64,000 bases of DNA from positions 160,001 through 224,000 of the forward strand of contig CAXXMU010000006.1 of the NCBI GenBank assembly GCA_963667785.2. Reading direction: 5' to 3'. Positions 1-64,000 of this stretch are shown here, one piece after another. The DNA comes from Alphaproteobacteria bacterium. GTDB lineage: Bacteria > Pseudomonadota > Alphaproteobacteria > UBA828. Below the pieces are notes generated by a model. It was not told where the DNA came from, did not search any database, and worked only from the letters and a program-made list of their open reading frames with translations. The translations under genes and the position numbers were made by a program. Positions within the stretch are counted from its first letter, which is position 1. Each line of letters starts with the position of its first letter.

Positions 1-574
1 AGACGAAGGGGATGCCGAGCTCCTCCTGGTAGCGGCGCACCTCGATCTCCATCTCCTTGCGCAGCTCGCGGTCGAGATTGGCCAGCGGCTCGTCCAGCAG
101 CAGGAGCTCGGGCCGCGCGATCAGCCCCCGGGCGAGCGCGACCCGCTGCTTCTGGCCGCCGGAGAGCTGATGGGGGAAGCGGTCTCCGAGCCCCTCCATG
201 CGGACGAAGCCGAGGATCCAGGCGAGCTGCTCCTCCCGCTCGGCCGCGCTCCGGCCCTGCATCTTGAGCGGAAAGGTGATGTTCTCCGCCACCGTGCGGT
301 GGGGAAACAGGAGAAAGTCCTGAAACACCATGCCGATGCGGCGCAGGTAGGGCGGCAGCGCGGTCACGTCGGTGCCGCCGATCTCCACCCGGCCGCGATC
401 GGGCGCCTCCAGCCCGGAGACGATCCGCAGCAGCGTGGTCTTGCCCGACCCGCTGGGCCCGAGCAGCGCGAAGAACTCGCGGCTGCCGATTTCGAGGCTG
501 ACGCCGTCGACCGCCCGGACCGCGCCGAAGCGCTTCTCGACCGCCTCGATGCGCAGGATCGCCTGGTCGCTCAT
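1..574 (-). CDS. ABC transporter ATP-binding protein, PotA/polyamine-opine type (3' end runs off window)
   Basis: Manual minus-strand translation from ATG 574: MSDQAILRIEAVEKRFG..GPSGSGKT (Walker A)..LSGGQKQR (signature)..LLLDEP (Walker B); downstream of a PotD-like binding protein. Confidence 0.9.
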   Translation of the reverse strand, partial: MSDQAILRIEAVEKRFGAVRAVDGVSLEIGSREFFALLGPSGSGKTTLLRIVSGLEAPDRGRVEIGGTDVTALPPYLRRIGMVFQDFLLFPHRTVAENITFPLKMQGRSAAEREEQLAWILGFVRMEGLGDRFPHQLSGGQKQRVALARGLIARPELLLLDEPLANLDRELRKEMEIEVRRYQEELGIPFV

Positions 575-593
575 CGCGCTCCCGCCCCGAGGG

Positions 594-810
594 CTAGTAT
601 CCGGTTTCCGAAGTTGATTCCCACGCGGTCGGGCTCGAGAGCGATCCCTCCAACTGCGGTTTTCTTACACATCGTCATGCCCGGACTTGTTCCGGGCATC
701 CACGTTTCTTGCCCCTGCTGCACGAAAACTCGTGGATGGCCGGGACAAGCCCGGCCATGACGCGTTGGGGGTGACACACAAGGATAGAAATTTCCGGAAC
801 GGGTCACTAG
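594..810. mobile_element. CTAG-bounded MITE-like element with imperfect terminal inverted repeats enclosing a REP doublet
   Basis: Left end CTAGTATCCGGTTTCCGAAGTT vs reverse complement of right end CTAGTGACCCGTTCCGGAAATT; AT-richer than the flanks. Confidence 0.5.
673..762. repeat. REP-type palindrome doublet (copy 1 of 3)
   Basis: CGTCATGCCCGGACTTGTTCCGGGCATCCACG (673-704) and inverted partner CGTGGATGGCCGGGACAAGCCCGGCCATGACG (731-762). Confidence 0.9.
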
Positions 811-979
811 GCCCTCGTCGCCCACCGCCTCACGCCTCCGGCCGCGGCGCGCGTTCGCCCTGCCGCATGCGCCGTTTCCGCGCGATTGCATCGAGCGTCG
901 CCGAAGAACGCCGGCACCAGGAGGGGAACCGGGCCGCGCGGCCCGGTCCCCCGGCGTGCTGCCAAGGCGACTGTGCGGC

Positions 980-2197
980 TCAGGCCGCTTCCACCGCCGA
1001 CCAGACGCGTTCCCATTTCTCGGGCGAGGAGGGAGCGTCGAACTGGTAGAGGCCGTGAATGGACTCCGTCTCGTTCAGGAACAGGGTGTCGACGTACCGC
1101 TCCGAAAGCATGTCGCGAACGTCGACGGTGGGCGCCCAGCCGATCTCGACCGCCACCGTCTTCATGCTTTCGCGCTCGAGGCGGAAGTCGATCCACTTGT
1201 GAGCGATCTCCAGCTTCTCGCTGTCGGTCACGCCCGACGTGATGGACCACTGGTCCACCCAGCCGAGGCCGCCCTCGGTGGGCTTGAGGACGTGGCGCAT
1301 GTTGAGATCCGACTTGCCGTCCAGCTTGTCGAAGTGGATGCGCCGGTAGATGCCGGACCACTCCGGCGAGGCCCACACCACCTGGGCGCGCAGCAGCCTC
1401 TCGAGCGTGTCCTCGTCGTTCCAGCGATTGACCAGCAGCCCCTTCTGCTTGATCAGCAGGCGCTTGCACTCCTCGAGCTCCTCGTCGCTCAGCACGTAGG
1501 GGTTGAAGCTCTTGCCGTCGGGCCGCTCGCCGTCCTGCGTGCCCATGTTGTGCGCGGCGAGGATGCCGGCCAGCGCGATGTTCTCCTCGAAGCGGGCGCT
1601 GGTCGAGAGATGGCCGTCGTACTTCTCGTTGAACAGGAGATTGACCGATTCCTGATCCTCCGCCGCGACCTTGTCGGTGTTGACGGTGAAGCCGTACCCG
1701 CCCCAGCAGTTGGGCGCGGCGATCATGTCCTCGCTGTCCTCGGCGCGCAGCAGCGTGAACTTGGGCGGCACGAAGTCGTCGAACACGTTGCTGAGGTCGA
1801 GCTTCGAGTAGTCGACCGCCTGCACCAGCCCCTGCTTGGCGTAGAGGCGCGGCCAGAACCCGTCAGCCATCACCAGGTCGAAGTCCTGGGTGCCGCCGGC
1901 CCTGAGCTTGTTCCAGGCCTCGGAGTTGCCGTCGAAGAAGCCGGCGCTGACCTTGACGTCATGCCGGTTCTCGAACTCGGCTGTCAGGCTCTTGACGTTG
2001 TAGTGCTCCCAGCCGAGCCAGCGCAGCTCCAGCGTCGCAGCCTCGGCGTTGCGCACGAAGGGGCCGATGCTCTTCCAGGTGAACCCGGCGGCGGTCAGCG
2101 CCGCGGCGCCCTTGAGGACGCTCCGCCGCGATACGCGGCCGGGATTGCGCGCCTTCGACCGGGATGCCGAATCGGGTCGAGTCTTGTTCTTGCTCAT
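980..2197 (-). CDS. PotD-like ABC substrate-binding protein with Tat signal
   Basis: SRRSVLKG twin-arginine leader; LRWLGWEHY, FDLVMADG, EGGLGWVDQWSI motifs typical of polyamine-binding proteins; GGAGG RBS. Confidence 0.85.
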   Translation of the reverse strand: MSKNKTRPDSASRSKARNPGRVSRRSVLKGAAALTAAGFTWKSIGPFVRNAEAATLELRWLGWEHYNVKSLTAEFENRHDVKVSAGFFDGNSEAWNKLRAGGTQDFDLVMADGFWPRLYAKQGLVQAVDYSKLDLSNVFDDFVPPKFTLLRAEDSEDMIAAPNCWGGYGFTVNTDKVAAEDQESVNLLFNEKYDGHLSTSARFEENIALAGILAAHNMGTQDGERPDGKSFNPYVLSDEELEECKRLLIKQKGLLVNRWNDEDTLERLLRAQVVWASPEWSGIYRRIHFDKLDGKSDLNMRHVLKPTEGGLGWVDQWSITSGVTDSEKLEIAHKWIDFRLERESMKTVAVEIGWAPTVDVRDMLSERYVDTLFLNETESIHGLYQFDAPSSPEKWERVWSAVEAA

Positions 2198-2352
2198 GGA
2201 TAGTCCTCCCTTGATGCGGCGCAGCGGGCAGGATAGTCCGGGCCCGGCGCCGCCGTGACCGTCGCTCCGCTCGGCAGCAGCTCACAGAAGATCGTCGGAG
2301 TTCGCGCGGTCAGAGCGGATGATATCACCGCCCCGGTGGCTCCGCATCGCCA

Positions 2353-2430
2353 GTGTCGCTCGCGCCCGAGTCGCTCGCGCCTGAAAGGTCGCGAGCGCGG
2401 AAAGACAGGTCGCGAGCGCGGAGAAGAGTC
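2353..2430. repeat. GC-rich hairpin repeat GTCGCTCGCGCC..GGTCGCGAGCGCGG..AGAAGAGTC (copy 1 of 2)
   Basis: Internally duplicated arms; near-identical unit at 50528-50606. Confidence 0.75.
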
Positions 2431-2445
2431 GCCGCGGACGCGGTC

Positions 2446-3249
2446 CTACCGTCCGCGAAAGTTTGCGGGCCGCTTCTCTCGGAAGGCGTCGGTGCCCTCT
2501 TTCAGGTCCTCGGTCCCGGAGAGATCGTGGAAGGAGCGCGATTCCAGGCGGAGCGCGTCGTCGAGCGGCAGGTCGAAGGAGCGCATCACCACGTCCTTGG
2601 CGAAGCGCTGGGCGAGCGGCGCGCGGCTCGCCACCAGCTCGGCGAAGGCCATGGTCTCCGCCACCAGGTCTGCGGCAGGAACGATGCGGTTCACGAGGCC
2701 GATGCGGAGCGCGTGCTCGGCGCCGATGCGCTGGCCCGAGAGGATGAGCTCCATGGCGTTGCCGAGGCCGACGATCTGCGGCAGCCGCACGCAGCCGCCG
2801 TCGCAGGGGTGGAAGCCCCAGTTCACGTCCTGGTGGGCGAACTCGGCGTTGGGCGAGCAGAAGCGGATGTCGCAGGCCTCGGCGAGCTCGAGCCCGCCGG
2901 AGATGGCGTAGCCGTTGACCGCCGCGATGATCGGCTTGTCGATCGAAAGACCCCGCGTGATGCCGCCGAAGCCGGGGCCGTCGGTGAACCGCGTGCGGAA
3001 TTCGGGCGCGGGCCGGCTGGCGTAATTCATCGTGTAGGTCTTGAGGTCCGCGCCGGCGCAGAAGGCGTGCGCGCCTGCGCCGGTGATGACCGCCACCCGC
3101 GCGCCCTCGTCGGCCGCGAATTCGCGCCAGCGCTCGATCAGCCGCTCGTTGGCCGCGAAGTCGAGCGAGTTCATCCTGTCGGCGCGGTCGATGGTGATCA
3201 GGCGCACATGCCCGTGCGCCTCGTAGAGGATGTCGTTCGCCGCCGTCAC
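2446..3249 (-). CDS. Enoyl-CoA hydratase/isomerase (crotonase) family protein
   Basis: AFCAGADLK, KPIIAAVNGYAISGGLE, C-terminal AFREKRPANFRGR. Confidence 0.9.
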   Translation of the reverse strand: MTAANDILYEAHGHVRLITIDRADRMNSLDFAANERLIERWREFAADEGARVAVITGAGAHAFCAGADLKTYTMNYASRPAPEFRTRFTDGPGFGGITRGLSIDKPIIAAVNGYAISGGLELAEACDIRFCSPNAEFAHQDVNWGFHPCDGGCVRLPQIVGLGNAMELILSGQRIGAEHALRIGLVNRIVPAADLVAETMAFAELVASRAPLAQRFAKDVVMRSFDLPLDDALRLESRSFHDLSGTEDLKEGTDAFREKRPANFRGR

Positions 3250-3328
3250 CGTGGCCCCTCCCGCCGCTGCCTCGCCCGCCCGATCCTAGCCCGCATTTCT
3301 CACCAGGGTCACGGCCCCGGCCGGGGGC

Positions 3329-4546
3329 TCAGCCCCACGCCGGCCCCTGCCCGTCCGCCAGCGGCTCGCTCAGCGCGCCGGCGATGTCCATCAGGCTCGC
3401 GATGTTGTGCACCGGCCTGAACTCGTCGATGTGCGGCATGATCGTCCTGACGCCGCCGGCCTCGGGCTTGAACCCCTCGTAGCGGAGCAGCGGGTTAAGC
3501 CAGATCAGGCGCCGGCAGGACTTGTGGAGCCGCTCCACCTCGGCCTGCAGGATGCCGAGATCGTCGCGGTCGAGCCCGTCGGTGATGAGCAGCACCACCG
3601 CGCCCTGGGCCAGCACGCGGCGCGACCAGTACTGGTTGAAGTCCTTGAGGCAGGGGCCGATGCGGGTGCCCCCGGACCAGTCCTGCACCGAGCCGCTGGC
3701 GCGGCCGACCGCGACATCCACGTCGCGATGCCTGAGATGGCGCGTGATGTTGGTTAGCCTGGTGCCGAAGAGGAAGCTGTGCACCCGGTCGCGGTCGTTG
3801 GTGACGGCGTGGACGAAGTGCAGGAACATGCGCGAGTAGCGGCTCATCGAGCCGGAGACGTCGCAGAGCATGACCAGCGCGGGCTGGCGCTCGGCGCGGG
3901 AGCGGCGCTTGAGCGGCATCAGGTCGCCGCTGGAGCGCAGGCTCGCGCGCAGCGTGGCGCGCATGTCGATGCGCCGCCCCAGCGGATCGGGCCGGTAGCG
4001 GCGCGTCGGCACCGGCTTGATCGGCAGCCTGAGAGCCGCGATCGCCCGCTTCGCCTCGGCCAGCTCGTCGGCCGACATGTCCTCGAAGTCCATCTCCTGC
4101 AGCACTTCCTGGGGCGAGAAGGTGAGCACCGCGTCGAGCTCGATCTCGACGTCCTCCTGAGCCTTCTCGTCCTCTTCGGGCGTGCGCGGCGCGATCGCCT
4201 CGCTCGCGCGCCGGCTCGCCGGCGGCGCATCCGGCTTGGGCAGCCTGTCGGTGGCCATGACCGGGCCCTGGACCGCGCTTTCCAGGCGGATCTCGCGCCA
4301 GAAGAGCTGAAAGGCCTGATCGAAGATGTCGTGCTGGTCGCGCCGCTCGACGAGGACGGCGTGAAGCGCCCAGTAGAGATCGCTGCGGCGGGTGGGATCG
4401 ACCGCCTCGACGGCGCGCACCGATTCGATGGTCTTGCCGGGCCCCGCCGGCAGGCCGGCGCCGCGCAGGGCGCGGACGAAGTGCATCACGTTGTAGGCGA
4501 GGGTCCCGCCCCCGGCCGGCTCCGCCGGCACCGCCTGCGCCGTCAC
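3329..4546 (-). CDS. CoxE-like VWA-domain protein
   Basis: DVSGSMS MIDAS motif, DWSGGTRIG, LIWLNPLL; GTG start overlaps the upstream stop (GTGA). Confidence 0.88.
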   Translation of the reverse strand: MTAQAVPAEPAGGGTLAYNVMHFVRALRGAGLPAGPGKTIESVRAVEAVDPTRRSDLYWALHAVLVERRDQHDIFDQAFQLFWREIRLESAVQGPVMATDRLPKPDAPPASRRASEAIAPRTPEEDEKAQEDVEIELDAVLTFSPQEVLQEMDFEDMSADELAEAKRAIAALRLPIKPVPTRRYRPDPLGRRIDMRATLRASLRSSGDLMPLKRRSRAERQPALVMLCDVSGSMSRYSRMFLHFVHAVTNDRDRVHSFLFGTRLTNITRHLRHRDVDVAVGRASGSVQDWSGGTRIGPCLKDFNQYWSRRVLAQGAVVLLITDGLDRDDLGILQAEVERLHKSCRRLIWLNPLLRYEGFKPEAGGVRTIMPHIDEFRPVHNIASLMDIAGALSEPLADGQGPAWG

Positions 4547-5448
4547 GGCCGGACCTGGGGCGGGGCGGGCCCGGGCGCGCGGCCGCCCGCCTCCGCCAGG
4601 CCGCGCTGGTAGGCCAGCAGGCGGTCGAGATTGGCGCGGATGGTCTCGGGATCGAGCTCGATCCGGTCGAGCTCCATCACCGCGCTCGACCAGGCGATCA
4701 CCTCGCCGAGCGCCATCACCTCGGAGAGGTCGGCATGGCGCATGCGCTCGATGAAGGCGGCGATGTTGTCGCTCAGCCGCCGCTCGACGCCCGGCAGGCG
4801 GGCACGCAGGATCGCCTTCTCCTGCGCCGCGTCGGGATAGTCGACCCAGTGGTAGAGGCAGCGCCGCTTCAGCGCGTCGTGCACCTCGCGCGTGCGGTTG
4901 GACGTGATGACCACCAGCGGCCGGTCGGCGGCCGTCACGGTGCCGAGCTCCGGCACGCTCACCTGAAACTCCGAGAGCACCTCCAGCAGATAGGCCTCGA
5001 ACGGCGCATCGGCCCGGTCGATCTCGTCGATCAGCAGCACCGGCGGGCCGAGAGGGTCGGGCTCGAGCGCCGTGAGCAGCGGCCGCTTGACCAGGAAGCG
5101 CTCGTCGAAAATGTCCTCGGCCAGCGCCGCGCGCCCGCCCCCGCCCCGCTCGGCAAGGCGGATCGCGAGCATCTGCGCGGCATAGTTCCACTCGTAGACG
5201 GCGGCGGCGGCGTCCAGGCCCTCGTGACACTGCAGCCGCAGCAGCCGGCGGCCCAGGGTCTCGGCAAGGGTCGCGGCGAGCTGGGTCTTGCCGCAGCCGG
5301 CCTCGCCCTCGAGCAGCAGGGGGCGGCCGAGCGCGACGCTGAGGAAGAGAGTCTTGACCAGCGCGTCGTCCGCGACGTAGCGCCCCTCCTCGAGGAGCGC
5401 CCGCGTCTCGGCTTCGCTGCCCGGCAGCGCCCGCATTGGCTCGGCCAT
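4543..5448 (-). CDS. CoxD-like MoxR AAA+ ATPase
   Basis: GEAGCGKT Walker A, VLLIDEIDR Walker B, TSNRTREVHDALKRRCLYHW. Confidence 0.88.
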   Translation of the reverse strand: MAEPMRALPGSEAETRALLEEGRYVADDALVKTLFLSVALGRPLLLEGEAGCGKTQLAATLAETLGRRLLRLQCHEGLDAAAAVYEWNYAAQMLAIRLAERGGGGRAALAEDIFDERFLVKRPLLTALEPDPLGPPVLLIDEIDRADAPFEAYLLEVLSEFQVSVPELGTVTAADRPLVVITSNRTREVHDALKRRCLYHWVDYPDAAQEKAILRARLPGVERRLSDNIAAFIERMRHADLSEVMALGEVIAWSSAVMELDRIELDPETIRANLDRLLAYQRGLAEAGGRAPGPAPPQVRP

Positions 5449-5510
5449 GCGGCGTTTCTTACCCCTATCGGGCAGGGATCGAAAGGCGCCGCGCCGTGCC
5501 CCGGCCTTGC

Positions 5511-5546
5511 CCCACGTCGCCGCCCACGTCGCCCTCCATGTCGCCC
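5511..5546. repeat. Three imperfect 12-bp tandem repeats in the coxD/gpt divergent intergenic region
   Basis: CCCACGTCGCCG CCCACGTCGCCC TCCATGTCGCCC. Confidence 0.6.
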
Positions 5547-5614
5547 CTTGCCCGGCCGGGCGATGTCCGCTTGCATGGGGGCCGGCATGACGGCTTCCGT
5601 GGACGGTGTATGAG

Positions 5615-6115
5615 ATGGCTATGACGTACGACAAGGGGTTCCCCGTATCGTGGGATCAGCTTCATCGGGACGCCCGCGCGCTGGCCTGGCGGCTGGCCGA
5701 GCGCGGCCCGTGGCGGAGCATCGTGGCGGTCACCCGCGGCGGCCTGGTGCCGGCCGCCATCGTCGCCCGCGAGCTCGACATCAGGCTGGTGGACACGGTC
5801 TGCATTTCCTCCTACGACCATCAGGACCAGCGCTCGGCGAAGGTTCTGAAGGCGGTATCCGACGACGGGGCCGACGTGCTCATCGTCGACGACCTCGCCG
5901 ATACCGGCGCCACCGCCAGGATCGTCCGCCAGATGCTGCCCAAGGCCCACTTCGCCTGCGTCTACGCCAAGCCGGCCGGCCGCTCGGAGGCGCACACCTT
6001 CGTCACCGAGGTGAGCCAGGACACCTGGATCTTCTTCCCCTGGGACACGGACCTCCGCTTCGTGCCGCCGATTGCGGAGCGCGAGCCGGAGGAGATCGCG
6101 GAAGCCGCGCCGTGA
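5615..6115 (+). CDS. gpt: Xanthine-guanine phosphoribosyltransferase
   Basis: [32 protein letters not shown] motif [22 protein letters not shown]. Confidence 0.92.
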
Positions 6116-6669
6116 GCCCTCCCCGCCTGCCGCTGCCCGACGCGGACTCGCTCGACGAGGCCCAGCGACGCGTCTGCCGCGCGATCGAGAGCGGGCCGCG
6201 CGGCACGGTGCCGGCGCTCTTCATGGCGCTGCTGCACAACGCCGAGCTCGCCGATCGCATCCAGAGCCTGGGCGCCCTGCTGCGCTACCAGACCAGCCTC
6301 GCGCCCCGGCTCAGCGAGCTCGCGATCCTGGCCGTCGCCCGCCACTGGTCGTGCCAGTACGAGTGGCACTGGCATGCGGCCGAGGCGGCGAAGGCGGGCC
6401 TGCCGGACGCCGTGATCGAGGCGATCAGGCAGCGCCGCCCGCCGCCGCTCACGGCAGCCGACGAGATCGCGGTCTACGACTTCTCCTGCGAGCTGCAGGC
6501 CAATCGCGCTGTCAGCGACGAGACCTACGAGGCGGCGCTGGCGCTGTTCGGGCCGGCCGGCGTGGTCGAGCTCACCGCGCTCAACGGCTATTACGCGATG
6601 ATCGCGATGACGCTGAACGAGCACCGCGTCCCCCTCCCCGACGGCGCCGCACCGCAGCTCCCGGACTAG
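6112..6669 (+). CDS. Carboxymuconolactone decarboxylase (AhpD-like) family protein
   Basis: [34 protein letters not shown]; GTG overlaps the gpt stop. Confidence 0.8.
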
Positions 6670-6749
6670 CGCAGGCGGCCGCCGCTCCGTACAAGCCCCC
6701 ATCTGTCCCAGCGCCATGTCGCCTCTACGTCAGCGCGGCATCCCCACCA

Positions 6750-6839
6750 CGTCATGGCCGGGCTTGTCCCGGCCATCCACGGGAACACCCGGGTCTCGCC
6801 CGACACGACTGGATGCCCGGAACAAGTCCGGGCATGACG
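6750..6839. repeat. REP-type palindrome doublet (copy 2 of 3)
   Basis: CGTCATGGCCGGGCTTGTCCCGGCCATCCAC ... TGGATGCCCGGAACAAGTCCGGGCATGACG. Confidence 0.9.
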
Positions 6840-6982
6840 GTGGGAGTGGGCGGGCGGTCGACGTCAGTCGCCACCAGATTTTGGGATTTTCTCTCACCTC
6901 GCCACAGCGTATTGTGTGGAGTGACAAATGTGGTAGGTCGTGACGACCTGCACACATGACGCCGCGAGGGCGGGGCGAGGCG

Positions 6983-7486
6983 ATGGCGATGATGCTGGCG
7001 GAGTCGGGACGCTTGGCGAGCGATGCGCTCGACGCCGTCGAGCGGGTCATGATGGACAGCCGCCTCTCCTTCGAGCGCATGGGCGACGAGGACATCACCG
7101 GCTCGTTCACGGGCGGCTGGTGCGACTACCTGCTCTGGTTCGCCTACCGCGCCGATCTCGACGTCCTGCACTTCGCCAGCGGATTCGAGATGGACATCCC
7201 GCCCGCCCGCCGCCAGGCGGTCATCCGCCTGGTCAGCCTGATCAACGAGAGCCTGTGGATCGGCCACTTCGACCTGTGGACCGAGGAGGGCCAGCCGACC
7301 TGGCGCCACGCGCTCCTGCTGCGCGGCACGCACGGCGTGGAGGAACCCCAGATCGTCGATCTCGTGACCGTCGGCGTCGGCGAGTGCGAGCGCTTCTATC
7401 CGGCCTTCCAGCAGGTGATCGGGGCGGGCCTCTCGCCCGACGACGCGCTCGCGGCGGCGCTGATGGAGCCGCGCGGGAGCGCCTGA
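6983..7486 (+). CDS. YbjN-domain protein
   Basis: LINESLWIGHFDLW, ECERFYPAFQ motifs; usual position upstream of proC; start uncertain. Confidence 0.8.
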   Translation: MAMMLAESGRLASDALDAVERVMMDSRLSFERMGDEDITGSFTGGWCDYLLWFAYRADLDVLHFASGFEMDIPPARRQAVIRLVSLINESLWIGHFDLWTEEGQPTWRHALLLRGTHGVEEPQIVDLVTVGVGECERFYPAFQQVIGAGLSPDDALAAALMEPRGSA

Positions 7487-8298
7487 TGACGGCCCCCATC
7501 GTCCTGGTCGGCGGCGGCAGGATGGGCGGCGCGCTGGCGGCCGGGTGGCTGCGCGGGCCGCTGGCGCCGGCGCAGCTCACCATCGTCGAGCCGGACGACG
7601 AGGCGGCCGCGCCGCTCGCCGCGCTCGGGGCGTCATGCGTGCCGGCGGCCTCCGCCCTGCCCGCCGCGCTCGGCCCGGCGGCGATCGTCTTCGCCGTCAA
7701 GCCCCAGGTGATGGCCGACGTGGTGCCGCTCTACGCCGGCATCGGCGGCGCGGACTGCGTGCATCTCTCGATCGCCGCCGGCTGGCCGAGCGCCCTGGTG
7801 GAGCGCGACCTCGGCCCGGTGCCGGTGGTCCGCGCCATGCCCAACACGCCTGCCGCCATCGGCCAGGGCGTGAGCGTGGCGTGCGCCAACCCGTCCACCA
7901 CGCCAGATCAGAGGGCGCTCTGCGAAGGGCTGCTTAAGGCGGTGGGCGCCGTCGCCTGGGTCGAGGACGAATCGCTGATGGACGCTGTGACCGCCGTCTC
8001 CGGCAGCGGCCCGGCCTACCTCTTCCTCCTCGCCGAATGCCTGGCGGACGCCGCCGTCGCCGCCGGCCTGCCGGCGGACCTCGCCCGCACGCTGGCCGAC
8101 CGCACGGTGAGCGGCGCAGGCGCGCTGCTGGCCCAGTCGGCGGACGACCCGGCCACGCTGCGGCGCAACGTGACCAGCCCAGGCGGCACCACCGAGGCCG
8201 CGCTCGCCGTCCTGATGGCGGACGACGGGCTCGGCCCCCTCCTGACCCGCGCGGTGCGTGCCGCCACCGAGCGCTCCCGCGCCCTGGCGCCGTCGTAG
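7486..8298 (+). CDS. proC: Pyrroline-5-carboxylate reductase
   Basis: GGGRMG, FAVKPQ, VRAMPNTP, DAVTAVSGSGPAY, NVTSPGGTT. Confidence 0.95.
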   Translation: MTAPIVLVGGGRMGGALAAGWLRGPLAPAQLTIVEPDDEAAAPLAALGASCVPAASALPAALGPAAIVFAVKPQVMADVVPLYAGIGGADCVHLSIAAGWPSALVERDLGPVPVVRAMPNTPAAIGQGVSVACANPSTTPDQRALCEGLLKAVGAVAWVEDESLMDAVTAVSGSGPAYLFLLAECLADAAVAAGLPADLARTLADRTVSGAGALLAQSADDPATLRRNVTSPGGTTEAALAVLMADDGLGPLLTRAVRAATERSRALAPS

Positions 8299-8378
8299 AC
8301 CTGTTCCGCTCGCGTTGACCCCCCGTTCGCAGCCGGCCTACACTTGACCGGCTGGCGGCGGCGACGAGGCCCGGAATC

Positions 8379-9032
8379 ATGGCGAGAAAAGCTGCACCTA
8401 AGGCCGGCAAGGGCGCAGAGACGCCCACGACCATCATCGAGAGCGCGCTGACACTGGCCGCAAGCCGCGGCTGGGCGCGGGTGGGGCTCGGCGACATCGC
8501 CGAGGCGGCGGGGGTCTCGCTGGCCGAGATGCGCGCGCACTTCCCCTCCAAGCATGCCATCGTCGCCGCCTATGCCGCGGACATCGACCGCGCGGTGCTG
8601 GCGGCGCGCGACCCGGAGATGGAGGGGCGCCCGGCGCACGAGCGTCTCTTCGACGTCTTCATGAAGCGCTTCGACCTGCTCAACGCCCACAAGGAGGGCG
8701 TCGGCGCGATCCTGCGGAGCTGCCCTGCGGACCCGGAGGCGGTCCTGTGCGGGCCGCTGACGCTGCGCCGCTCGATGCGCTGGATGCTGGAGGCTGCGGG
8801 GCTGAGCAGCGCCGGCCTCGGCGGCAGGCTCCGCGTCAAGGCGCTCTGCGCCCTCTACCTCTCGATGCTCCCGGTCTGGCTCCGCGACGACAGCGAGGAC
8901 ATGGCGCGCACCATGGCCGTGCTCGACCGGCGGCTGAAGCGCCTCGACGCGCTCACGCGCAGCCTCTGCCGCCTGGCCCCGAGGCGCGGCTGGTCCGGCG
9001 GCGCGCAGGCGGAGGCGGAGGCCGAAGCCTGA
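8379..9032 (+). CDS. TetR/AcrR-family transcriptional regulator
   Basis: N-terminal HTH (IAEAAGVSLAEMRAHFPSK); C-terminal WLRDDSEDMARTMAVLDRRL. Confidence 0.8.
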   Translation: MARKAAPKAGKGAETPTTIIESALTLAASRGWARVGLGDIAEAAGVSLAEMRAHFPSKHAIVAAYAADIDRAVLAARDPEMEGRPAHERLFDVFMKRFDLLNAHKEGVGAILRSCPADPEAVLCGPLTLRRSMRWMLEAAGLSSAGLGGRLRVKALCALYLSMLPVWLRDDSEDMARTMAVLDRRLKRLDALTRSLCRLAPRRGWSGGAQAEAEAEA

Positions 9033-9090
9033 CCGGCGCCGCGCCGCAGTCGCGGCCTGTCGCGTATCCGCCAAAGACGGATACGCTTTA
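9033..9090 (-). repeat. Truncated copy of the stop-codon-anchored RIME/MITE-like element
   Basis: Minus strand TAAAGCGTATCCGTCTTTGGCGGATACGCGACAGGCCGCGACTGCGG matches the 5' ends of 12662-12829 and 57492-57668. Confidence 0.8.
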
Positions 9091-10416
9091 GACCGGCAAG
9101 CGAAGCTCGGCGCGCAGGCCGCCGAGGGCGGCGGCGCTCATGCGGATGTCGCCGCCGTGGCCGCGGGCGACGTCGCGGGCGATGGAGAGGCCGAGGCCGG
9201 CCCCGCCGGTGCGTGGGTTGCGCGCGCCGTCGAGCCGGAAGAACGGCTTGAACACCTCTTCCCGCTGCTCCTCCGGAATGCCGGGCCCGTCGTCCTCTAC
9301 CGCGACCGAGACCACGTCGTCCCGGCGGGCCGCGCTGATCGCGACCCGCGCGCCGTGATGCACGGCGTTCTCGACCAGGTTGGTCAGGCAGCGCCGCATG
9401 GCATTGGGCCGGAGTGCCACCATCAGGGGCCGCTCGACGTCGAGCGTGATCCGGTCCCCCGTGCGGTCGGCATCGCCCGCGACGTCCTCGATGATCCCGG
9501 CGAGGTCGGTGCTGACCGGCGCCTCGCCGCCCTGCCCACGGGCGAAGGCCATGTACTCGTCGATCATGTGCTCCATGAGCAGCAGGTCCTGCTCGGATTC
9601 GCCGATCTCGGCGCGCGAGCGGGGGTGCGCCTCCGCGAGCAGCGCGAGCTGGAGCCTGACCCGGGTGAGCGGCGTGCGCAGGTCGTGGGAGACGCCGGCC
9701 AGCATCTCGGTGCGCTGGCTGATCTGGCGCTGAATGCGCCCCTGCATCTCGAGGAACGCCGCACCCGCCCGCCTGATCTCGGCCGCGCCCGAGGGCTTGA
9801 GGTCGCTCACGGGCCGGCCTTTGCCGAGCGCGTCGGCGGCCGCCGCCAGCCGCCGGATCGGGCGGATCTGGTTGCGCAGGAAGAGCACCGCGATCGCGGA
9901 GACGACGATCGCCATGCCCACCATCCACAGGATGACCAGGTGGGTCGTCGTTTCGCGCATGCGCTTGACGGTGGTCGTCAGGGTCAGCACGCCGTCCGGC
10001 CGCTGCACGCGGATCGCCATCTGCTTGTCGGGCAGGCGCGAATCGAGATGGTAGGGCACGTCGAGGCGCTGATCGAGCTGGCGGCGCAGCATCTGGTCCG
10101 GAATGCTGCCGGTTCCCTCCGGCGCCACGGCGGGCAGGACCGCGCCGTCCTCGAAGACGACACCGAACTGCATTTCCCGCCGGGCGATGCCGTCGAGTCG
10201 GGCGCGCTCCTCGGGCTCGGTGGCGCCGTCCGCCATGCGCATGATGGTGAGCACGTCACCGCTCACGTCCATCGCCAGTTGGCGGCTCACCGTGTCCCAG
10301 TGACGCTCGAAGAAGATGGTGGCCACCGTGGCCTGAACCAGGACCAGCGGGATCAGCATGATCAGGATGGATCGCCAGAAGAGGCCGCGCGGCATGATCC
10401 GTCCCAGCAGCCTCAT
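9088..10416 (-). CDS. EnvZ-like sensor histidine kinase
   Basis: Two TM segments, HAMP, H-box VSHDLRTPL, N-box NLVENA, G-boxes DDGPGI and GLGLSI. Confidence 0.92.
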   Translation of the reverse strand: MRLLGRIMPRGLFWRSILIMLIPLVLVQATVATIFFERHWDTVSRQLAMDVSGDVLTIMRMADGATEPEERARLDGIARREMQFGVVFEDGAVLPAVAPEGTGSIPDQMLRRQLDQRLDVPYHLDSRLPDKQMAIRVQRPDGVLTLTTTVKRMRETTTHLVILWMVGMAIVVSAIAVLFLRNQIRPIRRLAAAADALGKGRPVSDLKPSGAAEIRRAGAAFLEMQGRIQRQISQRTEMLAGVSHDLRTPLTRVRLQLALLAEAHPRSRAEIGESEQDLLLMEHMIDEYMAFARGQGGEAPVSTDLAGIIEDVAGDADRTGDRITLDVERPLMVALRPNAMRRCLTNLVENAVHHGARVAISAARRDDVVSVAVEDDGPGIPEEQREEVFKPFFRLDGARNPRTGGAGLGLSIARDVARGHGGDIRMSAAALGGLRAELRLPV

Positions 10417-10446
10417 GCCGGCCGCCTCCCCGGCGAAGGGCCGGGC

Positions 10447-11181
<735 letters not shown>

Positions 11182-11226
11182 CGGCACACCGTTCCCCGCC
11201 GGCCCGGCCCCGCAGGCACGCCGCCA

Positions 11227-11709
11227 TCAGGGCCGGTCGAAGCGGCGCCTGTCCGCCTCGTCTATAATTCCCATGAGAACCTCCCGGTATCCCTCGACGG
11301 CGACGCCGCCGGCGCTGCGATAGGCCCTGGCGATGCGGGCGCGCTGGGTGGCGGACAGCCGCCCTTCCAGGCTGCGCCCCTTCGCCGTCAGCGTCAGCAG
11401 GCGGCGGCGCCCGTCGGCCGGGTCCTGCCGGGTCGTCACGAATCCCTCCCGCACCAGCCGGCCCAGCACCCGCGACAGGCTCTGCTTTGTGATCCTCAGG
11501 ATCTCGAGCAGCGCCGTGACGGAGATGTCCGGGTTGCGGCCGACGAAGTAGACGACCCGATGGTGCGCGCGCCCGAAGCCATAGGACTCCAGGATCGCAT
11601 CGCACTCGGTCGTGAAGTCCCGGTAGGCGAAGAACAGCAGCTCCATCGCCTCGTGGAGCTGGTCCTCGCGCAGGTAGAGAGGGTTCGGCCCTGCCTTTAC
11701 GTCAGTCAC
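11227..11709 (-). CDS. MarR-family regulator (PetP-like)
   Basis: ELLFFAYRDFT, GRAHHR, ITKQSLSRVL, DGRRRLLTLT. Confidence 0.88.
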   Translation of the reverse strand: MTDVKAGPNPLYLREDQLHEAMELLFFAYRDFTTECDAILESYGFGRAHHRVVYFVGRNPDISVTALLEILRITKQSLSRVLGRLVREGFVTTRQDPADGRRRLLTLTAKGRSLEGRLSATQRARIARAYRSAGGVAVEGYREVLMGIIDEADRRRFDRP

Positions 11710-11782
11710 ATTGACTTATATGCAGACCGATGCTAGGGAGCGCAACCGCTTTCTTCCACCTCGCCGACAATCAGTGAGCGCC

Positions 11783-12664
11783 ATGGCAGACCTCATCCCC
11801 TATGACGATCGCGACGGAATCATCTGGTACGACGGGGCGCAGGTGCCGTGGCGCGACGCGAAGCTGCACGTGCTGAGCCACGGCCTGCACTACGCGAGCT
11901 GCGTGTTCGAGGGCGAGCGGGTCTATGACGGCCGCATCTTCAAGGTGGTGGAGCACACCCAGCGCCTTCTGGATTCCGCCCGCGACCTGGGCTTCGAGAT
12001 TCCTTTCAGCCTGGAGGAGCTGGTGGACGCCTCCAGGGAGATCGTCGACGCCAACGGCATTGGCGACGGCTACGTGCGCCCGGTGGCCTGGCGCGGCGCG
12101 GAGATGATGGGCGTCTCGGCCCAGCACAACACCATCCACGTGGCGATCGCGGCCTGGCATTGGCCGGCCTATTTCGGCGACGACGCGGTGCAGCGCGGCA
12201 TCAAGATGAAGACCTCGCGCTGGCGGCGGCCCGCGCCCGATACCGCGCCGGTGACGGCGAAGTGCGCCGGGCTCTACATGATCTGCACCCTCAGCAAGCA
12301 CGAGGCGGAGTCCGCGGGCTGCCACGACGCGCTGATGCTCGACTGGCGCGGCAGGGTGTCCGAGGCCACCGGCGCCAACATCTTCCTCGTCCAGGACGGG
12401 GTGATCCACACGCCGACCCCGGATTGCTTCCTCGACGGCATCACCCGGCGCACGGTCATCGCGCTTGCCGAGAAGCGCGGCTACGAGGTGGTCGAGCGCG
12501 CGGTCATGCCCGAGGAGATTCCGCGCTCCGACGAGATCTTCCTGACCGGCACCGCCGCCGAGGTCACGCCCGTCGGCGCGATCGACGAGCACAACTTCCA
12601 GGTCGGGCCGGTCACCCGCACCCTGATGGCGGACTACGCGGCGGTCGTGCGCGCGCAGGAATAG
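11783..12664 (+). CDS. ilvE: Branched-chain amino acid aminotransferase
   Basis: HGLHYASCVFEG, EATGANIF, LDGITRRTV, FLTGTAAEVTPV. Confidence 0.93.
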   Translation: MADLIPYDDRDGIIWYDGAQVPWRDAKLHVLSHGLHYASCVFEGERVYDGRIFKVVEHTQRLLDSARDLGFEIPFSLEELVDASREIVDANGIGDGYVRPVAWRGAEMMGVSAQHNTIHVAIAAWHWPAYFGDDAVQRGIKMKTSRWRRPAPDTAPVTAKCAGLYMICTLSKHEAESAGCHDALMLDWRGRVSEATGANIFLVQDGVIHTPTPDCFLDGITRRTVIALAEKRGYEVVERAVMPEEIPRSDEIFLTGTAAEVTPVGAIDEHNFQVGPVTRTLMADYAAVVRAQE

Positions 12665-12829
12665 AGCATTATCCGTCTTTGACGGATACGCGACAGGCCG
12701 CGACTGCGGCCCGCCGCTTATGCGGCGCCCTCGCCGAGGCGCCGGCAGGCGCGCGGAATCGCGGGACGGCCGGCTGCCGTGAGCGACAAAGAGGCTGGGG
12801 CGTTTCCGCGAAAAGCGGACACGCTCTAG
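12662..12829 (+). mobile_element. RIME/MITE-like element with hairpin termini, beginning at the ilvE TAG stop
   Basis: TAGAGCATTATCCGTCTTTGACGGATACG ... GCGTTTCCGCGAAAAGCGGACACGCTCTAG; close copy at 57492-57668. Confidence 0.8.
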
Positions 12830-12845
12830 CCGCAAGAGACAGCCG

Positions 12846-13790
12846 TCAGGTCCCGAGCGGCAGGCGGTCGACCGCGTCGACGACCTCGCCCACCGGTAGC
12901 GCGGCGAGCGGCACCCGACGGAGCGCCGTGACCGCCTCCCCGCAGGGAGCGGAGCGCTCCGGGTCCGAGACCGCGCCGAACAGCACCACCGAGGGGCAGC
13001 CCGCCGTGGCGGCGATGTGCATGGGCCCGGTGTCGTTGCCGATCGCGCAGCGCGCGCGCCGGGCGAGCGCGGCGATCTGGCCGAGGCCGGTGCGGCCGCC
13101 GAGATCGATCGCATCCGGCGCCCGCCGCGCGATCTCCTCAAGAACCGATGCCTCCGCCTCAGCGCCCACCAGCACCGGCGGCATGCCGCGCCCGGCAAGC
13201 TCGCGTGCGAGAGCGGCGAAGCGCGCCGCCGGCCAGCGCTTCTCCGGGCGGTGCGCCGATCCTCCCGGCACGATCAGGGAGAAGGCGCCGCGCGGCGCCA
13301 GGTCCTCGACGCCGTCGTCCAGCCAGTCGAGGGACGGCGCCGGCACGCCCTCGACGCCGGCGATGCCGAGCTGCTCCGCCAAGAACGCCACCGGGTGCAT
13401 GCGGGTCCGCTCCGGATTGCGGTGCGGATGGGAGCAGCCGACGGCGATGCCGGACCACTCGGGGCGGCGGCGGCGCGGCAGCATGCGGAAGTAGAGGCCG
13501 GTGCGGCCCGAGCCCTGGAGATCGTAGACGCGGGCGAACCCGGCATCGATCAGACGTCGGCGCAGCCCGAGCCACGCGAGCGGCCCGGCCAAGACGCTCG
13601 GGCGCTCGTCGATCCAGACCTCGTCGAACCAGCCGCAGCGCGCGCCCCAGTCGGCGAAGGCCGGGGCGGTCAGCAGCGTGACGCGGGCGCCCGCATGGTG
13701 ACGGCGGATCGCCGCGAAGCAGCCGGTGGCGAGCACCCAGTCGCCGAGCCCGCCATGCTTGATGACGAGAATGCGCTCATCGCCCGGCAT
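12846..13790 (-). CDS. Glycosyltransferase family 9 (LPS heptosyltransferase-like)
   Basis: ILVIKHGGLGD, EKRWP, GNDTGPMHIAA. Confidence 0.9.
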   Translation of the reverse strand: MPGDERILVIKHGGLGDWVLATGCFAAIRRHHAGARVTLLTAPAFADWGARCGWFDEVWIDERPSVLAGPLAWLGLRRRLIDAGFARVYDLQGSGRTGLYFRMLPRRRRPEWSGIAVGCSHPHRNPERTRMHPVAFLAEQLGIAGVEGVPAPSLDWLDDGVEDLAPRGAFSLIVPGGSAHRPEKRWPAARFAALARELAGRGMPPVLVGAEAEASVLEEIARRAPDAIDLGGRTGLGQIAALARRARCAIGNDTGPMHIAATAGCPSVVLFGAVSDPERSAPCGEAVTALRRVPLAALPVGEVVDAVDRLPLGT

Positions 13791-13857
13791 GGGATCGCCT
13801 GGGATGGCAGGGGAATGCGCGAGTCAAGGAGGCTGCCGGGCGGGCTGCGCGACGCGC

Positions 13858-14316
13858 TCACTCTGCATCGCGCCAGCGCTCGGCGGCGCGGTCGTCCGCC
13901 GCGCGCGCCGCAACCCAGCGCGCGCCGGCCTCGGTTTCCTCGCGCTTCCAGAACGGCGCCTTGGTCTTGAGCCAGTCGATGAGAAAGGCGCAGGCGTCGA
14001 GCGCGGCGCGGCGATGGGGTGCTGCGGTCACCACGAGGACGATGCGGTCACCGGGCTCGAGCCGCCCGTAGCGGTGGACGATCAGCGAGGCGGTGAGGTT
14101 CCAGCGTCGGCACGCCTCGGCCTCGATGTCCGCGAGCTGCCTCTCGGTCATCGCCGGGTAGTGCTCCAGCGTCATGGCCGTGATGGCGGGCCCGTCGCCG
14201 GCGTCGGCGCGGGTCACGCCGACGAACGAGGCGACGGCGCCGACCTCGCGATTGCCGCCGGTCAGCGCCTCGATCTCCGCGCCGATGTCGAAGTCCTCGC
14301 GCTGGACGCGGATCAC
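13858..14316 (-). CDS. moaE: Molybdopterin synthase large subunit
   Basis: IRVQREDFD, LEHYPAMT, IVHRYGRL, DWLKTKAPFWKRE. Confidence 0.93.
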   Translation of the reverse strand: MIRVQREDFDIGAEIEALTGGNREVGAVASFVGVTRADAGDGPAITAMTLEHYPAMTERQLADIEAEACRRWNLTASLIVHRYGRLEPGDRIVLVVTAAPHRRAALDACAFLIDWLKTKAPFWKREETEAGARWVAARAADDRAAERWRDAE

Positions 14317-14573
14317 GGCCGCGCCCCTCCGGTGACCGGCGGGAACAGCGCGACCTCGTCGCCGTCGCTGACCGCGCGATCGGGTGCGGCGAACTCCTGG
14401 TTGACCGCGACCCGGACGACCGAGAGATCCTCGAGCGCCCGCGCGTAGCCGCCGCCGCGTCCCTTGAGCCATTCGAGCAGCGCCGCCACGGTCTGCACGT
14501 CGGCCGGCAGCGCGATCTCCTCGGCGTCGCGCCCGATCTGCTCCCTGACCCAGGCGAAATAGAGCAGCGTCAT
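14313..14573 (-). CDS. moaD: Molybdopterin synthase sulfur-carrier subunit with 3-residue extension after Gly-Gly
   Basis: MTLLYFAWVREQIG..VAVNQE..DEVALFPPVTGG-ARP*. Confidence 0.9.
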   Translation of the reverse strand: MTLLYFAWVREQIGRDAEEIALPADVQTVAALLEWLKGRGGGYARALEDLSVVRVAVNQEFAAPDRAVSDGDEVALFPPVTGGARP

Positions 14574-15826
14574 CGGTACATCTCGTTGAACGGCAGGAAG
14601 TCCACCATCGTGCCGGCGCTGAGCGTGGTGAGGTCTTCCGGCAGCTCGATCAGCCCGTCGGCGAAGACCGCCGAGGAGAGGATGCCGGCTCCGTCGCGCG
14701 CGAACTTCTCCGCTCCGAGGGTGCCGTCCGGCCGCGTGGAGAGCCGGGCGCGGAGCCATTCGCGCCGGCCCCGCTTCTTCCGGTAGTCGAAGTCGGCCCG
14801 GACCCGGTAGTGCGCCGGCTCGACGTGCGCGCAACCGCCCAGCCGCAGGATCAGCGGCCTTGCGAAGCGCAGGAAGGTGACCATGACGGCGACCGGGTTG
14901 CCGGGAAGCCCGATGAAGGGCACGCGACCGACCTGGCCCAGCGCGATCGGCCGCCCCGGCCGGATGGCGAGGCGCCAGAAGTGGAGATGGCCGAGCGCCT
15001 CCACCGCCGCCTTGACGTGGTCCTCGTCGCCCGTCGACATCCCACCCGAGGTAAGCAGCAGGTCGTGATCGCGGCTGCGTGCGGCCAGCGCGCCCGCGAT
15101 CACGTCCAGCTCGTCCGGCAGGATGCCCATGTCGGTGACGGCGCAGCCGAGCCGTTCGGCGAGACCGGCGATGACGTAGCGGTTGGAATCGTAGATGCCG
15201 CCCGCGCCGAGCGCCGCGCCCGGCTCGTAGACCTCGTCGCCGGTGGAGAAGATCGCCACCCTGAGCCGCCGGAAGACCGTGAGCCCGGTGCGTCCGACGG
15301 AGGCGGCAAGGCCGATGTCCTGCGGCCTGAGCGCCCGGCCGGCGGAGAGGATGGTCGTGCCGGCCGCGATGTCCTCGCCGGCGTTGCGCCGGTTGGCGCC
15401 GCGCTTGATCCCCGGCGGCACGATGACGTCGTCGCCCTCTGCGCGACAGTCTTCCTGCATCAGCACCGTGTCGGGGCCGTCCGGCATGGGCGCGCCGGTG
15501 AAGACGCGGATCGCCTCGCCGCGCCGTGCGGCCCGCCCCAGCGGATGCCCGGCGGCGGCCCGCCCGGTGCACGGCAGGCGCGTATCCGCCTCGGGCGCGA
15601 GGTCGTCGAAGAAGACCGCGTAGCCGTCGACGGCGGCGTTGTCGTGCGGCGGCACGGCGCGCTCGGCGGTGACGGTCTCCGCCAGGATGCGCCCGTTGGC
15701 CGCCCGCAGGCCGACGCTCTCGGTCTCGGCGATGGGGTGAACGACGCTCTCGAGCTGCGCGAGCGCGTCCGCCGCCGGAGTCAGCGCGCCGCCGAAGGCG
15801 AAGCAGTCGTCACTGAGCTGTGCCAT
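14570..15826 (-). CDS. moeA: Molybdopterin molybdenumtransferase
   Basis: MAQLSDDCFAFGG, AVDGYA, IFSTGDE, TSGGMSTG, GLPGNPV. Confidence 0.93.
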   Translation of the reverse strand: MAQLSDDCFAFGGALTPAADALAQLESVVHPIAETESVGLRAANGRILAETVTAERAVPPHDNAAVDGYAVFFDDLAPEADTRLPCTGRAAAGHPLGRAARRGEAIRVFTGAPMPDGPDTVLMQEDCRAEGDDVIVPPGIKRGANRRNAGEDIAAGTTILSAGRALRPQDIGLAASVGRTGLTVFRRLRVAIFSTGDEVYEPGAALGAGGIYDSNRYVIAGLAERLGCAVTDMGILPDELDVIAGALAARSRDHDLLLTSGGMSTGDEDHVKAAVEALGHLHFWRLAIRPGRPIALGQVGRVPFIGLPGNPVAVMVTFLRFARPLILRLGGCAHVEPAHYRVRADFDYRKKRGRREWLRARLSTRPDGTLGAEKFARDGAGILSSAVFADGLIELPEDLTTLSAGTMVDFLPFNEMYR

Positions 15827-16361
15827 GGCCCGACACCGAGTCCCTCTTCCCGGCGGCCCCGCAATGCGCCACCACGAACGACGCGATCCCCGCAATGTCG
15901 TCGATATCGAAGACGGGGACCGCGCGCCCGATCGTCGCTGCCGCCGGCACCGGCCGGTCGCTGGCGACGGCGACAACGGTGGGATCGGCGGCGGCGAGCA
16001 GCGGTGCCTCGCCGGCGCCGCGGCGCACCTCGATCTTGTCGTGCCCGCCGCGCTTGTATCCCTCGATCAGGACCAGGTCGGCCCGGTCCAGCGCCTGGAG
16101 CAGCCGCTCCAGCGGCGGCTCGCCGTCATCGCCCGTCTCGCGGAGATGGGCGAAGCGGTCGGGCGCCGCCAGCACGATGTCGCGGGCGCCGGCCGCGCGC
16201 CAAGCCTGGGCCGGATGGTCGTCCGGCAGCAGGTCGAAGCCGTGGTGGGCATGCTTCACGGTGGCGACGCGCAAGCCCCGCGCCTGCAGCCGCGGCAGCA
16301 GCCGGCAGACCAGCGTGGTCTTGCCGCTGTCGCTCAGGCCCGTGACTCCGAACCGATGCAC
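15810..16361 (-). CDS. mobB: Molybdopterin-guanine dinucleotide biosynthesis protein B
   Basis: GLSDSGKTTL, ATVKHAHH, DLVLIEGYK. Confidence 0.88.
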   Translation of the reverse strand: MHRFGVTGLSDSGKTTLVCRLLPRLQARGLRVATVKHAHHGFDLLPDDHPAQAWRAAGARDIVLAAPDRFAHLRETGDDGEPPLERLLQALDRADLVLIEGYKRGGHDKIEVRRGAGEAPLLAAADPTVVAVASDRPVPAAATIGRAVPVFDIDDIAGIASFVVAHCGAAGKRDSVSGHGTAQ

Positions 16362-17003
16362 CTAGTCCTCCCGCTCCGCGCCGGCGGCGCGCAGGCCGCG
16401 CACGCTCGTCCGAAGATAGCCGATCGCGCTGGCCCAGGTCAGCAGAACCGCGAGCCAGAGCAGGCCCCTGCCGGCCTCGGCGAGCCCGCTGCCGGCGGTG
16501 TCGGGAAGCAGGGGCACCGCGGCGGGGGCGAGGAGAAGGATCACGATCGCGCCCATCTGCACGGCGGTCTTCCACTTGCCGAGCGGCTGGACCGGGAGCG
16601 CCACGGTGCCGGCGAGCGCCTCCCTGAGGCCCGCGATCAGGAACTCGCGGCAGAGGATCGCCACGACGGCGATCACGGGCGCCCGCCCGTCGACGGCCAG
16701 CATGACCAGCGCCGCCGCGACCAGGAGCTTGTCGGCGATGGGATCGAGAATGCGGCCGACGAGCGAGTGCTGATCGAGCCGGCGCGCGAGCCAGCCGTCG
16801 AGATAGTCGCTGATCGCCGCGGCCGCGAAGACCGCGAAGCCGAGCCAGAGCCCGGCCGGCCCGGCGACGAAGAACGAGCCGACGAGCACCGGAACCATGA
16901 GGATGCGCGCGCCGGTGACCGCGTTGGGCCAGCTCGCGAGGCGCAGCCGGCCGGCGTCGGCCGGCGCTTCGGGGCGCTCAGCGCCCGTCACGGAAGTGGT
17001 CAT
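16362..17003 (-). CDS. pgsA: CDP-diacylglycerol--glycerol-3-phosphate 3-phosphatidyltransferase
   Basis: SDYLDGWLAR..GRILDPIADK CDP-alcohol motif, GKWKTAVQM; uvrC-pgsA synteny. Confidence 0.9.
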   Translation of the reverse strand: MTTSVTGAERPEAPADAGRLRLASWPNAVTGARILMVPVLVGSFFVAGPAGLWLGFAVFAAAAISDYLDGWLARRLDQHSLVGRILDPIADKLLVAAALVMLAVDGRAPVIAVVAILCREFLIAGLREALAGTVALPVQPLGKWKTAVQMGAIVILLLAPAAVPLLPDTAGSGLAEAGRGLLWLAVLLTWASAIGYLRTSVRGLRAAGAERED

Positions 17004-18927
17004 GGATCGCGCGCGCGACCGCGCTCGAGATGCCGTCGACGGTCTCGAGGTCCGCAAGTCCCGCCTGGCTGACCCCCCGCGCCGAGCCGAAGCGGTGGAG
17101 CAGCGCCTTCTTGCGGCGGGGACCGACGCCCGGAATCTCGTCGAGGGCGGAGCGGGCGCGCGCCTTGGAGCGCCTGGCCCGATGGGTGCCGATGGCGAAG
17201 CGGTGCGCCTCGTCCCGCAGGCGCTGCAGGAAGTAGAGCAGCGGCTCGCGCGCGCCGAGCGCGACCGGCGGCCGGTCGGGCAGGAAGATGCGTTCGCGGC
17301 CGGCGTTGCGCTCCGGCCCCTTGGCGATCGCCGCCACCGCCAGATCGGCGATGCCGAGATCGGCGAACACCCGCTGCGCCTCGCCGAGCTGGCCGGCGCC
17401 GCCGTCGATCAGCACGAGGTCGGGCCAGCCCTCGCCGGCACGCGCGGGGTCCTCCTTGATGAGGCGGGAGAAGCGGCGGCCGAGCACCTCGCGCATCATG
17501 GCGTAGTCGTCGCCGGGCGCCGCCTCGCCCGGCGCGCCCGCGCCGCCCGCCGCCACGGAGCGGATCGTGAACTTGCGATAGGCGTTCTTGATGAAGCCCT
17601 CCGGCCCGGCGACGATCATGCTGCCCACTGCATCGGTGCCGGAGATGTGGCTGTTGTCGTAGACCTCGATGCGGCCGGGCGCGCTCTCCAGCCCGAACTT
17701 TTCTGCCAGGCTCTCGAGCAGGCGCCGCTGCGCCGTGCTTTCGCCGAGCCGGCGGGCGAGCGCCTCGCGGGCGTTGCGCTCGGCATCCTCCACCAGCTTG
17801 CGCTTGTCGCCGCGCAGCGGACGACGGACCCGGACCCGGCGCCCGGCCCTGAGCGTCAGCGCCTCGGCGATCAGGGGCGCCTCGGCCAGCGGCCGGTTGA
17901 CCAGGACGAGCGGCGGCGCCTCGCGCGCGCTGTAGAACTGGCCGATGAAGGCGCGGAGGATCGCTTCCGCCGGCTCGTCCGCCGCGTGGCGGGGGAAGAA
18001 CGCGCGGTTGCCGTAGTTCTGGCCCGAGCGGAAGAAGAAGACCTGGACGCAGGCCCGCCCCGCCGCGTCGTGGATGGCGACGACGTCGGCGTCCCCCATC
18101 GCGGGAATGTTGATGCCCTGACGCATCTGGATGTGGGCGAGCGCCTTGATCCGGTCGCGATAGGCCGCGGCGGTCTCGAACTCAAGGGCGTCGCTCGCCG
18201 CGGTCATCCGCTCGGTGAGCCGGCGCTGGACCTGCTGGCTGCGGCCGGCGAGGAAGCTCCGCGCCTCCTCCACCAGCCCGTCATAGTCGGCCTTGCTGAT
18301 CCGCCCCACGCAGGGCGCGGTGCAGCGCTTGATCTGATACTGCAGGCAGGGCCGGGTGCGGCTCTCCAGCACCGAATCCGAGCAGGAGCGCAGCGGGAAG
18401 GCGCGCTGGAGCGCGTTGATGGTGAGGTTGACCGCGCCGGCCGACGCGAACGGGCCGAAATAGTCGCCGTCGCCGCTCTTGGCGCCGCGGTACTTGGCGA
18501 TCTGCGGCCATTGATGCCCCCGGCGGAGCAGGATGAAGGGGAAGGACTTGTCGTCCCGGAGAAGGATGTTGTAGTGCGGCTTGAGCCGCTTGATCATGTT
18601 GCTCTCGAGCAGCAGCGCCTCGACTTCGCCCTCCGTGGTGGTCACCTCGACCGCCGCCGTGGCGGCGACCATACGCTGCAGGCGGACCGGCAGCGTGCGG
18701 ACGTTGACGTAGCTCGCGACCCGCTTTCTCAGGCTCTTGGCCTTGCCGACATAGAGCGGCTTCTCGCGCGCGTCGCGCATGCAGTAGACGCCGGGGCCGG
18801 CCGGCATGGTCGCCAGCGCCGTGCGCAGCGCCGCCACGCCGCGCTCAAGCGAGACGCCCGGCTCGACCAGCGCCGCGGCATCGTCCGTGACGGACGTGGT
18901 CGGCCGCTCGATCTGCACGTCCACCAT
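16978..18927 (-). CDS. uvrC: Excinuclease ABC subunit C
   Basis: GIY-YIG (PGVYCM..LYVGKAK), CLQYQIKRC, IEVYDNSH, LRDEAHRFA, HhH tail. Confidence 0.95.
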   Translation of the reverse strand: MVDVQIERPTTSVTDDAAALVEPGVSLERGVAALRTALATMPAGPGVYCMRDAREKPLYVGKAKSLRKRVASYVNVRTLPVRLQRMVAATAAVEVTTTEGEVEALLLESNMIKRLKPHYNILLRDDKSFPFILLRRGHQWPQIAKYRGAKSGDGDYFGPFASAGAVNLTINALQRAFPLRSCSDSVLESRTRPCLQYQIKRCTAPCVGRISKADYDGLVEEARSFLAGRSQQVQRRLTERMTAASDALEFETAAAYRDRIKALAHIQMRQGINIPAMGDADVVAIHDAAGRACVQVFFFRSGQNYGNRAFFPRHAADEPAEAILRAFIGQFYSAREAPPLVLVNRPLAEAPLIAEALTLRAGRRVRVRRPLRGDKRKLVEDAERNAREALARRLGESTAQRRLLESLAEKFGLESAPGRIEVYDNSHISGTDAVGSMIVAGPEGFIKNAYRKFTIRSVAAGGAGAPGEAAPGDDYAMMREVLGRRFSRLIKEDPARAGEGWPDLVLIDGGAGQLGEAQRVFADLGIADLAVAAIAKGPERNAGRERIFLPDRPPVALGAREPLLYFLQRLRDEAHRFAIGTHRARRSKARARSALDEIPGVGPRRKKALLHRFGSARGVSQAGLADLETVDGISSAVARAIHDHFRDGR

Positions 18928-19136
18928 CGCGTCATCCGCCTGATGCGCCGCTTGGCCTGAGAGATAGTCCCTGCTCCCCGGCCCGTCAACGCATCGCCCG
19001 GCCGGGCAAGGGCGAACGGGGCCGACCAATCCCTTCGTCTCGCCGGTCAAAGCGGGCTATGATCCGCGTGACGGCCGGCCTGCCGGCGCAGGGGCTCGGC
19101 GGGGGGCCGCGACACTGAATCGGGGAAGAGAGAACC

Positions 19137-20354
19137 ATGAGAACCATGAAAGGACTCCGGCTGGCCGCTTCCGCCGCGCTCGCCGCGGCGCTGTGTGTCG
19201 GGCTTGCGCCGGGCGCCAAGGCCGACGGCCACGAGGTGAAGGTCGGCGTGATCCTCGGCTTCACAGGCCCGATCGAGTCGCTGACGCCGCCGATGGGGGC
19301 CTCCGCGGAGCTGGCGCTCAAGGAAGCGTCGGATTCGGGCGCGTTCCTGGGCGGCAAGGTGCTGGTGCCCGTCAGGGGCGATTCGACCTGCATCGACGCG
19401 GCGGCCGCGACCGCTGCGGCGGAGCGCCTGGTCACCGCCGAGGGCGTCGCCGCGATCTTCGGTGCCGACTGCTCGGGCGTCACCATTGCAATTACCAATA
19501 ACGTCTCGGTGCCGAACGGGGTGGTCACCATCTCGCCGTCGGCGACCTCGCCGGCGCTGACCACGATCGAGGACAACGGTCTCTTCTTCCGCACCGCGCC
19601 CTCGGATGCGCGGCAGGGGCAGGTGATGGCCGAGATCCTGGTCGAGCGCGGCATCAACAGCGTCGCCGTCACCTACACCAACAACGACTACGGCAAGGGC
19701 CTCGACGGCAGCTTCGGCGCGGCGTACGCGGCCCTCGGCGGCACGGTCGAGATTTCGGCGGCGCACGAGGACGGCAAGGGCGACTACTCGGCCGAGGTGG
19801 GCGCGCTCGCGGCCTCCGGCGCCGAGCACCTGGTGGTCTTCGGTTACGTCGACCAGGGCGGCAAGGGGATCATCCAGACTGCCGTCGACACCGGCGCCTT
19901 CGAGAACTTCGTGATCGCCGACGGCATGATCGGCGACACCCTGATCGAGGCGATCGGGGATGCGCTGAACGGCACCATCGGCACCCTGCCCGGCTCCGAC
20001 AGCGCGGGCGCCCAGATGTTCATCGACCACGCCGCGGCCAACGGGGTCGAGGGCGACGGCCCGTTCCGGGGCGAGTCCTACGACGCGGCGGCGCTGATCG
20101 CGCTCGCCATGCAGGCGGCGGGCTCGGCGGATCGCGGCGCGATTCAGGCGCACGTCATGGCGGTCGCCAACGCGCCAGGCGAGAAGATCCTGCCGGGCGA
20201 GCTCGCCAAGGGTCTCCAGATCCTCGCCGACGGTGGCGAGATCGACTACGACGGAGCCACCAACGTCGAGCTCACCGGCGTGGGCGAGGCCGCAGGCTCC
20301 TACAAGGAGCTCGAGGTCGAGGGCGGCGCCTTCGTGACCAAGGCGATCCGCTAG
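19137..20354 (+). CDS. Branched-chain amino acid (HAAT) ABC substrate-binding protein
   Basis: Sec signal; ISPSATSPAL, FFRTAPSD, NNDYGKGL. Confidence 0.88.
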   Translation: MRTMKGLRLAASAALAAALCVGLAPGAKADGHEVKVGVILGFTGPIESLTPPMGASAELALKEASDSGAFLGGKVLVPVRGDSTCIDAAAATAAAERLVTAEGVAAIFGADCSGVTIAITNNVSVPNGVVTISPSATSPALTTIEDNGLFFRTAPSDARQGQVMAEILVERGINSVAVTYTNNDYGKGLDGSFGAAYAALGGTVEISAAHEDGKGDYSAEVGALAASGAEHLVVFGYVDQGGKGIIQTAVDTGAFENFVIADGMIGDTLIEAIGDALNGTIGTLPGSDSAGAQMFIDHAAANGVEGDGPFRGESYDAAALIALAMQAAGSADRGAIQAHVMAVANAPGEKILPGELAKGLQILADGGEIDYDGATNVELTGVGEAAGSYKELEVEGGAFVTKAIR

Positions 20355-20414
20355 ATCGGACGAGGGACGGCGGCTCGGACGGCAACGGCCGGGCCGCCGC
20401 CCGCATCGCAGGCC

Positions 20415-21224
20415 ATGGGAGAGGCCGCAGGCGCAGCGCCTCCCATGATCCGGGTCGAGAACCTGCACCTGCACTTCGGCGGCATCCGTGCCGTCGACGG
20501 CGTCAGCCTGGAGATCGCGCAAGGCTCGATCACCGGCCTGATCGGCCCCAACGGCGCCGGCAAGACCACCCTCTTCAACGTCATCGCCGGCGTCTTCGCG
20601 CCCTCCGAGGGCCGCGTCTTCCTCCAGGACCAGGACATCACCGGACTGAAGCCGCACCAGCTCTTCCACAGGGGCGTGCTGCGCACCTTCCAGATCGCCC
20701 ACGAGTTCAGCAGCCTCACCGTCGCCGAGAACCTGACCATGGTGCCCGCCGGCCAGGCCGGGGAGGAGCTGGCCAACACCTGGTTCCGCCGCGCCAAGGT
20801 GCGCGCGCAGGAGGAGAAGATCCGCGCCAGGGCGGCGGACGTCATCGGCTTCCTCGGCCTGGACGAGGTCGCGGGCGAACGCGCGGGCGCGCTCTCCGGC
20901 GGCCAGAAGAAGCTGCTCGAGCTCGGCCGGACGATGATGGCCGAGCCCCGGATCGTCTTCCTCGACGAGGTCGGCGCCGGCGTGAACCGCACGCTGCTGC
21001 GCTCCATCGGCGACGCCATTCTCCGCCTCAACCGGGAGCGCGGCTACACCTTCTGCATGATCGAGCACGACATCGACTTCATCTCGCGGCTGTGCCAGCC
21101 GGTCATCGTCATGGCCGAGGGGAAGGTGCTCACCCAGGGCTCACCGGCAGAGGTCAAGGCGGACCCGCGGGTGATCGATTCCTACCTCGGGCGGGGCCGG
21201 AGGCACGGCGGCGGCGGGCCATGA
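20415..21224 (+). CDS. LivG-like ABC ATP-binding protein
   Basis: GPNGAGKT, LSGGQKKLLE, IEHD. Confidence 0.9.
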   Translation: MGEAAGAAPPMIRVENLHLHFGGIRAVDGVSLEIAQGSITGLIGPNGAGKTTLFNVIAGVFAPSEGRVFLQDQDITGLKPHQLFHRGVLRTFQIAHEFSSLTVAENLTMVPAGQAGEELANTWFRRAKVRAQEEKIRARAADVIGFLGLDEVAGERAGALSGGQKKLLELGRTMMAEPRIVFLDEVGAGVNRTLLRSIGDAILRLNRERGYTFCMIEHDIDFISRLCQPVIVMAEGKVLTQGSPAEVKADPRVIDSYLGRGRRHGGGGP

Positions 21225-21928
21225 GCTTTCTCGCGGGCGCGGGAATGACCGGCGGCTACGGCGGCCCGGACATCATCCGCGGCTGCACCATCGAGGCCGA
21301 GCCGGGCCAGGTCGCGGTCATCGTCGGCCCCAACGGCGCCGGCAAGTCGACCGCCATGAAGGCGATCTTCGGCATGGTCCAGCTTCGCGAGGGCACGGTC
21401 GAGCTCGACGGCGAGGACATCACCCGGCTCAGCCCGCAGGAGCGCGTGCGCAAGGGCATGGGCTTCGTGCCCCAGGAGCGCAACGTCTTCACCACCATGA
21501 CGGTCCAGGAAAACCTGGAGATGGGCGCCTACATCCGCGAGGCGGGCGCCGCCGCCGACACCATGGCGCAGGTCTTCGACCTCTTCCCCATCCTGAAGGA
21601 GAGGCGGCGCCAGATCGCCGGCGAGCTCTCGGGCGGCCAGCGCCAGCAGGTGGCGATCGGCCGGGCGCTGATGACGGAGCCCCGGCTGCTCATGCTGGAC
21701 GAGCCGACGGCCGGCGTCTCGCCCGTGGTCATGGACGATCTCTTCGACCGTATCCTGGAGATCCGCGCGACCGGCATCGCCATCCTCATGGTCGAGCAGA
21801 ACGCAGCCCAGGCGCTTTCCATCGCCGATCGCGGCTATGTCCTCGTGACCGGCGAGAACCGCTACACGGATACGGGCGAGGCACTCCTCTCCGACCCCGA
21901 GGTGCGCCGCTCCTTCCTCGGCGGATAG
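21221..21928 (+). CDS. LivF-like ABC ATP-binding protein
   Basis: GPNGAGKS, LSGGQRQQ, MVEQNA; ATGA overlap. Confidence 0.9.
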   Translation: MSFLAGAGMTGGYGGPDIIRGCTIEAEPGQVAVIVGPNGAGKSTAMKAIFGMVQLREGTVELDGEDITRLSPQERVRKGMGFVPQERNVFTTMTVQENLEMGAYIREAGAAADTMAQVFDLFPILKERRRQIAGELSGGQRQQVAIGRALMTEPRLLMLDEPTAGVSPVVMDDLFDRILEIRATGIAILMVEQNAAQALSIADRGYVLVTGENRYTDTGEALLSDPEVRRSFLGG

Positions 21929-21931
21929 GCC

Positions 21932-22948
21932 ATGAGCGACGTCGCGAACGCGCTCGTCCTGCTGACGAACTTCGTCATCGTGCCGGGCGTCGCCTACGGC
22001 TCCCAGCTCGCCCTCGGCGCCCTCGGCGTCACCCTCATCTTCGGCATTTTGCGCTTCGCCAACTTCTCCCACGGGGACGTGATGGCGTTCGGCACCATGG
22101 TGGTGCTGCTGACCACGTGGTGGTTGCAGGGGATGGACGTCGGCATCGCGCCGCTGCCGACGGCGCTGCTCGCGCTCCCCTTCGGGATCGTGGCGGCCGC
22201 CGCCTTCAACCTGAGCGCGGACCGCCTCGTCTTCCGCTTCTACCGGCGCCGCAAGAGCCCGCCGGTGATCCTGCTGATCGCCTCGATCGGCGTGATGTTC
22301 GCGCTGCAGGGCATCGTCCGCTTCATCATCGGCCCGGATGACCGCCGCCTCGCCGACGGCGCGCGCTTCCTGATCAAGGCGTCGGAGTTCAAGGAGGCGA
22401 CCGGGCTGAAGGAGGGCCTGGCGATCAAGCTCTCCCAGGGGCTGACGCTGGCGGTCACCGCGATCGCGGTCACCGCGCTCTTCTGGTTCCTGCACCGCAC
22501 GCGGGCCGGCAAGGCGATGCGGGCCTATTCCGACAACGAGGACCTGGCGCTGCTCTCCGGCGTCAACCCGGACCGTGTGGTGTTCTACGCCTGGCTGATC
22601 GCCGGCACGCTGGCGGCGGTTGCCGGCACCATGTACGGCATCGACAAGAGCTTTAAGCCGTTCACCTATTTCCAGATCCTCCTGCCCATCTTCGCAGCGG
22701 CGATCCTCGGCGGGATCGGCAACCCGCTGGGCGCGGTCGCCGGCGGCTTCATCGTGGCGCTGTCCGAGACCGCGGTGACATACGCCTACAAGAAGTTCCT
22801 GCGCTACCTCGTGCCCGAGAGCTGGGAGCCGAGCGGGCTCATGCAGTTGCTGTCGACCGACTACAAGCTGGCGATCTCCTTCGTCATCCTGGTGGTCGTG
22901 CTGCTGGTGCGCCCGACCGGAATCTTCCGGGGGCGGGTGCTGTCATGA
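21932..22948 (+). CDS. LivH-like ABC permease
   Basis: FANFSHGD, GKAMRA, AAILGGIG. Confidence 0.9.
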   Translation: MSDVANALVLLTNFVIVPGVAYGSQLALGALGVTLIFGILRFANFSHGDVMAFGTMVVLLTTWWLQGMDVGIAPLPTALLALPFGIVAAAAFNLSADRLVFRFYRRRKSPPVILLIASIGVMFALQGIVRFIIGPDDRRLADGARFLIKASEFKEATGLKEGLAIKLSQGLTLAVTAIAVTALFWFLHRTRAGKAMRAYSDNEDLALLSGVNPDRVVFYAWLIAGTLAAVAGTMYGIDKSFKPFTYFQILLPIFAAAILGGIGNPLGAVAGGFIVALSETAVTYAYKKFLRYLVPESWEPSGLMQLLSTDYKLAISFVILVVVLLVRPTGIFRGRVLS

Positions 22949-24258
22949 GGCCGGGCTTGCGCAACCCGGCGCTCTTCGCCGTCATGGCGCTGCTGCTCAT
23001 GGCGGTCGGCTTCGGCCAGTCCTGGGTGGTCAGCCTCTCGATCCTCAACCTCTGCCTGATCTCCGCGATCATGGCGCTCGGCCTCAACATGCAGTGGGGC
23101 TACGCGGGCCTGCTCAACGTCGGCGTGATGGGCTTCGCCGCGCTCGGCGGGCTGGCCGGCGTGCTGGTCTCGCAGTCGCCGGTGACGGATGCGTGGGCCG
23201 CGGGCGGCGAAGACCTCGGCTTCGCGCTCGCCGTGCTGGTAGGCATCGTGGTGGCGATCGTGCTGGCGCGCCGCCTGCTGCGGAAGGGGCCGCTGCGCAC
23301 GGCGGCGACGGTCCTCCTTCTGGTCGGGGGGTTCTTCCTCATCCGCATCTTCTTCGACCCGGCGGTGGACGCGATCGAGGACGTGGACAGCGCGCGGACC
23401 GGCTATCTCGGCGGCGCCGGCTTGCCGATCATCCTCTCCTGGGCGGTGGGCGGGCTGCTCGCCGCCGGCGCGGCCTGGCTCATCGGCAAGGTTGCGCTCG
23501 GGCTGCGCGCGGACTACTTCGCCATCGCCACCCTCGGCATCGCCGAGATCGTCATCACCGTCATCAAGAACGAGGACTGGCTCAGCCGGGGCGTGAAGAA
23601 CGTCACCGGCCTCGACCGGCCGGTGCCCTACGAGATCGACCTGCAGGCGAGCCCCTGGTTCCTCGATCTCGTCCACTGGCTGGGGGCGGACCCGATCGCG
23701 GGCACGAGCATCTTCGTGAAGCTCTGCTACGCGGTCCTCTTCGCGCTCGTGCTCATGGCCATCGTGTGGCTGGCCGAGCGGGCGCTGAACTCGCCCTGGG
23801 GCCGCATGATGCGCGCCATCCGCGACAACGAGGACGCGGCCGCCGCCATGGGCAAGGACGTCACCCGCCGCCACATGCAGATCTTCGTCCTGGGCGCGGC
23901 CGTCATGGGAATCGCAGGCGCGATGCTCACCACGCTCGACGGCCAGTTCACGCCGGGCAGCTACCAGCCGCTCCGCTTCACCTTCCTGATCTGGGTGATG
24001 GTGATCGTTGGCGGCTCGGGCAACAACTGGGGCGCGGTGCTCGGCGGCTTCCTGGTCTGGTTCCTGTGGGTCGAGGCGGAGCCGGCCGCCTTCTGGCTGA
24101 TGGATGCCATCACCGCCGGCCTCGACCAGAGCCACCCGCTGCGGGCCCACCTGCTCGACAGCGCGGCCTACATGCGCCTCATCGTGATGGGGCTGATCCT
24201 CCTCGTCGTCCTGCGCTTCAGCCCGCGCGGCATCATTCCGGAACGGCGCGGCCGCTGA
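22945..24258 (+). CDS. LivM-like ABC permease
   Basis: LNMQWGYAG, LRADYFAIATLG, WGRMMRAIRDNE, IVGGSGN. Confidence 0.9.
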   Translation: MRPGLRNPALFAVMALLLMAVGFGQSWVVSLSILNLCLISAIMALGLNMQWGYAGLLNVGVMGFAALGGLAGVLVSQSPVTDAWAAGGEDLGFALAVLVGIVVAIVLARRLLRKGPLRTAATVLLLVGGFFLIRIFFDPAVDAIEDVDSARTGYLGGAGLPIILSWAVGGLLAAGAAWLIGKVALGLRADYFAIATLGIAEIVITVIKNEDWLSRGVKNVTGLDRPVPYEIDLQASPWFLDLVHWLGADPIAGTSIFVKLCYAVLFALVLMAIVWLAERALNSPWGRMMRAIRDNEDAAAAMGKDVTRRHMQIFVLGAAVMGIAGAMLTTLDGQFTPGSYQPLRFTFLIWVMVIVGGSGNNWGAVLGGFLVWFLWVEAEPAAFWLMDAITAGLDQSHPLRAHLLDSAAYMRLIVMGLILLVVLRFSPRGIIPERRGR

Positions 24259-24319
24259 GCCGGCGCCCGCCGGCGGCGCCATCCAGACGCGGCCCAGGAG
24301 GCTGCGTATCGCATGCCGG

Positions 24320-24378
24320 GGTTGTTCGGCGCCCCGGTTTGACCCCCGATTGGAGTGGGTCCCTTGGGCCGATCAACA
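24320..24378. mobile_element. Degenerate IS21-family terminal inverted repeat pair (internally deleted relic)
   Basis: GGTTGTTCGGCG..TTTGACCCC and GGGTCCC..GCCGATCAACA resemble IS21 ends (TGTTGATCGGCG...GACCCC). Confidence 0.45.
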
Positions 24379-24422
24379 ATCCTTGCCGTCAATCTGGAGG
24401 GCCATGGGATAGACGGCCTCGG

Positions 24423-25649
24423 CTATCGGCACTCGGCGTTGCCGGTCTTCTTCACGCGTTCGTGCCGCGGTTCCGTTTCCGTCAGCGTCTCGAGAAACGC
24501 GACGAGGTCGGCCTTCTCCCGCGCGCTCAGGTCGAGGCGGCGCAGAATCCGCTCGCCGCCGGCGTGCAGCCGTTCCTCGTCGAAGGTCGAATAGTGGTGG
24601 GCGACGTCGGCGAGCGTCGCGAGGCTGCCGGCATGCATGTAGGGCGCGGTGAGCGCCACGTTGCGCAGGCCCGGCACCCGGAACTCGCCGAAGTTGCTCT
24701 GGCGCAGGTCGACGTAGCGGGTCTTGGCGGCGGTGGAGTGCCCCGCATCGTCGTTGAAGCGGCCCAGCAGGGTGTACGGGCTCCGGCGCAGTTTGCGAAT
24801 GCCGCCGTGCCGGCCGGGATCGACCCGGCCGGGTTCGACGAAATGCGGCACGCCGGCGTCGGCGAACTCGCCGTTGGTGAAGGCCGGGCCGAAATGGCAG
24901 AAGGCGCAGTTGCCCCGGCCCACGAACAGGCGCAGGCCGCGCGCAGCCGCGGCGGGATAGCGCGCCCGCTCTGCCGCATCGTTGCGCGCGAGCGCATCGC
25001 GGAATTCGTCGAACGGCGTGCGGCCGCTGACCTGGGTTTCCAGGAACACCGCCAGCGCCTTGCCGAGATCGACGAAAACCTGCTCGTCGTCCGCGCCGGG
25101 CGCTGCGCCGAACGCGCGCCGGTAGCTGCAGGAAAGCTGTCCGTCGGCGCGGAGCAGCCGCGCCGCATCGCCGGGGCCGATACCCATTTCGCGCCCGTCG
25201 AGCAGGGGCCGCAGGTTCTGCGCCCACAGCGAGTCCTGCGCGCCGTCCCAGCCGAACCAGCGGTTGAAGCGCAGGTTGAACAGGGCGGGCGCGTTGCGGT
25301 CGACGGTCCGCTGCCCGCGGCTGCGCGGCAGGCCGTCGGTCCAGGCCCGGTCCGGCGGGTGGCAGGTTGCGCAGGAGACCGTGCCGGAGAGCGACAGGCG
25401 CGGATCGAAGAACAGCGCCCGGCCGAAGGCGATGGCGGCCGGCTTGCCGGAAACCCGGTTGCTCGGATCCGGCTGCAAGGCCGGCGGCCACGGCCCGTGA
25501 CGCAGGATGCGGCGCTCTTCCGCGGCGGTGAAGTCGAGGGCCGGCGCCGGCGCGGCGAAGCCGGAGAGCAGACAGAATACAATCGCCAGTCCCGAGAGCC
25601 CGGCGGCCAGCCGTGCGGCGGCGGACGCGCCGGAGCGCCGGGACGTCAC
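24423..25649 (-). CDS. Di-haem cytochrome c peroxidase/MauG-family protein
   Basis: Signal peptide; LFFDPRLS, CATCH, FGWDG, CAFCH, FRVPGLRNVALTAPYMHAGS..VAHHY; GTG start overlaps the upstream TGA. Confidence 0.88.
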   Translation of the reverse strand: MTSRRSGASAAARLAAGLSGLAIVFCLLSGFAAPAPALDFTAAEERRILRHGPWPPALQPDPSNRVSGKPAAIAFGRALFFDPRLSLSGTVSCATCHPPDRAWTDGLPRSRGQRTVDRNAPALFNLRFNRWFGWDGAQDSLWAQNLRPLLDGREMGIGPGDAARLLRADGQLSCSYRRAFGAAPGADDEQVFVDLGKALAVFLETQVSGRTPFDEFRDALARNDAAERARYPAAAARGLRLFVGRGNCAFCHFGPAFTNGEFADAGVPHFVEPGRVDPGRHGGIRKLRRSPYTLLGRFNDDAGHSTAAKTRYVDLRQSNFGEFRVPGLRNVALTAPYMHAGSLATLADVAHHYSTFDEERLHAGGERILRRLDLSAREKADLVAFLETLTETEPRHERVKKTGNAECR

Positions 25650-26056
25650 TCCAGCACCGCCTCCGCGGTCAGCGTCTCGCGGCCCGCCGCACCGCGGACA
25701 TCCAGAATCAGCTGCCAGCGCCCCGGCATGTGGAACATCAGGCCCTCGGCGGTTCCGGAGAGGCCGTTCAGGGTCACTCCGGGCCGGTAGTTCATGCCGT
25801 GCCGGTGGTCCGGCATCCAGCCGCGCACCTTGAGACGGTCGACCGGCGGCCCGCACAGATGGAATCGGATGGAAAAATGCGCGCCGACCGGGATGGGGGC
25901 GGGCTCCGAGCGCCACCATGCCGTCCACAGCTCGCCGGCGATTTTCGCGCCGCCGGCCCAGCCCTCCGGACGGTCGCAGGCCGCCGCCTGACCGGCCGCA
26001 AGCACGAGCGCGAGCGCGGCCGCCAGCGCCGCTCCGCCGAGGCGCCACCGGGCCAT
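25646..26056 (-). CDS. Exported YtkA/FixH-like Ig-fold protein with MPxHxHG motif
   Basis: Signal peptide; WMPDHRHGMNYRP and FHMPGRWQL motifs. Confidence 0.7.
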   Translation of the reverse strand: MARWRLGGAALAAALALVLAAGQAAACDRPEGWAGGAKIAGELWTAWWRSEPAPIPVGAHFSIRFHLCGPPVDRLKVRGWMPDHRHGMNYRPGVTLNGLSGTAEGLMFHMPGRWQLILDVRGAAGRETLTAEAVLE

Positions 26057-26062
26057 CGCGCG

Positions 26063-26902
26063 CTAGCGCAGTTGCGCCAGGTGCGGCCGGATCATCGCCT
26101 CGCCGTTGCGCCAGGCGATCTTCTCGGCGAGGTCGGGCGGCAGGTCGCCCAGCCACTCCCGGGTCCACTCGGCGTGCTGGACGACATAGTGCCAGCGCTC
26201 CGGCGTGAAGGTGTCGGTGCCGACCATGACGCGGTCCGGGAAGGCGGCGAACAGACTGCGCCAGTCGTCGTCGACCCGGCCGCCACGGGCGTGCTCGCTG
26301 CGGAAGGCCAGGTCGGTCCAGAGCTTCACGTGCTTCCCGAGCATGGGGCCGACGGTATCGGGACCGACGAAGCCGGCATGGGCCCACAGCACCCGCGCTT
26401 CCGGCCACTGGGAGAAGATCGCGTCGACCGCGCCGGCGTCCGAGTGGGCGTGCAGGAGAAGATTGTGCTGCCGCGCCAGCTCGATCATGCGCCGCGGCAC
26501 GGCCTTGTCGGTCTGCTCGGCGAAGAGGTGGAATTCGCCGACCGCGACCCACCTGAAGCGCTCCAGACGGTCCTCGAGGAAGTCGATCACCGACGGATCC
26601 TCGACCCAGCGGCCGATCTCGCCGCGCCGGCGGTAGGGGCGCAGGCTGGGCAGGACGAGGCCCGGCGCCGCGGCGTAGAGCGCGCGGGTGCCGGCGTCGC
26701 CCGAGCTCGACACCAGCGCCCGCTTCAGCCCCGCCTGCTCCAGAATGGCGACGGCGTCGCCGGCGGATAGCTGCTCGGCGGCGTCGTGGCTGAAATGGAT
26801 ATGAGCGTCGAAGATCGGCATCGGCGCGCCGGCGGCGCGGACCGCCGAGGGCAGCAGCGCCGCTGCGGCCGAGGTTGCGAGAAAGCGACGGCGCGAGAGT
26901 AT
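26063..26902 (-). CDS. Amidohydrolase (TIM-barrel metallo-hydrolase) with Tat leader; apparent ATA start
   Basis: DAHIH, GEFH, HAH, WAHAG, VGTDT; in-frame leader xLSRRRFLATSAAAALLPSAVRA 27 codons upstream of ATG 26821, preceded by AGGAAGGAG. Confidence 0.8.
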   Translation of the reverse strand: MLSRRRFLATSAAAALLPSAVRAAGAPMPIFDAHIHFSHDAAEQLSAGDAVAILEQAGLKRALVSSSGDAGTRALYAAAPGLVLPSLRPYRRRGEIGRWVEDPSVIDFLEDRLERFRWVAVGEFHLFAEQTDKAVPRRMIELARQHNLLLHAHSDAGAVDAIFSQWPEARVLWAHAGFVGPDTVGPMLGKHVKLWTDLAFRSEHARGGRVDDDWRSLFAAFPDRVMVGTDTFTPERWHYVVQHAEWTREWLGDLPPDLAEKIAWRNGEAMIRPHLAQLR

Positions 26903-27108
26903 GGCAGGGCTCCTTCCTGCTGGCGCCCGCGAATCCTGTCACTCCCGCCGGCCGCATGGCAAGCCCGCAGGCCGCTTTACCGTACGGTCATTCATTCTCC
27001 AGGGGTATGATCGCTCTGGACGTGATGGTTGTCCGGGACGTGCCGGCCCGATCGTCGGGTCGTGCGACGCAATCCTCCCGGCGACCCTTGAGGGATCGGA
27101 GGCGCACC

Positions 27109-27477
27109 ATGGTGAGGCTCTTGTTCGTCGCGGTCCTGGCCCTGGGACTCACGGCTCCGGCGGTCGGGACTCTGGCCCATCACGGCTGGTCGTGGACGAC
27201 CGGCGGCAATATCGATCTGACCGGCATCATCAAGACCGTCCGCCTGGGCAATCCCCACGGTATCCTGACGATCGACGTGGAGGGCGAGGAGTGGAGGGCC
27301 GAGGTCGGTCAGCCCTGGCGCAACGAACGCGCCGGCCTCGAGGACGGCGATCTGGCCGCAGGGGTCGAGATCCGGGTGATCGGCGAGCCCGCCGCCGATC
27401 TGTCGGAGAGACGGGTGAAGGTGGAACGGCTGTTCCTGGGCAAACGGGAGTACATCCTCTACCCCGGGCGCGACTGA
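27109..27477 (+). CDS. Exported DUF6152-like protein
   Basis: Signal peptide ending AHHGW, NPHG motif; GGAGG RBS. Confidence 0.7.
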   Translation: MVRLLFVAVLALGLTAPAVGTLAHHGWSWTTGGNIDLTGIIKTVRLGNPHGILTIDVEGEEWRAEVGQPWRNERAGLEDGDLAAGVEIRVIGEPAADLSERRVKVERLFLGKREYILYPGRD

Positions 27478-27481
27478 GACC

Positions 27482-27952
27482 TTGGAGGCCCTGCTCGCAG
27501 CATTCGAGGGGACCGCCCTGGCGCAAGCGCTGCGGGCCTCCCGCTGGGGCTATGCCGCTCTCAACGCCGCGCACATCTTCGCGATCGCCCTGCTGATCGG
27601 CTCCGTCGTCCCGCTCAATCTGCGGCTTCTCGGCGTGTGGCGCGGCATCTCGCGCGAGGCGGTGGTGCGGGTGCTCGCGCCCGTTGCGGCGAGCGGGCTG
27701 GCCTTGGCCCTGCTCACGGGACCGCTGCTGTTCTCGGTCCGGGCGCAGGAATACAGTGGCGTCGGGTTCCTGCAGCTCAAGCTGGCCTTCATCGCGGCCG
27801 GAGTCCTGTCCACGCTCGCCCTGTGCTGGAGCCACGGGTTCCTGCTCAGGGACGCCCCGCGCGCCCGCTTGGTCGGTCACGCCATCCTGTCCCTGGTTTG
27901 CTGGCCGGGAGCGCTCGTCTGTGGGCGACTGATCGCGTTCGCGGGCGATTGA
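27482..27952 (+). CDS. Four-TM membrane protein (DUF6644/DUF2214-like)
   Basis: NAAHIFAIALLIGS..LRLLG, LTGPLLF, KLAFI, CGRLIAF; usual partner of DUF6152 genes. Confidence 0.7.
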   Translation: MEALLAAFEGTALAQALRASRWGYAALNAAHIFAIALLIGSVVPLNLRLLGVWRGISREAVVRVLAPVAASGLALALLTGPLLFSVRAQEYSGVGFLQLKLAFIAAGVLSTLALCWSHGFLLRDAPRARLVGHAILSLVCWPGALVCGRLIAFAGD

Positions 27953-27969
27953 GGCGCAGGCGGCGCCCG

Positions 27970-29181
27970 CTACTCCCGGCTCTCCCTGATCCAGCCGTTC
28001 TCGAACACCGGGCCGTCGCAGCCGCAGAAGCGGGCGATGCGGGCGAGTTCGCGCCCGATGCGCTCCAGCCGGCCCTTGCCGAGGCGCACGCCCCGCTCGG
28101 GCCAGAGCGCCCGCACGCAGAGCCGACCCTCCCGGCGGCGCATGTCGATACGCCCTACCAGCCGGTCGCCCTCCAGCAGTGGGAAGACGTAGTAGCCGTA
28201 TTCGCGCTTCTCCTCCGGCACGTAGATCTCGATGCGATAGCGGAAGCCGAACAGCCATTCGGCGCGCCTGCGGTCGCGCAGCAGCGGGTCGAAAGGGCTG
28301 AGCACGCGCACCCCGGCGGGCGGCTCCGGCAACCCTTCGGCCTGCTCGCCTAAGCCGGGACGTGCGAACAGGCGGCGGACCTCGCCGGGCCGCGCACCCT
28401 CCACCGCCGCCTCGACCAGCTCGCCGGCGTCGCGGGCGGCACACCAGGACCGCGCTTCGTCCGGAGTAGCCGTGTCCCAGAAGGCCGCGATCTCCCGTGC
28501 GGAGGCGAAGCCGAGCCGGTCGAGAGCGCCCGCGCAGGCCCAGTCCAGCGTTTCCCGCTCGTCCGGCAGGGCGGCGCGGACGGGAGCCGGGATCACGCGC
28601 TCGGCCAGGTCGAAGACCTTCTGGAAGCCCTCGCGCCGGTCGATGGCGAGCGCGCCGGTGCGCCAGAGGAATTCCAGCGCCGTCTTCGACGGATGCCAGT
28701 CCCACCAGGCGGACGCGTCGCGCCGCCGGCCGCCGCCGAGCTCGCGCGCCATGACGGGCCCGCCCTCGCGGATGCGCTCCAGCACCTCGTCGAAGCGCTC
28801 CTCGAACCCTGCCCTGCGCCACTTTCGCCAGCGCGCGCGCAGCATGTCGGCGTCGCGGCGGAACCGCAGCCGCCAGTAGGGATAGAACGACACGGGGATG
28901 ACCGAGGCGTCGTGGGTCCAGTGCTCGAACAGCGTGCGCCGCCGTTCCAGCAGGTCGGCGAGCTGTCGCGGCCGGTAGCGTCTGCGCCGGGCGGCCAGGA
29001 TCATGTGGTGGGCGCGCTCGACCGTCGCGATGCTGTCGACCTGGACGAAGCCGAGCCGCTCGATCAGCCCCGTGAGATCCTCTCCCGGCGGTGGGCGCCC
29101 AAGGCCGTGCCGGTCCAGGAACAGTTTTCTGGCAGCCCGGTTGGAGAGGCGCGGCAATGGCTGGCCCGCACTGCCTCGCAT
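27970..29181 (-). CDS. ycaQ: YcaQ/AlkZ-family (HTH_42) interstrand-crosslink DNA glycosylase
   Basis: VQVDSI catalytic QxD, LFEHWTH, LSPFDPL, YRIEIYVPEEKREYGYY. Confidence 0.85.
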   Translation of the reverse strand: MRGSAGQPLPRLSNRAARKLFLDRHGLGRPPPGEDLTGLIERLGFVQVDSIATVERAHHMILAARRRRYRPRQLADLLERRRTLFEHWTHDASVIPVSFYPYWRLRFRRDADMLRARWRKWRRAGFEERFDEVLERIREGGPVMARELGGGRRRDASAWWDWHPSKTALEFLWRTGALAIDRREGFQKVFDLAERVIPAPVRAALPDERETLDWACAGALDRLGFASAREIAAFWDTATPDEARSWCAARDAGELVEAAVEGARPGEVRRLFARPGLGEQAEGLPEPPAGVRVLSPFDPLLRDRRRAEWLFGFRYRIEIYVPEEKREYGYYVFPLLEGDRLVGRIDMRRREGRLCVRALWPERGVRLGKGRLERIGRELARIARFCGCDGPVFENGWIRESRE

Positions 29182-29294
29182 GACGACCTCGCTCCGATCC
29201 CCCAAACCCACGACCGGTCACTGTACTCCCGTCGGCGCAGGGAGTATTCCAGCAGCCGTCCGGCCCACCGCTTTCACGAGGAGGCCGCGCAGCC

Positions 29295-31121
<1,827 letters not shown>

Positions 31122-31193
31122 TCGTCCGACCTGCAATCGGACGAGCGCTGGACGACGGTTTCATCGTACCGCACGACAGAGACGAGCCCTCTC

Positions 31194-32060
31194 ATGCCTG
31201 CACCCGCCATTCGCCCCCGGCGCTCCTTCATCTTCACACCGGGCCTGAGGCCGGAGATGTTTCCGAAGGCGCTCGCGACCGGCGCGGATATCGTCTGCGT
31301 CGAGCTCGAGGACGGGATCGCGCCAAAGGACAAGGCGGCTGCGCGCGCCAATACGATGAAGCTCTTCGAAAGCCCGCAGGCCGATGACGGGGTCGAGCGC
31401 ATCGTCCGCATCAACTCGCTGCGCGAGGGATTCGGCATCGCCGACGTGCAGGCGGTCCTGGCCGCCGTGACGCCCCCGCCGGCGCTGATGATGCCCAAGG
31501 TGCGCACGCCGGACGAGGTGGTGCTGCTCGATAATCTGCTGAGCGAGCGCGGGCACGACACCCGCCTGCACGTGATCATCGAGACCAATGCCGGGCTCGA
31601 GGCGGCCCATGACATCGCCCGTTGCAGCCCGCGCATCGACGCGATGTTCTTCGGCGGCGTCGACATGGCGGCCGAGCTGCGCTGCCGGAACGAGTGGGAG
31701 CCGCTGCTCTACGCTCGCTCGCGCGTCGTCCATGCCGCCGCCGGCGCCGGGCTGGACGTGATCGACGTGCCTTACCTCGATCTCGAGGACCTGGAGGGCA
31801 TGAGGCGCGCCGCGATCCAAGCAAGGGACTTGGGATTCTGCGGCAAGGGCGCGGTGCACCCGAAGCAGATCGCAGCGCTCAACGAGGTGTTCACGCCGTC
31901 GGCCGACGAGATTGCCCGCGCCAGGCGCATCATCGCCGCGTTCGAGGCGGCCGATACGGGGCTGGTCGTGATCGACGGCAAGCTCATCGAGAAGCCTGTT
32001 CTGCGCGAGATGCGCCGCATCGTCGCCATCGCCGACCGGATCGGCGCCGCAAGAGAATGA
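31194..32060 (+). CDS. CitE/malyl-CoA lyase family CoA-ester lyase
   Basis: RRSFIFTPG, ELEDG, IIET, GGVD, GKGAVHPKQI, DGKLIE. Confidence 0.85.
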   Translation: MPAPAIRPRRSFIFTPGLRPEMFPKALATGADIVCVELEDGIAPKDKAAARANTMKLFESPQADDGVERIVRINSLREGFGIADVQAVLAAVTPPPALMMPKVRTPDEVVLLDNLLSERGHDTRLHVIIETNAGLEAAHDIARCSPRIDAMFFGGVDMAAELRCRNEWEPLLYARSRVVHAAAGAGLDVIDVPYLDLEDLEGMRRAAIQARDLGFCGKGAVHPKQIAALNEVFTPSADEIARARRIIAAFEAADTGLVVIDGKLIEKPVLREMRRIVAIADRIGAARE

Positions 32061-32462
32061 GCGCAAACGGCGGATTGGCCCTCGCGGTCGACCGGGATCG
32101 AGGAGGGTCCGAGCCCGGCCACTTCAGACATGGCCGCGCCGATTGCCTTCAACTAGCATTGAAACCGGACCACTCAGTGGGGGCCGGTCGGGGTTCTTCG
32201 AACACTGACACGTCTTCCCCCGATTCGCCGCACTCTTGGCGGAAAGGCTGCGTCGCGAGATCGAGTGCCTTGCGCGTCCCAGGGCCCACAGAGGGCTTTC
32301 ACGCCCCGAACGTGCTCCTCTCGCGCCGCCGAGGGCGAAGCCGGCGCGTCTGTTGACAGTCCTCGAAGCGAGGTCCTACCTTCCGGGTCAACGTCTTTCG
32401 CTTTCCCGGCGCGCGGTGCGTCGGCGGACGCAAGACAACCTTCTTCCAGGGAGAGGCAACAG

Positions 32463-34130
32463 ATGAAAGTTGAGGTCTTCAATCGACTCATGGCTGCCCA
32501 GACCACCAGGCGCAGGATGCTGAAGGGCATGGCCGGCGCCGGCGCGATGGCTGCCGTTGCAGGAAGCGGGATCGGTGGCTTCGCCGGCTCGTCCTCGGCA
32601 CAGGACAACGTCCGGGCCGAAATTCTCAAGATTCCGGGCGTCGGCGTCGGCTCTCCCATGGATTCCGACTGGCAGAAGGTGGGCGCGCTCTGCCTCGGGC
32701 CGGCCAAGGAACATGTCTCCGAGGGCGAGTTTGAGGGTGTCGAGCTCACCTTCCTCGGCCTCAACAACCAGAACCTCCACAACTTCCTCTTCCGCGGCTT
32801 CCTCAAGCCGTGGGAGGCCTATACCGGGGCCACGATCAACTGGATCGACCTCGCCCAGGCCGACTACAACGCCCGCCTGCAGCAGTCGATCGCCACCGGA
32901 ACGGTCGACTTCGACATCATCGAGATGGGCGCGCCCTTCGAGGGCGACGTCTGCGGCAAGGGCCTCGCCTCGGTCATGCCCGACTGGGTGAAGAGCCAGA
33001 TCGACATGGACGACTACGTCGGCTACCTCAAGGCGCCGGTCGGCACCTGGGAAGGCAAGACCTACCGAATCTCGATCGACGGCGATTGCCACAATTTCAA
33101 CTATCGCACCGACTATTTCGAGGACGAGGATCTTGCGGCTGCCTGGGAGGCGGAAGGCCACGAGGGCCCGTGGGAGGTGCCGACGACCTGGCAGAAGGTC
33201 CAGGAGGTCACCAAGTTCCTCAAGGGCAAGAAGGTGGGCGGCTTCGACGCCTACGGCTACCTCGATCCGCTGAAGGGCTGGGGCGGCTTCGCCTTCTACT
33301 TCCTCGGCTCGCGGGCGACCGCCTATGCCAAGCACCCGGACGATCCGGCGTGGCTGTTCGACGCCGACACCATGAAGCCGCGCGTCAACAACCCGGCCTG
33401 GGTGCGCGCGATCCAGGACGTGCTGGACACGCTCGATTCCCAGCCGCCGGACCAGATCAACGCGGATCCGGGGACCACCGGCTTCCAGCAGTTCCTGGCG
33501 GGCACCGGCTCGATGCTGAGTTGGTGGGGCGACATCGGCTCCAACGCCAAGACCTCCGACACCTCGGTGGTGGGCGACACGGTGGGCTTCTCGATCCTCC
33601 CCGGCTCGGACGACGTGTACAACGCGGCGACCGGCGCATGGGAGACGCTGGCATCCGGCCCGAACTTCTCGCCCAACATGGCCTACATCGGCTGGGGCGT
33701 TTACGTCATGGCCCGCGTGGACGCCGACGCGCAGAAGCAGAAGGCGGCCTGGTCCGCCGCCGCCCATCTCGGCGGCAAGGACCTCTCGCTCTGGTGCGCC
33801 GCCTATCCGTCGGGCTTCCAGCCCTACCGGAACTCCCACTTCAACATTCCCGAGTGGGTGGGCGCGGGCTACGACGAGGCCTTCATCGCCGACTACCTCG
33901 CGTCGGAGGCGGATTCCTACAACCATCCCAACGCGGCGATCGAGCCGCGCATTCCGGGCATCTTCCAGTACTACTCGGTGGCCGAGGACGAGCTGGCGCG
34001 CATCTACGCCGGCGAGTACGGCGCCCAGGAAGGCGCGGACCGGATCGCGGCCGCGTGGGAGAAGATCACCGATCAGATCGGGCGCGAAAGCCAGATCGCG
34101 CTTTATCGGGCGTCGCTGGGTCTCTCATAG
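32463..34130 (+). CDS. Sugar ABC substrate-binding protein with Tat signal
   Basis: TRRRMLKG leader; YRTDYF, VPTTWQ, SBP family 1 features; heads a CUT1 operon. Confidence 0.85.
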   Translation: MKVEVFNRLMAAQTTRRRMLKGMAGAGAMAAVAGSGIGGFAGSSSAQDNVRAEILKIPGVGVGSPMDSDWQKVGALCLGPAKEHVSEGEFEGVELTFLGLNNQNLHNFLFRGFLKPWEAYTGATINWIDLAQADYNARLQQSIATGTVDFDIIEMGAPFEGDVCGKGLASVMPDWVKSQIDMDDYVGYLKAPVGTWEGKTYRISIDGDCHNFNYRTDYFEDEDLAAAWEAEGHEGPWEVPTTWQKVQEVTKFLKGKKVGGFDAYGYLDPLKGWGGFAFYFLGSRATAYAKHPDDPAWLFDADTMKPRVNNPAWVRAIQDVLDTLDSQPPDQINADPGTTGFQQFLAGTGSMLSWWGDIGSNAKTSDTSVVGDTVGFSILPGSDDVYNAATGAWETLASGPNFSPNMAYIGWGVYVMARVDADAQKQKAAWSAAAHLGGKDLSLWCAAYPSGFQPYRNSHFNIPEWVGAGYDEAFIADYLASEADSYNHPNAAIEPRIPGIFQYYSVAEDELARIYAGEYGAQEGADRIAAAWEKITDQIGRESQIALYRASLGLS

Positions 34131-34155
34131 CCCCGCGTTCTCGCTCGTGTCATTG

Positions 34156-34183
34156 GGATTGGCGGCCGTGAGGCCGCCAATCC
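34156..34183 (+). terminator. Perfect 12-bp GC stem-loop after the SBP gene (terminator or mRNA stabiliser)
   Basis: GGATTGGCGGCC-GTGA-GGCCGCCAATCC followed by TGCTTT. Confidence 0.6.
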
Positions 34184-34202
34184 TGCTTTGGCGGGCAGGC
34201 AC

Positions 34203-35321
34203 GTGAGCACCCCTGCGCAACTCGAGGGCAACCAGCTCTACGTCGTCACCTCCGATCACATGTCGCGCGGCCGCATCCTCGCCGGGCGCGCGCTGATGTG
34301 GGGGGCCGCGCTCGTCCTTCTGCTCATGGTGGTGATCCAGGGCCTCCGTGAGAACGAGAGCATCTCCTTCGGCTTCGAGACCTGGCGCCCGGTGCTCTAC
34401 GCCTATGCGTTTTGGGCGGTCTGTCTCTGTATCGGGCAGGTGCTGACGCGCGGCGAGCAGGGCAAGCGCGCGCTCTTCGTTCTGCCGGGTGTGCTGTTCG
34501 TCGTCTCGATGGTGATCTTCCCGATCCTGTTCGGGATCTACATCTCGCTCACCGACTGGAACCTCTCCTCGCTCACCGGGCGGAAGTTCAACGGCGTCGA
34601 CAATTTCGTGCAGATGGCCGGCGATTCGTTCTACTGGAACGCCCTCAAGAACATGGTCTACTACGTGCTCGCGATCAGCGTGGAATATGCGATCGCGTTC
34701 GGCCTGGCCCTCCTTCTCAACGCCCAGATTCGCGCCCGAAAATTCTTCCGGGTGGCGTTCCTCCTTCCCCTCATGCTCTCGCCGGTGGCGGTGAGCTGGA
34801 TGGTGGGGAAGTCGATGATGGAGATCCGCTTCGGCCCTCTCGCGAACCTCGGCCGGTTCCTTGGCTGGGAGACGCCGTCCTTCTTCGGGACGGCCGAGAT
34901 CGCGCGGCTCACCATGATGGTGATGGACGCGTGGACCTTCATTCCGTTCATGATGATCATGCTGCTCGCCGGGCTTCAGGCGTTGCCCAAGGACGTGGTG
35001 GAGGCGGCCAAGGTGGACGGGGCCTCGCGCTGGACCACCTTCTGGCACGTGACGTTTCCGCTGATGCTGCCGGTCAGCATCACGGCCATCCTCATCCGCA
35101 TCATCTTCAAGCTGAAGCTCGCGGACATCATCATCAACGTCACCGCCGGCGGCCCCGGCGGCGCCACGGATACCGTCACCAGCTTCATCTTCCGCGAGTA
35201 CCGTGACCGCTCCAACGTCGGCTACGGCACGCTGCTCGCCATGGTCTATCTGGTGCTGATCATCGTCTTCATCACGCTGCTGCTGAAGCTGGTGAGGCGC
35301 TGGATGCGGCAGTCGTACTGA
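34203..35321 (+). CDS. Sugar ABC permease (MalF-like)
   Basis: EAA loop LAGLQALPKDVVEAAKVDGA; GGPGGAT. Confidence 0.9.
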   Translation: MSTPAQLEGNQLYVVTSDHMSRGRILAGRALMWGAALVLLLMVVIQGLRENESISFGFETWRPVLYAYAFWAVCLCIGQVLTRGEQGKRALFVLPGVLFVVSMVIFPILFGIYISLTDWNLSSLTGRKFNGVDNFVQMAGDSFYWNALKNMVYYVLAISVEYAIAFGLALLLNAQIRARKFFRVAFLLPLMLSPVAVSWMVGKSMMEIRFGPLANLGRFLGWETPSFFGTAEIARLTMMVMDAWTFIPFMMIMLLAGLQALPKDVVEAAKVDGASRWTTFWHVTFPLMLPVSITAILIRIIFKLKLADIIINVTAGGPGGATDTVTSFIFREYRDRSNVGYGTLLAMVYLVLIIVFITLLLKLVRRWMRQSY

Positions 35322-35368
35322 TGTCGTGTGCTGGAGCCGACGATGAATAGTCCCTGCGTGTCCCTTTC

Positions 35369-35454
35369 CGTCATGGCCGGGCATGTCCCGGCCATCCATG
35401 CTCCCTCGCCGCACTTGGCGCATGTGGATGCCGGGAACAAGTCCGGGCATGACG
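35369..35454. repeat. REP-type palindrome doublet (copy 3 of 3), intercistronic
   Basis: CGTCATGGCCGGGCATGTCCCGGCCATCCA ... TGGATGCCGGGAACAAGTCCGGGCATGACG. Confidence 0.88.
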
Positions 35455-35509
35455 GTGGGAGGAAAGCGCTGTTCGTGCGTATTTCCGCTCAAGCTCTCCA
35501 GGCGGGGCC

Positions 35510-36436
35510 ATGAGCGCCGAGACCGGCCAGATCTTCAAGGATGCCGCGCCCGACCTGAAGTTCCGGGCCAAGTGGTACACGCGGCGCGTGCTGATCTACG
35601 GCACGCTGCTCTTCTGGACCGTGATCTGCCTCTTCCCCATCTACTGGACCGCGACGACCTCGTTCAAGATCGCGCCCGACGTGATGCAGGGGCACCTGAT
35701 TCCCTGGGCCGACTTCGAGCCGGCTTGGCGCGGCTGGCGCTCGCTCGGGCTCTCGCCGCAGACGATCTTCGAGACCTCGACCGTGCGCGAGGAGTTTCTC
35801 AAGCGCTTCACCAACAGTGTCATCACCTCGCTCGCGGCCTCGGCGCTGGCGGTCGTGCTCGGATCGATGGCGGCGTACGGCCTCAGCCGCTTCACCTACC
35901 GCCTCAAGTTCATCAAGAACCGAGACATCTCGTTCTTCTTCCTGAGCCAGTTGATCCTGCCGCCGGTGGTGCTCGCGCTGCCCTTCCTCGTGCTTTACAA
36001 GGAGCTCGCACTGCTCGACAGCCATATCGGGCTGATCCTGCTCTACACGCTGATGGTGCTCCCCATCGTCATCTGGATCATGCGTGACCAGTTCAGTGCC
36101 ATTCCGGTGGAGCTGGAGGAGGCCGCGCTGGTCGACGGGCTCTCGGTGTGGAAGGCGTTCCTCCAGATCGTGCTTCCGATCGCGCTGCCGGGGATGATCG
36201 CCGCGTTCATCCTCTCGCTGGTGCTGTGCTGGAACGAGTATTTCTTCGCCGCGCTGCTCACCAGCACCGACGCGAAGACGATCCCGGTCATGGTGGCGAG
36301 CCAGACCGGCAGCCAGGGCATCAACTGGTGGTCGATGGCCGCGCTCTCGTTCGCCGCGATCCTGCCGCTGGTGATCATCGGCATCGTCCTCGAGCGCTTC
36401 ATCATCAAGGGCATGGCGGCGGGAGCGGTGAAGTGA
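35510..36436 (+). CDS. Sugar ABC permease (MalG-like)
   Basis: IPVELEEAALVDG, CWNEY, GMAAGAVK. Confidence 0.9.
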   Translation: MSAETGQIFKDAAPDLKFRAKWYTRRVLIYGTLLFWTVICLFPIYWTATTSFKIAPDVMQGHLIPWADFEPAWRGWRSLGLSPQTIFETSTVREEFLKRFTNSVITSLAASALAVVLGSMAAYGLSRFTYRLKFIKNRDISFFFLSQLILPPVVLALPFLVLYKELALLDSHIGLILLYTLMVLPIVIWIMRDQFSAIPVELEEAALVDGLSVWKAFLQIVLPIALPGMIAAFILSLVLCWNEYFFAALLTSTDAKTIPVMVASQTGSQGINWWSMAALSFAAILPLVIIGIVLERFIIKGMAAGAVK

Positions 36437-36517
36437 CGGCGGGCGGGTGGACAGGCGCCGCCGCCTCGGCTACCTCACCGGGGCCGGCGGGCGCGACGCG
36501 GGAGGCGAAGCGGCACC

Positions 36518-37582
36518 ATGGCTGAGGTCACCATTCGCCAGCTGCGAAAATCGTTCGGGTCGGTCGAGGTCATCCGCGGCGTCGACATCGACATCCCGGA
36601 CGGCGAGTTCGTGGTGCTGGTGGGCCCCTCCGGCTGCGGCAAGTCCACCTTGCTGCGCATGATCGCGGGCCTCGAGGACGTGACCGCAGGCACGATCCGC
36701 ATCGGCGAGCGCGTCGTCAACAACCTGCCGCCGGCGGAGCGCGACATCGCCATGGTGTTCCAGAACTACGCGCTCTATCCGCACAAGACGGTGGCGGCCA
36801 ACCTCGCGTTTTCGCTGAAGGTGCGAAAGACCGACCGCGCCGTCGTGAAGGAGCGCGTGGAACAGGCGGCGGAGACGCTGGGCCTCACGCCCTACCTGCA
36901 CCGCTACCCGCGCCAGCTTTCGGGGGGCCAGCGCCAGCGCGTGGCCATGGGCCGGGCGATCGTGCGCGACCCTCAGGTCTTCCTGTTCGACGAGCCGCTG
37001 TCGAACCTCGATGCCAAGCTCCGCATCCAGATGCGCACCGAGATCAAGGAGCTGTACCAGCGCCTCGGCACCACCACCGTCTTCGTCACCCACGACCAGA
37101 TCGAGGCGATGACCATGGCGGACAAGATCGTGGTCATGGAGGACGGCCTCGTCGAGCAGGTGGGCACTCCCCTTGAGTTGTTCGACCGTCCCAGGAACGT
37201 GTTCGTGGCGACCTTCATCGGCTCGCCTGCCATGAACCTGATCCACGGCACCGTGCGCCGCGACGGCGCGCCCCACGTGGAGGCGAACGGGCACCGGCTG
37301 CCGGTCAGGCCGGACCGCGAGGCGCCGGACGGCCACTCCGTGATCTACGGGATCAGACCGGAGCATCTCGACCTCGCTGAAGACGGAGGCGGCTTTCCCG
37401 CGCGCGTCGCCGTGGTCGAGCCCACCGGCTCGGAGACGCTGGTCTTCCTGCGCTTCGGGGAGACCGAGGTCGTGGCGCTCTTCCGGGACCGGCACTTCTT
37501 CAAGCCGGGCGAGACGGTGCACCTCCGCCCGCGCACGGATCAGACACACCTCTTCGACGCTGCGACCGGCGTCCGCCTCTGA
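36518..37582 (+). CDS. MalK/UgpC-like ABC ATP-binding protein
   Basis: GPSGCGKS, LSGGQRQR, FDEPLSNLDAKLR, FIGSPAMN. Confidence 0.93.
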   Translation: MAEVTIRQLRKSFGSVEVIRGVDIDIPDGEFVVLVGPSGCGKSTLLRMIAGLEDVTAGTIRIGERVVNNLPPAERDIAMVFQNYALYPHKTVAANLAFSLKVRKTDRAVVKERVEQAAETLGLTPYLHRYPRQLSGGQRQRVAMGRAIVRDPQVFLFDEPLSNLDAKLRIQMRTEIKELYQRLGTTTVFVTHDQIEAMTMADKIVVMEDGLVEQVGTPLELFDRPRNVFVATFIGSPAMNLIHGTVRRDGAPHVEANGHRLPVRPDREAPDGHSVIYGIRPEHLDLAEDGGGFPARVAVVEPTGSETLVFLRFGETEVVALFRDRHFFKPGETVHLRPRTDQTHLFDAATGVRL

Positions 37583-37632
37583 CCCGGGACCGCGCGCACG
37601 CCCGCCGCCGGCCGCACGCCGAGAACGAGAGA

Positions 37633-38631
37633 ATGCGCGACGCCGCTCCGCCCTGCTACGCCGCCAGGCTGAACTCCTTCAAGGTCGGCGCCGAAGCCTA
37701 CTGGCCCGGCAGGAACCGGGTGACGACCGTAGACCTGCTGGAGCGCGCGGCGACGGTGGAGGGTCTCAACGCCGCCGATCTCAACTACCCGGATCACTTC
37801 GAGGGCACGAGCCCGCGGGAGCTCGCCGCCGTGCTCGACCGGCTCGGCATCGGGCTGAACGGCCTCGCCATGCGCTACTACTCGGACCCCGACTTCCGGC
37901 TCGGCGCGCTCACCAATCCCGACCCCGTCCGGCGGCGGAAGGCCATCGACCTCACCCGGCGCGGTCTCGACACCCTCGCCGAGATGGGCGGGACGCTGAT
38001 GACGCTCTGGCTCGGCCAGGACGGCTTCGACTATCCCTTCCAGGCCGACTACGGGCGGATGTGGGACGACACCATCGCGGCCGTTCGCGAGATCGCCGGG
38101 CACAACCCGGAGATCGACATCGCGCTCGAGTACAAGCCCGACGAGCCGCGCAGCTACTCCCTCATGCCCGACGTGGGCACGACCCTGCTCGCGATCCGCG
38201 AGGCGGGGGCGGCGAACCTCGGCGTCACGCTCGACTTCGCGCACGTCCTCTATGCCGGCGAGATGCCGGCGCACGCGGCCTGCCTCGTGGACCGCCACTC
38301 CCGCCTGCTCGGCATCCAGCTCAACGACGGCTACGGCAAGCGCGACGACGGCCTGATGGCGGCGACCGTCCACCCCGTTCAAACCGTCGAACTGCTGGTG
38401 GCGCTGGGCCGCTGCGGCTACGGGCGCGCGATCTATTTCGACACGTTCCCCGACACCGGCGGGCTCGACCCGGTGGCGGAGTGCCGGGCCAACATCGAGA
38501 CCATCGAGCGCCTGCAGGAGGTCGCCGCATCGCTCGCAGATGACGAGCGCCTGGCACGGGCGATCGCCCGACACGACGCGACGGCGAGCCAGCGGATCGT
38601 GGCCGCCGCGCTCTACGGAGGGCGCCGTTGA
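37633..38631 (+). CDS. Xylose-isomerase-like TIM-barrel sugar isomerase
   Basis: GALTNPD, WLGQDGFDY, EYKPDEPR, TLDFAH, LNDG..DDG, YFD metal ligands. Confidence 0.8.
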   Translation: MRDAAPPCYAARLNSFKVGAEAYWPGRNRVTTVDLLERAATVEGLNAADLNYPDHFEGTSPRELAAVLDRLGIGLNGLAMRYYSDPDFRLGALTNPDPVRRRKAIDLTRRGLDTLAEMGGTLMTLWLGQDGFDYPFQADYGRMWDDTIAAVREIAGHNPEIDIALEYKPDEPRSYSLMPDVGTTLLAIREAGAANLGVTLDFAHVLYAGEMPAHAACLVDRHSRLLGIQLNDGYGKRDDGLMAATVHPVQTVELLVALGRCGYGRAIYFDTFPDTGGLDPVAECRANIETIERLQEVAASLADDERLARAIARHDATASQRIVAAALYGGRR

Positions 38632-39584
38632 GCGGCGGGGTGGTCGTCGTCGGCTCCCTGCATCTGGACGTCGTCGTCACCGCGCCGCGCCTGCCCGCCC
38701 CGGACGAGACCGTCATGGGAGAGGCGGTCACGCTCGTGTGCGGAGGCAAGGGCGGCAACCAGGCGGTCGCTGCGAGCCGCCACGGCGCGCCGACCGCCAT
38801 GCTGGGGCGCGTGGGCGGCGACGTCTTCGCGGCAGCGCTCGTCGACAATCTCCGCGCGGCCGGCGTCGACACCTCCCTGATCCAGCAGGACGAGGCGGCC
38901 ATGTCGGGCCTCAGCGTCGCGGTCGTCGGCGCCGACGGGGAATACGGTGCGGTGGTGGTCTCGGCCGCCAATCGAGGGCTCTCTGCGGACGGCTTCGCGC
39001 TGCCGGAGGGCGCCCGCGTCTTCGTCCTGCAGAACGAGGTGCCGGAGGCGGTCAACCGGGCGGTCGCGGCCGAGGCCCGCCGACGCGGCGCGACCGTGGT
39101 GCTCAACGCGGCGCCCATGCGCCCGACGGCGCCGGAGACGATGCACCTCGTGGACCTCCTCATCGTCAACCGCATCGAGGCGGAGGCGTTGTTCGAGACT
39201 CCGATACACGGCGTGAAGGATGCCCTCGCCGCAGCGAAATGGGCCGGGGGCGGATTCGACGGGGAGGCGATCGTCACCCTGGGGAGCGATGGCTTGGTTC
39301 ACCGTGATCGCAGCGGCGCGGTGCGGCACCATGCGGTCCGCCCGGCGCCGGTGGTCTCGGCGCACGGTGCAGGCGACGTGTTCGTGGGCGCGCTCTCCGC
39401 CCGTCTGGCCGTCCCCGCCGCCATGGACGAGGCCATCGCCGACGCCCAGGCTGCCGCCGCCCGCTTCGTGTCGACCCCCCTCGGGGAGCGGGGACTATCG
39501 ATCGCGGCCGGCCCCGCTTCGGTTGTTTCTCGGGCACCTTCAGCCCCTCGCGCCGCCCCAGGCGCTCGACCCGCTTGTCGTTGA
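38628..39584 (+). CDS. PfkB/ribokinase-family sugar kinase; C-terminal tail read through an IS scar
   Basis: GGKGGNQAVA, VLQNE, LNAAP, VNRIEA, VTLG, SAHGAGD. Confidence 0.85.
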   Translation: MSGGVVVVGSLHLDVVVTAPRLPAPDETVMGEAVTLVCGGKGGNQAVAASRHGAPTAMLGRVGGDVFAAALVDNLRAAGVDTSLIQQDEAAMSGLSVAVVGADGEYGAVVVSAANRGLSADGFALPEGARVFVLQNEVPEAVNRAVAAEARRRGATVVLNAAPMRPTAPETMHLVDLLIVNRIEAEALFETPIHGVKDALAAAKWAGGGFDGEAIVTLGSDGLVHRDRSGAVRHHAVRPAPVVSAHGAGDVFVGALSARLAVPAAMDEAIADAQAAAARFVSTPLGERGLSIAAGPASVVSRAPSAPRAAPGARPACR

Positions 39585-39591
39585 CCTGCCG
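39508..39591 (-). pseudogene. IS3-family transposase OrfB fragment
   Basis: Minus strand translates RQVNDKRVERLGRREGLKVPEKQPKRGR, matching the conserved IS3 OrfB segment VNxKRVERIWRREGLKVPxKQPKRGRL. Confidence 0.75.
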
Positions 39592-39667
39592 CGGGCAGTC
39601 CTACAGAGCGTGGATGACGTTCGCGGCGAGAGAGACGCAGTAGACCGCGAGACGGATATGGCAGACC

Positions 39668-41839
39668 CTATGCCCTGTTCGGGTAGGTCGGGTGCCCCCA
39701 GATGTGCTTCTCGCTGATGAAGGGAAGCGGATACTGCGGATTGTCCGACTCGAATTCGCGGCCTAGCCGGTGCCCTTCGAACACGGATAACTGGATGAAG
39801 CGCGGCGTGTGGCAGTCCCCCACGTGATAGACCGCCTGCACGTCGTTTTCAGGCCAGTCGTCCTTCCGCGCCTTGAGCGATGTAAACAGCTCGGTTCTCG
39901 ACTGGCGCGCCGTACAGAGGATCACGGTATCGCATTCCAGCATCGTCGTTTCGGTGCCGAGGCGCCTCGGCACGTGGCCTTTTCGCGGCGGCAGCTCGAT
40001 ATCGGCACCGTCGCGATAGGCATACGCGATCTCGACCTTGACCGTGTTGTCGACGGCAAGGGATTCGACCCAGTGAAGCGGGTAGCACTGGATCTCCTTC
40101 TCGTAGAGAAGCCGCTGCAGGTTGGGCCCCTCAAGGGTGTTCTGGCAGAACGGGGCGACCTCGTTGAACTGGGTGACGACGGAGACCTGCTTGCCTCTCT
40201 CCGCCATGATTTCGGCCATCGCGACGCCGGTGAAGTAGCCGTCGCCGTCCAGGATCACCACGCGATCACCGAGTTCCTTTCCGTTCATCACCTGCTCGGG
40301 CGTGCAGAACTGCGGCGCTTCGGCATCGGCGCCCTCGATCGGTCCGAAGTTGACGGCGTTGAGCCCATCCGAGGCCCAACGGGCGCCGACGGCGATCACG
40401 ACCTTGTCAGCTCCGTAGGCAAGCACGCTGTCGGCCGTCATGTCGTCCACGCCGGTGTGCACCTCGACGGTCCTGAGCTTGTCGAGCTGGGTCTGCCGGT
40501 AGCTGATGATGCGGCCCCATTCCGCAAGCCCCGGGTAGCGCATGACCTGGCGGATGTGCCCTCCGATCTCGTCTTCGCGCTCGCGCAGGTGAACGTCGTA
40601 GCCTCGCTCGCCGAGCACGCGCGCGCATTCCATCCCTGCGGGGCCGGCACCCACGACCAGGACCGAACAGGGATTCTCCGCCCTTTCGAACTCTTCGGGA
40701 TGCCAGCCCCGCCGGTACTCCTCCATCGCCGTCGCGTTCTGGGTGCAGATGAGCGGGGCCTCCAGGTTGAACTGTGAGACGCAGATGTTGCAGCCGATGC
40801 ACTCCCGGATGTCGTCTGTCCTGCCTTCCCTGATCTTGCGTGGCAGAAACGGATCGGCGATCGACGGCCGCGCGGCGCCGATCAGGTCCGCCTCGCCGGC
40901 GCGGATGATGCGCACCATGTCGTCCGGGCTGGTGACCCGTCCCACGCCGACTACGGGGACATTCGTCACTTCTTTGACCGCCTTGGTGGCCCAGGTCTGA
41001 TAGGCGGGCTCGAAGAAGCGCGAGGGGCCGGCGTCGTTGCCCCACTCCATGAAGTACGAGATTTTGATGTTCCAGAGATCGCACACGCCTTCACGCGTGA
41101 CCAACTCCACGAACTTGAGGCCCTCCTCCAATTCCAGCCCCGCCGGCCCCAGCAAATTGTCGATCGCGATGCGCGTGCCGACGGCGACGCGATCGCCCAC
41201 GGCGCGCTTGAGAGCCGCCATGGTCTCCAGCCAGAAGCGGGCGCGGTTCTCGAACGAGCCGCCCCAGCGGTCGGTGCGCTTGTTGTACATCGGCTGGAGA
41301 AACTGGGTCGGAAGCGAGGAATCCGAGCCGACGATGTCGATGTAGTCGAAGCCCGCGTCCTCGGACAGTTTGGCGGCATCGACATACATCTGAATGAGCT
41401 CGCGGATGTCGTCTTCGTCGCACTCGTGGCAGTAGTTCTGATAGGCCGTTTCCGACGGCATCTGGCTGGGGCCGCGGGCGATCCCGAGGGTTTCGCGCAC
41501 CGGCGCGTGCGCGCCGCCGTACCAGAGCTGAATACCGGCCAGAGCACCGTGCCGATGCACGCTCTCGGTCGTGTGTCGCAGATTGATGACGTCGCCTTCG
41601 TCCCATAGACGCACGCCGATGTGGGGCGTGTCGTCGGATTCCGGGCTGATTGCGCAGTATTCGACGCAAACGACTCCCCAGCCGCCCTCGGCCTTCATCG
41701 CGCGAAAGGCAGCCTGAGCGCCGGGTCTCTGGGAGCCTGCGCCGTTGCAATGAGGAACCTGGAAGAATCGATTGGGAGCCTGCTTTGGCCCTATTCGAAC
41801 GGGCTCGAACAGGACGTCATACGTCGGATTGCGCGTCAT
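39668..41839 (-). CDS. Trimethylamine/dimethylamine/histamine dehydrogenase-family iron-sulfur flavoprotein (variant active site)
   Basis: QVPHC (covalent FMN Cys), KAEGGW, EWGNDAGPSRF, CIGCNIC..CTQN 4Fe-4S ligands, EEYRRGWHPE, VVGAGPAG. Confidence 0.88.
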   Translation of the reverse strand: MTRNPTYDVLFEPVRIGPKQAPNRFFQVPHCNGAGSQRPGAQAAFRAMKAEGGWGVVCVEYCAISPESDDTPHIGVRLWDEGDVINLRHTTESVHRHGALAGIQLWYGGAHAPVRETLGIARGPSQMPSETAYQNYCHECDEDDIRELIQMYVDAAKLSEDAGFDYIDIVGSDSSLPTQFLQPMYNKRTDRWGGSFENRARFWLETMAALKRAVGDRVAVGTRIAIDNLLGPAGLELEEGLKFVELVTREGVCDLWNIKISYFMEWGNDAGPSRFFEPAYQTWATKAVKEVTNVPVVGVGRVTSPDDMVRIIRAGEADLIGAARPSIADPFLPRKIREGRTDDIRECIGCNICVSQFNLEAPLICTQNATAMEEYRRGWHPEEFERAENPCSVLVVGAGPAGMECARVLGERGYDVHLREREDEIGGHIRQVMRYPGLAEWGRIISYRQTQLDKLRTVEVHTGVDDMTADSVLAYGADKVVIAVGARWASDGLNAVNFGPIEGADAEAPQFCTPEQVMNGKELGDRVVILDGDGYFTGVAMAEIMAERGKQVSVVTQFNEVAPFCQNTLEGPNLQRLLYEKEIQCYPLHWVESLAVDNTVKVEIAYAYRDGADIELPPRKGHVPRRLGTETTMLECDTVILCTARQSRTELFTSLKARKDDWPENDVQAVYHVGDCHTPRFIQLSVFEGHRLGREFESDNPQYPLPFISEKHIWGHPTYPNRA

Positions 41840-42018
41840 CGCCTTGCCCTCGCATGTATCGCCTGCATCCCACGGCATCCAAGCATGACGCGGCCCGCAT
41901 TCGGATGCAAAATGCCGACCGGGAGAAAGCGCCGGTACAGCCTCGACCATCCGGCGATCCCCCGGGGCCGGCAGTCGTACGACGCGACCGCGCCGATCCC
42001 TGGGAAGGAGCTTGAACG

Positions 42019-43341
42019 ATGGCCCGCTCCAACGACGATCTGAGCCAGCGCGACACCGCGGCGATTGCGGAGATTCAGAAGCTCCGCTTCAACCCGCTGG
42101 CGGCCCGCGGCGGCAGCGGCTCCTACCTCACCAGCGAGGACGGCCGGCGCATCCTCGATCTCTCGGCGTCCGCGACCGCCGCGAGCCTCGGCTACGCCCA
42201 CCCGGCAGTGACCGAAGCGGTGACCAGGGCGCTCACCGACATGGCGGGTGCGAGCCTCTTGATGTACCCGAACGAGTCGGCCGCCGCGCTCGCCGAAGCG
42301 TTGCTCCAGGTCACGCCGGGTAGTGGCGAGCGGCGCGTCTGGTTCGGCCATTCCGGCTCGGACGCGAACGATGCCGCGGCCCGCGTGCTGGAGGCGGCCA
42401 CCGGCCGCCCCCGCTTCATCTCGTTCATCGGCTCCTATCACGGCGGGGTCGCAGGCTCGATGGCGATCTCGGGCCATACCGCGATGACCCACACCCTGCC
42501 GCGACCGGGCCTGGTGCTGCTGCCCTATCCCGACCCGTACCGGCCGCGCTTCTCGGCGGACGACGTGCTCGACATGCTGGACTACCAGTTCGAAACCACG
42601 TGTCCGCCGGAACAGGTCGCCGCCGTCTTCATCGAGCCCATCATGTCCGACGGCGGGCTCATCGTGCCGCCCGCAGGCTTCCTGAAGGCGCTGGAGGAGC
42701 GCTGCCGGCGACACGGCATTCTCACGGTGCTCGACGAGGTCAAGGTCGGCTGCGGGCGCAGCGGGCTGTTCCACGCCTTCAGTCACGAGGGCCTGGAGCC
42801 CGACATGGTGGTGCTCGGCAAGGGGCTGGGCGGCGGCCTGCCGCTCTCCGCCGTGATCGGGCCCGCGGACGTTCTGGACCACCGCCCCGCCTTCGCCATC
42901 CAGACCACCGGAGGCAATCCGGTCTGCACCGCCGCGGGCCTCGCCGTGCTGCGCACCATTCTCGACGAGGACCTTCCCGATCACGCCGCGCGCATGGGCA
43001 AGCAACTGGCGGACGGCCTGCGGGCGCTGGGCGAACGACACGCGATGATCGGCGATGTGCGCGGCCGCGGGCTCGCGATCGGTGTCGACCTGGTGCGGGA
43101 CCGCGAGAGCAAGGCGCCGGTCGACGCCACCACCACGGCCAAGGTGATCCTGCGCGCCTACGAGCTTGGCGCGAGCTTCATCTATGTCGGGCTTGCCGCC
43201 AACGTGCTGGAAATCACGCCACCCCTGAACTTGAGCGACGCAGAACGCGGCGAGGGGCTTGCCATCATTGACCGGGCCCTCACCGATGTCGCCGAGGGCC
43301 GCGTCTCCGACGAGGCGGTGCAGGCCTACATGAACTGGTGA
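42019..43341 (+). CDS. Class III PLP aminotransferase (GabT-like)
   Basis: SGSDAN, SYHG, IEPIMSDGG, DEVKVG, LGKGLGGG, GDVRGRGL; AAGGAG RBS. Confidence 0.9.
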   Translation: MARSNDDLSQRDTAAIAEIQKLRFNPLAARGGSGSYLTSEDGRRILDLSASATAASLGYAHPAVTEAVTRALTDMAGASLLMYPNESAAALAEALLQVTPGSGERRVWFGHSGSDANDAAARVLEAATGRPRFISFIGSYHGGVAGSMAISGHTAMTHTLPRPGLVLLPYPDPYRPRFSADDVLDMLDYQFETTCPPEQVAAVFIEPIMSDGGLIVPPAGFLKALEERCRRHGILTVLDEVKVGCGRSGLFHAFSHEGLEPDMVVLGKGLGGGLPLSAVIGPADVLDHRPAFAIQTTGGNPVCTAAGLAVLRTILDEDLPDHAARMGKQLADGLRALGERHAMIGDVRGRGLAIGVDLVRDRESKAPVDATTTAKVILRAYELGASFIYVGLAANVLEITPPLNLSDAERGEGLAIIDRALTDVAEGRVSDEAVQAYMNW

Positions 43342-43498
43342 GCGACCGCCCCGCGCGGCGCGCATTGACGGGACTGAGGACGTGACATTGGTGAGACGTC
43401 CGGGCTACCGTCGGATTCGATGCTTCGAGCATCATTTCCCCAACGAACAAGAAAATATCGTCGGTACAACTGACGTGAACAAGAAAGGGAGGTCAACG

Positions 43499-44893
43499 AT
43501 GTCGATAATCAACAAGCTTGCCCTCGGAGCCGGCGCCGCTGCGCTGGCCGCCGTTCTGGCCGGGGCGCCCCTGGATGCCAACGAGGCGCACGCCTGGTCG
43601 CTGGAGGAGGCGGCCAAGCCCTATGCCGGAACGGAAGTCCGCGGCATCTGCGACGGTTACGCGCCGTGCATGTCCTATGTCGCGCTGACCGACGAATTCG
43701 AGCAGCTCACCGGCATCAAGGTGAACTTCGAGATCGCCGACCTCGCGGCGATTCAGACCCAGTTCCTGACGGACCAGATCACCGCATCGCAGTATTACGA
43801 TATGGTCGAGGTGGTATCGTTCTCCACGGGCGTGTTTCCGGCCCATGGTTTCGTGCACGACTGGTCCACGTTTACCGACAATCCGGCGCTGAAGGATCCG
43901 GACGTCAATTTCGCGACTGACCTCGTCCCGGCGCTCTACGAAGTTTCGACTCTTCACGACGGCAATCTCTACAGCGTGCCAACAAAGTACGTGCTGGCCT
44001 TCATGGTCTACCGCAGCGACCTCGTAACCGACGAGGAGAAGGCCAACTTCGAAGCGGCGAACGGCTACGCCATGCCGCTACCGCCGACCACCTGGCAGCA
44101 CTATCACGACCTCGCCGCCTTCTACACGCGCGAGAAGGGCGAGACGCTGGCGGGGCAGGTGCTGGAGAGCGACTTCTACGGCACGATCGTGCCCTTCAAG
44201 CGCCACCTCGCCGTGCTCTACGACTACGAGCGCATCCTGATCAACATGGGCGGCCGCTATCTGGACGAGAACGGCAACGTCGCGCTCGACGAAGGCGATG
44301 CCGCGGTCAAGGCGCTCGAGTTCATGCTCTCGCTCCGGCCCTACTCGAACCCCGGCTACATGGAAGCGACCTGGGACGAAGAGTACTCGGAGATGTGCGC
44401 CGGCAATCTGTTCACCATGTTCACCTGGGGCGATACCACGCCCTACCTCGAGATTCCGGAAGACTGCCCCGGTTCGGCCGGAAAGATGACCTACTATGCG
44501 CATCCCGGCATGGGGCTCTCCATCGCCGAGGCCAACAACTGGATGATTCCGAAGAGCGCCCAGAACCCGGAAGCCGCGTTCCTCTTCGCCCAGTGGATCA
44601 ACCGCAAGGACATCCAGGCCCGGACCATGCCGGCGGGCGGCAATCCGACCCGGAGCGACGTCTACGCAATGCCCGAGTGGAGCGACCCGAACTGGGTGAA
44701 CATCCAGCGCGACCAGCTCTATCGGTGGCTTGAGGAGAACGACAAGCTGCTGCCCCGTCCGAATCCGCCGACGTGGCTCGCCTGGACGGAGATCTTCACG
44801 GAAGAGCTCTCCAACGCCGGCGCCGGGAACCAGGATGCGGCGACGACAATCGCCAACATCGCGCAGCGGATGCGCGACGTGGCGGAGCAATAA
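43499..44893 (+). CDS. ABC substrate-binding protein (family 1)
   Basis: Sec signal ending AHA; FEQLTGIKV, MVYRSDL, PPTTW, IPKSAQNPEAA; GGAGG RBS. Confidence 0.85.
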   Translation: MSIINKLALGAGAAALAAVLAGAPLDANEAHAWSLEEAAKPYAGTEVRGICDGYAPCMSYVALTDEFEQLTGIKVNFEIADLAAIQTQFLTDQITASQYYDMVEVVSFSTGVFPAHGFVHDWSTFTDNPALKDPDVNFATDLVPALYEVSTLHDGNLYSVPTKYVLAFMVYRSDLVTDEEKANFEAANGYAMPLPPTTWQHYHDLAAFYTREKGETLAGQVLESDFYGTIVPFKRHLAVLYDYERILINMGGRYLDENGNVALDEGDAAVKALEFMLSLRPYSNPGYMEATWDEEYSEMCAGNLFTMFTWGDTTPYLEIPEDCPGSAGKMTYYAHPGMGLSIAEANNWMIPKSAQNPEAAFLFAQWINRKDIQARTMPAGGNPTRSDVYAMPEWSDPNWVNIQRDQLYRWLEENDKLLPRPNPPTWLAWTEIFTEELSNAGAGNQDAATTIANIAQRMRDVAEQ

Positions 44894-45101
44894 GGGCGGG
44901 GGTGTCGCAGCCCAGGGAAACCTGCTTCGGGGGGCCGAACCGGCCCTCGGGACCCCGACCTGGGCTCGCAGGATAGGCTGAGTGCCGTCCCCGGTGTTGC
45001 GCCCGGCAACGCCGGGGACCGGCTGCGTTGACGGCGGCGCAGCGTCGCTGTGAGCGTGGGCTCGGGTCAAGCCGTCCCTGAACTCCGAGAAGGGCCTTGT
45101 C

Positions 45102-46622
45102 ATGGCAGACGTCCATTACGACGCGATCATCGTCGGCGCGGGTCATAACGGGCTGGTCGCCGCCTTCTACCTCGCGCGCGCCGGACGGAAGGTGCTGCTC
45201 TGCGAGCGCCGGTCGTTCGTGGGCGGTGCCTGCGCCACCGAAGAGCTGTTCGATGGCTATCGGGTGTCGTCCTGTGCCTACGTGATGTGGAAGCTGGAGC
45301 AAAAGGTGCGCGACGACATGGGGTTGGACAGGCGCGGCCTGACCATGCATCTGATCGACCCGCCGGTGTTCTTTCCCTACGAAGACGGTTCGCACGCGTT
45401 CCTGCACTACGACATGGATCGCACGGTGGAATCGATCGCGCGGCTGAACCGCCATGATGCCGCGCGATTTTCCGACTGGGTGGACCTCTGGACCCGGGCA
45501 ACGGGGCTGGTGCAGCCCTACATGCTGACCGATCCGCCGACACTCTCCGACGTCTGGGAACGCGCCAAGGCAAGCGGGGACGAAGCCGTGCTGGAGCGCT
45601 TTCTCACCAGCTCGCTCGTCGATCTCGCGGCCGACCACTTCGAGGACGAGCGCGTGCGCGCGATGATGCTCTACGTGCAGGATATCGCCGATCCCCATGC
45701 GCCGGGCAGCGCCTGGGCCGAGGTCTTTTTCCAGTTCGGCGCCGCGGGCGGACACGGCTACTACGTCGTCGAAGGGGGCATGGGCTCGATCACGCAATAC
45801 ATGGCCGATGCCGTGACCGAGCAGGGCGGCGAAATCCGTTGCGACGCGCCGGTCGCGCAGGTCTTGGTGGAGAACGGCGTGGCCAGCGGTGTGCGCCTCG
45901 AATCGGGCGAGGAGATCAGCGCAGGCATCGTGGTGTCGAACGCCGATCCCAAGCGCACCTATCGCACCCTCTTTTCCGCCGATGACCTGCCCGGCGACCT
46001 CGCCAGGCGCGTGGAACGGCTCAAGACCGGAACAGGCTACTTCAAGTTCCACTGCGTGATGGACGACGTTCCGGATGTCTCGGGCTACCTCGATGGGTAC
46101 GACGGCCCGCCCATCTCCTACATCATGATCGCGCCCAGCCTCGACCACTACGCGCGGGCGGGGGCTGAGATGCGCGCAGGCGTGCCCTGCAGCGAGCCGA
46201 TCTGCCACCTTCAGGTGCCGACGCTCTACGACGGGACCCTGACCGATCGCGACGGCCATATCTGCTCGATCTGGGGGCTCTATGCGCCGGCGCACCTGGC
46301 GGAGGGCACGTGGGATGAGCGCCGCGAGGAGGTGGGCGAAGGCGTCATCGATTACGTGACGCGGTTCGTCCCCAACTTCCGCTCCGCGATTCGCGAATGG
46401 ATGTTCATGAGCCCGTGGGACATCGAGCAGCGCGCCGGCATCACCGACGGCGCGATCCGCCATCTCGACGTGGTGCCGAGCCAGTTCCTGAACGGGCGGC
46501 AAAGCTACGACACGCCGATCGGGAACTTCTATCTCTGCGGCGGCGGTACCCATCCGGCCGGTGAGGTCACCGGCGCGCCGGGCCACAATGCCGCGCATCA
46601 CATCTTGCGGACCAACGCCTAG
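45102..46622 (+). CDS. PYROXD2-like (phytoene-dehydrogenase superfamily) FAD oxidoreductase
   Basis: YDAIIVGAGHNGLVAA..ERR..GGACATEE, VVSNADPKRT, YLCGGGTHPAGEVTGAPGHNAA. Confidence 0.85.
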   Translation: MADVHYDAIIVGAGHNGLVAAFYLARAGRKVLLCERRSFVGGACATEELFDGYRVSSCAYVMWKLEQKVRDDMGLDRRGLTMHLIDPPVFFPYEDGSHAFLHYDMDRTVESIARLNRHDAARFSDWVDLWTRATGLVQPYMLTDPPTLSDVWERAKASGDEAVLERFLTSSLVDLAADHFEDERVRAMMLYVQDIADPHAPGSAWAEVFFQFGAAGGHGYYVVEGGMGSITQYMADAVTEQGGEIRCDAPVAQVLVENGVASGVRLESGEEISAGIVVSNADPKRTYRTLFSADDLPGDLARRVERLKTGTGYFKFHCVMDDVPDVSGYLDGYDGPPISYIMIAPSLDHYARAGAEMRAGVPCSEPICHLQVPTLYDGTLTDRDGHICSIWGLYAPAHLAEGTWDERREEVGEGVIDYVTRFVPNFRSAIREWMFMSPWDIEQRAGITDGAIRHLDVVPSQFLNGRQSYDTPIGNFYLCGGGTHPAGEVTGAPGHNAAHHILRTNA

Positions 46623-46650
46623 GGCCCCGGCCTGTCCCGAGGCGCCTCGC

Positions 46651-46746
46651 ATGAATGCATCGTTCCCGGATCAGGCGAGAGTGGTGATCGTCGGCGCGCC
46701 GTCGAAGGCGATGGAGGCGCGGCGCGGCGACGCGGGCTCGCCATGA
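46651..46746 (+). pseudogene. Vestigial N-terminus of a GcvT-family (sarcosine/dimethylglycine dehydrogenase-like) gene
   Basis: GAGG RBS + MNASFPDQARVVIVGA then unrelated tail; stop overlaps the permease ATG (ATGA). Confidence 0.5.
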
Positions 46747-47672
46747 GCAACGGTGCGTCGAGCGGAGGCGTCCTGGCCGATTCCGCGTCGACCAGAACCT
46801 TCCTCTGGGTCTGCATGGGCCCGGTTCTGGTGTTCCTGCTCATCGTGGCGATCGCGCCCATGACGCTCGCGATCGTGGACAGCCTCCGCGAGCTCTCGCT
46901 CACCAGCCTGACGAAGCGGGGCCAGTTCATCGGGCTCGACAACTACCGCGATCTGATCGCAACCGATTCGAAGTTCTACGCGGCGATCGCGCACACGGCG
47001 ATCTTCATGGCCGTCGTGGTGCCGGTGGAGTTCGTGCTCGGCCTGATGATCGCGCTGTGGCTCAATCGCGAGTTCGCCGGCCGCCGGCTGGTGCTGACGA
47101 TCATCATGATCCCCACCATGATCGCACCGGTGGTGGTGGGCATGATCTGGCGTTTCTTCCTGATGCCGAGCTTCGGTGTGCTCACCGTCTACCTCAACCG
47201 GATCGGGCTGTTCGAGGACACGAGTGTCTTCTCGGGCCCGGTGACCGCGTTCGGCGCCCTGATGATCATCGACATCTGGGAGTGGACCCCCTTCATCATG
47301 CTGATCATGCTGGCGGGGCTTTCGGCGGTCCCGAGAGCGCCGATTGAGGCGGCGACCCTGGACGGGGCGTCGCGCTGGCAGATTCTGCGCCACATCGAGC
47401 TCCCGATGCTGGTGCCGCTGATCATCATCGCGCTCATGCTGCGCGCAATCGACGCGAGCAAGATCTTCGACACGATCCATGTGCTGACCGGCGGCGGGCC
47501 GGGAAACGCAACGGAAGTCATCGCCACCTTCGCCTATCGCACCAATTTCCTGACGTGGAACCTGGGCTACGGTGCGGCGGTCTGTCTGGTGCTCGCGTTC
47601 GCGTCGCTCGTGATGGCGGCGCTCTTCTACAAGATCGTGAGCGGCAAGGCGCCGACTCAGGAGGCGGCCTAG
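46743..47672 (+). CDS. ABC permease (MalF-like)
   Basis: DIWEWTPF, EAATLDGA, TGGGPG. Confidence 0.9.
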   Translation: MSNGASSGGVLADSASTRTFLWVCMGPVLVFLLIVAIAPMTLAIVDSLRELSLTSLTKRGQFIGLDNYRDLIATDSKFYAAIAHTAIFMAVVVPVEFVLGLMIALWLNREFAGRRLVLTIIMIPTMIAPVVVGMIWRFFLMPSFGVLTVYLNRIGLFEDTSVFSGPVTAFGALMIIDIWEWTPFIMLIMLAGLSAVPRAPIEAATLDGASRWQILRHIELPMLVPLIIIALMLRAIDASKIFDTIHVLTGGGPGNATEVIATFAYRTNFLTWNLGYGAAVCLVLAFASLVMAALFYKIVSGKAPTQEAA

Positions 47673-48488
47673 ATGCTGCGCCGCAACTGGGTCACCTTCC
47701 TCGTTCCTCTGGTCCTCTTGCTGGGCGTCGCGCTGATTCCCTATATCTGGATTCTGCTCGCGAGCTTCAAGGAACGGGTGGACTTGATTACGCCCGATCC
47801 GAAGTGGGTATTCGAGCCCACGGTCGTCAATTATGTCGAAATCTTCGGAAGGGGCTTCGACGTGTTTCTCCTGAACTCGATCATTATCGGGTTCTCGAGC
47901 ACCGCGTTGACCGTGATTGTCGGCACCATGGCGGCCTACGGCTTCTCCCGCTTCAAGATCCCGGCGGGGAATCACCTGTTCTTCCTGATCCTGGCGACGC
48001 GGCTCGGGCCGCCGGTCGCCTACGCCTTGCCGATGTACCTGGTTTTCGACGCCTTCGGCCTCGTCAACAGCCATTTCGCGGTCATACTCGCCCACGCGAC
48101 CTTCAATCTCGTCCTCGTGGTCTGGATGATGCGGTCGTTCTTCAACGACGTCCCGCGCGAGATCGAGGAGGCCGCTTACCTGGATGGTTGTGGGCATTTT
48201 CGGGTGTTCTGGCGCTTCGCGATCCCGATGACGTACCCCGGCCTCGTGGCGGTCATGATCTTCGTGTTCATCTTTTCGTGGAACGAGTTGCTGTTCGCCC
48301 TGATTCTCTCAGGCGGGGAGACACGAACGCTCCCGGTGATGATACCGTCCCTCGTGCTGCACACAGGCACGCTCTGGGGGCAGGTCGCCGCAGCCTCGAT
48401 CATTCAGAGCATCCCCGTGCTCATCTTCATCTTCTTCATTCAGAAGAAGCTGGTGCAGGGCCTGACCTTCGGCGCGGTCAAGGGCTGA
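47673..48488 (+). CDS. ABC permease (MalG-like)
   Basis: PREIEEAAYLDG, SWNE, GLTFGAVKG. Confidence 0.9.
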   Translation: MLRRNWVTFLVPLVLLLGVALIPYIWILLASFKERVDLITPDPKWVFEPTVVNYVEIFGRGFDVFLLNSIIIGFSSTALTVIVGTMAAYGFSRFKIPAGNHLFFLILATRLGPPVAYALPMYLVFDAFGLVNSHFAVILAHATFNLVLVVWMMRSFFNDVPREIEEAAYLDGCGHFRVFWRFAIPMTYPGLVAVMIFVFIFSWNELLFALILSGGETRTLPVMIPSLVLHTGTLWGQVAAASIIQSIPVLIFIFFIQKKLVQGLTFGAVKG

Positions 48489-48522
48489 GGCACGCGCGCC
48501 TCCCGCGGCGGTCGGGAGAGCC

Positions 48523-49602
48523 TCAGGCGCGCAGGCGCTCGCCCGTTTCGGTGTCGAACGCGAGCACCTTCACGGGATCGGTGAAGAGCCTGACGGTATC
48601 GCCGTAGCGGATCGCATCGTTGCGGATCGTCTTGGCGGTAAGGGCCGGCCCCTCGGACGAGAGCTCGAGGATCGTCTCGGCACCCAGATGCTCGACGGCC
48701 TCGACCCGACAGTCCAGCCCGACCGCGTCGCCATCGGATCCGGGAGCGAGGAATTCCGGGCGGATACCGAGCGTGACGGCTCGCCCCTGCGCCGCAGCGT
48801 GGGTCGGCGGCAGCCCGAGTGCGAGTTCGCCGGCGCGAAAGACCGGCGCGCCGTCGGAGGGCTCCACCACGCCGTCGATCAGGTTCATGGTCGGGCTGCC
48901 GATGAAGCCCGCGACGAACATGTTGTCCGGGTTGTCGTAGACGGCGAGCGGCGTGCCGATTTGCTGGATGCGTCCTTCGTTCATGACGACGATGCGATCG
49001 CCCATGGTCATCGCCTCGGTCTGATCGTGGGTGACGTAGATCATCGTCGCGGAGAGCCTGTGATGAAGCTTGATCAACTCGCCGCGCATCGCCATGCGCA
49101 GCTTGGCGTCCAGATTGGACAGCGGCTCGTCGAACAGGAAGACCGCCGGATCCCTCACGATCGCCCGCCCCAGAGCGACCCGCTGCTGCTGCCCGCCCGA
49201 CAGGGTCTTGGGCTTGCGCGACAACTCCTCGGTGATGCCGAGGATCGTCGCCGCGTCCCGAACGCGCCGGTCGATCTCGTCGCGCGGCACCTTCTTCAGT
49301 TTCAGGGCGAAGCCCATGTTGTCGGCGACCGACATGTGCGGGTAGAGGGCGTAGGACTGGAACACCATCGCGACATCGCGGTCCTTGGCGTGGACGCTGG
49401 CGACGTCGCGATCGCCGATGTAGATGCTTCCCGAGGTGACCGCCTCCAATCCAGCGATCATGCGCAGGCATGTCGTCTTGCCGGAGCCCGAGGGACCGAC
49501 CAGGACCACGAACTCGCCGCTTCCGATGCTGAGATCGACGGCGTCGACGGCGGCCACGGCGCCGAAGCGCTTGGTGAGGCCTTCGAGCCGCACCGCGCTC
49601 AT
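48523..49602 (-). CDS. MalK-like ABC ATP-binding protein, convergent on its permeases
   Basis: GPSGSGKT, LSGGQQQR, FDEPLSNLDAKLR, FIGSPTMN. Confidence 0.92.
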   Translation of the reverse strand: MSAVRLEGLTKRFGAVAAVDAVDLSIGSGEFVVLVGPSGSGKTTCLRMIAGLEAVTSGSIYIGDRDVASVHAKDRDVAMVFQSYALYPHMSVADNMGFALKLKKVPRDEIDRRVRDAATILGITEELSRKPKTLSGGQQQRVALGRAIVRDPAVFLFDEPLSNLDAKLRMAMRGELIKLHHRLSATMIYVTHDQTEAMTMGDRIVVMNEGRIQQIGTPLAVYDNPDNMFVAGFIGSPTMNLIDGVVEPSDGAPVFRAGELALGLPPTHAAAQGRAVTLGIRPEFLAPGSDGDAVGLDCRVEAVEHLGAETILELSSEGPALTAKTIRNDAIRYGDTVRLFTDPVKVLAFDTETGERLRA

Positions 49603-49966
49603 CACAGGGCTCCCAGGTAGATCATCTCGGCGGCCACGAAGAGTGCCACACCCCAGAAGCGGACCTCGCCGGGCGTGAGCCATCGCTTGCGTGTGTTCCA
49701 GATTCCCAGAAGAAACTGAAACGGCGCGCAGACGGCAAAAACGATGATGTGCTCCAGCACGGCCGGGCCTACGGAGTGTTCTTGTTCGCCCGGAGGACAA
49801 ACAGGAACGGCACGCTCGCGATCAGCGGGAAGGCGAACAGGCCGATCGGCACGACGATGAAAGGCGAAATGTCGGCCTCGATCATCGCGCCGCAGCCGAC
49901 GACGACCATGAAAGAATAGAGAACTGCCCAAAGTGAGGCGCGAAGGTTGGGGCGATCGAGAGGCAT
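49602..49966 (-). pseudogene. Small membrane protein split by an apparent frameshift
   Basis: GAGG RBS + MPLDRPNLRASLWAVLYSF..LRANKN ends at TAG 49769; a hydrophobic continuation HSVGPAVLEHIIVF..MIYLGAL in another frame ends at the ATPase start; 365 nt span. Confidence 0.55.
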
Positions 49967-50279
49967 GTTGCGAGCACCTCGCCCGGTGCGGCTCGGCGTG
50001 CCGGCGGGCGCTTGTTCGGCCGCGCCGACCATAGCATCGGACCCTTGTACGGTATACCGCCACGGCTCGGACGCCCCACGGAACACCTCGCCGCCGCATC
50101 GTGCGTTGCTACGCTGCCCCCCACCGGCCTCCCTGTGCCCGACGGACAGAGACCTGAGCTCATTTCCGCCAGGGCGCGCCAGTTGTCCGTGGAGTCCGGC
50201 AAGAGGATGAACACGGTCGAGGCCGTGCATCAGGCGCCCGCCGGCGGCGCGCGCGACGCGCAGGACACGGAGTCCAGGC

Positions 50280-50394
50280 GGGATTCGGCGGGACGGGCGG
50301 GATTATCCCAGGTCTCCATCCCAAGACCCCCCGAGGCGGGATTCGCCGGGATAGCAAGGGATTCCGTTGGGATATCGGGGCGGGTTTCCGGGAT
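50280..50394. repeat. Helically phased GGGAT pentamer array with central palindrome
   Basis: GGGAT/GGGAC at 50280, 50290, 50299, 50338, 50348, 50358, 50369, 50390; inverted ATCCC at 50305 and 50318. Confidence 0.7.
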
Positions 50395-50527
50395 GAAGCC
50401 TGCGATCGCGAGATGGCGTCGGGCGACGTGCCCCCTCGCCCCGTCTGACCCGATCCGTTCGTTCACGCGCTGCATGGCGCGATCGTCGCACCCGCGCCCA
50501 GCGCCGTGCACCGCGCAATGGTCCGGG

Positions 50528-50606
50528 GTGTCGCTCGCGCCCGAAGGGTCGCGAGCGCGGAAGAAGAGTCCGCGCCCGAGGGATCGCGAGCGCGAGAGAA
50601 GAGTCC
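50528..50606. repeat. GC-rich hairpin repeat (copy 2 of 2), tandemly duplicated
   Basis: GTGTCGCTCGCGCCCGAAGGGTCGCGAGCGCGGAAGAAGAGTC followed by CGCGCCCGAGGGATCGCGAGCGCGAGAGAAGAGTC. Confidence 0.75.
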
Positions 50607-50638
50607 CTCGCGCCCGCAGGAGCCGCGGAAGCGGGACG

Positions 50639-51694
50639 CTAGATTCGGAGGCGCTCTCTCGTGATGGCGATGAGACGCGCCATGCCGTGCGGCTCGAGGA
50701 TCAGGATCACGATGATGAGGCCGCCGAAGATGATCACCTCGATGTGCTTGGCGAGGTCGACGGCCAGGTCGATGCCGAGGATCGGGTTCAGGTTGGTGAG
50801 GAAGATCGGCAGGATGGTGATGAAGGCGGCGCCGATGATGGAGCCGGAGATCGAGCCGAGGCCGCCCACGATGATCATGAAGAGCACGAGGAAGGAGACG
50901 TTGACGTCGAAGGCGATGGTCTCGGCGCTGCCTAGGTAGAGGAAGACGAAGAGCGCGCCGGCGACGCCGCAGAGGTAGGAGCTCACGCCGAAGGCGAGCA
51001 GCTTGGTGCGGAGCAGCGGGATGCCGACGATCTCGGCGGCCACGTCCATGTCGCGTACAGCCATCCAGGCGCGGCCGAAGCGGCTCCGCATCAGATTCCA
51101 GGAGAAGAAGACGAAGACCGCCAGCAAGACGAGCGCCACCAGATAGCGCACCTCGGCAGCGGCCTCGGGGCCTGTGATCATGACGCCGGCGAAAGTGCGG
51201 GGCGGCGCCGTGATCGTGCCCGACGGGTTGTCGTTGTAGAACCACGGCACCCGGTTGAAGAGCCAGATCAGGAAGAACTGCGCGGCCAGCGTCGCCACCG
51301 CCAGGTAGAAGCCCTTGATGCGCAGGCTCGGCAGACCGAAGAGGATGCCGACGCCGGCGGCGAAGAAGCCCGAGATGAAGAAGACGGCGATGATGTCGAG
51401 CCCGGGCCACGCGGTCGTCATCTTGAAGGCGGCATAGGCGCCGACGGCCATGAACCCGCCGGTGCCGAGGGAGAGCTGGCCGGCGAAGCCGGTGAGCAGA
51501 TTGAGCCCCAGCGCCGCGAGCGCGAAGATCAGGAACGGGATCAGGATCGCCTGGAGCCAGTACTCGTTCGCCAGCGTCGGCACGGCGAAGAGCGCGAGCA
51601 GCGAGATCACGGTCACGAAGACCGTGTTGATCGTGCGCGAGCGGGTCGCGAAGAAGGTGGCGTAGAGGTCTGTCAAATGAGTGAGCACGGTCAC
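50639..51694 (-). CDS. LivM-like ABC permease
   Basis: LGLNLLTGFAGQLSLG, LRIKGFYLAVATLA, GRAWMAVRDMD, IVGGLGS. Confidence 0.9.
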   Translation of the reverse strand: MTVLTHLTDLYATFFATRSRTINTVFVTVISLLALFAVPTLANEYWLQAILIPFLIFALAALGLNLLTGFAGQLSLGTGGFMAVGAYAAFKMTTAWPGLDIIAVFFISGFFAAGVGILFGLPSLRIKGFYLAVATLAAQFFLIWLFNRVPWFYNDNPSGTITAPPRTFAGVMITGPEAAAEVRYLVALVLLAVFVFFSWNLMRSRFGRAWMAVRDMDVAAEIVGIPLLRTKLLAFGVSSYLCGVAGALFVFLYLGSAETIAFDVNVSFLVLFMIIVGGLGSISGSIIGAAFITILPIFLTNLNPILGIDLAVDLAKHIEVIIFGGLIIVILILEPHGMARLIAITRERLRI

Positions 51695-52629
51695 ACCCGC
51701 TCGATGATCTTCTCGCCGAACAGGCCCTGGGGCCGGAACATGAGGACCAGCATCGCCAGCATGTAGGCGAACCAGTTCTCGATCGCGCCGCCGATCACCG
51801 GGCCCCAGTAGACCTCGGCGATCTTCTCGCCGAGCCCGATGATGAGTCCGCCGACGATGGCGCCGGGAACAGAGGTGAGCCCGCCCAGGATGAGCACGGG
51901 CAGCGCCTTCAGCGCGATCAGCGAGAGGCTGAACTGCACGCCGCTCTTCGCCCCCCACATGATGCCGGCGACGATGGCGACGATGCCGGCCACCGACCAG
52001 ACGATGATCCAGATGGTCCTGAGCGAGATCCCGAGGGAGAGCGCGGCCTGCGGATCGTCGGCCACGGCCCGGAGCGCGCGCCCCATGGGCGTGTGCTGGA
52101 AGAGCAGCGCCAGCGCCGCCACCAGCACCGCCGCCACCAGCGCGGCGATGAGGTCGAATTCGTTGAGCAGCATGCCGCCGACGTCGACCGGCGAATTCGG
52201 GATGCCGAGGTCGAGCGCCTTCACGTTCGAGCCCCAGGCCCACTCGCCGGCGCCTTCGAGCAGGAAGCTCAGACCGATGGTCGCCATGAAGAGCGTGATC
52301 GGCGGCTGGTTGATCAGCGGGCGCAGCATCCCGCGCTCGATCGCGAAGGCGAGCCCGACCATGACGATCGCCGTGACCGGCAACGCGCCCCAGATCGGCA
52401 GGCCATGCTCTATCAGTCCCACCAGGGTCAGCGCCGCGAACAGCACCATCGCGCCCTGCGCGAAGTTGAACACCTGCGAGGCCTTGAAGATGAGCACGAA
52501 GCCGAGCGCCACCAGCGAGTACATCACGCCGGTGAGCAGGCCGGAGACCGCGACCTCGGCCAGGAAGATCGGGAAGTCGATCATGTCGAGGAAGGGTGCG
52601 ACGAAGAAGTCCCAGAGAAACTCCATCAC
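51691..52629 (-). CDS. LivH-like ABC permease
   Basis: FNFAQG, GRALRAVADD, LILGGLTS, RPQGLFGEKIIERV. Confidence 0.9.
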   Translation of the reverse strand: MMEFLWDFFVAPFLDMIDFPIFLAEVAVSGLLTGVMYSLVALGFVLIFKASQVFNFAQGAMVLFAALTLVGLIEHGLPIWGALPVTAIVMVGLAFAIERGMLRPLINQPPITLFMATIGLSFLLEGAGEWAWGSNVKALDLGIPNSPVDVGGMLLNEFDLIAALVAAVLVAALALLFQHTPMGRALRAVADDPQAALSLGISLRTIWIIVWSVAGIVAIVAGIMWGAKSGVQFSLSLIALKALPVLILGGLTSVPGAIVGGLIIGLGEKIAEVYWGPVIGGAIENWFAYMLAMLVLMFRPQGLFGEKIIERV

Positions 52630-53453
52630 TCGTCGTCCTCGGTCGCGACGCCCAGGTAGGCGTCGATCACGGCCTGGTCGTTGCGCACCTCCTCCGGCGT
52701 GCCGTCGGCGATCTTGCGGCCGTAGTCGAGCACGACGATGTGGTCGGAGAGCTCCATGACGACGCTCATGTCGTGCTCGATCAGGGCCATCGTCGTGCCG
52801 AAGCGCGCCTTGGTCTCGAGGATGAAGCGGCTCATCTCGGCCTTCTCGCCCCGGTTCATCCCGGCCATGGGCTCGTCGAGCAGGAGCAGGTCGGGCTCGG
52901 CCGCGAGCGCGCGGGCGAGCTCCACCCGCTTCTGCAGGCCGTAGGGCAGGCGCCCCACCGGCACGTTGCGGATGTCCTCGATCTCGAGGAACCCGATGAC
53001 CTCGTCGGCGGCGGCGCGGTGGCGCGCTTCCTCCGTCCGCGACGGCCCCGCCGGCAGCAGGCAGGCCACGAAATTGCTGTGCATCTTGAGGTTGCGGCCG
53101 GCCATGACGTTGTCGAGCGTGCTCATGCCCTTGAACAGCGCGACGTTCTGAAAGGTCCGCGCCATGCCCTCCATGGCGGCAACGCGCGGGCGCATCTTGC
53201 GGCGCGTGCGCCCCTTGAAGGTGATCGTGCCCTCGGTCGGCTGGTAGGCGCCGTTCAGCACGTTGAGCATGGAAGTCTTGCCGGCGCCGTTGGGCCCGAT
53301 GATCGCGCAGATCTCGCCGGCGTAGATGGTGAACTCGACCCCGGCGAGCGCCTGGACGCCGCCGAAGCGCAGCGTGATGCCGTCCACGCTGAGCAGCGGC
53401 TCGCCCGGCGCGGGGAGGCCGGTCGTCGCGTCAGCCTGCACGGCCGCCTTCAT
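52626..53453 (-). CDS. LivG-like ABC ATP-binding protein
   Basis: GPNGAGKT, LPYGLQKRVE, IEHDM, IDAYLG. Confidence 0.9.
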   Translation of the reverse strand: MKAAVQADATTGLPAPGEPLLSVDGITLRFGGVQALAGVEFTIYAGEICAIIGPNGAGKTSMLNVLNGAYQPTEGTITFKGRTRRKMRPRVAAMEGMARTFQNVALFKGMSTLDNVMAGRNLKMHSNFVACLLPAGPSRTEEARHRAAADEVIGFLEIEDIRNVPVGRLPYGLQKRVELARALAAEPDLLLLDEPMAGMNRGEKAEMSRFILETKARFGTTMALIEHDMSVVMELSDHIVVLDYGRKIADGTPEEVRNDQAVIDAYLGVATEDDE

Positions 53454-54267
53454 CCGCAGGCTGGGCGGTGGCGTGCGAGAGACCCAGATAGTGCTCTCTC
53501 ACGGCCGGGTTGCCGTGGAGCTCCGCCGCCGAGCCCTCCAGGGCGATCTGGCCGCTTTCCAGGATGTAGCCGTAGCCGGCCACGCCGAGGGCCATGTTGG
53601 CGTTCTGCTCGGCAAGCAGGAAGGTGACCCCCTCCTCCTCGTTGAGCTGGCGGACCTCCGAGAAGATCCGGGCGACCACCTGCGGCGCCAGGCCCATGGA
53701 GGGCTCGTCCAGCAAGACCATGGCGGGCCGCGACATCAGCGCCCGGCCGATGGCGAGCATCTGCTGCTCCCCGCCCGAGATGAAGCCCGCGAGGATGCGC
53801 CGCCGCTCGCCAAGCGCAGGGAAGTGTCCGTAGACCCGCTCCAGGTCGGACCGCACCGCCGCCTTGCCGTCCTTCCTGGTATAGGAGCCGGTCAGCAGGT
53901 TCTCGTGCACCGTGAGGTGGGGGAAGCAGCGGCGCCCCTCCATCACCTGGATGATGCCGCGGCGCACGAGGTCGCCCGGCGCGAGCTTGTCGATGCGCTC
54001 GCCCCGGAAGTGGATCTCGCCCCCGGTGATGTCGCCCCGCTCCACCCGCAGCAGGTTGGAGATCGCCTTGAGCGTGGTGGTCTTGCCGGCGCCGTTCGGC
54101 CCCAGCAGGGCGACGATCGCTCCTTCGGGAACCGTAATGGAGACGCCGCGCAGGACCGAGATCACATGGTCGTAGACGACCTCGACCGAGTCGAGCCGCA
54201 AGAGAGCCTCAGGGGCGGCGACCGCGTCGCCGCCGCCCCCGGCCGGACTCTCCAATGGAACCGTCAC
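53431..54267 (-). CDS. LivF-like ABC ATP-binding protein
   Basis: GPNGAGKT, ISGGEQQM, LDEPSMGLAP, AEQNA. Confidence 0.9.
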   Translation of the reverse strand: MTVPLESPAGGGGDAVAAPEALLRLDSVEVVYDHVISVLRGVSITVPEGAIVALLGPNGAGKTTTLKAISNLLRVERGDITGGEIHFRGERIDKLAPGDLVRRGIIQVMEGRRCFPHLTVHENLLTGSYTRKDGKAAVRSDLERVYGHFPALGERRRILAGFISGGEQQMLAIGRALMSRPAMVLLDEPSMGLAPQVVARIFSEVRQLNEEEGVTFLLAEQNANMALGVAGYGYILESGQIALEGSAAELHGNPAVREHYLGLSHATAQPADEGGRAG

Positions 54268-55628
54268 ATCTCCTGCGAGCAGTCGCGCGGGGTGATGTTG
54301 TTCTCCTCCGCGTACTGGGCCGCAGCAGCCTCGATCATCGGACGCACGACATCCTGCATCGGCTCGATCCAGTCGCTGACGATGTTCCAGGCCGAACCGT
54401 CCCACTGCTGGATGATCACCGGGCCGTTGCCCTCGTGGTCCTCGCAGGTGATCTTCACCGGCGGGGTGAAGCCGGCGAGGCCGAGCTCGGCCAGCCGCGC
54501 GTCGGTCAGGTCGAGGTTCTCCAGGCCCCAGCGCACCTCGGCGCCGGTCAGCGCCCGGTTGCCGTACTTGGCCTGGGCGGTGCGGATCGCCTCGGTGGTG
54601 TAGACGGAGCTGAGGAGCCCGCGATTGTAGAGCACCTCGCCGAAGTTCTTCTCCGCCGCCGCCGCCGAGTCGCCGCCGTAGAGGCTTGCCAGGATCTCGT
54701 CGTGAAGCGCGAAGCCCGCGCCCGGCGAGTGGAAGGAGCCGCCGCGATAGCCGATGGCATCGTCGCCAGCAGGCACCACGTCGGACTCGCTCGACGACCA
54801 CCAGACGCCGATCAGCTTCTCCATGTCATAGGCGATGGCCGCGGCCTCCTTGAGCGCCACCTGGTTCATCACGCCCCAGCCCCAGAGGAAGGTCCAGTCG
54901 GGCCTGATCTTGCGGATCTGCAGCCAGGTCGCCCGCTGCTCCTGCCCCGGATGGTCGACCGGAAGCAGCTCGAGCGTGTAGCCGAGCTTCTCCGCCAGCA
55001 CCTGGAGGGTCGGGATCGGCTCCTTGCCGTAGGGGCTGTTGTGGTAGATCAGCGCGATCGTCTTGCCCGCGAGCTGATCCATGCCGCCTTCCTGCGCGCC
55101 CACGAACTTGATGAAGGCCGAGGCCTGGCTCCAGTAGGTGGTGGGGAAGGTGAAGGTCCACGGGAAGATGCGCCCGTCGGACGCCGCCGTCTGCCCGTAA
55201 CCCATCGAATGCACCGGAATCTCGTCGACCGGCGCTCTCGGGTTGAGCTGATAGGTCACGCCGGTGGACAGCGGCATCACGATCGACGCCCCCGTCGTCC
55301 CCTGGTTCTTGAGGCGCTCGTAGCACTCGACGCCGAGCTTGGTGTCGTAGCGGTACTCGCACTCCTCGAAGGCGAGCTTGACGCCGTTGATTCCGCCGTC
55401 CCGTTCGTTGATCAGCGTGTAGTAGTCGAGCGCGCCGTTCGCCGCCGGAATGCCGTTGGGCGCGTATGGACCCGTCCGGTAAACGAGCAGGGGAATGAAC
55501 TGCTCGTCGGCCGCCTGGACCTCACCGCTGGTGAGGGTCGTCGTGGCTGCCGCCGCGAGACCGCCGGCGACAACCGCCGCGGCCAGAGCGCCGCTCACGC
55601 CGCGGCGAAATACGTTCTTGAGTTCCAT
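54264..55628 (-). CDS. HAAT-family ABC substrate-binding protein
   Basis: Signal peptide; YRTGPYAPNG, INERDGGINGV, GVECYERLK, YGKEPI, TCEDHEG. Confidence 0.88.
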   Translation of the reverse strand: MELKNVFRRGVSGALAAAVVAGGLAAAATTTLTSGEVQAADEQFIPLLVYRTGPYAPNGIPAANGALDYYTLINERDGGINGVKLAFEECEYRYDTKLGVECYERLKNQGTTGASIVMPLSTGVTYQLNPRAPVDEIPVHSMGYGQTAASDGRIFPWTFTFPTTYWSQASAFIKFVGAQEGGMDQLAGKTIALIYHNSPYGKEPIPTLQVLAEKLGYTLELLPVDHPGQEQRATWLQIRKIRPDWTFLWGWGVMNQVALKEAAAIAYDMEKLIGVWWSSSESDVVPAGDDAIGYRGGSFHSPGAGFALHDEILASLYGGDSAAAAEKNFGEVLYNRGLLSSVYTTEAIRTAQAKYGNRALTGAEVRWGLENLDLTDARLAELGLAGFTPPVKITCEDHEGNGPVIIQQWDGSAWNIVSDWIEPMQDVVRPMIEAAAAQYAEENNITPRDCSQEM

Positions 55629-55906
55629 TTCCTTGCCTCCCGCGTCAGGACCGAGCGTCCCCCGCGGGCACGCCCATCGTTCCCGGCAGCAAACCTAGCA
55701 CGGAGAAACGGCCTCGACCATGCCGTGAAACTACGTATTCGGCAGACGGGCACGGCGGCGCAAACCACGGCCCTGTCGCGATTTCGCGAGATCGCCGGCA
55801 AAAGGGACGACGGCCGAACGCAAAGGGGCGCGAGCCCTGCGGCCCGCGCCTCCGCTCCTGTGCCGCAGCCGCGGGGCGATCCCGCGGGAGCGGCCGATCA
55901 GGCCTC

Positions 55907-56359
55907 TCAGGCGGCCTTGCTGTCGAGCCGCTTGCGGCCGCCGGTCGCGATGGCGATCTTGCGCGGCTTCAGCGCCTCGGGCAGCTCGCGCACCAGGTCG
56001 ATGTGCAGCAGCCCCTTGTCGAGCGCAGCGCCCGTCACCTGGATATGGTCGGCCAGGTTGTAGCGCCGCTCGAAGGCGCGGGTGGCGATCCCCCGGTGGA
56101 GGTAGCTCTCATTCGCCCCGTTCTCCCTGGCGAGCTTGCCCGTGACGGTGAGCAGGTTCTCCTTGACCTCGACCGCGATCTCGTCCTCGCCGAAGCCGGC
56201 GACGGCGAGCGTCACGCGATAGGCGTTCTCACCGGTCTTCTGGATGTTGTAGGGCGGATAGGAGGGTGCCGTCTCGCTCGGCATCTGCTCGAGCAGCCGC
56301 GCCATCCGGTCGAAACCGACGGTGGTGCTGAAGAGCGGGGAAAGATCGAATGCACGCAT
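55907..56359 (-). CDS. ibpA: Small heat-shock protein Hsp20 (IbpA-like)
   Basis: FDLSPLF..GFDR, SYPPYNI, LAVAGF, YLHRGIA, GLLHIDL, PRKIAI. Confidence 0.92.
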   Translation of the reverse strand: MRAFDLSPLFSTTVGFDRMARLLEQMPSETAPSYPPYNIQKTGENAYRVTLAVAGFGEDEIAVEVKENLLTVTGKLARENGANESYLHRGIATRAFERRYNLADHIQVTGAALDKGLLHIDLVRELPEALKPRKIAIATGGRKRLDSKAA

Positions 56360-56460
56360 GGTGTGACTCCTTTCTCAAGCAAGTCTTCGGTGGTCCGCCG
56401 TCATGGCCGGACCGGTTCCATGCCCTGTCGGGGGCCCGTCCTGCGGCACCCCCTCGGGCA
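56360..56460 (-). promoter_or_regulatory. ROSE-type RNA thermometer in the hsp20 5' UTR
   Basis: 3' hairpin GACUUGCU-UGAGAA-AGGAGUC (56385-56365) places the U(U/C)GCU motif opposite the AGGA SD; further upstream GC hairpins. Confidence 0.8.
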
Positions 56461-56466
56461 CCCATG

Positions 56467-56495
56467 ACATGGTGAGTCAGGAAGGCGATTTCAAG
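56467..56495 (-). promoter_or_regulatory. RpoH (sigma-32) promoter
   Basis: CTTGAA-N17-CCATGT about 110 nt upstream of the hsp20 ATG. Confidence 0.75.
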
Positions 56496-56555
56496 GGTTG
56501 GCGCGGAGGGTAGCGGCGCTGGACCTGGGGGCGCCGGCAGGCAAGGCTGTGCGCC

Positions 56556-57494
56556 ATGGCGCATCATCCGGCCCCGCCCGGCGGCTCGACGCACGGCGTC
56601 CACGCCGCGGTCTTCGTCGCCATGTTCCTCATCTCGTTCGCCTATCCCGTGGGCGAGGCGATCGCCAACGAGCTGGACACCGGCGTGCTGCTCTTCCTCC
56701 GCTTCGCGCTCGCCGCTGCGCTCTTCGCGCCGCTGGTCGTCTGGCGCCACGGCCTCGCCTGGCCCGGCTGGCGGGCGCTCGGCGGCTATGCGGCGATCAG
56801 CCTCTCCCTCGTCGCCTTCTTCTGGTGCCTGTTCTACGGCCTGCGCACCACCAGCGCGCTCAACACCGGCGCCCTCTCGACGCTGATTCCCGGCCTCACG
56901 GCGATCGGCGGCGCCATCCTCGTGGGCGAGCGGCTGGGCTGGCACCGGCTCGCCGCGCTCGGCATGGGGCTGGTCGGCGCGCTCTGGGTGGTCTTCCGCG
57001 GCGACTGGGGGCGCTTCACCTCCCTCGACCTCAACGAGGGAGACCTGATCGTCTTCGCCGGCTGCGTCGCGATGGGCTTCTACAGCCCGCTGGTCAAGCG
57101 CTTCCACCGGGGCGAGCCGGTGATGGTGATGACCCTCTGGGTGGTGGCCATCAATGCGGTGTGGTGCCTGGTCATCGCCAACGCCGCGCTCGTGACCATG
57201 GACTGGGGCGCGGTGCCGCTCTTCGCCTATGGCGGCGTCGCCTACGTCGCGATCGGCTCCACTGTCGTGGCCTTCTTCCTGATGCAGTGGGGCACGATCC
57301 GGCTCGGCCCGACCCGCGTCCAGGCCTACAGCTACCTCCTGCCCGCTTTCGTGCTGGCGATCGACTGGGCGCTGGGCAAGGGCCTGCCGACGGCGATCAC
57401 CACGCCCGGCATCGTCATCGTCATCGCCGCGAGCCTGGTGATCCAGCGCGGCGAGGTCTTCGCCGGCCGCTCGGCGGGCGCCGCGCGCTCCTAG
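56556..57494 (+). CDS. DMT/EamA-family transporter
   Basis: About 10 TM segments in two EamA repeats; LFLRFALA, GLRTTSA, LGPTRV..YLLP. Confidence 0.85.
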   Translation: MAHHPAPPGGSTHGVHAAVFVAMFLISFAYPVGEAIANELDTGVLLFLRFALAAALFAPLVVWRHGLAWPGWRALGGYAAISLSLVAFFWCLFYGLRTTSALNTGALSTLIPGLTAIGGAILVGERLGWHRLAALGMGLVGALWVVFRGDWGRFTSLDLNEGDLIVFAGCVAMGFYSPLVKRFHRGEPVMVMTLWVVAINAVWCLVIANAALVTMDWGAVPLFAYGGVAYVAIGSTVVAFFLMQWGTIRLGPTRVQAYSYLLPAFVLAIDWALGKGLPTAITTPGIVIVIAASLVIQRGEVFAGRSAGAARS

Positions 57495-57668
57495 AGCGTA
57501 TCCGTCATTGACAGATACGCGACAGGCCGCGACTGCGGCCCGCCGCGCATGCGGCGCCCTCGCGGAGGCGCCAGCCGTCGCGCCGGCAGGCGCGCGGAAT
57601 CGCGGGACGGCTGGCTGCCGTGAGCGAAAAACAGATAGAGCGTTTCCGTGTCAAACGGAAACGCTCTA
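57492..57668 (+). mobile_element. RIME/MITE-like element whose two ends are the stop codons of two convergent genes
   Basis: TAGAGCGTATCCGTCATTGACAGATACG ... TAGAGCGTTTCCGTGTCAAACGGAAACGCTCTA; TAG 57492-4 ends the DMT gene and CTA 57666-8 ends the MFS gene. Confidence 0.82.
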
Positions 57669-58916
57669 TCGCCGCTCGATCGCGAAGAGGCGGGCGGTGA
57701 CGACGAGGCCGATCGCCGGGCAGATCAGCATGCACCACCAGGCGGCCTCCCAGCTTCCGAGGCCGCCGACCACCACGGCCATCAGCGGCGGCCCGAGCAG
57801 CATGCCGATCGCCGCCCCCTGCGCCATGAAGCCGTTGGCCATCGTCACGAGATCGGGCTTGGGCGCATGCACGGCCGCGCCGGCGTAGGCGGCTGCAGGC
57901 AGGATGCCGCTGCCGGCGCTGAAGACGATCGCGAGCGGGATCTTCGCGCCGTCGGGCACGAAGCCCGCGAGGATCAGCACGCCGGTGACGGCCATGATGA
58001 CGTTCGCCGACCCCACCAGAGCGAAGCGCGGCACCCCTCGGTGCATCAGCCAGCCGCCGATCAGGTTGCCGAGGACGTTCACCCCCACCACCAGCGCCGA
58101 GAAGAGCGCGGCGCCGATGAGCCCACGGCCCTGGGTCTCGGTCAGGAAGGTCGGCAGCCACGCGGCCACCGCAAACCATTGAATCGTGAAGAGCAGGAAG
58201 GCACCGCCGTAAAGCCAGAGCGCGCCGACCGGCAGCGTCGCCCGCGCGCCGGCCCAGTCGAAGCGCGCGTCCGCGTCCCGGCGCGGCTGCTCGGGCCAGC
58301 GCCGCCGCGTGGTGCCGACCACCGCGAGCACCGTCGCGATCAGCGCCGCGCCGGCCATGAGCCACCAGAGAGCGCGCCAGCCCAGCGGTTCGGCGATGAA
58401 GGGCGCCACGATCATGGCGAGCGCCATCCCGCCCGGCATGTAGCCGCTCCAGATGCCGAGCGTGAGGTTCCGGTCCTCGGGCCGCGAGGCGTCGACCGTG
58501 ATCTTGGGCGCGGAGGCCACGATGGCCGCGAAGCTGATCCCCTCGAAGACGCGGACCGCAAGCAGCATGGTGGCGCCGGTCGCGAGCGCGCCGGCGATAC
58601 CGCTCAGGACGAGAACGAGAACGCCCGTCAGCAGGAGGGCGCGGGCGCCGATGCGCCCGCCGGTCATCCCCGTCAGCACGCCGAAGCCCGCGCCATAGGC
58701 GAAGAAGATCGAGGCGAGCCAGCCGGCGGTGATCTTGTCGAGTCCGAACTCGTCGGACACCAGCCCGATGGTCGGCGGCACCTTGCCGACCGCGTAGCCC
58801 ACGATGACGCTCACGAAGATCGCGACGACGACGACGCTCCAGCGGGTGCGCACCGCCGTGGCGGCCGCTTCGTTCTCAGGCGTCCCGTTCGCCCTGGCTT
58901 CGTCCACGCGGGCCAT
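57666..58916 (-). CDS. MFS transporter (CynX/NimT-like)
   Basis: 12 TM segments; GKVPP, VRVFEG, LGIWSGYMPGG, LGWRALW. Confidence 0.85.
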   Translation of the reverse strand: MARVDEARANGTPENEAAATAVRTRWSVVVVAIFVSVIVGYAVGKVPPTIGLVSDEFGLDKITAGWLASIFFAYGAGFGVLTGMTGGRIGARALLLTGVLVLVLSGIAGALATGATMLLAVRVFEGISFAAIVASAPKITVDASRPEDRNLTLGIWSGYMPGGMALAMIVAPFIAEPLGWRALWWLMAGAALIATVLAVVGTTRRRWPEQPRRDADARFDWAGARATLPVGALWLYGGAFLLFTIQWFAVAAWLPTFLTETQGRGLIGAALFSALVVGVNVLGNLIGGWLMHRGVPRFALVGSANVIMAVTGVLILAGFVPDGAKIPLAIVFSAGSGILPAAAYAGAAVHAPKPDLVTMANGFMAQGAAIGMLLGPPLMAVVVGGLGSWEAAWWCMLICPAIGLVVTARLFAIERR

Positions 58917-58929
58917 GCGGCTCAGGGGG

Positions 58930-59325
58930 CTAACGCCAGGGCCCGCAGGCAGACAGCGCCTGGGTGTCCTCGTAGGCGTCCCAGACGGCGATCCCGCCGT
59001 CCCGCACGGTGAAGACCCAGCACCACTTCGCGCGGTAGTGCTTGCCGCTGAGCTTCGACGAGCCCGCCTCCTCGCCGTTGACGGAAACGGTGTCGCCGTC
59101 GACGACCCAGGTCTTGATGACGTGCTCGTGCATGGCGAGCGCCGCCGGCATGACGCGGAAGTAGTCCTCGATCGCGGCCCGGCCTTGCCAGCGGCCCGCC
59201 CAGGGCAGGTCGTCGCCGCCCGGCATATCGATCACCGCGTCGTCGGTGAACATGGCCACGATGGTGGCGGCGTCCCCGCCGGCGAGCTGGTCGAGGAAGC
59301 CTCTCACGACGTCTCTCGCGGACAT
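58930..59325 (-). CDS. SnoaL/NTF2-like protein
   Basis: FTDDAV..PG..LPWAGRWQG..IEDYF, FTVRDG, YEDT. Confidence 0.8.
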   Translation of the reverse strand: MSARDVVRGFLDQLAGGDAATIVAMFTDDAVIDMPGGDDLPWAGRWQGRAAIEDYFRVMPAALAMHEHVIKTWVVDGDTVSVNGEEAGSSKLSGKHYRAKWCWVFTVRDGGIAVWDAYEDTQALSACGPWR

Positions 59326-59541
59326 GGCCGTCGCTCCCAGAACAGAGGCGCAGCGGCGCGCGGCCGCTGCCTCTCACGGTCATAGCACCTCGGGAGGGCG
59401 ATGGCGATGCGCCGCGCGCGCCGAAACGACTGGACGGCGCGCGGAAATGCTGGCTTGCTTCGCTCCGGCCTGCCTCGCGCCCCTCGCGGGGCGGGAGCCC
59501 GGCCAAGGCGGCTCTCACGTTGGACGAGAAGGACGGAACCC

Positions 59542-60873
59542 GTGGCCCTCAGCGACGCACGCGGCGTGCAGACATCGGCGACCGAGCCCGGCAGCCTGGC
59601 TCTCCTCGAGACGGCGATGCGCCAGTTCCAGTGCTATCGCGGCGATGCCGTCGAGACCATCGACCGGGCGCTGGCGGAAGACCCGGACTTCGTGACCGGG
59701 CACATCTTCCGCACCGCGATGCACGCCATGCTCTGGGAGAGGAGCGTGCTGCCGGAGGTCGAGGCGGGCCTCGGCCGGCTCCGCGCGCTGGAGAGCACCG
59801 CCACCGAGCGTGAGCGGGCCCATGTCGCGGCGCTCGCGGACTGGGCCGCCGGCGACTGGGACGGCATGCGGGCACGGCTGGACCGGATTCTCGCCGACGA
59901 GCCGCGCGACGCCCTGGCGCTGCAGGCCGGCCACCTCGGCGACTTCTTCCTCGGCGACCGCGACAATCTGCGCGGCCGTATCGCCCGCGCGCTGCCGGCC
60001 TGGAGCCGGGACGACCCCGGCTACGGCTTCGTGCTCGGCATGGCGGCCTTCGGGCTGGAGGAGTGCGGCGACTACGGCGCCGCGGAGGACGCCGGCCGGC
60101 AGGCGCTCGCGCTGGAGCCGGACGACTGCTGGGCCCAGCACGCGCTCTGCCACGTGATGGAGATGCAGGCCCGGCAGGAGGAAGGCATCGCCTTCATGGA
60201 AGGCCGCCGGGATCACTGGGCGCAGGAGGACAACGGCTTCGCCTTCCACAACTGGTGGCACGTCGCCCTCTTCAACCTCGACAACGACCGCTACGACCGC
60301 GTGCTGGAGATCCACGACACGGCGCTCCGGCCCGAGCCCTCGAAGATCCAGCTCGAGATGCTCGACGCCGCGGCGCTGCTCTGGCGCCTCCGCTTGCGCG
60401 GGATCGACACGGGCGACCGCTTCGAGCGCCTGGCCGCGACCTACGAGGCGTCGCCGGCGGAGCACGGCTTCTACGCCTTCAACGACATGCACGCGATGAT
60501 GGCCTACGTGGCGACCGGACGGGATCGCGCCGCCGCCCTGCTCGAGAAGGCGGCGCTGGCTGCGGCGGAGGGGGCGGGCACCAACGCCCGCATGACCCGC
60601 GAGGTGGGGCTCCCCATCCTGCGCGCGCTCCGTGCCTTCGGCGCCGGGCGCCACGGCGAGGCGGTGGACCTGCTGATGCCGGTGCGCTACCGGGCGCATG
60701 CCTTCGGCGGCAGCCACGCCCAGCGCGACATCGTCCACCGCACGCTGATCGAGGCTGCGATGCGCGACGGCCAGCGCGGCCTCTCGCAGGCGCTGGCGAA
60801 CGAGCGCATCGCGCTGAAGCCGGACTGCCCCTTCAGCCGCTCGCTCGGGGAACGCGCCGGAGCGCCGGCCTGA
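59542..60873 (+). CDS. TTC38-like tetratricopeptide-repeat protein
   Basis: AFGLEE, WAQHALCHVMEMQ, HNWWHVAL, DAAALLWRL, FNDMH, GGSHAQRD. Confidence 0.8.
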   Translation: MALSDARGVQTSATEPGSLALLETAMRQFQCYRGDAVETIDRALAEDPDFVTGHIFRTAMHAMLWERSVLPEVEAGLGRLRALESTATERERAHVAALADWAAGDWDGMRARLDRILADEPRDALALQAGHLGDFFLGDRDNLRGRIARALPAWSRDDPGYGFVLGMAAFGLEECGDYGAAEDAGRQALALEPDDCWAQHALCHVMEMQARQEEGIAFMEGRRDHWAQEDNGFAFHNWWHVALFNLDNDRYDRVLEIHDTALRPEPSKIQLEMLDAAALLWRLRLRGIDTGDRFERLAATYEASPAEHGFYAFNDMHAMMAYVATGRDRAAALLEKAALAAAEGAGTNARMTREVGLPILRALRAFGAGRHGEAVDLLMPVRYRAHAFGGSHAQRDIVHRTLIEAAMRDGQRGLSQALANERIALKPDCPFSRSLGERAGAPA

Positions 60874-60901
60874 CCGACACGCGGCGCCCGCGGCGGGCGG
60901 G

Positions 60902-61627
60902 TCAGCGCGCCTCGCCGCCCCGCGAATGGGTGAAGCGCCAGGCGTAGGCGCCGAGCGCCATGCCGACGAGGGGGCCGGCGACGTAGATCCAGTAGTGGCC
61001 GAAGTCGCCCATCGCGACATAGGGGCCGAGCGCCCGCGCCGGGTTCATGGCGGCGCCCGCGACCGGGCCCATCAGCATCACCTCGATGCCCACCACCGCG
61101 CCCACCGCGACGCCCGCGAGGGCGCCGTGCGCCCGCTTGTCGAGGCCGACGCCCGCCACCACCCACATGAGCAGGAAGGAGAGGAAGAGCTCGATGGCGA
61201 ACGCCGTCACGGGCGCGATGCCGATCGCCTCGTTGGGGAGGTTGGCGCCCATCGCGCCGTGATCGCCGAGCGCCCAGAGCAGGCACATCCCCGCCAGCAC
61301 CGAGCCGGCGAGCTGGGCCAGCGCGTAGCCGGGCACCAGCCGCCACGGGAGATGGCCGATCAGCGCAGCCGCGAGCGAGAGCGCCGGATTGACGTGGGCA
61401 CCCGAGACGTGGCCGAAGGTGTAGATGACGACGGTGATGACGAGGCCGGAGATCAGGCCGGGGCCGATGGCGCCGAGCGTGCCGCCCATCTTCGCGTCCA
61501 CCATCACTGCGCCGGCGGCGAAGAAGACGAGCGAGAAGGTGCCGATGAACTCGCACGCATAGCGGCGTAGCTCGTCGGATCGCATGCCCGGCGGCAGGCG
61601 CAGCCGTCGCGTGTCCTCTCCCGTCAT
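60902..61627 (-). CDS. MIP-family channel (aquaporin/NIP-like)
   Basis: EFIGTF, SGAHVNPA and MNPAR double NPA motifs, WIYVAGP. Confidence 0.9.
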   Translation of the reverse strand: MTGEDTRRLRLPPGMRSDELRRYACEFIGTFSLVFFAAGAVMVDAKMGGTLGAIGPGLISGLVITVVIYTFGHVSGAHVNPALSLAAALIGHLPWRLVPGYALAQLAGSVLAGMCLLWALGDHGAMGANLPNEAIGIAPVTAFAIELFLSFLLMWVVAGVGLDKRAHGALAGVAVGAVVGIEVMLMGPVAGAAMNPARALGPYVAMGDFGHYWIYVAGPLVGMALGAYAWRFTHSRGGEAR

Positions 61628-61776
61628 CGGCCCAGGATACCCCGAGCGGCGCCTCGCCGCCCGTGCCGGAGACGCCGTCTCCGCCGCGCCGCCCGCATCG
61701 TACCGGGGTTCCGTTGCCGCCGGGCGCCCCCTGCCCTACCCTGCGCCACCCCGGCAGGCAGACGCGGAGCCTGAGC

Positions 61777-62229
61777 ATGGAACGGCAGTGCGAGCAGGAA
61801 GTGCGGAGCTTCCACGCCTTCCTGCGGGACTGGCTCGCGGGCGCGGTGCCGCGCACGGCAGAGACCTTCGCCCGCTTTCCCGGCGCGATGGACGCGGGCG
61901 TCGAGGTGGTGAGCCCGCTCGGCACCGTGACCGGACGCGACGCGCTGGTGGCGGAATTCGAGGCGCTGCACGGGCAACTCGCCGGCGATGCCGAGGCCTT
62001 CGACATCTGGATCGAGAACTTTCGCTGCCGCTGGCTTCTGGGCGACCACGCGGTGGTCGTCTACGAGGAATGGCACCGGCGCCGCGGCGCGACCTCCGCC
62101 CGGCTCTCGACCGCCCTCTTCCGCCGCGACGAGGCGGCGCCGAGCGGCGTCCGCTGGCTCCACGTTCACGAGACCTGGCTGCCGGGCCTGGCGCCGGAAG
62201 GCGGCGAGCGCTTCCCGGAGACCGCCTGA
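61777..62229 (+). CDS. DUF4440/NTF2-like protein
   Basis: FHAFLRDWLAG, VYEEW, STALF, WLHVHETW; GGAG RBS. Confidence 0.7.
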   Translation: MERQCEQEVRSFHAFLRDWLAGAVPRTAETFARFPGAMDAGVEVVSPLGTVTGRDALVAEFEALHGQLAGDAEAFDIWIENFRCRWLLGDHAVVVYEEWHRRRGATSARLSTALFRRDEAAPSGVRWLHVHETWLPGLAPEGGERFPETA

Positions 62230-62253
62230 CCGCGCCCCGGATCGCGCCGCCCC

Positions 62254-63375
62254 GTGCACGCGCCGACCGCCATCGAGACCCCGACCCCGGCCGCTGCGGC
62301 AGGCCATCAGGCGATCCATACCCGCGAGCGCCAGTTCACCCGCATCTTCACCACCATGTACGGCCAGAAACAGCGCGCGCGCTCGCGGCTGCCGGTCAAG
62401 ACCCGGGCGGTGCGGATACACGCGCCCGGCGGCCCGGAGGCGCTGAGCGTCGACGACATACGGGTGCCGGACCCCGGCGCCACCGAGGCGCGGGTGTCGC
62501 AGCGGGCCATCGGCCTCAACTTCCTCGACATCCACCAGCGCAACGGCGGCTATCCGTCGCCGGGGCTGCCGTGGGTCGTCGGCTTCGAGGGCGCGGGCGT
62601 GGTGGAGGCGGTGGGCGGCGCGGTGCGGGGGCTCAGAGAGGGCGACCGCGTCGCCTATGCATGCGCACCGCCCGGCGCCTATGCGGGGCTTCGCACCATC
62701 GCGGCGGACGCGCTGGTCGCGCTGCCCGATTCCATCGGCTTCGAGCAGGCCGCCGCCGCCATGCTGAAGGGCATGACGGCCGAGTACCTGGTGCACAGGA
62801 GCTACGCCGTGCAGCCGGGGGACGGCGTCCTGGTCCAGGCGGCTGCCGGCGGCACCGGCCTCCTGCTCTGCCAGTGGCTCGCTCATCGCGGCGCCACCGT
62901 CATCGGCTGCGTCGGCGACGACGGCAAGCGCGCGCTAGCGGAGAGCCACGGCTGCCGCCACGTGATCAACTACCGGCGCGAGGATATCGTCCCGCGCGTC
63001 GCAGATCTTGCCGGCGGAGACGGCCTCGCCGCGGTCTACGACTCCGTAGGCCGCGATACCGCCGAGGCCTCCGTCGTCTGCCTTCGCCCCGGCGGCACGC
63101 TCGTCCTCTTTGGCGGCTCGTCGGGCGCGGCTCCCACCCCTGCCCTCGCCGCGGCGGCGGCGAAGTCCGTCACGGTGGTGCGCCCCGGCCTCTTCGAGGA
63201 GAACGCCACGCCGGCGGCGCTCCAGGCCAGGGCGCAGGCCCTCTTCGCGGTGCTGGAGAGCGGCGCGGTCCGCGTCCACGTCGGCGCGTGCCATGCGCTA
63301 ACGGACGCGGCGGACGCGCACCGAGCCATCGAGGCCCGGCGCACGGCCGGCCAGAGCGTGCTGATCCCGGAATAG
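62254..63375 (+). CDS. NADPH:quinone oxidoreductase (Qor, MDR family); start uncertain
   Basis: GGPEAL, AIGLNFLD, GFEGAG, LKGMTAEYL, AAAGGTG, YDSVG. Confidence 0.85.
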   Translation: MHAPTAIETPTPAAAAGHQAIHTRERQFTRIFTTMYGQKQRARSRLPVKTRAVRIHAPGGPEALSVDDIRVPDPGATEARVSQRAIGLNFLDIHQRNGGYPSPGLPWVVGFEGAGVVEAVGGAVRGLREGDRVAYACAPPGAYAGLRTIAADALVALPDSIGFEQAAAAMLKGMTAEYLVHRSYAVQPGDGVLVQAAAGGTGLLLCQWLAHRGATVIGCVGDDGKRALAESHGCRHVINYRREDIVPRVADLAGGDGLAAVYDSVGRDTAEASVVCLRPGGTLVLFGGSSGAAPTPALAAAAAKSVTVVRPGLFEENATPAALQARAQALFAVLESGAVRVHVGACHALTDAADAHRAIEARRTAGQSVLIPE

Positions 63376-63385
63376 GGCCGCGCGC

Positions 63386-64000
63386 TCAGGCGGCGTCGGC
63401 GAGCGCCTTCTCGATCGCCCGGAGTGCCTCGTCGAGACGCTCGCCGTCCGGGCCGCCGGCCTGCGCCATGTCGGCCCGGCCGCCCCCGCCCTTGCCGCCG
63501 ACCGCGGCGGCGCCGGCACGGGCGAGATCGACGGCGCTCACCCGGGCGGTGAGGTCCTCGGTGACGCCGACCGTGAGCGCGGCCTTGCCGTCGGTGCGGC
63601 TGACCACGGCATAGACGCCAGACCCCATCTGCTGCTTCAGGTCGTCGACCATGGCGCGCAGCTCCTTGGGCCGGGCGCCGTCAAGCGCGCGGCCGACGAA
63701 GGCCATGCCGGCGATCTCGCGGGCCTCCACGGCGGGGCCGCTGCCGGCGGTGGCGAGCGCCCGGCGGGTCTCTGCGAGGGTGCGCTCGAGCTTGCGGTGG
63801 TCGTCCACCAGCGCGCCGATGCGGCCCGCAAGCTCGGCCGGCGGCGCCTTGAGCACCGCCGCGGCCTCCCTGAGGGCCGCTTCGAGCCCCGTGCCGTGGC
63901 GGCGCGCCGCCTCGCCCGTCAGCGCCTCGATGCGGCGGATGCCGGCGGCGCTGGCGCTCTCGCCCACGATGCGGAAGAGCCCGATGTCGCCGGTGCGCTC
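63386..64000 (-). CDS. alaS: Alanine--tRNA ligase, C-terminal part (5' end beyond window)
   Basis: RTGDIGLFRIVGESASAAGIRRIEALTG, GGKGGGGRADMAQAGG (DHHA1). Confidence 0.93.
   Translation of the reverse strand, partial: ERTGDIGLFRIVGESASAAGIRRIEALTGEAARRHGTGLEAALREAAAVLKAPPAELAGRIGALVDDHRKLERTLAETRRALATAGSGPAVEAREIAGMAFVGRALDGARPKELRAMVDDLKQQMGSGVYAVVSRTDGKAALTVGVTEDLTARVSAVDLARAGAAAVGGKGGGGRADMAQAGGPDGERLDEALRAIEKALADAA

Follow-up and report, generated by a model that had tools for sequence, protein, structure and literature searches.

The window is the whole stretch of alphaproteobacterial DNA that was analysed, 64,000 nucleotides long. Within it, the genes of the block at 39668-49966 are genuine and lie where a sequence-only reading had placed them. 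Their layout and their family and subfamily assignments, with the features around them, are as follows.

39668..41839, minus strand: TMADH-family FMN / 4Fe-4S / ADP-binding amine dehydrogenase homologue with a variant active site (723 aa; Pfam Oxidored_FMN, OYE-like_second_a-b, Pyr_redox_2)
41840..42018, no strand: divergent intergenic region of 179 bp, separating the TMADH-like gene from the PLP-enzyme operon
42019..43341, plus strand: PLP enzyme with class III fold, placed in the alpha-amino-epsilon-caprolactam / amino acid amide racemase subfamily (440 aa; Pfam Aminotran_3)
43499..44893, plus strand: periplasmic solute-binding protein (SBP) serving an ABC importer of CUT1 type (464 aa, signal peptide included; Pfam SBP_bac_8, SBP_bac_1)
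45102..46622, plus strand: PYROXD2-like / CrtI-superfamily FAD oxidoreductase (506 aa; Pfam Amino_oxidase, NAD_binding_8)
46623..46742, no strand: gap of 120 bp between flavoprotein and permease 1, with no detectable gene remnant
46743..47672, plus strand: ABC permease 1, UgpA/MalF-like (Pfam BPD_transp_1; best NCBIfam match UgpA, 102 bits, under cut-off)
47673..48488, plus strand: ABC permease 2, UgpE/MalG-like (Pfam BPD_transp_1; best NCBIfam matches GlcU, 112 bits, and MalG, 105 bits, under cut-offs)
48523..49602, minus strand: ABC ATPase of MalK/UgpC type, containing OB and TOBE domains; its gene converges on the permease genes (Pfam ABC_tran, OB_MalK, TOBE_2)
49602..49966, minus strand: upstream of the ATPase, a pair of short hydrophobic ORFs of 65 and 53 codons, each in its own frame
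50280..50394, plus strand: GGGAT array, in a non-coding stretch upstream of the ATPase unit

The gene content that had been read from the sequence stands, from the TMADH-like gene to the opposite-strand ATPase, except for two items. A GcvT stub had been placed at 46623-46742, but none of 10 GcvT queries matches there at E<=10, nor does any Pfam family match the 31-aa ORF at 46651-46746 at the same threshold. An IS3 scar had also been proposed, and no transposase or integrase family appears in the 12 flanking ORFs, of 24 scanned. The GGGAT array is confirmed: of the 110 GGGAT/ATCCC sites in the window, 9 are packed into these 115 nt, where the next densest 200-nt stretch of the window holds three, and 7 of the 28 GGGATW sites fall there as well. 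It comprises repeat families D2, D3 and D7, and has no Rfam match. The two short hydrophobic ORFs, whose end at 49966 is where the block had been taken to end, have no Pfam match at E<=10 and might be a single small membrane protein or a gene broken by a frameshift.

The true start of the TMADH-like gene is MTRNPTYD, and the upstream ATG at 41950 is not a start. In the divergent intergenic region, the RBS GGAAGGAG precedes the ATG at 42019; the region has three ATCCC sites, and a simple scan of 41840-42018 found no sigma-70-like site. The SBP ORF opens at 43382, and the start that fits its 464-aa homologues is 43499. Third-codon-position G+C is 0.81-0.90 in most block genes versus 0.90-0.96 in most of the window, and total G+C dips to 0.64-0.67 over most of 32-50 kb (0.69-0.71 at 36-40 kb) versus about 0.69-0.75 upstream. 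This dip is the sole support for calling the block an island. No tRNA genes were found. Directly upstream there is another CUT1 cluster, of sugar type, which includes an isomerase and a ribokinase-like kinase.

We tentatively read the block as one uptake-and-conversion locus for a nitrogen-containing solute, arranged in three transcription units. It is also possible, if rather doubtful, that two unrelated units happen to be neighbours: a variant amine dehydrogenase that stands alone and relies on a housekeeping ETF, and a CUT1 operon for a sugar- or amino-sugar-like solute, with no N-alkyl amine involved. The layout bears on both. On the plus strand the order is PLP enzyme, SBP, flavoprotein and permeases, and this interleaving of enzyme and transporter genes on one strand argues for a single locus. 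So does the TMADH-like gene diverging across only 179 bp, and so does the lower third-position G+C of most block genes, common to both putative units; these last two points also speak against unrelated neighbours. On the other hand, the gaps inside the operon are 120-208 bp and allow separate promoters, and there is no ETF gene in the window and no regulator in the block, all of which counts against a single locus. The second CUT1 cluster directly upstream favours unrelated units, since it makes the region look like a patchwork of transport loci.

The TMADH-like protein has the three-domain architecture of Methylophilus methylotrophus W3A1 TMADH (PDB 1djn / 2tmd) and aligns with it over the full length, at 802 bits to 1djn, versus 535 bits to histamine dehydrogenase. 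It keeps Cys30, Tyr60, Trp105, Arg222, Trp264, Asp267 and the four Fe-S cysteines. Unlike W3A1 TMADH, it has Tyr169 replaced by Val, His172 by Asp, Tyr174 by Ser, Trp355 by Phe and Ser74 by Gly, and its active-site signature is CYGWVDSRWDF versus the canonical CYSWYHYRWDW. The exact canonical signature is found in 57 of the best 120 database matches. The variant one is common to all 13 of the closest full-length relatives (clusters at at least 65% identity), and because of this the protein, as judged from its sequence, falls in a separate subclade rather than among the TMA or DMA dehydrogenases. The earlier assignment to TMADH is right for the family but finds no support for the TMA/DMA type, given the replacement of Trp355 and of the Tyr169-His172 pair.

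The kept residues, together with the common variant signature, argue for a single locus. Elsewhere, TMADH-like genes have partners of their own (Fe-S, ETF, GcvT, aldehyde dehydrogenase), which favours unrelated units. Both an Asp172 variant in Shinella (57% identical) and the canonical enzyme of Azoarcus adjoin Fe-S/ETF genes, with GcvT also present in Azoarcus, unlike the window's gene, which adjoins no ETF, Fe-S or GcvT gene. Neither the Shinella nor the Azoarcus locus has a racemase or a window-type flavoprotein, and this counts against the single locus.

The sequence-only reading had proposed a (methyl)amine island, in which a TMADH demethylates, the PYROXD2-like enzyme oxidises further and a class III aminotransferase acting on omega-amines removes the primary amine (for example of N-methyl-lysine or a methylated diamine). 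We now find this unlikely. TMADH family membership and the Pfam Aminotran_3 match of the PLP enzyme favour it, but the TMADH-like enzyme is without Tyr169, His172 and Trp355, the GcvT stub is not there, and the nearest characterised relatives of the PLP enzyme are racemases, not transaminases. Racemases and epimerases make up all 12 of its best-scoring solved relatives, led by the amino acid amide racemase of O. anthropi (6gio, 645 bits); 5m46 scores 484 bits and the ACL racemase of Achromobacter obae (2zuk) 467 bits, versus about 220 bits for GABA transaminases. On NCBIfam, every match is under its family cut-off. The protein encoded at 42019-43341 aligns with the 6gio, 2zuk and 5m46 racemases over its whole length, and by inspection about two-thirds of the positions aligned with 6gio match. 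The two have in common the stretches SYHG, SDGG, DEVKVG and GKGLGGG, which hold what we take to be the catalytic residues Tyr137, Asp210, Lys241 and Lys267. Among solved proteins it is closest to the racemases, and we predict it to be of racemase type.

Aminocaprolactam is the lactam of lysine, a point of general chemistry that speaks for the methylamine island. The racemase scores argue for a single locus, and plain sugar catabolism offers no obvious role for an alpha-amino amide racemase, which weakens the case for unrelated units. As outlined in PMC7431475, the substrates of the amino acid amide / ACL racemase family are aminocaprolactam and amino acid amides. Unlike known racemases, the window's putative racemase has a new setting, with a CUT1 SBP and a PYROXD2-like flavoprotein. 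Rhizobiales homologues at 55% identity are found alongside an RpiR regulator, isochorismatase-family hydrolases, a GS-like gene, a formylglutamate amidohydrolase and a branched-chain-type ABC system, that is, a different ABC family. These amidohydrolase-type neighbours and the different transporter, and the lack of any amidase gene at the window's locus, count against the single locus.

The importer resembles CUT1 systems (MalEFGK, UgpBAEC, SmoEFGH) in its ATPase, at 453.7 bits over the NCBIfam UgpC cut-off of 432, in its UgpA/E- and MalF/G-like permeases and in its SBP fold, and it does not belong with the polyamine or betaine importers, which is a further point against the methylamine island. 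Unlike those systems, it has its ATPase on the opposite strand, behind the two small hydrophobic ORFs. The SBP has no NCBIfam match; its homologues form 45 clusters at at least 40% identity and then fall to 26-28%, and its subfamily is rare, with a fold of carbohydrate type, in a group of its own apart from solved CUT1 SBPs. The Foldseek neighbours listed for its AF2 model (pLDDT 90.7) are all sugar SBPs, at 15-20% identity and TM 0.65-0.73. This favours unrelated units and counts against the single locus, but such model-based neighbours neither prove nor exclude an amine ligand.

The flavoprotein has 4658 homologues, the closest 90% identical, and its close relatives form 13 clusters at at least 68% identity. 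The TMADH-like protein, the flavoprotein and the SBP each have such a small set of close relatives, which argues for a single locus and against unrelated neighbours. PYROXD2 likeness rests on the Pfam make-up (Amino_oxidase, DAO, NAD_binding_8) and on Atlas cluster names, the nearest clusters being called 'Pyridine nucleotide-disulfide oxidoreductase domain-containing protein' in 7 of the 10 rows listed. That the flavoprotein is instead a carotenoid or isoprenoid desaturase or ketolase in a chance neighbourhood is very improbable. It has the same fold and FAD-binding N-terminus as CrtI, CrtD and CrtO, the best Foldseek match of its AF2 model (pLDDT 88) is the carotenoid desaturase 4rep (TM 0.78), with CrtI 4dgk also matched, and its best NCBIfam match is CrtO. 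But the scores are far under the cut-offs (CrtO 235 versus 1000 bits, crtI_fam 110 versus 238), identity to the carotenoid enzyme structures is only 16-18%, no other carotenoid gene is found in the window, and the gene sits between transporter genes. The many invariant polar residues of the family alignment would also argue against a purely lipid substrate. By the NCBIfam cut-offs, then, the protein of 45102-46622 is not a carotenoid enzyme, in line with the sequence-only reading.

Human PYROXD2 is an orphan mitochondrial flavoprotein. The published links that had been invoked for it are in print, in outline: mQTL results tie its locus to levels of TMA, DMA and N2-acetyl,N6,N6-dimethyllysine, which favours the methylamine island. 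For the window's cluster, ties to methylamines and to PYROXD2 are still unproven. The sequence-only reading had asked whether the genes co-occur elsewhere, and the distant loci gave no sign of it: in 76 distant flavoprotein loci (flavoproteins 30-48% identical to the window's) there is not one TMADH-like gene or window-type SBP, which counts against the single locus and, for the TMADH-like gene, favours unrelated units. What these loci do have alongside is GcvT (13 of 76), Rieske oxygenases (16 of 76), and BHMT-like and DAO genes. These N-demethylation-type neighbours, found in other clades of the family, fit amine C-N chemistry, which counts for a single locus, and they give a fresh lead to N-methyl-amine metabolism. 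In the tree, the window's flavoprotein clade is apart from the clades beside GcvT or Rieske genes, a point against the single locus; the GcvT context is therefore not directly transferable.

A related arrangement is conserved in a Steroidobacteraceae genome (L075) and on a Fuscovulum plasmid (L077), in clusters that join a PLP enzyme of class III fold to an ABC importer, a pair of PYROXD2-like genes, GcvT and Rieske oxygenases. They favour the methylamine island, and the window has the same pairing of PLP enzyme with PYROXD2-like flavoprotein and importer. Unlike the window, they have GcvT and Rieske genes beside two flavoprotein paralogues, which fall in another clade and are only 33-35% identical to the flavoprotein of the window. 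The importer of L077 is annotated as polyamine-type, and the PLP enzyme of L075 is GSA-aminomutase-like, of another subfamily than the window's, which tells against the methylamine island. Finally, an 83% TMADH-like match and an 87% flavoprotein match are on contigs of equal size (4,062,941 nt), as are a 59% Asp172/Phe355 TMADH-like variant and a 63% SBP match (1,743,436 nt). These coincidences count for a single locus, but contigs of this size are Mb-sized replicons, and say nothing about adjacency.

To return to one locus for a nitrogen-containing solute, its catalytic steps and their order are inferred, and so are the class of substrate and any functional tie of the TMADH-like gene to the operon. 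The CUT1-type importer, with its rare SBP, two permeases and MalK/UgpC ATPase, would bring the compound in. The PLP racemase would then act on an alpha-amino-carbonyl group, in an amide, lactam or ester, and invert its alpha-carbon, and the PYROXD2-like FAD enzyme would oxidise a C-N bond, either in the solute itself or in an intermediate. Last, the divergent TMADH-like FMN/4Fe-4S enzyme, whose pocket may be wider (Tyr169Val, Tyr174Ser, Trp355Phe) and may have gained a carboxylate (His172Asp), would dealkylate the nitrogen of a secondary or tertiary amine, releasing an aldehyde and passing electrons to an electron-transfer flavoprotein encoded elsewhere. That the locus is catabolic is plausible but unproven. 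Likeliest as substrates would be alpha-amino amides or lactams bearing an N-alkyl group, or sugar- or polyol-linked amines, and the importer, the racemase-type enzyme and the two flavoenzymes probably take up and convert a nitrogen compound.

The block at 39668-49966 lies in a chromosomal window with a G+C of ~0.70 and housekeeping genes including uvrC, typA and moeA. Its gene set, which we checked by ORF listing, codon-position G+C and family scans, is as follows.

Genes of the block, with coordinates in the window
39668-41839, minus strand: TMADH-family gene; start (MTRNPTYD) at 41839, from the comparison with TMADH
between the TMADH-like and PLP-enzyme genes: divergent spacer of 179 bp
42019-43341, plus strand: PLP enzyme of the class III fold
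43499-44893, plus strand: periplasmic solute-binding protein (SBP); start 43499 fits the 464-aa homologues
45102-46622, plus strand: PYROXD2-like flavoprotein
46743-47672 and 47673-48488, plus strand: two permeases
48523-49602, minus strand: MalK/UgpC-type ATPase, convergent with the permeases
49602-49966, minus strand: two short, strongly hydrophobic ORFs (65 and 53 codons) in different frames, directly upstream of the ATPase

An upstream ATG at 41950 was considered as the start of the TMADH-like gene, and was dropped in favor of 41839 after the TMADH comparison. The first four plus-strand genes are separated by 157, 208 and 120 bp. A simple scan reports no promoter-like sites, and no terminator-like sites within the plus-strand run; the three terminator-like sites that it does report are each outside the operon. 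Neither of the short ORFs at 49602-49966 has a Pfam match, and they could be a single small membrane protein broken by a frameshift, or two peptides. Family scans of the window found no ETF gene or regulator inside or adjoining the block, and there are no Rfam matches at E<=1 in 31-52 kb.

The TMADH-like protein has the three-domain architecture of the TMADH / histamine dehydrogenase superfamily (FMN, 4Fe-4S and an ADP-binding domain), that is, an OYE-like FMN barrel, an Fe-S cysteine cluster, and pyridine-nucleotide-disulphide-like domains. Pfam reports Oxidored_FMN (274 bits), OYE-like_second_a-b and Pyr_redox_2, and over its whole length the protein can be aligned to Methylophilus TMADH (1djn; 802 bits), including the CxxCxxC...C motif, with histamine dehydrogenase next at 535 bits. 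Cys30, which we take to be the site of covalent FMN attachment in TMADH, is present: PHCNGAG aligns to PHCIGAG, and the column is a Cys in every untruncated row. Also kept are the four Fe-S cysteines, Tyr60, Trp105, Arg222, Trp264 and Asp267. On the other hand, the window enzyme differs from 1djn at five positions that we assume to be catalytic or substrate-binding: it has Val in place of Tyr169, Asp in place of His172, Ser in place of Tyr174, Phe in place of Trp355, and Gly in place of Ser74.

Which dehydrogenase is it then? The aromatic bowl that presumably surrounds the trimethylammonium head in TMADH (EC 1.5.8.2), formed by Tyr60, Trp264 and Trp355, is incomplete, as the third residue is a Phe. 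From the Tyr169-His172-Asp267 triad plus Tyr174, which we consider diagnostic of TMADH proper (EC 1.5.8.2), Asp267 is the one residue kept. Nor do we find the pattern that we assume for dimethylamine dehydrogenase, with Gln60, Thr74 and Phe105 replacing Tyr, Ser and Trp; the window enzyme has Tyr60, Gly74 and Trp105. Because of these residue differences at the signature columns, the window enzyme is, as far as its sequence predicts, a member of the superfamily but neither TMADH nor dimethylamine dehydrogenase. Thus the TMADH homologue proposed earlier holds as a superfamily assignment, but not as either of the two named enzymes.

We read eleven signature columns in the best 120 database matches. 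The exact canonical TMADH set is found in 57 of these 120 best matches, while the Tyr169-His172 pair is absent in 40, most of which (36/40) have an Asp or Glu at 172. Among full-length matches with at least 65% identity to the window enzyme, each of the 13 has Ile/Val169, Asp/Glu172 and Phe355. Two plasmid enzymes were read as controls: the one from Azoarcus, whose gene adjoins GcvT, Fe-S and ETF genes, carries the canonical TMADH set, and the one from Paracoccus aminovorans carries Gln60/Thr74/Phe105, the dimethylamine dehydrogenase pattern given above. A Shinella enzyme is a further Asp172/Phe355 variant, followed by Fe-S/ETF domains. The eleven-residue signature sorts TMADH-family types in the compared loci L081 (8995-11202), L082 (7818-16752) and L080 (8995-14329). 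For the window enzyme, the substitutions suggest a wider pocket with a new carboxylate, and from this we infer a larger substrate, perhaps one that carries a hydroxyl or a second positive charge.

The PLP enzyme had been proposed to be a class III aminotransferase. The fold family is confirmed (Pfam Aminotran_3, 280 bits), but a transaminase identity is not: the 12 best solved relatives are all racemases or epimerases, and neither the NCBIfam models nor the solved structures provide a transaminase equivalog or a transaminase as nearest relative. Each NCBIfam model scores below its cut-off (the best one 348 vs. 608).

Scores of the PLP enzyme against solved relatives
Ochrobactrum anthropi amino acid amide racemase (6gio): 645 bits
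5m46: 484 bits
aminocaprolactam racemase (2zuk): 467 bits
Ala/Ser and broad-spectrum racemases: 277 and 263 bits
isoleucine 2-epimerase: 258 bits
GABA transaminases: ~220 bits

The nearest characterized relatives, the aminocaprolactam / amino acid amide racemases, align over the full length. By inspection, about two-thirds of the aligned positions are identical to 6gio, and the two proteins agree fully or almost fully in the stretches GSYHG, SDGGL, DEVKVG and GKGLGGGLP. For this subfamily we take Lys267 to be the PLP lysine, Tyr137 the second base, and Asp210 and Lys241 the substrate site. The PLP enzyme is closest to the aminocaprolactam / amino acid amide racemase subfamily, and that activity is predicted for it. 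A methylamine scheme based on a transaminase, as in the sequence-only reading, has the Aminotran_3 fold in its favor and these racemase relatives against it; it is a less likely reading, and in our judgment quite improbable.

We know of no natural role for the aminocaprolactam / amino-acid-amide racemases, and none surfaced in our literature search. For this enzyme family, PMC7431475 describes racemization of aminocaprolactam and of alpha-amino acid amides, and a title among its references mentions racemization of esters by the O. anthropi enzyme. Racemase-like genes 55% identical to that of the window are found in a conserved Rhizobiales cluster (L079, L083 and L084, on Brucella anthropi, Sinorhizobium and Shinella replicons). 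The setting of this cluster is unlike that of the window, with an RpiR regulator, two isochorismatase-family hydrolases, a GS-like gene, a formylglutamate amidohydrolase, and a branched-chain-type ABC importer. The cluster could point to an amide or a lactam as the natural substrate of the racemase family. The branched-chain-type ABC system downstream of the block (50639-55694) was compared to the Rhizobiales one and rejected as its orthologue.

The flavoprotein belongs to a large family, with at least 4658 relatives among the 8000 candidates scored, the closest 90% identical. The nearest Atlas clusters are named after PYROXD2, and the label PYROXD2-like is taken from these automatic cluster names. 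A carotenoid role needs to be considered, given that the structure nearest to the predicted model (pLDDT 88) is the carotenoid desaturase 4rep (TM 0.78), together with CrtI. The next structural matches are nicotine, cyclohexylamine, monoamine and putrescine oxidases. The NCBIfam scores are far under the cut-offs (CrtO 235 vs. 1000, crtI_fam 110 vs. 238), and we found no crt genes in the window. We regard a carotenoid role as very unlikely, and by the NCBIfam cut-offs the expectation that the flavoprotein would not group with the carotenoid enzymes is upheld.

The proposal of an ABC importer was correct, and the importer is of the CUT1 type. The ATPase scores 453.7 bits to the UgpC subfamily, above the cut-off of 432, and has the OB_MalK and TOBE_2 domains. 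The SBP is of family 1 (Pfam SBP_bac_1 and SBP_bac_8), and it comes with two MalF/G-like permeases whose best scores are to UgpA/E, GlcT/U and MalG, all under the equivalog cut-offs. The SBP itself has no NCBIfam match. Its homologues form 45 clusters at >=40% identity, all of ~464 aa, and the next match drops to 26-28%. For the SBP model (pLDDT 90.7), the top Foldseek matches are solved carbohydrate SBPs at 15-20% identity, with ligands such as maltose, trehalose, sophoro-oligosaccharide, acarbose and sulfoquinovose; no polyamine or betaine binder is named among the matches listed. The modeled fold class says that the ligand would be sugar-like, and the fold does not name it.

A second CUT1-type ABC system precedes the block at 32163-39584 (plus strand). 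It has an SBP, two permeases and a UgpC-type ATPase (507 bits), after which come a TIM-barrel gene resembling xylose/rhamnose isomerases and a PfkB kinase of the ribokinase-like kind. The whole looks like a sugar utilization cluster, and 84 bp separate it from the 3' end of the TMADH-like gene.

The observations of the sequence-only reading are largely right, and its interpretation partly right. Tentatively, and short of an even chance, we favor reading the block as one locus, in which the importer would bring a nitrogen compound into the cell, the PLP enzyme would racemize its alpha-amino-carbonyl center, and the two flavoenzymes would cleave C-N bonds with an ETF encoded elsewhere. Nearly as likely is that the importer operon and the TMADH-like gene are neighbors with no relation to each other. 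Co-occurrence in other genomes had been anticipated, and we did not see it in the distant flavoprotein loci and plasmid regions covered. A genome scan using an alignment of 30 flavoprotein sequences gave at least 76 loci; the flavoproteins of the 76 listed are 30-48% identical to that of the window. In tblastn searches of these 76 distant loci with the window proteins, a class-III-fold enzyme is found in 8/76, and the TMADH-like gene and the SBP in 0/76 each.

In the plasmid collection, DNA and protein searches found no close relative, the best identities being 36% for the flavoprotein, 30% for the SBP, 57% for the TMADH-like enzyme and 55% for the racemase-type enzyme, and the gene combination is absent from the seven plasmid regions examined. 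In favor of one locus, close relatives are few (13 full-length clusters at >=65% for the variant TMADH-like enzyme, 13 at >=68% for the flavoprotein, and the 45 of the SBP), and the sizes of the contigs carrying homologues coincide twice, at 4,062,941 nt (a TMADH-like homologue of 83% and a flavoprotein homologue of 87% identity) and at 1,743,436 nt (a TMADH-like Asp172/Phe355 variant of 59% and an SBP homologue of 63%), with no coincidence among short contigs; this means at best the same Mb-sized replicon, not adjacency. These small sets and size coincidences are weak hints of co-occurrence. Our literature search turned up no relevant paper that places TMADH with an aminotransferase cluster.

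Among the non-coding features, we confirm the GGGAT array: of the 110 GGGAT/ATCCC sites of the window, nine fall within 115 nt (GGGAT(T/A), 50280-50394), and any other 200-nt stretch has at most three. The units are mostly GCGGGATTC-like and irregularly spaced, and they lie within 670 bp of non-coding DNA upstream of the small-ORF/ATPase unit. The array has no Rfam match, and it could be an operator array. The spacer between the TMADH-like and racemase genes has ATCCC sites at 41867, 41957 and 41996, a density (three per 200 nt) also seen elsewhere. Two 35-nt direct repeats in tandem, 89% alike, are found at 50536-50605, just downstream of a branched-chain-type permease gene, and they overlap a minus-strand terminator-like hairpin.

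We did not recover the GcvT stub suggested to lie between the flavoprotein and the first permease (46623-46742). Ten GcvT query proteins taken from related loci were used, and none (0/10) matches there at E<=10; the 31-codon ORF in it has no Pfam match at E<=10 either. Weak GcvT matches at 50216-50397 on the minus strand (best E 0.012, 13 identities in 50 positions, with an internal stop) were judged to be chance or compositional. As for the IS3 scar, none of 24 stop-to-stop ORFs, 12 of which flank the block, has a transposase or integrase match (Pfam rve / HTH_Tnp, E<=0.1), a test that a strongly decayed scar could escape. The G+C is 0.64-0.67 over most of 32-50 kb (0.69-0.71 at 36-40 kb), and ~0.69-0.75 upstream; third-position G+C is 0.81-0.92 for the genes of 32000-50000 vs. 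0.90-0.96 for most other genes in the window. In this low-G+C stretch we found no mobility genes, and tRNA genes are absent from the whole window. With neither a transposase or integrase signal nor a tRNA gene, we find no support for an IS3 scar or for a mobile island, and what is left of the island is the G+C dip.

Other clades of the flavoprotein family offer a different lead. We scanned with Pfam the nearest ORF on either side of the flavoprotein in the 76 loci listed (136 ORFs), built local profiles from those neighbors, and scanned the flanks with them; the flank counts thus include the training loci.

Gene types next to the flavoprotein in the 76 loci
GCV_T (GcvT): nearest ORF in 9 loci, flanks of 13/76
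second paralogous flavoprotein: nearest ORF in 9 loci
Rieske oxygenase: nearest ORF in 5 loci, flanks of 16/76
homocysteine S-methyltransferase-like: nearest ORF in 2 loci, flanks of 5/76
DAO: nearest ORF in 2 loci, flanks of 4/76
class-III-fold enzyme: nearest ORF in 2 loci, flanks of 9/76
amino acid permease: nearest ORF in 4 loci
any of GcvT, Rieske, S-methyltransferase-like or DAO: flanks of 26/76

GcvT, Rieske, S-methyltransferase-like and DAO genes are gene types of N-demethylation pathways. The GcvT-bearing loci span several phyla. As an example, L075 (5674-14374, a Steroidobacteraceae MAG) and L077 (7641-19560, a Fuscovulum plasmid) have one common architecture: a class-III-fold PLP enzyme, two PYROXD2-like paralogues, a GcvT-family protein, one or more Rieske oxygenases, and an ABC importer. 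In Acidobacteriota and Dormiibacterota, several loci have a shorter form, GcvT with the two paralogues (L042, L061, L062, L069, L070, L072 and L073). The L075/L077 cluster is a candidate N-methyl-amine locus, better supported than that of the window.

Neighbors of the N-demethylation type fit the human genetics. The published passages on the human PYROXD2 locus tie it to the levels of TMA, DMA and N2-acetyl,N6,N6-dimethyllysine, and describe a negative correlation between PYROXD2 expression and urinary TMA. Our searches found no literature on the function of bacterial PYROXD2 homologues, or on such a gene context for the PYROXD2-like family.

In a FastTree tree of 130 family members, the GcvT-linked proteins form one clade (22 rows, support 99), and the window flavoprotein is in a separate one (45 rows, support 100), at whose five loci GcvT/Rieske-type nearest neighbors are absent. 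The class-III-fold enzyme of L075 is GSA-aminomutase-like, a subfamily other than that of the window enzyme, and the L075 pair of PLP enzyme and PYROXD2-like protein was therefore rejected as equivalent to the window's pair. Because the clades are separate and the L075 PLP enzyme is of another subfamily, the lead applies to the family and not directly to the window locus.

A more specific version of the one-locus reading, unlikely by our own estimate, would be a new route for an N-alkylated alpha-amino amide or lactam (such as a methylated lysine or ornithine lactam), or for a sugar- or polyol-linked amine. A new Asp172/Phe355 branch of the TMADH family and the PYROXD2-like flavoprotein would each cleave a C-N bond, and the aminocaprolactam-type racemase would supply the right enantiomer. 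The GcvT, Rieske and BHMT-like neighbors of the other clades agree with such a route, which, if true, would for the first time open the PYROXD2 family to biochemistry, as amine oxidoreductases that carry out N-dealkylation.

At the level of the family, the GcvT, Rieske and BHMT-like context in several phyla points the PYROXD2-like enzymes towards N-methyl-amine metabolism, and L075 and L077 are the better-supported loci for testing that role. The window, for its part, has in one small locus three enzyme groups without a known natural substrate: a TMADH-family branch in which the active site is rebuilt, the aminocaprolactam / amino-acid-amide racemases, which are familiar mainly from biocatalysis, and the PYROXD2-like flavoproteins, with an orphan enzyme as their human member. 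Since the SBP is in the same operon, the substrate could be found by direct ligand screening, and its identity would give functions to all three enzyme groups together.
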